From the NCBI GenBank assembly GCA_965213685.1, contig CBDBZY010000016.1:224001-288000 (forward strand): a stretch of 64,000 nucleotides of DNA. Direction: 5' to 3'. This document shows, piece by piece, positions 1-64,000 of this stretch. The position numbers and the translations under genes were made by a program. The notes below the pieces were generated by a model. It ran no database searches and had not been told where the DNA came from. It was given only the letters and a program-made list of their open reading frames with translations. The number at the start of each line of letters is the position of its first letter. The first letter of the stretch is position 1. The DNA comes from a bacterium. Its GTDB lineage: Bacteria > UBA8248.

Positions 1-631
1 AGCTGTTGGACCAGCAGCTGGTGAAGTGCTGGAGAAAGGCCACAGAGAACTGAACCAACTGGGAGACTCACTCAAGAGAATTCCTGGCCCACCTCGTAAG
101 GTGGAGGTCATTGGACGAGGGTCTGATCAAGTGAAGCTGAGCTGGCAACCTCCAAAGAAGAACCCTGAGGCTGCTGAGAGCTATGTGGTGTGGAAACAAG
201 AGGAGGGGAAGCAGTGGGAGAGGGTGAGGGAGACAAAGAAGACCAAAATCCTCATCACTGGACTGAAGTCAAAGACCGACTACCAGTTCAAAGTCACAGC
301 CACTAATGATCTGATTAAGAGTGTGGCTACAACACATGACTCATGTACAATGGAGTCAAAAGCTAAGATGGGAGCTATTGGTGGTGGTGGAGGAGCAGTT
401 GCATTTGCATTGTCTCCACTTTTAGGTTATCAGGCTATAACTGATGGAGACATGAGTACAAAAATAGTAGCCATATCAGTCGTCACTACACCAATCAGCC
501 TCATATGTGCTCCAGTTACTGCTACTGTGGGTGCAGTTTTGATTGCTAGGGAAATGATTAAGGAAAAATGCTACAGTGGAGACCTGTCCCCAGAGAGTGA
601 TGATGAGACGTCATGTGACTCCACAGAATGA
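1..631 (+). CDS. GBP-FN3-TM gene copy 1, 3' part only (starts before the window)
   Basis: The frame is open from the window start (AVGPAAGEVLEKG...). It covers the end of the helical region, FN3 (PGPP..VKLSWQPP..YVV..W..ITGLKS.T.YQFKVTATN), the hydrophobic hairpin and the GDLSPESDDETSCDSTE tail, collinear with the full copies. Confidence 0.9.
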   Translation, partial: AVGPAAGEVLEKGHRELNQLGDSLKRIPGPPRKVEVIGRGSDQVKLSWQPPKKNPEAAESYVVWKQEEGKQWERVRETKKTKILITGLKSKTDYQFKVTATNDLIKSVATTHDSCTMESKAKMGAIGGGGGAVAFALSPLLGYQAITDGDMSTKIVAISVVTTPISLICAPVTATVGAVLIAREMIKEKCYSGDLSPESDDETSCDSTE

Positions 632-1472
632 CATGGCAATACTCTATGGCTAGCTATAGCTGCTCTTGTGTGTACACGTTCATGTACTCTCATACCTGCC
701 ACAATAAACACAACATGCACATGTATTTTCATATAATTATTATATATGACATTGTGTTGGCATGGCAACAGCAGACCCTGAGTGAGCATCCATAGTGTGG
801 GTGGAGCCAGAGAGGTCACCAGTGGGTAGTACACACAGCAGTGATCATCACTGGTTGCCATGACGAGATGGCCTCTGTCCTTATTATGTAGTTGCCATGT
901 CCCTATGACATGTTGCTGTCTGTACTGGCTTCTGGTGCAATCTGATTGGTCATTTGATTCTTCTCATCACATGATTTGTTTGCATTGTCATGTGACTTGG
1001 TTTCTGAGTTCTGGTTGGTGGCTAAATGGTGGATGCTACTCAACTTCAGTGGCAAAGGTGTGAGGGGGGAGGGGTGAGGAGGGGAGGGGGAGGATGGGGA
1101 GGGTGATTGTGAGAGTCATTTTGCTCTTGTCAAACTTTGCTCTCCCATTGAGTTGGTCTACTGGGTAAGAGAGGGCCAGCTGGAATGAGTTAAGGGAGGG
1201 AGGGAAAGAGGGAGAGAGAGGAAGGAGAGGGAAAGGGAAAGAAAAAAGGGAGAGGGATGGAGGGACGGAGGGAGGGAGGAAGGGAGTGGGAAAGGGAAGG
1301 AAGAAAAGGAGAGGGAGGGAGGGGGAAAAGGGAGAGGAAGAGAGGGAGGGAAGGAGAGGGAGGGAGGGAGGGAGAAGGTAAGATGTTGCTAGGATACATC
1401 CAGGAGGTATGGTGGTGTTTTGTTCTGAAGTAGAAGTTCTCAAACACATCCAATTCCACATCTGCTGCAGAG

Positions 1473-1543
<71 letters not shown>

Positions 1544-2077
1544 TGTGCATGTGTGTGTGCGTGTGAAAAAGAAGAGAGAGAGAGAGAGAGGCTCACCTCC
1601 CCCCACACAGCCACCCTCCCCTCCACTCACCACTCCAGGCAGCTCCACACACACTACCATCTCCTTCGGTCTCCTCCCTCTCCTGGACACTCTGTCATTA
1701 GTGAAGTCCTTCATAGTAACCTCCCCTCTGTAGGTGAGGGTGTAGGATGGTTGGGGAGGGGAGGAGGAGGAGGGGGAGGAGGGGGAGGAGTGCTTTTTTC
1801 TTCTCTCTCTGTTCCTGTTGGTGGGTTTCTTCTCTTTTGTGGAGAAAATATAAAAGAGGAAGGAAGGGAGGGAGGGAGGGAGAGAGGGAGGCAGAGAGGA
1901 AGGGAGGTAGGGGAGAGAGGGAAGGGAGGTGGGGGAGAGAGGGAGGGAGGCAGGGAGAGAGAGTAGGTGGGAATATATACAGTTAGCATGATTGTGTATT
2001 TGTGGAATGTACAATGCAACACAACAATACTAGAGTTGCTAGGTTACCACATGAGGTCACTCACTCTGTGCTGTCTG

Positions 2078-2446
2078 CCCCTAGGCTGGCTAGCCTTAAA
2101 AATATGTGCTTCCCCTTATCCTGCCGCTAATAAGTACCAAGCTTCGGCTTGGTCTCCAAAGCAGACACAGGAATTCGAACTCTACCCTCAGGCCTCCCCC
2201 TTGGCAGAGTGGTTATGCGTTCCATCTGGTAAACAGATGAACGTGGGTTCGAATCCCGCAGTGGGAGCCAGTTTTTTTCCGGCAAGGAAAACTGGTGTCT
2301 GCTACAGATACGGAGCAGGAGTGGCCTTAGGTTCACAAAAACAGAGCATTTATGCCTAGTAGATTTAATTATAACACCCTGCATTTCATGCCTTCCATAT
2401 GCACGTGAGCCCGAGGCCCGGCCCCTAGGCTGGCTAGCCTTAAAAA
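2078..2446 (+). mobile_element. tRNA-containing non-autonomous insertion with short terminal direct repeats and 13-bp TSD
   Basis: Absent from the paralogous empty site (about 15893-15905). TSD tctgtgctgtctg at 2065-2077 and 2447-2459; direct repeat cccctaggctggctagccttaaaaa at both ends; internal A-box/B-box tRNA-like segment. Confidence 0.85.
2192..2270 (+). other. Degenerate tRNA(Thr)-like segment inside the insertion
   Basis: A-box tggcagagtggt, loop ctggtaa followed by acaga, B-box gggttcgaatccc, acceptor-like ctccc/gggag, ends in cca followed by a T7 run. Stems have mismatches. Confidence 0.6.
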
Positions 2447-2597
2447 TCTGTGCTGTCTGAGCTGAGGGGAGGGTATGGGATAGGGAATGGGAGGGAGGAG
2501 GAGGAGGAGGAGGAGGAGGAGGAGGAAGAGGTGGGGGAGGAGGAGAAGGAAGGAGAGGAGGCACCTTTGGACTGGAGGAGAGAGAGAAGAGAGACAG

Positions 2598-2650
<53 letters not shown>

Positions 2651-3127
2651 TTCTCCTTCTCTACTGGGTCAAATGTAAGGCCTGATGCCTACTAGACATG
2701 TGTGTAAATTCTGCATAATTATTCCTTTGGCACAAGCTTTCTAAATTTGGTAACAGTTGCATAGTACATTAAATCATGACAAAGCTTTCCCTTCATAACT
2801 CACTTTTGAATGCTTTTTCTTTTCCCTGATGACAGTTGGGTGTGGCTTGCCCTTATAAGGCAGCTTGAGGAACTTCATTTTGGCGGTGTCGACCTTTACC
2901 CCGTCCTTTGTCTCTATGGCTTCAATCACCGTGTCGATCAGCAGCTGCATGAACCTGGGATACTGGGGAGGGAGGGAAGGAGGGAGGGAAGGAGGGAGGG
3001 AGGGGGGAGGGGAAGGAGGGGAAGAGGGAAGAGAGGAGGAAAGGAGGGAGGGAGGGAGGGAGGGAGGGAGGGAGAAATTGGGGAAATGTGCAACACACCA
3101 CAAAACTTGGTCAGTAGTGATGTGTAC

Positions 3128-3648
3128 AGTTCTCAAGGCTAGGCACCCAGGGTCCTGCTTTCTTGTTTTGCCGTTTTGTATGTTGTGTCTTTTGTGTTTT
3201 ATGTGTGCACATATCCCACCTTGTACATTACTGCCACAGAGTGGGAGGAGGGTATGAACCATAATTCCCTCCCCTAGGCAACTTGTACAACTTGTAGGAA
3301 GTTATGGCTCATAATTTCCTCATCATGTAAATTTTGTAATGGGTCAGTGTGTTATGATGTACATCATGTACAAAATGTAAATTATTTATGTACATCATGT
3401 AAAAATTATAATGGGCTGGCATTCTTTCATGTATACTATGTACAGGCCATGTAGGCTGCAGTGACCAATCAGGTGGGATATATAATAGTAAGAGCCCGGT
3501 TGCCATGGACTTAAGGTCTAAAGCCACCCGAGTCCGAGGCGATAGCCCGAGGACAAGGAATGGTTTTTAATGTACGTGTACAATGGCTTGAGGTTCTTTC
3601 TCTTCTTTCTAACTTTTCTGTAGCTAGGATGCTATACACATGTTTTTC
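3128..3648. mobile_element. About 520-bp intronic insertion (putative non-autonomous element); second copy at about 28723-29240
   Basis: Present in kintoun copies 1 and 3, absent from the same intron in the other copies (e.g. near 16465). Internal inverted repeat atatcccacc/ggtgggatat. Boundaries approximate. Confidence 0.55.
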
Positions 3649-4309
3649 CATGGATCACAGGGTTGAGCATACAATGATCATGTGATGATCACATGGCAAT
3701 CATGTGACTCCTACCTTCTGCCCTAGCCCTCTCATGTAGGTGTGTGGGTTGAACACCACGTCAATCACCACACACCTCTTCCCAGCTGCAAGGAGGGAGG
3801 GAGGGAGATCAGGAGCAGCTGCTGAGAATGATCAAACACTCAGAAATACACCCCTCCCTCCCTCCATCCCCCTATCCCCACCTCCCTCCCTCACATTTTC
3901 CCTCTCTTCCTCCACCCTCCCTCCATCCCCTCTCCCACCCTCCCTCCCAACGTCCCTTTCTCTCTCTCCCTCCCTCTCTCCCTCCCTCTTCCTTCTTCCT
4001 CATTTTCTCCCTCTCTTCCCCCCCCCCCTGACTCCCTCCCCCCTCCTCACACCCTCCGATGCACCCTATCTCTCTCCCTCCCTCCCTCCTTCCCTCTTTC
4101 TCTCTCCCCCCCTCCCCCCCTCCCTCACACTTGTCCAGGTCCTCTCTGTCGGGGGTGATGGAGTACGGGATCTGCCACTGCTGCCCACGTTTCTTGCTGC
4201 TCCCTTTACCAGCTACGGATGTTGCCGTGGAAACCACAGCACTCTGACAGACATTAATGAATGTCTTGCGGTGACCAGGTTCCACAAATACCTTCATCAT
4301 GAACCCAGG

Positions 4310-4375
<66 letters not shown>

Positions 4376-4556
4376 ACATGTATACTACACATGTACCTTA
4401 CGGAAGGTATAGTATCTATGGTACGTGTGTGTGCAGGCATGTGTCTCCCTCCCTCCCTCACTGTGGGGTTGATGAACTTGACCTCCTGCCCTCTCATCCT
4501 CTCCAGCTCAGTCATCTCATGCTCATAGCACTGGAGATGAGAGAGACGAAGAAAGT

Positions 4557-4845
<289 letters not shown>

Positions 4846-5418
4846 CTCTCTGCCTATATGTAATGTTCTCTCCTCCTTCAATCTCCCTCTCCCTTCACCT
4901 GCTGAAGGTTTGCTAACTTCCTTGTCTCTCTCTCTCTCTCTCCTTTCTTTCTCCACAAAACTCACTCTCCTGTTCTCTGGGTCCTCAATCTCTTTTGAAT
5001 ACTCCACAAGCAGCTTCCGAAACTCCTCCTTCTTCAGAGCCTCTTGGAAGGACTTGATCTCCTGTGGAGGGTGAGGGGGTGAGGGCAGGGAAGGGGCAGA
5101 GCTTGGAGGTGGGGACATACTAATGGTTTGCTGGACAGATCGACCGCGACGCAAGGCATAGGGCTAACGGGCTAGCGAGACTACACACAAGAGGAACGCA
5201 GCGACGAGTGCAGCTGGAGGGAAATGTTGTTAGAAAAATGTTGTTGAAAACGTGAGCTCTTGTTCGTGCAAGGCATGGCAACGGATACCCACGGGTGCAC
5301 TGACGTGTACGGTGCGTTGCATTCCGTATATGTTGAGTATCCGGTAAATGGGTGGGGCTGTAATACGAGTTGCAGCTCTTAGTAGTGTGGTTTACTGAGC
5401 TAAGAGAAAAGCGTAGCG

Positions 5419-7120
<1,702 letters not shown>

Positions 7121-7203
7121 CCTGTGTATTGTGTCATTATCTGTACTACCACTATTACATCATGGTTTAAAATGACCACTATTACATCATGGTTTAAAAT
7201 TAC

Positions 7204-7230
7204 CAATCAAAACCTACTGCCCATATAAGG
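7204..7230 (+). promoter_or_regulatory. Putative CCAAT + TATA-like core promoter of type-A GBP copies
   Basis: ccaatc..ccatataagg about 140-165 bp before the ATG at 7370; paralogs show ccaatc..catataaag (near 40675-40700 and 31355-31380). Motif evidence only. Confidence 0.3.
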
Positions 7231-7369
7231 ATCCCCCGCTGCTACAACCCTGACATGAATATAATTATGGTTTGCTATGCTCAGCAATTCCATAACGTGT
7301 AGCAAGAGAGAAGCACTAGAAATCACCACTTTCTCATTGCCTCACTCCAGTACCAAACAGCTACCAGCG

Positions 7370-9484
7370 ATGGCTAAGAAGCAGGAAGTTCCCTCCCTCA
7401 CCCCTCGAGACCTCACCCTCCCTGGTAGGTCCCTCCCTCCTGCCATGCCCCTCATCATCTCCACCCAAGACAGCTGGGACCCTCACAGCTGCAAGCTGGA
7501 GACTCACCAGCACAACAGCCAACCACAACACCTACAGATAGTCACAGACACTCTACAACTGCTGGGAACCATCAACAAGCCTGTGGCTGTCCTGTCCATC
7601 TGTGGCCCCTACCGCTCGGGGAAGTCCTACTTCATCTCCCAACTGCTGGGCAGGCCTGAGGCCTTTCAGCTGGGCCACAGGATGCAAGCCTGTACACGTG
7701 GAATCTGGATGGCCACCACTGTCCTGGAGTGTGAGCAGTTTGTCACGATCTTGCTGGACACGGAAGGCATCGATGCCATTAGAGCCTCCGAGACCATGGC
7801 CATGAGCTTGCTGACTGTCACCACACTCCTCAGCTCCTACCTTATCTACAACTCCAAGAAGGTGCCCCAGAAGGTGGACCTGGACAAGATGAGGTGCTTC
7901 ACCCAGCTCTCCAGGTCTCTGCTTGTGCATAAAGGGGAATCCATGAGGGCAGAGGTCATGAGGAAGTTCTTCCCTCACTTTCTGTGGCTACTGCGAGATG
8001 TGACACTGAAAGTGACAGACAGAGTTGGCCAGAGCATCCCAGCCACTGAGTTCCTGCACACTCGTGTGCTGGCATCAGAAGCTGGCCAGCCTACAGAGCT
8101 GGGCAAGTCTCTTTGCAGCCTCTTCCCCTCACTGGAATGCCACACTCTTCCCATGCCAAGCATCAACCCCAAAGTCATCAAGAACATTGTGGAGCAACAG
8201 GACAAGCTCAAACCAGCATTCAACAAGGCAGTGGATCAACTGATCCAGCGAATCCTGCAGCAAGTCACGCCCAAGAAAGCCATCGATGGAGTGAGTGTGG
8301 TGGATGGCCCAGCTCTAGCTGCTCTGACCCGTGGGTATGTGGATGCCATCAACACACCAGGAGCAATACCAGACCTGGAACAAGGCTGGCAGGCTGTCAT
8401 CAAGTGGAAACTGAAGGAACTATCACACAAGCTAGTGGAAGAGTACAGGAGAGAGATGGAGGAATGTTTAGGAGACAATCTTCCCATGGAGGAGAGGAAT
8501 CTGATGAGAATCCACCAACAGACACTGAGCAGGAAAAGGGAGTCACTGCAGCAGGAGATCCGTCGACTCAAGCCATTGAGTTCCACCTCTGGAGACAAAG
8601 ACCCAGTCCTGAGTCAACTGGAGCAGGCAATCAGTCAGACAAACGAGGGGGGTGAGGTGATTGGGGGGGTCCTGTTCCAGTTCACCACTCACAACTACTC
8701 CAAGTCCAAGCAGCAGTGTGAAGAGGTGCTGGTGGAAGCAGTGAAGAGCAGTGGAATTCACAAGAAGTGTCAGGAAGCCTTCATCAACTCACAGCCACTG
8801 GACATAATGGCAGAGATACAGGAGATTGACAGGCAATACCACAGGCAAGCTGTTGGACCAGCAGCCAGTGAAGTGCTGGAGAAAGGCCACAGAGAACTGA
8901 ACCAACTGGGAGACTCACTCAAGAGAATTCCTGGCCCACCTAGTGAGGTGGAGGTCATTGGAAAGGCACCTGATCGAGTGAAGCTGAGCTGGCAACCTCC
9001 AAAGAAGAACCCTGAGGCTGCTGAGAGCTATGTGGTGTGGAAACAAGAGGAGGGGATGGAGTGGGAGAGGGTGAGGGAGACAAAGAAGACCAAAATCCTC
9101 ATCACTGGACTGAAGTCAGGGACAAAGTACCAGTTCAGAGTCACAGCCACTAATGACCTGATTAAGAGTGTGACTATAGCACAGGACTCACAGACATTGT
9201 GGTCAAAAGCTAAGATGGGAGCTATTGCTGGTGGTGCAGGAGCAATTGGTCTGTCTCTGATGCCAGTTGCACTTGCTATTCATGTTATGAGTGATAAAAA
9301 AATGAGTATAAAAATGGCAGTAGCCATATCAGTCGCCACTGCACCAATCAGCCTCATATGTACTCCAGTTACTGCTACTGTGGGTGGAGTTTGGTTTGCT
9401 AGGCAAATGATCAATTTGTGCTACCACAGTGGAGACCTGTCCCCAGAGAGTGATGATGAGACGTCATGTGACTCCACAGAATGA
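7370..9484 (+). CDS. GBP-FN3-TM protein copy 2 (type A N-terminus MAKKQEVP; ORF open from 7277)
   Basis: Intronless ORF with G1 GPYRSGKS, G2 CTRGIWM, G3 LLDTEG, G4 WLLRD, a GBP-like helical region, FN3 and two hydrophobic segments. Start choice is inferred. Confidence 0.92.
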   Translation: MAKKQEVPSLTPRDLTLPGRSLPPAMPLIISTQDSWDPHSCKLETHQHNSQPQHLQIVTDTLQLLGTINKPVAVLSICGPYRSGKSYFISQLLGRPEAFQLGHRMQACTRGIWMATTVLECEQFVTILLDTEGIDAIRASETMAMSLLTVTTLLSSYLIYNSKKVPQKVDLDKMRCFTQLSRSLLVHKGESMRAEVMRKFFPHFLWLLRDVTLKVTDRVGQSIPATEFLHTRVLASEAGQPTELGKSLCSLFPSLECHTLPMPSINPKVIKNIVEQQDKLKPAFNKAVDQLIQRILQQVTPKKAIDGVSVVDGPALAALTRGYVDAINTPGAIPDLEQGWQAVIKWKLKELSHKLVEEYRREMEECLGDNLPMEERNLMRIHQQTLSRKRESLQQEIRRLKPLSSTSGDKDPVLSQLEQAISQTNEGGEVIGGVLFQFTTHNYSKSKQQCEEVLVEAVKSSGIHKKCQEAFINSQPLDIMAEIQEIDRQYHRQAVGPAASEVLEKGHRELNQLGDSLKRIPGPPSEVEVIGKAPDRVKLSWQPPKKNPEAAESYVVWKQEEGMEWERVRETKKTKILITGLKSGTKYQFRVTATNDLIKSVTIAQDSQTLWSKAKMGAIAGGAGAIGLSLMPVALAIHVMSDKKMSIKMAVAISVATAPISLICTPVTATVGGVWFARQMINLCYHSGDLSPESDDETSCDSTE

Positions 9485-9840
9485 CGTGACAATACTCTAT
9501 GGCTAGCTACAGCTGCTCTTGTGTGTACACGTTCACGTACTCTCATACCTGCCACAATACACACAACATGCACATGTATTTTGATATGGAGTGGATGTAA
9601 CTGACAAGGACAGTTATTATCAATAAAAGCCTTGTTTATATGACATTGTTAGCATGACATTGTGTTGGCATGGCAACAGCATATAAATGAGAACCCATCA
9701 GTAGTGTGGGTGGAGCCAGAGAGGTCACCAGTGGGTAGCACACACAGCAGTGATCATCACTGGTTGTCATGACGAGATGGGCCCCTGTCATCAACCACAA
9801 TTATTATGGAGTTGCCATGTCCCCAGCCACAGAGCAATGC

Positions 9841-9937
9841 TAGCCTCATTCCCAGGCCTTCCCCCACATGACAGCACAACACCACACCCAGCATGGTGGA
9901 GTGCTTGTGTGTGGGGGGCAGTCTGGGAAGAAGGCTA
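9841..9937. mobile_element. Old TAGCCTC..GGCTA-type MITE (paralogs near 27643, 44697, 57386, 60252, 63640)
   Basis: Ends tagcctcattcccagg / ctgggaa(c/g)aaggcta with degenerate 9-bp flanking repeats gagcaatgc/gagtgatgt. Confidence 0.6.
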
Positions 9938-10879
9938 GAGTGATGTGGATTGAATGACCATAAACTAATTATCATACACTGTACATGTAGTGGTGAGTGT
10001 TATGAGCACCGCTAGTGATGAGTATCATGACTTGTGTTCCTCTGTGGTGACTGAGTGTTGAGGTGATTGTGGTTCTCTCGGCCTGATCCACAGCAGCGGG
10101 AACATTCCAATCAAACATCTGATGATGATACCAGCACAGCGACCCTGAGACGAGGGAAGAGGAGGATGAGAAAGAGAGTGAGTACATTAAAACACCAGAG
10201 AAAGGAAGGAGAGAGGCAGGCAGGCAGGCAGGCAGACAAGCAACCAAGCAAGTAGGCAGATAGACAGACAGACAGACAGACAACTGTATCCACTTCAGGA
10301 GAGAAACTTCATAGATGCCATAGGGTGGGTAGTATACACAACATTTTGGCTATTATGCCCCCCTCAGTGTGATGTACAAACACGAGAAAGAGGTGCTCTA
10401 TATTGAGGGTGACTATTAATGGCTGAGCCAGCATGCCAGGTACTACAGAGCAAGGTTAATTAGGATGCGGAGATAAAATTATGACAAGCATTGTAACATG
10501 CTGACAGGAGTTGTGCATGCACAATGCATCACAGACTATCAACGCTGAGGTTCATGCCTGTGAGATGAGAGGTCCCCAGGAGCCTTTATATCCACTTGCT
10601 CTCCCAAAAAAACACCTGGAGACCTCTCATCCCAATGTGATAGCGAAGGAACCCCCCAGAGTGAAATTTGGGGTCCCCGGGAATATCATTCTCTCCAGAG
10701 CGCTAGCAAGGCACACACATATCCACTGTCACTGAGCACGACTGCACCCCATGCCACAGTATCATACATGCCACAATAAACAGAACTCAGAACCACTAAT
10801 CGTAACTAAAAGTAGTTTACCAAAAATTGCGAGTAGGGGCAGAGCCTGGGAACGAGCCTAGGCTAACATGGCCTCCCTC

Positions 10880-11898
10880 TGCTCGAGCAAAGTTGCGCGA
10901 CCTTGACCTCTGCGGCTTTGCTATTCTCCGAGTTAAAAAATCACTCATCAACATCGCGCGTGTGGACCTTGGGGACGGGGCTAATCCGAAGTAGCCTCGT
11001 TCCCAGGCCTGGGAACGAGGCTAAATTCGAAGGTACTATATATTTTCCCCAGGCCGCTTACGTGACCACTCGGCCCCCGCATGAATGCGCGCTGCGCGTC
11101 CTTGATACAAGTGTACAGCACTCAACTAGCTGGGTAAGAACTCTTTGGACTTGTGCAAGTGCTCTTCACACTCTCCTTACTGCAAGGAAAAGAGGTGGCT
11201 AAAGTGCTGCAGTGGCTGTTTTGACAGAATGGATGTGAGCACTCACTGGGAGATTTTCGTAACTGAACATGCGAACCTTACATCATCATTACACAATATC
11301 TCTACTTATGATAGTAGCAATATCTGCACAGAGAAGCAAACATACATTACCATACATGGAGTACCACACTCCAAATACATCACACAGGACAGCTATACAT
11401 GACGTACATGGCACTGCTAGACACATACAATATTGAGGAAGGTGAATTGATGTATATATACACTGCAGCATTGTCACACAACATTCACTTCAATTTGAAC
11501 CCTTTTCAGGCATAATAATTCCCATGATCATGCAGCTCAAAGCATATCATGTAACTAAGTATATAACTCTCTAGCTTTTACCTTGACAGAACACAAATTA
11601 CATACTGCTGTGCTTGGCCATATACTATGAGGAATATTTCCCTATATTCAGTGAACATGATAACATGAGAGTGCATGTATATGTGCTATACAGCAGTCCT
11701 CCTTGTCAAAAACACAGAAGGAAAAGCTCCAGCCTTGAGACTCAGGCTACTTGTGGAAACACTGACTTACTCTCTATAGTATACCACACAATAATATACA
11801 CACACTACTCCATTTTGGACATGCACATTGTGCTCTTCTCACTAGCTACCGGTGTCATGTGTACTGCAATGTTTATACAGCCCAATTTCCATTCACAG
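10880..11898 (+). promoter_or_regulatory. Putative CpG-rich promoter, non-coding exon and 5'UTR intron (11134-11898) of type-B GBP copies
   Basis: CpG-rich patch with tatatatt, donor tgg|gtaaga at 11134 and acceptor ttcacag| at 11898, 82 nt before the ATG. Conserved in paralogs at about 45740-46785 and 58440-59561. Confidence 0.45.
10992..11023. mobile_element. 32-bp perfect palindrome micro-MITE with 9-bp TSD
   Basis: tagcctcgttcccaggcctgggaacgaggcta flanked by aatccgaag/aattcgaag; absent from the paralog near 58615. Confidence 0.8.
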
Positions 11899-11980
11899 CA
11901 TGGAGGTCACTGAGGTCATTCAGTGTATTAGATTACAGGGCAATTGGTGCTTGTATTGATCCACTGCTGTTAGCTTTACA

Positions 11981-32347: not shown

Positions 32348-34474
32348 ATGGCTGCCTGTGGAGACACAGTTGAGAAAGCTGCCTCCTCCCTCACCCCTCG
32401 AGACCTCACCCTCCCTGGTAGGTCCCTCCCTCCTGCCATGCCCCTCATCATCTCCACCCAAGACAGCTGGGACCCTCACAGCTGCAAGCTGGAGACTCAC
32501 CAGCACAACAGCCAACCACAACACCTACAGATAGTCACAGACACTCTACAGCTGCTGGGAACCATCAACAAGCCTGTGGCTGTCCTGTCCATCTGTGGTC
32601 CCTACCGCTCGGGGAAATCCTACTTCATCTCCCGACTGCTGGGCAGGCCTGGGGCCTTTCAGCTGGGCCACAGGATGCAAGCCTGTACACGTGGAATCTG
32701 GATGGCCACCACTGTCCTGGAGTGTGAGCAGTTTGTCACAATCTTGCTGGACACGGAAGGCATTGATGCCATTAGAGCCTCTGAGACCATGGATGCAAGC
32801 TTGCTGACTGTCACCACACTCCTCAGCTCCTACCTCATCTACAACTCCATGAAGGTGCCCCAGAAGGTGGACCTGGACAAGATGAGGTGCTTCACACAGC
32901 TCTCCAGGTCTCTGCTCGTGCAGAAAGGGAAGTCCATGAGGGCAGAGGTCATGAGGAAGTTCTTCCCTCACTTTCTGTGGCTACTGCGAGATGTGACACT
33001 GAAAGTGACAGACAGAGCCGGCCAGACCATCTCAGCCACTGAGTTCCTGCACACTCGTGTGCTGGCATCACAATCTGGCCAGCCTACAGAGCTGGGCAAG
33101 TCTCTTTGCAGCCTCTTCCCCTCACTGGAATGCCACACTCTTCCCATGCCAAGTATCAACCCCAAAGTCATCAAGAACATTGTGGAGCAACAGGACAAGC
33201 TGAAACCAGCATTCAACAAGGCAGTGGATGAGCTGATCCAGCGAATCCTGTAGCAAGTCACGCCCAAGAAAGCCATCGATGGAGTGAGTGTGGTGGATGG
33301 CCCAGCTCTAGCTGCTCTGACCCATGGCTATGTGGATGCCATCAACACACCAGGAGCAATACCAGACCTGGAACAAGGCTGGCAGGCCGTCATCAAGTGG
33401 AAACTAAAGGAACTATCAGACAAGCTAGTGGAGGAGTATAGGAGAGAGATGGAGGAATGTTTAGCAGACAATCTTCCCATGGAGGAGAGGAATCTGATGA
33501 GAATCCACAAACAGACACTGAGCAGGAAAAGGGAGTCACTGCAGCAGGAGATCCGTCGACTCAAGCCATTGAGTTCCACCTCTGGAGACAAAGACCCAAT
33601 CCTGAGTCAACTGGAGCAGGCAATCAGTCAGACAAACGAGGGGGGCGAGGTGATTGGGGGGGTCCTGTTCCAGTTCACCACTCACAACTACTCCAAGTCC
33701 AAGCAGCAGTGTGAAGAGGTGCTGATGGAAGCAGTGAAGAGCAGTGGAATTCACAAAAAGTGTCAAGAAGCCTTCATCAACTCACAGCCACTGGACATAA
33801 TGGCAGAGATACAGGAGATTGACAGGCAATACCACAGGCAAGCTGTTGGACCAGTAGCCAGTGAAGTGCTGGAGAAAGGCCACAGAGAACTGAACCAACT
33901 GGGAGACTCACTCAAGAGAATTCCTGGCTCACCTGGTGAGGTGGAGGTCATTGGAAAGGGATCTGATCGAGTGAAGCTGAGCTGGCAACCTCCAGAGAAG
34001 AACCCTGAGGCTGCTGAGAGCTATGTGGTGTGGAAACAAGAGGAGGGGAAGCAGTGGGAGAGGCTGAGGGAGACAAAGAAGACCAAAATCCTCATCACTG
34101 GACTGAAGTCAGACACAGACTACCAGTTCAGAATCACAGCCACTAATGACCTGATTAAGAGTGTGGCTACAACACAGAACTCATATACAAGGGAGTCAAA
34201 AGCTAAGATGGGAGCTCTTGGTGGTGGTTTTGGAGCACTTGCATTTGCATTGTCCCCAGTTTTAGGTTATCAGGCTATGACTGATGGAGACATGAGTGGA
34301 GGAAAAATAGTAGCCATATCACTCGCCACTGCACCAATCAGCCTCATATGTGCTCCAGTTACTGCTACTGTGGGTGCAGTTGTGTTTGGTAGGGAAACGG
34401 TCAAGCAATGCTGCTACAGTGGAGACCTGTCCCCAGAGAGTGATGATGAGACGTCATGTGACTCCACAGAGTGA
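32348..34474 (+). pseudogene. GBP-FN3-TM copy 6 (type B) with a premature stop
   Basis: CAG>TAG at 33251-33253; the frame continues intact to 34474. Confidence 0.88.
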
Positions 34475-34899
34475 CATGACAATACTCTATGGCCAGCTAT
34501 AGCTGCTCTTGTGTGTACACGTTCATGTACTCTCATACCTGCCACAATACACACAACATGCACATGTATTTTGATATATTATGGAGTGGATGCAACTCAA
34601 TACAAGCTTTGTTACTATGACATTGTGTTGGCATGGCAACAGCAGACCCTGAGTGAGCATCCATAGTGTGGGTGGAGCCAGAGAGGTCACCAGTGGGTAG
34701 CACACACAGCAGTGATCATCACTGGTTGTCATGACGAGATGGGCCATGTCAATAATTACGTAGTTGCTATAACATGTCACTGTCTGTACCGGCTTCTGGT
34801 GCAATCTGATTGGTCATTTGATTCTTCTCATCACATGATTTGTTTGCATTGTCACGTGACTTGGTTTCTGAGTTCTGGTTGGTGGCTAAATGGTGGCTG

Positions 34900-38267
<3,368 letters not shown>

Positions 38268-38433
38268 AGCAGCGGAAGAATCGCCACACGGTCTCGGCAA
38301 ACACGACAGCAAAGTATACTAACGTGTACGGTGAGTTGCCTCCGTGTATGTCGAGTATCCGGTAAATGGGTGAGGCTGCAATACGAGCAGCTCCTAGTAG
38401 TGTGGTTTACTGAGCTAAGAGAGAAGCGTAGCG

Positions 38434-40618
<2,185 letters not shown>

Positions 40619-40845
40619 CCTGTGTATTGTGCCATTATATGTACTACCACTATTACATCATGGTTTAAAATGACCAATCAAAACTCACTGCCCATATAAA
40701 GATGAAAAATTCCCCCTGCTGTTACAACCCTGACATGTAATTATGGTTTGCTATGCTCAGCAATTCCATAACGTGTAGCAAGAGAGAAGCACTAGAAATC
40801 ACCACTTTCTCATTGCCTCACTCCAGTACCAAACAGCTACCAGCG

Positions 40846-42951
40846 ATGGCTAAGAAGCAGGAAGTTCCCTCCCTCACCCCTCGAGACCTCACCCTCCCTG
40901 GTAGGTCCCTCCCTCCTGCCATGCCCCTCATCATCTCCACCCAAGACAGGTGGGACCCTCACAGCTGCAAGCTGGAGACTCACCAGCACAACAGCCAACC
41001 ACAACACCTACAGCTAGTCACAGACACTCTACAACTGCTGGGAACCATCAACAAGCCTGTGGCTGTCCTGTCCATCTGTGGTCCCTACCGCTCGGGGAAG
41101 TCCTACTTCATCTCCCGACTGCTGGGCAGGCCTGGGGCCTTTCAGCTGGGCCACAGGATGCAAGCCTGTACACGTGGAATCTGGATGGCCACCACTGTCC
41201 TGGAGTGTGAGCAGTTTGTCACAATCTTGCTGGACACGGAAGGCATTGATGCCATTAGAGCCTCCGAGACCATGGATGCGAGCTTGCTGACTGTCACCAC
41301 ACTCCTCAGCTCCTACCTCATCTACAACTCCATGAAGGTGCCCCAGAAGGTGGACCTGGACAAGATGAGGTGCTTCACCCAGCTCTCCAGGTCTCTGCTT
41401 GTGCAGAAAGGGGAGTCCATGAGGGCAGAGGTCATGAGGAAGTTCTTCCCTCACTTTCTGTGGCTACTGCGAGACGTGACACTGAAAGTGACAGACAGAG
41501 CCGGCCAGACCATCTCAGCCACTGAGTTCCTGCACACTCGTGTGCTGGCCTCACAATCTGGCCAGCCTACAGAGCTGGGCAAGTCTCTTTGCAGCCTCTT
41601 CCCCTCACTGGAATGCCACACTCTTCCCATGCCAAGCATCAACCCCAATGTCATCAAGAACATTGTGGAGCAACAGGACAAGCTGAAACCAGCATTCAAC
41701 AAGGCAGTGGATGAGCTGATCCAGCGAATCCTGCAGCAAGTCACGCCCAAGAAAGCCATCGATGGAGTGAGTGTGGTGGATGGCCCAGCTCTAGCTGCTC
41801 TGACCCGTGGCTATGTGGATGCCATCAACACACCAGGAACAATACCAGACCTGGAACAAGGCTGGCAGGCCGTCATCAAGTGGAAACTGAAGGAACTATC
41901 AGACAAGCTAGTGGAGGAGTACAGGAGAGAGATGGAGGAATGTTTAGGAGAAAATCTTCCCATGGAGGAGAGGAATCTGATGAGAATCCACCAACAGACA
42001 CTGAGCAGGAAAAGAGAGTCACTGCAGCAGGAGATCCGTCGACTCAAGCCATTGAGTTCCACCTCTGGAGACAAAGACCCAATCCTGAGTCAACTGGAGC
42101 AAGCAATCAGTCAGACAAACGAGGGGGGTGAGGTGATTGGGGGGGTCCTGTTCCAGTTCACCACTCAGAATTACTCCAAGTCCAAGCAGCAGTGTGAAGA
42201 GGTGCTGATGGAAGCAGTGAAGAGCAGTGGAATTCACAAGAAGTGTCAAGAAGCCTTCATCAACTCACAGCCACTGGACATAATGGCAGAGATACAGGAG
42301 ATTGAGAGGCAATACCACAGCCAAGCTGTTGGACCAGCAGCCAGTGAAGTGCTGGAGAAAGGCCACAGAGAACTGAACCAACTGGGAGACTCACTCAAGA
42401 GAATTCCTGGCCCACCTAGTGAGGTGGAGGTCGTTGGACAGGGACCTGATCGAGTGAAGCTGAGCTGGCAACCTCCAGAGAAGAATCCTGAGGCTGCTGA
42501 GAGCTATGTGGTGTGGAAACAAGAGGGGAAGCAGTGGGAGAGGGTGAGGGAGACAAAGAAGACCAAAATCCTCATCACTGGACTGAAGTCAAACACAAAG
42601 TACCAGTTCAGAGTCACAGCCACTAATGACCTGATTAAGAGTGTGGCTGCAACACAGGGCTCAGAGACAATGTGGTCAAAAGCTAAGATGGGAGCTATTG
42701 CTGGTGGTGCAGGAGCAATTGGTCTGTCTCTGATGTCAGTTGCACTTGCTATTGTTATGAGTGATAAAAAAATGAGTATAATAATGGCAGTAGCCATATC
42801 AGTCGCCACTGCACCAATCAGCCTCATATGTGCTCCAGTTACTGCTACTGTGGGTGGAGTTTGGTTCGCTAGGGAGTTGATAAAGGAGTGTGAATGGGGA
42901 GACCTGTCCCCAGAGAGTGATGATGAGACGTCATGTGACTCCACAAAATGA
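40846..42951 (+). CDS. GBP-FN3-TM protein copy 7 (type A N-terminus, mosaic; ORF open from 40753)
   Basis: Open ORF with all motifs; single-codon deletions in FN3 (KQEGKQ) and in the hairpin loop. Confidence 0.92.
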   Translation: MAKKQEVPSLTPRDLTLPGRSLPPAMPLIISTQDRWDPHSCKLETHQHNSQPQHLQLVTDTLQLLGTINKPVAVLSICGPYRSGKSYFISRLLGRPGAFQLGHRMQACTRGIWMATTVLECEQFVTILLDTEGIDAIRASETMDASLLTVTTLLSSYLIYNSMKVPQKVDLDKMRCFTQLSRSLLVQKGESMRAEVMRKFFPHFLWLLRDVTLKVTDRAGQTISATEFLHTRVLASQSGQPTELGKSLCSLFPSLECHTLPMPSINPNVIKNIVEQQDKLKPAFNKAVDELIQRILQQVTPKKAIDGVSVVDGPALAALTRGYVDAINTPGTIPDLEQGWQAVIKWKLKELSDKLVEEYRREMEECLGENLPMEERNLMRIHQQTLSRKRESLQQEIRRLKPLSSTSGDKDPILSQLEQAISQTNEGGEVIGGVLFQFTTQNYSKSKQQCEEVLMEAVKSSGIHKKCQEAFINSQPLDIMAEIQEIERQYHSQAVGPAASEVLEKGHRELNQLGDSLKRIPGPPSEVEVVGQGPDRVKLSWQPPEKNPEAAESYVVWKQEGKQWERVRETKKTKILITGLKSNTKYQFRVTATNDLIKSVAATQGSETMWSKAKMGAIAGGAGAIGLSLMSVALAIVMSDKKMSIIMAVAISVATAPISLICAPVTATVGGVWFARELIKECEWGDLSPESDDETSCDSTK

Positions 42952-43377
42952 CATGACAATACTCTATGGCTAGCTATAGCTGCTCTTGTGTGTACAAGTT
43001 CATGTACTCTCATACCTGCCACAATAAACACAACATGCACATGTAATTATTATGCACATGTATTTTGATATAATTATTATGGAGTGGATGTAACTCAACA
43101 CAAGCTTTGTTACTATGACACTGTGTTGGCATGGTAATAGCAGACCCTGAGTGAGCATCCATAGTGTAGGTGAAGCCAGAGAGGTCACCAGTGGGTAGCA
43201 CACACAGCAGTGATCATCACTGGTTGTCATGACGAGATGGCCTCTGTCCTTATTATGTAGTTGCCATGTCCCTATGACATGTCGCTGTCTGTATCGGCTT
43301 CTGATTGGTCATTTTTCAATTGTCATGTGACTGGGTTTCTGAGTTCGTTGTATAATGGCTAAAATGGTGGATGACTG

Positions 43378-43720
43378 CTACTTAACTTCAGTGGCAAAGA
43401 TGTGAGGAGGGGAGGGGTGAGGAGGGGAGGGGGAGGATGGGGAGGGTGATTTTGAGTGTGTTGCTCTCCCATTGAGTTGGTCTACAGGGTAAGAGAGGGC
43501 CAGCTGGAATGAGTTAAGGGAGGGAGGGAAAGAGGGAGGGAGGGAGATGGAGAGAGTAGGAAAAGGAAAGGGAGAGGGAGGGAAGGAGGGAGGAAGAGTA
43601 AGAGGTTGCTAGGATACATCCAGGAGGTATGGTGGTGTTTTGTTCTGAAGTAGCAGCTGTTTCTCAAACACATTCAATTCCACATCTGCTGCAGAGCTCT
43701 GTGTGAAGGAGAGGAGGCAC
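43378..43720 (-). pseudogene. DNAAF2: Kintoun 3' remnant (exons 9-10 plus a sliver of exon 7)
   Basis: Internal deletion in the last exon; joined directly to a GBP fragment near 43720. Confidence 0.8.
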
Positions 43721-44335
43721 CAGTCCTGAGTCAACTGGAGCAAGCAATCAGTCAGACAAACGAGGGGAGTGAGGTAATTGGGGGGATCCTGTTCCAGTTC
43801 ACCACTCAGAACTACTCCAAGTCCAAGCAGCAGTGTGAAGAGGCAACCTCCGGAGAAGAACCCTGAGGCTGCTGACAGCTATGTGGTGTGGAAACAAGAG
43901 GAGGGGATGGAGTGGGAGAGGGTGAGGGAGACAAAGAAGACCAAAATCCTCATCACTGGACTGAAGTCAGGGACAAAGTACCAGTTCAGAGTCACAGCCA
44001 CTAATGACCTGATTAAGAGTGTGACTATAGCACAGGACTCACAGACATTGTGGTCAAAAGCTAAGATGGGAGCTATTGCTGGTGGTGCAGGAGCAATTGG
44101 TCTGTCTCTGATGCCAGTTGCACTTGCTATTCATGTTATGAGTGATAAAAAAATGAGTATAAAAATGGCAGTAGCCATATCAGTCGCCACTGCACCAATC
44201 AGCCTCATATGTGCTCCAGTTACTGCTACTGTGGGTGGAGTTTGGTTTGCTAGGCAAATGATCAATTTGTGCTACCACAGTGGAGACCTGTCCCCAGAGA
44301 GTGATGATGAGACGTCATGTGACTCCACAGAATGA
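43720..44335 (+). pseudogene. GBP 3' fragment with an internal deletion (type A C-terminus)
   Basis: Starts mid-helical region, jumps at gaagag|gcaacc (about 43842) into FN3; the C-terminus is nearly identical to copies 2 and 9. Confidence 0.88.
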
Positions 44336-45847
44336 CATGACCATACTCTATGGCTAGCTATAGCTGCTCTTGTGTGTACACGTTCATGTACTCTCATACC
44401 CGCCACAATACACACAACATGCACATGTATTTTGATATGGAGTGGATGTAACTGACAAGGACAGTTATTGTCAATACAAGCCTTGTTTATATGACATTGT
44501 TAGCATGACATTGTGTTGGCATGGCAACAGCATATAAATGAGAACCCATCAGTAGTGTGGGTGGAGCCAGAGAGGTCACCAGTGGGTAGCACACACAGCA
44601 GTGATCATCACTGGTTGTCATGGTGAGATGGGCCCCTGTCATCAAATCAACCACAATAATTATGGAGTTGCCATGTCCCCAGCCACAGAGCAGTGCTAGC
44701 CTCATTCCCTGGCCTTCTCCCACATGCCAGCACAACACCACACCCAGCATGGTGGAGTGCTTGTGTGTGGAGGGCAGATTGGGAACAAGGCTAGAGTGAT
44801 GTGGATTGAATGACCATAAACTAATTATTATACACTGTACATGTAGTGGTGAGTGTTATGAGCACCGCTAGTGATGAGTATCATGACTTGTGTTCCTGTG
44901 GTGACTGAGTGCTGAGGTGATTGTGGTTCTCTTGGCCTGATCCACAGCAGTGGGAACATTCCAATCAAACATCTGATGATGATACCAGCACAGCGACCCT
45001 GAGATGGGGGAAGAGGAGGATGAGAAAGAGAGTGAGTACATTAAAACACCAGAGAAAGGAAGGAGAGAGGCAGGCAGGCAGGCAGGCAGACAAGCAACTA
45101 AGCAAGTAGGCAGACAGACAGACAGATAGACAGACAGACAACTGTATCCACTTCAGGAGAGAAGCTTCATAGATGCCATAGGGTGGGTAGTATACACAAC
45201 ACTTTGGCTATTATGCCCTCCTCAATGTGATGTACAAACACGAGAAAGAGGTGCTCTATATTGAGGGTGACTATTAATGTCTGAGCCAGCATGCCAGGTA
45301 CTACAGAGCAAGGTTAATTAGGATGCAGAGATAAAATTATGACAAGCATTGTAACATGCTGGACAGGAGTTGTGCGTGTACAATGCATCACAGACTATCG
45401 ACGCTGAGGTTCATTCCTGTGAGATGAGAGGTCCCCAGGAGCCTTTATATCCACTTGCTCTCCCTATAAACTCCTGGAGACCTCTCATCCCAATGTGATA
45501 GCGAAGGAACCCCCCAGAGTGAAATTTGGGGTCCCCGGGAATATCATTCTCTCCATGCAGAGTGCTAGCAAGGCAAACACATATCCACTGTAACACGACT
45601 GCACCCCATGCCACAGTATCATACATGCCACAATAAACAGAACTCAGGACCACTAATCGTAACTGAAAGTAGTTTACCAAAAATTGCGAGTAGGGGCAGA
45701 GCCTGGGAACGAGCTAGGCTAACATGGCCTCCCTCTGCTCGAGCAAAGTTGCGCGACCTTGACCTCTGCGGCTTTGCTATTTTCCGAGTTCAAAAATCAC
45801 TCATCAACATCGCGCGTGTGGACCTTGGGGACGGGGCTAATCCGAAG

Positions 45848-45879
45848 TAGCCTCGTTCCCAGGCCTGGGAACGAGGCTA
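45848..45879. mobile_element. 32-bp palindrome micro-MITE, paralog of 10992-11023
   Basis: Exact TSD aatccgaag on both sides. Confidence 0.8.
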
Positions 45880-46865
45880 AATCCGAAGGTACTATATATT
45901 TTCCCCAGGCCGCTTACGTGACCACTCGGCCCCCGCATGAATGCGCGCTGCGCGTCCTTGATACAAGTGTACAGCACTCAACTAGCTGGGTAAGAACTCT
46001 TTGGACTTGTGCAAGTGCTCTTCAAACTCTCCTTACTGCAAGGAAAAGAGGTGGCTAAAGTGCTGCAGTGGCTGTTTTGACAGAATGGATGTGAGCACTC
46101 ACTGGGAGATTTTCGCAACTGAACATGCGAACCTTACATCATCATTACACAATATCTCTACTTATGATAGTAGCAATATCTGCACAGAGAAGCAAACATA
46201 CATTACCATACATGGAGTACCACACTCCAAATACATCACACAGGACAGCTATATATGTACATGGCACTGCTAGACACATACAATATTGAGGAAGGTGAAT
46301 TGATGTATATATACACTGCAGCATTGTCACACAACATTCACTTCAATTTGAACCCTTTTCGGGCATAATACTTCCCATGATCATGCAGCTCAAAGCATGT
46401 CATGTAACTAAGTATATAACTCTCTAGCTTTTACCTTGACAGAACACAAATTACCTACTGCTGTGCTTGCCCATATACTATGAGGAATATTTCCCTATAT
46501 TCAGTGAACATGATAACATGAGAGTGCATGTATATGTGTTAAAACAAGAAAGAGTTGTTAGAGGAGTTGCTATACAGCAGTCCTTCTTGTCAAAAACACA
46601 GAAGGAAAAGCTCTAGCCTTGAGACTCAGGCTACTTGTGGAAACACTGACTTACTGTCTATAGTATACCACACAATAATATATACACACACTACTCCATT
46701 TTGGACATGTACATTGTGCTTTACTCACTAGCTACCGGTGTCGTGTGAATTTCAATGTTTATACAGCCCAACTTCCATTCACAGACAGAGGTCACTGAGG
46801 TCATTCAGTGTATTAGAATACTGGGCAATTGGTGCTTGTATTGATCCACTGCTGTTAGCTTTACA

Positions 46866-48990
46866 ATGGCTGCCTATGGAGACACAGTTGAGAAAGCTGC
46901 CTCCTCCCTCACCCCTCGAGACCTCACCCTCCCTGGTAGGTCCCTCCCTCCTGCCATGCCCCTCATCATATCCACCCAAGACAGGTGGGACCCTCACAGC
47001 TGCAAGCTGGAGACTAACCAGCACAACAGCCAACCACAACACCTACAGATAGTCACAGACACTCTACAGCTGCTGGGAACCATCAACAAGCCTGTGGCTG
47101 TCCTGTCCATCTGTGGTCCCTACCGCTCGGGGAAATCCTACTTCATCTCCCGACTGCTGGGCAGGCCTGGGGCCTTTCAGCTGGGCCACAGGATGCAAGC
47201 CTGTACACGTGGAATCTGGATGGCCACCACTGTCCTGGAGTGTGAGCAGTTTGTCACAATCTTGCTGGACACGGAAGGCATTGATGCCATTAGAGCCTCT
47301 GAGACCATGGATGCAAGCTTGCTGACTGTCACCACACTCCTCAGCTCCTACCTCATCTACAACTCCATGAAGGTGCCCCAGAAGGTGGACCTGGACAAGA
47401 TGAGGTGCTTCACACAGCTCTCCAGGTCTCTTGCAGAAAGGGGAGTCCATGAGGGCAGAGGTCATGAGGAAGTTCTTCCCTCACTTTCTGTGGCTACTGC
47501 GAGACGTGACACTGAAAGTGACAGACAGAGCCGGCCAGACCATCTCGGCCACTGAGTTCCTGCACACTCGTGTGCTGGCATCACAATCTGGCCAGCCTAC
47601 AGAGCTGGGCAAGTCTCTTTGCAGCCTCTTCCCCTCACTGGAATGCCACACTCTTCCCATGCCAAGCATCAACCCCAAAGTCATCAAGAACATTGTGGAG
47701 CAACAGGACAAGCTGAAACCAGCATTCAACAAGGCAGTGGATCAACTGATCCAGCGAATCCTGCAGCAAGTCACGCCCAAGAAAGCCATCGATGGAGTGA
47801 GTGTGGTGGATGGCCCAGCTCTAGCTGCTCTGACCCGTGGCTATGTGGATGCCATCAACACACCAGGAGCAATACCAGACCTGGAACAAGGCTGGCAGGC
47901 CGTTATCAAGTGGAAACTGAAGGAACTATCAGACAAGCTAGTGGAGGAGTACAGGAGAGAGATGGAGGAATGTTTAGGAGACAATCTTCCCATGGAGGAG
48001 AGGAATCTGATGAGAATCCACCAACAGACACTGAACAGGAAAAGGGAGTCACTACAGCAGGAGATCCGTCGACTCAAACCATTGAGTTCCACCTCTGGAG
48101 ACAAAGACCCAATCCTGAGTCAACTGGAGCAGGCAATCAGTCAGACAAACGAGGGGGGTGAGGTGATTGGGGGGGTCCTGTTCCAGTTCACCACTCACAA
48201 CTACTCCAAGTCCAAGCAGCAGTGTGAAGAGGTGCTGATGGAAGCAGTGAAGAGCAGTCGAATTCACAAAAAGTGTCAAGAAGCCTTCATCAACTCACAA
48301 CCACTGGACATAATGGCAGAGATACAGGAGATTGACTGGCAATACCACAGGCAAGCTGTCGGACCAGCAGCCAGTGAAGTGCTGGAGAAAGGCCACAGAG
48401 AACTGAACCAACTGGGAGACTCACTCAAGAGAATTCCTGGCCCACCTAGTGAGGTGAGCGACATTGGACAGGGACCTGATCGAGTGAAGCTGAGCTGGCT
48501 ACCTCCAGAGAAGAACCCTGAGGCTGCTGAGAGCTATGTGGTGTGGAAACAAGAGGAGGGGAAGCAGTGGGAGAGGCTGAGGGAGACAAAGAAGACCAAA
48601 ATCCTCATCACTGGACTGAAGTCAGAGACAAAGTACCAGTTCAGAGTAACAGCCACTAATGACCTGATTAAGAGTGTGGATACAACACAAGCTTCATGGA
48701 CAAATGAGTCAAAAGCTAAGATAGGAGCTCTTGGTGGTGGAGTAGGAGCAGGTTTATTTCTATTGGCCCCAGTTGCAAGTACTATTTGGGCTGTCACTGG
48801 TGAAGACATGATTACAAGAAAAGGAGTAGCCATATCAGTCGCCACTGCACCACTCAGCCTCATATGTGCTCCAGTTACTGTTCCTGTGGGTGGGGTTTGG
48901 CTTGCTAGGACAGCGATCAAGGGTACGTGTGAATGGGGAGACCTGTCCCCAGAGAGTGATGATGAGACATCACGTGACTCCACAGAATGA
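46866..48990 (+). pseudogene. GBP-FN3-TM copy 8 (type B) with a frameshift
   Basis: 5-nt deletion (gctcg) after 47431 splits the gene into ORFs 46866-47555 and 47431-48990. Confidence 0.88.
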
Positions 48991-49426
48991 CATGACAATA
49001 CTCTATGGCTAGCTATAGCTGCTCTTGTGTGTACAAGTTCATGTACTCTCATACCCGCCACAATAAACACAACATGCACATGTATTTTGATCTAATTGTT
49101 ATGGAGTGGATGTAACTCAATACAAGCTTTGTTACTATGACATTGTGTTGGCATGGCAACAGCAGACCCTGAGTGAGCATCCATAGTGTGGGTGGAGCCA
49201 GAGAGGTCACCAGTGGGTAGCACACACAGCAGTGATCATCACTGGTTGCCATGACGAGATGGCCTCTGTCCTTATTGTGTAGTTGCCATGTCCCTATGAC
49301 ATGTCGCTGTCCGTACCGGCTTCTGGTGCAATCTGATTGGTCATTTGATTCTTCTCATCACATGATTTGTTTGCATTGTCACGTGACTTGGTTTCTGAGT
49401 TCTGGTTGGTGGCTAAATGGTGGCTG

Positions 49427-52629
<3,203 letters not shown>

Positions 52630-52799
52630 AGCAGCGGAAGAATCGCCACACGGTCTCCGCAAACACGACAACAAAGTATACTGACGTGTACGGTGCGTTG
52701 CATTCCGTATATGTTGAGTATCCGGTAAATGGGTGGGGCTGCAATACGAGTTGCAGCTCCTAGTAGTGTGGCTTGCTGAGCTAGGAGAAAAGCGTAGCG

Positions 52800-54651
<1,852 letters not shown>

Positions 54652-54909
54652 CCTGCGTATTGTGCCATTATCTGTACTGCCACTATTACATCATGGTTTA
54701 AAATTATCTGTACTACCACTATTACATCATGGTTTAAAATTACCAATCAAAACCTACTGCCCATATAAGGATCCCCTGCTGCTACAACCCTGACATGAAT
54801 ATAATTATGGTTTGCTATGCTTAGCAATTCTATAACGTGTAGCAAGAGAGAAGCACTAGAAATCACCACTTTCTCATTGCCTCGCTCCAGTACCAAACAG
54901 CTACCAGCG

Positions 54910-57024
54910 ATGGCTAAGAAGCAGGAAGTTCCCTCCCTCACCCCTCGAGACCTCACCCTCCCTGGTAGGTCCCTCCCTCCTGCCATGCCCCTCATCATCT
55001 CCACCCAAGACAGGTGGGACCCTCACAGCTGCAAGCTGGAGACTCACCAGCACAACAGCCAACCACAACACCTACAGCTAGTCACAGACACTCTACAGCT
55101 GCTGGGAACCATCAACAAGCCTGTGGCTGTCCTGTCCATCTGTGGCCCCTACCGCTCAGGGAAGTCCTACTTCATCTCCCGACTGCTGGGCAGGCCTGGG
55201 ACCTTTCAGCTGGGCCACAGGATGCAAGCCTGTACACGTGGAATCTGGATGGCCACCACTGTCCTGGAGTGTGAGCAGTTTGCCATAATAATGCTAGATA
55301 CAGAAGGTATCGATGCCATTAGAGCCTCTGAGACCATGGCCATGAGCTTGCTGACTGTCACCACACTCCTCAGCTCCTACCTTATCTACAACTCCAAGAA
55401 GGTGCCCCAGAAGGTGGACCTGGACAAGATGAGGTGCTTCACCCAGCTCTCCAGGTCTCTGCTCATGCAGAAAGGGGAGTCCATGAGGGCAGAGATCATG
55501 AGGAAGTTCTTCCCTCACTTTCTGTGGCTACTGCGAGATGTGACACTGAAAGTGACAGACAGAGTTGGCCAGACCATCTCAGCCACTGAGTTCCTGCACA
55601 CTCGTGTGCTGGCATCAGAAGCTGGCCAGCCTACAGAGCTGGGCAAGTCTCTTTGCAGCCTCTTCCCCTCACTGGAATGCCACACTCTTCCCATGCCAAG
55701 CATCAACCCCAAAGTCATCAAGAACATTGTGGAGCAACAGGACAAGCTGAAACCAGCATTCAACAAGGCAGTGGATCAACTGATCCAGCGAATCCTGCAG
55801 CAAGTCACGCCCAAGAAAGCCATCGATGGAGTGAGTGTGGTGGATGGCCCAGCTCTAGCTGCTCTGACCCGTGGCTATGTGGATGCCATCAACACACCAG
55901 GAGCAATACCAGGCCTGGAACAAGGCTGGCAGGCTGTCATCAAGTGGAAACTGAAGGAACTATCACACAAGCTAGTGGAGGAGTACAGGAGAGAGATGGA
56001 GGAATGTTTAGGAGACAATCTTCCCATGGAGGAGAGGAATCTGATGAGAATCCACCAACAGACACTGAGCAGGAAAAGAGAGTCACTGCAGCAGGAGATC
56101 CGTCGACTCAAGCCATTGAGTTCCACCTCTGGAGACAAAGACCCAGTCCTCAGTCAACTGGAGCAGGCAATCAGTCAGACAAACGAGGGGGGTGAGGTGA
56201 TTGGGGGGGTCCTGTTCCAGTTCACCACTCACAACTACTCCAAGTCCAAGCAGCAGTGTGAAGAGGTGCTGGTGGAAGCAGTGAAGAGCAGTGGAATACG
56301 CAAGAAGTGTCAGGAAGCCTTCATCACCTCACAGCCACTGGACATAATGGCAGAGATACAGGAGATTGAGAGGCAATACCACAGGCAAGCTGTTGGACCA
56401 GCAGCCAGTGAAGTGCTGGAGAAAGGCCACAGAGAACTGAACCAGCTGGGAGACTCACTCAAGAGAATTCCTGGCCCACCTAGTGAGGTGGAGGTCGTTG
56501 GAAAGGGACCTGATCGAGTGAAGCTGAGCTGGCAACCTCCAGAGAAGAACCCTGAGGCTGCTGAGAGCTATGTGGTGTGGAAACAAGAGGAGGGGATGGA
56601 GTGGGAGAGGGTGAGGGAGACAAAGAAGACCAAAATCCTCATCACTGGACTGAAGTCAGGGACAAAGTACCAGTTCAGAGTCACAGCCACTAATGACCTG
56701 ATTAAGAGTGTGACTATAACACAGGACTCACAGACATTGTGGTCAAAAGCTAAGATGGGAGCTATTGCTGGTGGTGCAGGAGCAATTGGTCTGTCTCTGA
56801 TGCCAGTTGCACTTGCTATTCATGTTATGAGTGATAAAAAAATGAGTATAAAAATGGCAGTAGCCATATCAGTCGCCACTGCACCAATCAGCCTCATATG
56901 TGCTCCAGTTACTGCTACTGTGGGTGGAGTTTGGTTTGCTAGGCAAATGATCAATTTGTGCTACCACAGTGGAGACCTGTCCCCAGAGAGTGATGATGAG
57001 ACGTCATGTGACTCCACAGAATGA
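54910..57024 (+). CDS. GBP-FN3-TM protein copy 9 (type A; ORF open from 54817), closest to copy 2
   Basis: Open ORF with all motifs. Confidence 0.92.
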   Translation: MAKKQEVPSLTPRDLTLPGRSLPPAMPLIISTQDRWDPHSCKLETHQHNSQPQHLQLVTDTLQLLGTINKPVAVLSICGPYRSGKSYFISRLLGRPGTFQLGHRMQACTRGIWMATTVLECEQFAIIMLDTEGIDAIRASETMAMSLLTVTTLLSSYLIYNSKKVPQKVDLDKMRCFTQLSRSLLMQKGESMRAEIMRKFFPHFLWLLRDVTLKVTDRVGQTISATEFLHTRVLASEAGQPTELGKSLCSLFPSLECHTLPMPSINPKVIKNIVEQQDKLKPAFNKAVDQLIQRILQQVTPKKAIDGVSVVDGPALAALTRGYVDAINTPGAIPGLEQGWQAVIKWKLKELSHKLVEEYRREMEECLGDNLPMEERNLMRIHQQTLSRKRESLQQEIRRLKPLSSTSGDKDPVLSQLEQAISQTNEGGEVIGGVLFQFTTHNYSKSKQQCEEVLVEAVKSSGIRKKCQEAFITSQPLDIMAEIQEIERQYHRQAVGPAASEVLEKGHRELNQLGDSLKRIPGPPSEVEVVGKGPDRVKLSWQPPEKNPEAAESYVVWKQEEGMEWERVRETKKTKILITGLKSGTKYQFRVTATNDLIKSVTITQDSQTLWSKAKMGAIAGGAGAIGLSLMPVALAIHVMSDKKMSIKMAVAISVATAPISLICAPVTATVGGVWFARQMINLCYHSGDLSPESDDETSCDSTE

Positions 57025-57815
57025 CATGACCATACTCTATGGCTAACTATAGCTGCTCTTGTGTGTACACATTCATGTACTCTCATACCTGCCACAATAC
57101 ACACAACATGCACATGTATTTTGATATGGAGTGGATGTAACTGACAAGGACAGTTATTGCCAATACAAGCCTTGTTTATATGACATTGTTAGCATGACAT
57201 TGTGTTGGCATGGCAACAGCATATAAATGAGAACCCATCAGTAGTGTGGGTGGAGCCAGAGAGGTCACCAGTGGGTAGCACACACAGCAGTGATCATCAC
57301 TGGTTGTCATGATGAGATGGGCCCCTGTCATCAAATCAACCACAATTATTATGGAGTTGCCATGTCCCCAGCCACAGAGCAATGCTAGCCTCATTCCCAG
57401 GCCTTCCCCCACATGCCAGCACAACACCACACCCAGCATGGTGGAGTGCTTGTGTGTGGAGGGCAGTCTGGGAAGAAGGCTAGAGTGATGTGGATTGAAT
57501 GACCATAAACTAATTATTATACACTGTACATGTAGTGGTGAGTGTTATGAGCACTGCTAGTGATGAGTATCATGACTTGTGTTCCTGTGTTGACTGAGTG
57601 TTGAGGTGATTGTGGTTCTCTTGGCCTGATCCACAGCAGTGGAAACATTCCAATCAAACATCTGATGATGATACCAGCACAGCGACCCTGAGACGGGAGA
57701 AGAGGAGGATGAGAAAGAGAGTGAGTACATTAAAACACCAGAGAAAGGAAGGAGAGAGGCAGGCAGGCAGGCAGGCAGGCAAGCAGACAAGCAACCAAGC
57801 AAGTAGGCAGACAGG

Positions 57816-57846
<31 letters not shown>

Positions 57847-58480
57847 CTGTATCCACTTCAGGAGAGAAGCTTCATAGATGCCATAGGGTGGGTAGTATAC
57901 ACAACATTTTGGCTATTATGCCCTCCTCAGTGTGATGTACAAACACGAGAAAGAGGTGCTCCATATTGAGGGTGACTATTAATGTCTGAGCCAGCATGCC
58001 AGGTACTACAGAGCAAGGTTAATTAGGATGCGGAGATAAAATTATGACAAGCATTGTAACATGCTGACAGGAGTTGTGCATGTACAATGCATCACAGACT
58101 ATCGACGCTGAGGTTCATGCCTGTGAGATGAGAGGTCTCCAGGAGCCTTTATATCCACTTGCTCTCCCTATAAAACTCCTGGAGACCTCTCATCCCAATG
58201 TGATAGCGAAGGAACCCCCCAGAGTGAAATTTGGGGTTCCCGGGAATAGCATTCTCTCCAGAGCGCTAGCAAGGCACACACACATCCACTGTAGCACGAC
58301 TGCACCCCATGCCACAGTATCATACATGCCACAATAAACAGAACTCAGAACCACTAATCGTAACTGAAAGTAGTTTACCAAAAATTGCGAGTAGGGGCAG
58401 AGCCTGGGAACGAGCTAGGCTAACAGGGCCTCCCTCTGCTCGAGCAAAGTTGCGCGACCTTGACCTCCGCGGCTTAGCTA

Positions 58481-58555
58481 TGGCGGACGTCAAAAACTAT
58501 GCGCAGTGAAGTATGCGCTTAATAACGAGGTGCGCCTAACAACCGGTGTTTACGG
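58481..58555. mobile_element. 75-bp insertion at a TA site, probably one end of a Tc1/mariner-type MITE
   Basis: Absent from paralogs near 10923 and 45779; ends ..tttacgg|ta. Confidence 0.45.
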
Positions 58556-59592
58556 TATTTTCGGAGTTCAAAAATCACTCAACAATATCGCGCGTGTGGG
58601 TCTGAGGACGGGCTAATCCGAACATACACGAAGGTACTATATATATTTCGCCAGGTCGCTTACGTGGCCACTCGGGCCCCCGTATGAATGCGCGCGTGAT
58701 ACAAGTGTACAGCACTCAACTAGCTGGGTAAGAACTTTTTGGACTGTGCAAGTGCTCTTCAAACTCACCTTACTGCAAGAAATCAAAAGAGGTGGCTAAC
58801 GTGCTGCGGTGGCTGACGGGATGTGATATCTTAGACGTGAGCAGTCACTGAGAGATTTTCGTAACTGAACATGCGCACCTTACATCATCATTACACAATA
58901 TCACGTAAGCAATATCCGCCACAGAGAAGCGAACATACGTTACCATACATGGAGTACCACACTCCAAATGCATCACACAGGGCAGCTATAATTATGTGTA
59001 CATGGTACTGCTAGACACATACATACAATATTGAGGAAGGTGAATTGACGTACATGTACAATACAACCTGCTCAGCTTACATTGTCAAACAATGGTCTGT
59101 TCAACTTCAACCCTCTTCAGACATAATTGTTATATCGTTTTTCACTTCACATGATCATGCAGCTCAAAGCATGTCATGTAACTGCAAGTTCATAACTCTC
59201 TAGCTTTTGCCTTGATGGGAGACAAAGTACCTGAACAAGTTCTGCCTGTCCATACTATGAGGAATAGCATATTTCCCTGCATGTATTCAGTAAACATGAT
59301 AGTATGAGAGCGCGTGTATGTGTGTTGCTACAAGATAAGAAGAGTTTCCATACAGCAGTCCTCCTTGTCAAAATCACAGAAGCAGCAGCTCTATAGCCTT
59401 GAGACTCAGCTATACTTTTGGAAACATTGCATGAATGAAGTATCCCATACAACAATATATACACACACTACTCCATTTTGGACATGCACATTGTACTCTA
59501 CTCACTAGCTACTGGTGTCATGTGTACTGCAATGTATATACAGCCCAACTTCCATTCACAGCACAAGTAGTAGGGTAGCAGCCACTAATGAC

Positions 59593-59892
59593 ATGATTAA
59601 AAGTGTGGCTGCAACGCAAGATTCATGGACAAATGATTCAAAAACTTCAGCAGTAGCTTATGGTGGTATTATAGGAAGTTTGTGCTCACTGGCCCCAGCT
59701 ACACTTGCTATTAGTAGGTTTGGGTTGAGTACAGGAGAAACAGTGACCATATCAGTTGCCACTGCACCTATCAGCCTCATATGTGTTCCAGTTACTGCTC
59801 CTGTGTTTGCAGTTTGGGCTGCTAGGGACATGATCGAGAGAGAGTGTGACTGGGGAGACCTGTCCCCAGAGAGTGATGATGAGATGTCATGA
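59593..59892 (+). CDS. Divergent hydrophobic-hairpin-only GBP derivative (99 aa); mini-gene or pseudogene
   Basis: GTPase, helical region and most of FN3 deleted; CTG>ATG creates MIKSVAATQDSWTNDSK...GDLSPESDDEMS 31 nt after the conserved acceptor. Confidence 0.5.
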   Translation: MIKSVAATQDSWTNDSKTSAVAYGGIIGSLCSLAPATLAISRFGLSTGETVTISVATAPISLICVPVTAPVFAVWAARDMIERECDWGDLSPESDDEMS

Positions 59893-61237
59893 CTCCACAG
59901 AGTGACATGTCAATACTCTATGTGTGTACAAGTTCATGTACTCTCATACCTGCCACAATAAACACAATGTGCACATGTACTTATTATGAAGTAGATGTAA
60001 CTGACAGTAACAGTAACTCTTAGAATATTTATCAATACAGACCTTGTTTTCGTGACATTGTGTTGGCATGGCAACAGCAGACTCTGAGTGAGCATCCTAG
60101 TGTGGGTGGAGCCAGAGAGCTCGAGGTCACCAGTGGATAGCACATACAGCAGTGATCATCACTAGCTGGTTGTCATGACAAGATGGGCCCCTGTCATCAA
60201 CCACAATATTATTATTATGGAGTTGCCATGTCCCAAGCCACAGAGCAGTGCTAGCCTCATTCCCAGGCCTTCCCCCACATGCCAGCACAACACCACACCC
60301 AGCATGGTGGAGTGCTTGTGTGTGGGGAGCAGTCTGGGAACAAGGCTAGAGTGATGTGAATTGATACATAGCAAATGACCGTAAACATCATAATAATTAT
60401 ACACTGTAGTGGTGAGTGTTGTGAGCACTGCTAGTGATGACTATCATGACTTGTGTTTCTCTGTGGTGACTGAGTTTTGAGGTGATTGTGGTTCTCTCGG
60501 CCTGATCCACAGCAGTGGGAACATTCCAATCAAACATCCAATGATGATACCAGCACAGCGACCCTGAGACGGGGGAAGAGGAGGATGAGAAAGAGAGTAA
60601 GTAACCAGAGGAAGAGGTACATGTATGAGAGTGGAAGCAGATAAGCAGGCTGGCAGGCCAAAGGCAGGCAGACAGATACAGACAGACATGGAATTTTGAC
60701 TCCATAGAATAACATGACAATGGCTCCTCTTGTGTGGTAGTACAACCTCTTGCACTCTCATACCTGCCATATAGCCTCCCAGGCTCTTTTCGGGCCTGGA
60801 TACGAGGCTAACCTAAACATCACATCAACCAGGTCCTTGCACTACCCCACCAGGCGGGCCACTGAATGTACCTGGCGTCCAACACTGTTGTTACGCTCAA
60901 AATATGCCATTTGCTGACTGAACTAAGTCAAACAATTACATGTACACAATGATCGTATACCCCAGCAGATGGCGGCGGTACTTTAGACCACAGAATATCA
61001 ATGACTAGACATCATTAGCGTATTCTCACAAGCCTCCAATCTACCTGCATATTTACTAGAGATCTATGGACCAGCCAAGAATGCGGATAATTATATCACT
61101 GTTACCTACAATGTACTGCCCACTCGCTACTCGGTGCCCACTACTGAACACCAGCACCGTGTAGCGCCATATACGCTAAATATTGACGGTATAGCTATTT
61201 GCTAAACACCAAAGCTATTTACTAAACATACTAGTAA

Positions 61238-61281
61238 ATATCCCCTATGTACTAGTAAACATACTAGTACATAGGGGATAT
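61238..61281. repeat. Perfect hairpin with 20-bp arms and a 4-nt loop
   Basis: atatcccctatgtactagta-aaca-tactagtacataggggatat. Confidence 0.9.
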
Positions 61282-61465
61282 ACCCTTTGCTATATCCCCT
61301 TAAAAAATTAGGGTTTTCAAATTTGGGCCAACAGCACCCCATAATTCTTTGAAGAGTAGTACGTCACAGCATAGATATCTATGGTCACGGCGGTGTGGGG
61401 GAGGTCCCTACGTTTAGAATGCGACGCACAGGTATTAGAGCCCACCAGTAGCTTTGCTCATATGC

Positions 61466-63289
61466 ATGGCTGCCTCTGGAGCCACAGCTGAGGATGTTAG
61501 TGCCTCCTCCCTCACCCCTCGAGACCTCACCCTCCCTGGTAGGTCCCTCCCTCCTGCCATGCCCCTCATCATCTCCACCCAAGACAGGTGGGACCCTCAC
61601 AGCTGCAAGCTGGAGACTCACCAGCACAACAGCCAACCACAATACCTACAGCTAGTCACAGACACTCTACAACTGCTGGGAACCATCAACAAGCCTGTGG
61701 CTATCCTGTCCATCTGTGGCCCCTACCGCTCAGGGAAGTCCTACTTCATCTCCCGACTGCTGGGCAGGCCTGGGGCCTTTCAGCTGGGCCACAGGATGCA
61801 AGCCTGTACACGTGGAATCTGGATGGCCACCACTGTCCTGGAGTGTGAGCAGTTTGCCATAATCCTGCTGGACACGGAAGGCATTGATGCCATTGGAGCC
61901 TCCGAGACCATGGCCATGAGCTTGCTGACTGTCACCACACTCCTCAGCTCCTACCTCATCTACAACTCCAAGAAGGTGCCCCAGAAGGTGGACCTGGACA
62001 AGATGAGGTGCTTCACCCGGCTCTCCAGGTCTCTGCTCGTGCAGAAAGGGGAGTCCATGAGGGCAGAGGTCATGAGGGAGTTCTTCCCTCACTTTCTGTG
62101 GCTACTGCGAGATGTGACACTGACTGTGACAGACAGAGCCGGCCAGACCATCTCAGCCACTGAGTTCCTGCACACTCGTGTGCTGGCATCACAGTCTGGC
62201 CAGCCTACAGAGCTGGGCAAGTCTCTTTGCAGCCTCTTCCCCTCACTGGAATGCCACACTCTTCCTATTCCAAGCATCAACCCCAAAGTCATCAAGAACA
62301 TTGTGGAGCAACAGGACAAGCTGAAACCAGCATTCAACAAGGCAGTGGATGAGCTGATCCAGCGAATCCTGCAGCAAGTCACGCCCAAGAAAGCCATCGA
62401 TGGAGTGAGTGTGGTGGATGGCCCGGCTCTAGCTGCTCTGACCCGTGGGTATGTGGATGCCATCAACACACCAGGAGCAATACCAGACCTGGAACAAGGC
62501 TGGCAGGCCATCATCAAGTGGAAACTGAAGGAACTATCAGACAAGCTAGTGGAGGAGTACAGGAGAGAGATGGAGGAATGTTTAGGAGACAATCTTCCCA
62601 TGGAGGAGAGGAATCTGATGAGAATCCACCAACAGACACTGAGCAGGAAAAGGGAGTCACTGCAGCAGGAGATCCGTCGACTCAAGCCATTGAGTTCCAC
62701 CTCTGGAGACAAACACCCAGTCCTGAGTCAACTGGAGCAGGCAATCAGTCAGACAAACGAGGGGGGTGAGGTGATTGGGGGGGTCCTGTTCCGCTGGCAA
62801 CCTCCAGAGAAGAACCCTGAGGCTGCTGAGAGCTATGTGGTGTGGAAACAAGAGGAGGGGAAGCAGTGGGAGAGGGTGAGGGAGACAAAGAAGACCAAAA
62901 TCCTCATCACTGGACTGAAGTCAGACACAGACTACCAGTTCAGAATCACAGCCACTAATGACCTGATTAAGAGTGTGGCTGCAACACATGACTCATGTAC
63001 AATGGAGTCAAAAGCTAAGATGGGAGCTCTTGCTGGTGGTGTAGGAGCAATTACATTGTCAATGATGCCAGTTGCAGCAGCTATTGCGAATGTGACTGCT
63101 GAAGACATGAGTGGAGGAAAAATAGTAGCCATATCAGTCGCCACTTTACCAATTAGCCTCATATGTGCTCCAGTTATTGCTACTGTGGGTGGAGTTTGGA
63201 TTGCTAGGGAAGTGATCAAGGACGGATGCTACAGTGGAGACCTGTCCCCAGAGAGTGATGATGAGACGTCATGTGACTCCACAGAATGA
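61466..63289 (+). CDS. GBP-FN3-TM protein copy 10 (unique N-terminus MAASGATAEDVSA) with an in-frame 309-bp deletion
   Basis: Open ORF; junction GGVLF|RWQPP near 62792 removes 103 codons of distal helical region and the start of FN3. Confidence 0.85.
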   Translation: MAASGATAEDVSASSLTPRDLTLPGRSLPPAMPLIISTQDRWDPHSCKLETHQHNSQPQYLQLVTDTLQLLGTINKPVAILSICGPYRSGKSYFISRLLGRPGAFQLGHRMQACTRGIWMATTVLECEQFAIILLDTEGIDAIGASETMAMSLLTVTTLLSSYLIYNSKKVPQKVDLDKMRCFTRLSRSLLVQKGESMRAEVMREFFPHFLWLLRDVTLTVTDRAGQTISATEFLHTRVLASQSGQPTELGKSLCSLFPSLECHTLPIPSINPKVIKNIVEQQDKLKPAFNKAVDELIQRILQQVTPKKAIDGVSVVDGPALAALTRGYVDAINTPGAIPDLEQGWQAIIKWKLKELSDKLVEEYRREMEECLGDNLPMEERNLMRIHQQTLSRKRESLQQEIRRLKPLSSTSGDKHPVLSQLEQAISQTNEGGEVIGGVLFRWQPPEKNPEAAESYVVWKQEEGKQWERVRETKKTKILITGLKSDTDYQFRITATNDLIKSVAATHDSCTMESKAKMGALAGGVGAITLSMMPVAAAIANVTAEDMSGGKIVAISVATLPISLICAPVIATVGGVWIAREVIKDGCYSGDLSPESDDETSCDSTE

Positions 63290-64000
63290 CATGACAATAC
63301 TCTATGGCCAGCTATAGCTGCTCTTGTGTGTACACGTTCATGTACTCCCATACCTGCCACAATAAACATAACATGCACATGTATTTTGATATATTATGGA
63401 GTGGATGTAACAGAAATTGAGTTATTTATCAGTATAAGCTTTGTTACTGACATTGTGTTGGCATGGCAACAGCAGAACCTAAATGAGCATCCATTGTGGG
63501 TGAAACCAGATAGGTTACCAATGGGTAGCGATTCCAGTGAATATAGCAGTGATCATCACTGTTTGTCATGACAAGATGGGCCCCTGTCATCAACCACAAT
63601 TGTTATGGAGTTGCCGTGTCCCCAGCCACAGAGCAATGCTAGCCTCATTCCCAGGCCTTCCCCCACATGCCAGCACAACACCACACCCAGCATGGTGGAG
63701 TGCTTGTGTGTGGAGGGCAGATTGTGAACAAGGCTAGAGTGATGTGGATTGAATGACCATAAACTAATAATTATACACTGTACATGTAGTGGTGAGTGTT
63801 ATGAGCACTGCTAGTGATGAGTATCATGACTTGTGTTCCTGTGTTGACTGAGTGTTGAGGTGATTGTGGTTCTCTCGGCCTGATCCACAGCAGCGGGAAC
63901 ATTCCAATCAAACATCCGATGATGATACCTGCACAGTGATCCTGAGACGGGGGAAGAAGAGAAAGTGAAAAAGTATAAGTATTCATTTGCAAGCATTGGA

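What the first reader, a model, noticed from the sequence alone, without database searches (positions are those of the whole stretch)
8930..9214. Three hypervariable patches in FN3 on an almost invariant scaffold
Seen: about 520 residues upstream differ only at scattered sites, but FN3 varies in three clusters. After IPG(P/S)P: RKVEVIGRGS, SEVEVIGKAP, RWIKVIGSGP, REVRNIGRGS, REVRSIGWGP, GEVEVIGKGS, SEVEVVGQGP, SEVSDIGQGP. After GLKS: KTD, GTK, ETD, DTG, DTD, NTK, ETK. After IKSV: ATTHDSCTME, TIAQDSQTLW, ATTQDLQTEE, ATTQHSLTEE, ATTQNSYTRE, AATQGSETMW, DTTQASWTNE. The strands between them are nearly fixed and many changes are radical. Inference from the FN3 fold: the A strand/AB turn, EF loop and G strand can lie on one membrane-proximal surface, i.e. 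a ligand-binding patch under positive selection.
Basis: partly seen in the sequence, partly recalled or inferred. Interest (0 to 1): 0.82.

Follow-up and report, generated by a model that had tools for sequence, protein, structure and literature searches.

The report
Hypervariable FN3 patches, sponge GBP array
A host (most likely sponge) contig carries about thirty tandem copies of a membrane-anchored GBP-type immune GTPase whose enzyme part is almost identical between copies, while a few small patches of its fibronectin-type domain and the adjoining membrane anchor differ in every copy, as expected of a diversified recognition surface.

Summary
The window is a eukaryotic host contig mis-binned into a bacterial assembly; 8 of 20 holder runs are labelled 'sponge metagenome'. 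It lies in a ~200 kb same-strand array of 23 intact or nearly intact and at least 6 broken intronless genes. Each encodes a GBP-type GTPase, a helical stalk, one FN3, a predicted two-helix membrane hairpin and an acidic tail.

Over 505 codons the copies are nearly identical (dN/dS 0.34). FN3 variation sits in the A strand/AB turn, the EF loop/start of F, and the G strand. All 23 copies have a unique patch combination.

Evidence for diversifying selection:
- Patch dN/dS is 2.4.
- Minimum changes are 66 nonsynonymous to 11 synonymous.
- Recent sister copies show 11:0.
- M1a/M2a 2ΔlnL is 150.6, against 0.6-12.8 in equal-length control blocks.
- The same positions vary in other arrays.

Caveats: recombination is evident, patch dS is also raised, whole-FN3 dN/dS (1.27) has a CI that includes 1, and no coordinates were available.

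The FN3 is probably cytosolic. Ligand and function are inferred.

The parts
7277..9484 (+). Focus gene copy (P0001, 735 aa from the first ATG). The likely start is the ATG at 7370 (MAKKQEV...), since other copies begin MAQNPD.../MAAC.../MAAS... just before the conserved SLTPRDL.
   Evidence: ORF lists and translation; N-terminal types; sequence
7529..8269 (+). GBP-type large GTPase domain (residues 85-331). GPYRSGKS, DTEG and LLRD are identical in 23 of 23 copies.
   Evidence: Pfam PF02263 129.9 bits, cut-off 21.1; Foldseek GBP5/GBP1/GBP2, E 2e-20 to 1e-15; phmmer GBP1/2/5 about 1e-30; motifs
8291..8920 (+). Helical stalk (residues about 339-548). Only its start matches Pfam GBP_C.
   Evidence: PF02841 38.1 bits, cut-off 24.3, profile positions 2-78 of 297; helices 344-548 in the model
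8930..9205 (+). FN3 domain (residues 552-643): seven predicted strands, pLDDT about 90 or more.
   Evidence: PF00041 43.2 bits; DSSP strands 556-563, 567-573, 584-591, 597-602, 606-610, 617-625, 634-639
8942..8971 (+). Patch A: A strand and AB turn (residues 556-565). Model-selected sites are S556, V560, K563 and P565. 22 distinct haplotypes in 23 copies.
   Evidence: nucleotide diversity 0.139 against 0.013-0.022 in the next 135 nt
9119..9127 (+). Patch B: end of the EF loop and first residue of strand F (residues 615-617). Selected sites are G615 and K617; T616 is fixed.
9173..9202 (+). Patch C: end of the FG loop and strand G (residues 633-642). Selected sites are T633, I634, D637, Q639 and L641. 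Variable and conserved residues alternate from 636 to 641.
   Evidence: 34 nonsynonymous to 2 synonymous minimum changes
9215..9313 (+). Predicted first membrane helix (G/A-rich, a Pro in the middle) and the short loop (residues 647-679). This is the most variable stretch of the gene.
   Evidence: Helices 644-660/662-673; Kyte-Doolittle 19-mer scores 1.4-2.0; diversity 0.34-0.35; M2a sites
9314..9400 (+). Predicted second membrane helix (residues 680-708), strongly conserved (SVATAPISLICAPVTATVGGVW).
   Evidence: Helix 678-714; top hydrophobic 19-mer in most copies; diversity 0.06-0.07
9401..9430 (+). Variable juxtamembrane stretch (residues 709-718).
   Evidence: Diversity 0.27; M2a sites at alignment columns 672-688; contigs of 4 runs break at 9426-9437
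9431..9481 (+). Conserved acidic tail GDLSPESDDETSCDSTE (residues 719-735); stop codon at 9482-9484.
   Evidence: dN/dS 0.23
2..631 (+). 3' end of the preceding copy, holding its FN3 (IPGPP at nt 80) and hairpin.
11981..14068 (+). Paralogue; its tail is cut 11 residues short by a stop.
20848..23007 (+). Intact paralogue.
24544..26895 (+). Intact paralogue. The likely start is MAQNPDS, about nt 24781 by my count from the translation.
32348..34474 (+). Paralogue broken by one in-frame TAG at about 33251-33253; its FN3 begins IPGSP.
40753..42951 (+). Intact paralogue.
46866..48990 (+). Paralogue split over two frames (frameshift near 47400-47555).
54817..57024 (+). Intact paralogue, 97% identical to the focus copy.
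61466..63289 (+). Paralogue with an in-frame internal deletion. It lacks the end of the stalk and FN3 strands A-B.

Best explanation
The window is part of a ~200 kb tandem array, in a eukaryotic (most likely sponge) genome, of intronless genes for a membrane-anchored GBP-like GTPase. Each protein has a GTPase domain, a helical stalk, one FN3 domain, a two-helix membrane hairpin and an acidic tail. No signal peptide is seen, so the GTPase, the FN3 and the tail should all face the cytosol.

The GTPase and stalk are kept nearly identical between copies by purifying selection and by recombination or gene conversion. About 11 FN3 residues, together with the first membrane helix, its loop and the juxtamembrane stretch, are driven apart by diversifying selection. 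Every copy therefore carries a different membrane-proximal surface on the same engine.

The most likely function is innate immune or symbiont-handling recognition: the variable module picks the target at or in a membrane, and the conserved GTPase acts on it.

Shown: architecture, array, variability pattern, excess of amino-acid-changing substitutions, recombination. Inferred: topology, recognition function, immune role.
For: Host origin:
- The assembly mixes dense-coding contigs of about 65% GC with sparsely coding contigs of 42-54% GC, including C16, which holds the window.
- 0 of 41 genomes of the same bacterial family have the gene.
- 8 of 20 holder runs are labelled 'sponge metagenome'.

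Architecture:
- Pfam finds GBP, GBP_C and fn3.
- The AF2 model has mean pLDDT 75.6 with the FN3 at about 90, and two long C-terminal helices.
- Foldseek's best hits are GBP5, GBP1 and GBP2.
- In 22 of 23 copies the two most hydrophobic 19-mers are the two C-terminal helices.
- GTPase motifs are identical in 23 of 23 copies.

Selection:
- Pooled Nei-Gojobori dN/dS is 0.34 for the GTPase and stalk, 0.45 for the FN3 scaffold, 2.41 for the patches (4.28 for patch C) and 1.65 for the post-FN3 stretch.
- Bootstrap over codons gives post-FN3 1.65 (CI 1.18-2.30) and FN3 plus post-FN3 1.43 (CI 1.10-1.90).
- Tree-free minimum changes in the patches are 66 nonsynonymous to 11 synonymous, against 121:105 upstream (Fisher 3e-7). 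The neutral ratio is 2.5-3.0 (binomial p 0.003-0.0075).
- My own codon-model fits for the FN3 give M1a/M2a 2ΔlnL 150.6, with omega 11.9 on 12.6% of sites and 11 sites at P>0.9. M7/M8 gives 153.9 and M8a/M8 gives 152.8.
- Five equal-length GTPase/stalk blocks, each with its own tree, give 1.2, 0.6, 9.2, 12.8 and 10.2.
- At the 11 sites the codons differ at positions 1 and 2 while position 3 is largely fixed. Residue 637, for example, has 7 amino acids, all with third base C.
- In four recent sister groups the patch columns hold 11 nonsynonymous and 0 synonymous differences, against 93:70 elsewhere (Fisher 0.0028).
- All 23 copies have a unique patch combination.

Replication: in two other sets of paralogues from other assemblies, the FN3 entropy profile correlates with this array (Spearman 0.48 and 0.47, p about 1e-6). 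The 11 sites are about 2.4 times as variable as other FN3 sites there (alignment).

Recombination: segment trees disagree, and 5' types are reassorted with hairpin types.
Against: - Whole-FN3 dN/dS is 1.27 with a bootstrap CI of 0.79-1.96, so it is not above 1 for the domain as a whole.
- The patch columns were chosen by amino-acid variability, which biases patch-only ratios upward.
- Analysed as one 505-codon block, the GTPase/stalk 'control' also rejects M1a (2ΔlnL 76.6, omega 5.0 on 5% of sites). Three of the five short control blocks are nominally significant. My likelihood-ratio p-values are therefore inflated by recombination, or selection is also scattered elsewhere.
- My implementation keeps branch lengths fixed to a nucleotide tree up to one scale factor.
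- In 11 independent nearest pairs the patch ratio is only 1.46, and patch pS is 6 times scaffold pS. Part of the patch divergence is therefore old or imported sequence.
- Post-FN3 columns contain indels, so their alignment is uncertain.
- Helical and strand periodicity of variability is not significant (p 0.08-0.4).
- Membrane helices rest on hydropathy and AF2 only, and the first is weak in some copies.
- No coordinates were available, so 3D clustering is untested.
- No ligand, localisation or induction data exist.
- The replication is at protein level only, on cluster representatives whose species I do not know.
Confidence: 0.6

Rival explanations
1. Relaxed constraint plus escape from gene conversion. 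The patches and the hairpin are simply tolerant positions where old differences persist, while the rest of the gene is homogenised. No positive selection is involved.
For: Patch dS is 2.7 times scaffold dS, and in nearest pairs patch pS is 6 times scaffold pS. Recombination is evident. Whole-FN3 dN/dS has a CI that includes 1. Tolerant positions would also be variable in other species.
Against: Neutral drift gives omega up to 1, not above. Patch dN/dS is 2.41, and 4.28 in patch C. Minimum changes are 66:11 against a neutral ratio of 2.5-3.0. Recent sisters show 11:0. Five columns have at least 5 replacements against 0.14 expected. Third codon positions stay largely fixed while positions 1 and 2 change.
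Confidence: 0.12
2. Escape from microbial antagonists. The variable surface is where effectors of pathogens or symbionts grip or modify the GTPase, and the copies diversify to avoid them rather than to recognise a ligand.
For: The selection signature is the same as for the main reading. A solved complex of human GBP1 with the bacterial ligase IpaH9.8 appears among the structural hits (6loj and 6k2d), so bacterial targeting of GBPs is known.
Against: Nothing here distinguishes it from recognition. In the listed complex the target is a vertebrate GBP that has no FN3 or hairpin. No antagonist is known for this family.
Confidence: 0.13
3. Paralogue-specific assembly or targeting code. The variable FN3 edge and the G/A-rich first membrane helix set which copies co-assemble or which organelle membrane each copy enters. 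Diversification would then be for sorting, not for sensing microbes.
For: Variability runs into the membrane helix, where the glycines are kept and the residues between them vary. The best variability moment of that helix is at 95 degrees. GBPs and atlastins act as oligomers (established knowledge; the oligomer entries 8r1a and 8cqb are listed).
Against: The periodicity is not significant (p 0.08-0.11). Sorting codes usually evolve under purifying selection once set. An omega of about 12 at 11 sites, and replacements between 97%-identical sisters, point to continuing change.
Confidence: 0.12
4. Artefact: a bacterial gene family, or an assembly duplication of a few genes, so that the 'copies' are not real paralogues.
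For: The record is filed as a prokaryotic genome.
Against: C16 has 50% GC and sparse long ORFs, against about 65% GC and dense coding in the bacterial contigs. 0 of 41 related bacterial genomes have the gene. A GT..AG intron of a neighbouring ICAP-1-like gene is joined out in one run. 20 runs from 11 studies hold parts of the stretch. The copies differ from each other throughout and have different 5' ends and spacers.
Confidence: 0.02

Closest known systems
Vertebrate interferon-inducible guanylate-binding proteins (GBP1, GBP2, GBP5)
   Same: Large GTPase domain (PF02263) with a P-loop carrying Arg, DTEG and an RD motif, followed by a helical stalk. They are the best structural and sequence matches. 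They form multigene clusters with birth-and-death evolution (PMC9005921, passages read).
   Different: Only 20-27% identity. The stalk is shorter, and only its start matches GBP_C. There is no C-terminal CaaX box (the protein ends ...CDSTE); an FN3 and a two-helix membrane hairpin take its place. The array is about 30 near-identical copies in a probable sponge. The variability is concentrated in the added module.
Atlastins (and RNF112): GBP-clade GTPases anchored by two transmembrane helices
   Same: GBP-type GTPase plus helical bundle, then two adjacent membrane helices with both ends on the same side (atlastin topology recalled). They are the second tier of structural hits.
   Different: Sequence similarity is much weaker than to GBPs (7e-8 against 1e-30). 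They have no FN3. Atlastins are conserved housekeeping ER-fusion proteins in one or a few copies (recalled), not a diversified array.
TRIM5alpha-type restriction factors (hypervariable patches on a B30.2/SPRY domain)
   Same: Analogy only (recalled): a cytosolic beta-sandwich domain with a few surface patches under positive selection on a conserved scaffold, joined to a conserved effector part.
   Different: Not homologous: a different fold family and effector, with no membrane anchor. No test was done here.
Diversified invertebrate immune or allorecognition arrays (sea-urchin Sp185/333, snail FREPs, Hydractinia Alr)
   Same: Analogy (recalled; FREPs and Dscam appear only in the search listing): tandem families with mosaic conserved and variable blocks, recombination between copies, and diversifying selection.
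   Different: Those are secreted or extracellular receptors. Here the variable domain is fused to a cytosolic GTPase and probably faces the cytosol and the membrane interior.
Sarcomeric intracellular FN3 domains (titin, myomesin, MyBP-C)
   Same: They are the closest solved FN3 sequences (titin A77-A78 1.1e-11, myomesin-1 2.3e-9). Extracellular FN3s score lower (Robo2 1.3e-7, fibronectin 1.9e-4).
   Different: Those are structural repeats in long chains, with no reported hypervariable patches. The similarity is only a weak hint that this FN3 is of the intracellular kind.

Membership tests
GBP family (dynamin superfamily, GB1/RHD3-type G domain) | N-terminal large GTPase domain matching PF02263 above the gathering score | tested here: met
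   129.9 bits against cut-off 21.1, residues 85-331; Foldseek GBP5/1/2 E 2e-20 to 1e-15; phmmer about 1e-30
GBP family (dynamin superfamily, GB1/RHD3-type G domain) | G motifs: P-loop G-x-x-R-x-GKS with the internal Arg, DxxG, and the (T/L)(L/V)RD G4 motif (motif definitions recalled) | tested here: met
   GPYRSGKS, DTEG and LLRD in 23 of 23 copies; CTRGIW in 21 of 23
GBP family (dynamin superfamily, GB1/RHD3-type G domain) | C-terminal helical domain (PF02841) | tested here: inconclusive
   38.1 bits against cut-off 24.3, but only profile positions 2-78 of 297; the model is helical over 344-548
GBP family (dynamin superfamily, GB1/RHD3-type G domain) | C-terminal CaaX prenylation box (GBP1/2/5 only; recalled) | tested here: not met
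   Copies end ...SCDSTE; the membrane anchor is instead two predicted helices
GBP family (dynamin superfamily, GB1/RHD3-type G domain) | Induction by infection or interferon-like signals; antimicrobial action | not testable with these tools
   No expression or functional data; no RNA holder is on record
Atlastin | Closest sequence and structure relatives are atlastins | tested here: not met
   Atlastin-1 at 6.7e-8 against GBP1/2/5 at about 1e-30; Foldseek 1.4e-11 against 2e-20
Atlastin | Two adjacent transmembrane helices forming a hairpin after the helical bundle | tested here: inconclusive
   Helices 644-673 and 678-714; these are the two most hydrophobic 19-mers in 22 of 23 copies, at 1.4-2.4 on the Kyte-Doolittle scale. 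No dedicated TM predictor or experiment was used.
Fibronectin type III domain | PF00041 match above the gathering score and a seven-strand sandwich | tested here: met
   43.2 bits against cut-off 25; seven strands at pLDDT about 90; invariant W572 and Y618 in this array
   dN/dS 2.41; dN raised 15-fold and dS 2.7-fold over the scaffold; 66:11; 11:0 in recent sisters; LRT 150.6 against 0.6-12.8 in control blocks. Caveats are given in the Against line.
   Structure prediction returns no coordinates. Only strand assignment and FN3 topology (established knowledge) are available.

The most novel reading that the evidence does not exclude
Sponges carry a germline repertoire of 'sensor-effector' GBPs. 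A conserved GTPase engine is hard-wired to a hypervariable, membrane-embedded FN3-hairpin module. Each of about 25 copies per array would recognise a different microbial or vacuolar membrane feature from the cytosolic side, and perhaps through the short luminal loop. Recombination keeps the engine uniform and reshuffles the sensor pieces. This would be a cell-autonomous way for an early-branching animal to tell symbionts from pathogens, and a new solution to target recognition within the GBP family.
Probability: 0.35. Interest if true: 0.8.

Novelty: new variant of a known kind. Interest (0 to 1): 0.62.

Why it matters
GBPs are central cell-autonomous defence proteins in vertebrates. According to the 2022 review I read in passages (PMC9005921), their presence and role in invertebrates is 'still unclear'. 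Here a GBP engine is fused to a domain that shows the classic marks of a diversified recognition surface, in a large array, in what is most likely a sponge, an animal that lives with dense microbial communities.

If the reading holds, it gives a concrete and testable candidate for how such animals sort microbes inside cells. It also shows a way of giving GBPs target specificity that vertebrate GBPs do not use.

It is a practical warning as well: the locus sits in a record filed as a bacterial genome.

Five full-text searches found no paper describing a GBP-FN3-transmembrane architecture. Most subscription journals are not covered by that library.

Tried and rejected
- **Bacterial origin:** rejected.
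- **DNA of relatives from other species, for an independent dN/dS:**
  - Genome contigs gave none (82 pattern matches, 0 confirmed).
  - Metagenome contigs gave 23 loci, all distant (23-49% identity), and I did not use them.
  - The replication is therefore protein-only.
- **The search of protein representatives with the C-terminal 191 residues:** 8049 hits at E up to 0.001. The 150 listed are dominated by giant multi-FN3 proteins, which is uninformative about the architecture.
- **The protein-atlas search:** best scores 0.75-0.81, below the 0.9 level. The mollusc septin/AIG1 plus fn3 clusters are a lead only.
- **Periodicity of variability (helix 100 degrees, strand 180 degrees):** not significant.
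- **M1a/M2a on the whole 505-codon upstream block as a negative control:** it was itself significant, so I replaced it with equal-length blocks with their own trees. P-values should not be taken at face value.
- **Complex prediction, two copies of residues 545-735:** no answer (score 0.00, mark 0.42). This is evidence neither for nor against self-association.
- **Expression:**
  - No RNA holder is listed.
  - Runs X17 and X18 are only guessed to be RNA.
  - They had no cover at 6000-6535 and 9618-10000, or over 9216-9349. Absence of cover proves nothing.
- **Allelic diversity:** it could not be separated from cross-mapping of paralogues in contig-level data.
- **Model coordinates:** none in /data, so no 3D clustering test.
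- **Supplementary files of papers:** not consulted. They may hold sponge gene-family tables that bear on the novelty claim.
- **Papers:** PMC9005921 was read as passages via 'find'. All other papers were seen only as search listings and abstract starts.


Full report
**What the window is**

The window is G000:C16:224001-288000. G000 is filed as a prokaryotic genome but is a mixture. About 50 contigs have 61-69% GC, with 77-100% (mostly 94-100%) of their bases in long ORFs. C64, C18, C41, C16, C51, C7 and some smaller contigs have 42-54% GC and 10-64%. C16 has 50% GC and 52%.

No genome of the same bacterial family has a relative of the gene (0 of 41), and same-genus genomes are about half the size of G000. 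Of 20 runs that hold part of window 7000-9700, 8 are labelled 'sponge metagenome'; the others carry coded names, and the runs come from 11 studies. A neighbouring gene has a GT..AG intron. I therefore read C16 as a host contig, most likely from a sponge.

**The gene and the array**

All 8 ATG-started ORFs of at least 400 aa in the window are on the + strand and are paralogues. On C16 between 178.7 and 375.5 kb I found 23 intact or nearly intact ORFs of 702-788 aa, measured stop to stop. Two of them lose the last 6-11 residues. At least 6 further copies are broken or partial: in-frame stops, a frameshift, an internal deletion, and fragments. Spacers between the 23 intact copies are 1.5-18.5 kb and are themselves repeated at 82-96% identity.

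P0001 (7277-9484) matches three Pfam families:
- GBP, residues 85-331, 129.9 bits
- GBP_C, residues 339-417, 38.1 bits
- fn3, residues 554-627, 43.2 bits

The AF2 model was built with 55 homologues and has mean pLDDT 75.6. It shows a GTPase domain, a helical stalk to about residue 548, a seven-strand FN3 at pLDDT about 90, and two long helices at 644-673 and 678-714.

Foldseek ranks GBP5, GBP1 and GBP2 first (2e-20 to 1e-15), then atlastin-1 and RNF112 (about 1e-11). phmmer gives GBP1/2/5 at about 1e-30 and atlastin at about 1e-7. The FN3 is closest to titin, myomesin and MyBP-C FN3s.

GPYRSGKS, DTEG and LLRD are identical in 23 of 23 copies. In 22 of 23 copies the two most hydrophobic 19-mers are the two C-terminal helices.

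No hydrophobic N-terminus is present, and the flanks of the hairpin carry Lys and Arg. I therefore infer that the GTPase, FN3 and tail face the cytosol and that a loop of about 8-12 residues lies on the far side. This topology is inferred, not tested.

**The observation**

In the 23-copy codon alignment (712 columns) variability is concentrated at:
- residues 556, 559, 560, 563 and 565 (A strand and AB turn)
- residues 615 and 617 (EF loop and start of F)
- residues 633, 634, 637, 639, 641 and 642 (G strand)

The strands between these patches are almost fixed.

Nucleotide diversity in 45-nt windows of the 23-copy alignment, by position in the focus copy:

| Region (window nt) | Diversity |
|---|---|
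| 7405 to 8900 | 0.004-0.09 |
| Patch A | 0.139 |
| 8974-9108 | 0.013-0.022 |
| 9109-9240 (patches B and C) | 0.10-0.17 |
| First membrane helix and loop | 0.34-0.35 |
| Second helix | 0.06-0.07 |
| Juxtamembrane stretch | 0.27 |
| Tail and start of the 3' flank | 0.03-0.08 |

**Selection: pooled and tree-free measures**

Pooled Nei-Gojobori estimates:

| Region | dN/dS | dS |
|---|---|---|
| GTPase and stalk | 0.34 | 0.066 |
| FN3 scaffold | 0.45 | 0.046 |
| Patches | 2.41 (dN 0.304) | 0.126 |
| Patch C | 4.28 | 0.068 |
| Post-FN3 | 1.65 | 0.168 |
| Tail | 0.23 | 0.077 |

Bootstrap over codons gives post-FN3 a CI of 1.18-2.30. FN3 plus post-FN3 is 1.43 (CI 1.10-1.90). The whole FN3 is 1.27 with a CI of 0.79-1.96, so it is not above 1 as a domain.

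Tree-free minimum changes, nonsynonymous to synonymous:

| Region | Changes |
|---|---|
| Patches | 66:11 |
| Patch C | 34:2 |
| The 11 model-selected sites | 49:4 |
| Upstream 505 codons | 121:105 |
| FN3 scaffold | 20:18 |

The neutral expectation is 2.5-3.0 to 1 (binomial p 0.003-0.0075 for the patches). Five FN3 columns have at least 5 replacements against 0.14 expected at omega = 1.

**Selection: codon site models**

I wrote my own codon site models, with branch lengths fixed to a nucleotide tree up to one scale factor. For the FN3:
- M1a/M2a 2ΔlnL is 150.6, with omega 11.9 on 12.6% of sites. Eleven sites have P>0.9: 556, 560, 563, 565, 615, 617, 633, 634, 637, 639 and 641.
- M7/M8 gives 153.9 and M8a/M8 gives 152.8.

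The post-FN3 stretch gives 144.0, with omega 5.4 on 34% of sites.

Controls. The 505-codon upstream block analysed as one piece also rejects M1a (76.6). Five 93-codon upstream blocks, each with its own tree, give 1.2, 0.6, 9.2, 12.8 and 10.2. The statistic is thus inflated by recombination over long stretches. Some scattered selection upstream cannot be excluded. The FN3 still stands out more than tenfold at equal length.

**Selection: codons, recent copies and other arrays**

At the 11 sites the variation is at codon positions 1 and 2, with position 3 largely fixed. Residue 637, for example, reads GAC, CAC, AAC, GGC, CGC, TGC and TAC.

In four groups of recent sisters the 25 patch columns hold 11 nonsynonymous and 0 synonymous differences, against 93:70 in the rest of the gene (Fisher 0.0028). 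All 23 copies have a unique patch combination: 22 distinct haplotypes for patch A, 12 for B and 20 for C.

The pattern recurs outside this array. I took two other sets of paralogues from the homologues, grouped by the length of their contig. The FN3 entropy profile of each correlates with this array (Spearman 0.48 and 0.47). The 11 sites are about 2.4 times as variable as other FN3 sites there. The 55-sequence consensus has no majority residue at most of the patch positions and in much of the first membrane helix and loop.

**Recombination and the raised dS**

Trees of the GTPase, FN3 and post-FN3 segments disagree. For example, g92794 groups with g11960 and g112856 upstream, but with g40741 downstream at 96-99% bootstrap support. 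At least four 5' types are combined with different hairpin types, and the same hairpin type occurs with different FN3 patches.

In 11 independent nearest pairs, pS is 0.083 in the patches against 0.014 in the scaffold, and pN/pS in the patches is 1.46. Two processes are therefore visible: homogenisation of the scaffold with old or imported sequence surviving in the patches, and an excess of replacements on top of that. Spacer identity of 82-96% brackets the dS of the variable parts.

**Geometry**

By DSSP:
- Patch A is strand A (556-563) plus the AB turn.
- Patch B is the end of the EF loop plus the first residue of F.
- Patch C is the end of the FG loop plus strand G (634-639).
- The next helix starts at 644.

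From the known FN3 topology (established knowledge), the AB and EF loops and the end of G lie at the C-terminal pole. F and G form a hairpin whose lower half brings 617-621 next to 637-641. The alternation 637/639/641 variable and 636/638/640 conserved fits one exposed face. Strand A belongs to the other sheet, at the same edge as G.

Whether all three patches form one surface could not be measured, because no coordinates were available. Periodicity tests were not significant.

**Transcription: a weak hint only**

No holder run is on record as RNA. Contigs of two runs guessed to be RNA lie on the ORF, for example X17 at 8177-8761 and X18 at 7441-7722. One X17 contig joins 6704 to 7017 with GT..AG ends. 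That joint removes the last intron of an upstream ICAP-1-like gene, so that run does hold spliced sequence.

**Comparison and novelty**

The protein passes the tests for a GBP-type GTPase and for an FN3. It fails the CaaX feature of GBP1/2/5 and is much closer to GBPs than to atlastins, although its predicted anchor resembles the atlastin hairpin.

I found no description of a GBP-FN3-hairpin protein, or of sponge GBP arrays, in five full-text searches. The one review I read in passages calls invertebrate GBPs 'still unclear' (PMC9005921).

All homologues listed from outside this contig are unnamed proteins of metagenome assemblies. That search found 187 at E up to 0.001, of which 120 were listed, at 44-90% identity, and most share the three Pfam domains.

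I rate it a new variant of a known kind. The selection signal is solid within the stated caveats. The recognition function is a reasoned inference.

Noticed in passing
whole assembly G000 (window = C16:224001-288000): The record is a chimeric bin. About 50 contigs of about 65% GC with dense coding (bacterium) sit beside roughly 5 Mb of 42-54% GC, sparsely coding contigs (host). Same-genus bacterial genomes are 2.9-4.6 Mb, against 7.97 Mb here.
   Followed up: partly
window 1039-3262, minus strand: ORF pieces matching PIH1 N-terminal (PF08190, 6e-10) and PIH1 CS-like (PF18201, about 1e-5) domains. This looks like a multi-exon PIH1-domain gene lying between two GBP-like copies.
   Followed up: partly
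window 6470-6706 and 7019-7120, plus strand: Last two exons of an ICAP-1/ITGB1BP1-like PTB-domain gene (PF10480, 1.1e-10), ending in TAG just upstream of the focus gene. The GT..AG intron 6707-7018 is joined out in a contig of run X17.
   Followed up: partly
window 32348-34474; 46866-48990; 61466-63289; 43778-44335: Decayed copies inside the array: one with an in-frame TAG, one frameshifted, one with an in-frame deletion that removes the stalk end and FN3 strands A-B, and a lone C-terminal fragment 98% identical to the focus copy.
   Followed up: partly
G000:C64:1589043-1590856 and C64:301014-301399: A more diverged relative (51-89% identity, in pieces in different frames) and a small fragment lie on another host contig, outside the array. 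This may be an intron-bearing or decayed founder copy.
   Followed up: no
C16 178.7-375.5 kb (5' ends of the 23 copies): At least four different N-terminal/5' types (MAKKQEV..., MAASGATAEDVSASS..., MAACGDTVEKAASS..., MAQNPDVPS...) join the conserved body at the same point (about window nt 7400). They are reassorted with the hairpin types. The sharp 5' boundary of near-identity is unexplained: it could be a conversion-tract edge or alternative promoters.
   Followed up: partly
window 9426-9437: Contigs of all four laid runs break here or carry unrelated sequence just upstream of 9426-9437. This is the border between the variable juxtamembrane stretch and the conserved acidic tail GDLSPESDDE. 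The GDL(S/T)P motif is kept across distant homologues.
   Followed up: no
P0001 (whole protein), protein atlas: The nearest feature-space clusters are mollusc proteins combining septin/AIG1-type GTPase domains with fn3 (scores 0.80-0.81, below the 0.9 level). This is a lead that GTPase plus FN3 fusions may have arisen more than once in invertebrates.
   Followed up: no
alignment columns 18, 40, 273, 304, 352, 366, 449, 473 (GTPase/stalk): A few scattered upstream sites are flagged as omega above 1 both in the whole 505-codon block and in short blocks with their own trees. Three of the five short blocks are nominally significant (2ΔlnL 9-13). Selection may not be confined to the FN3-hairpin module.
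   Followed up: partly
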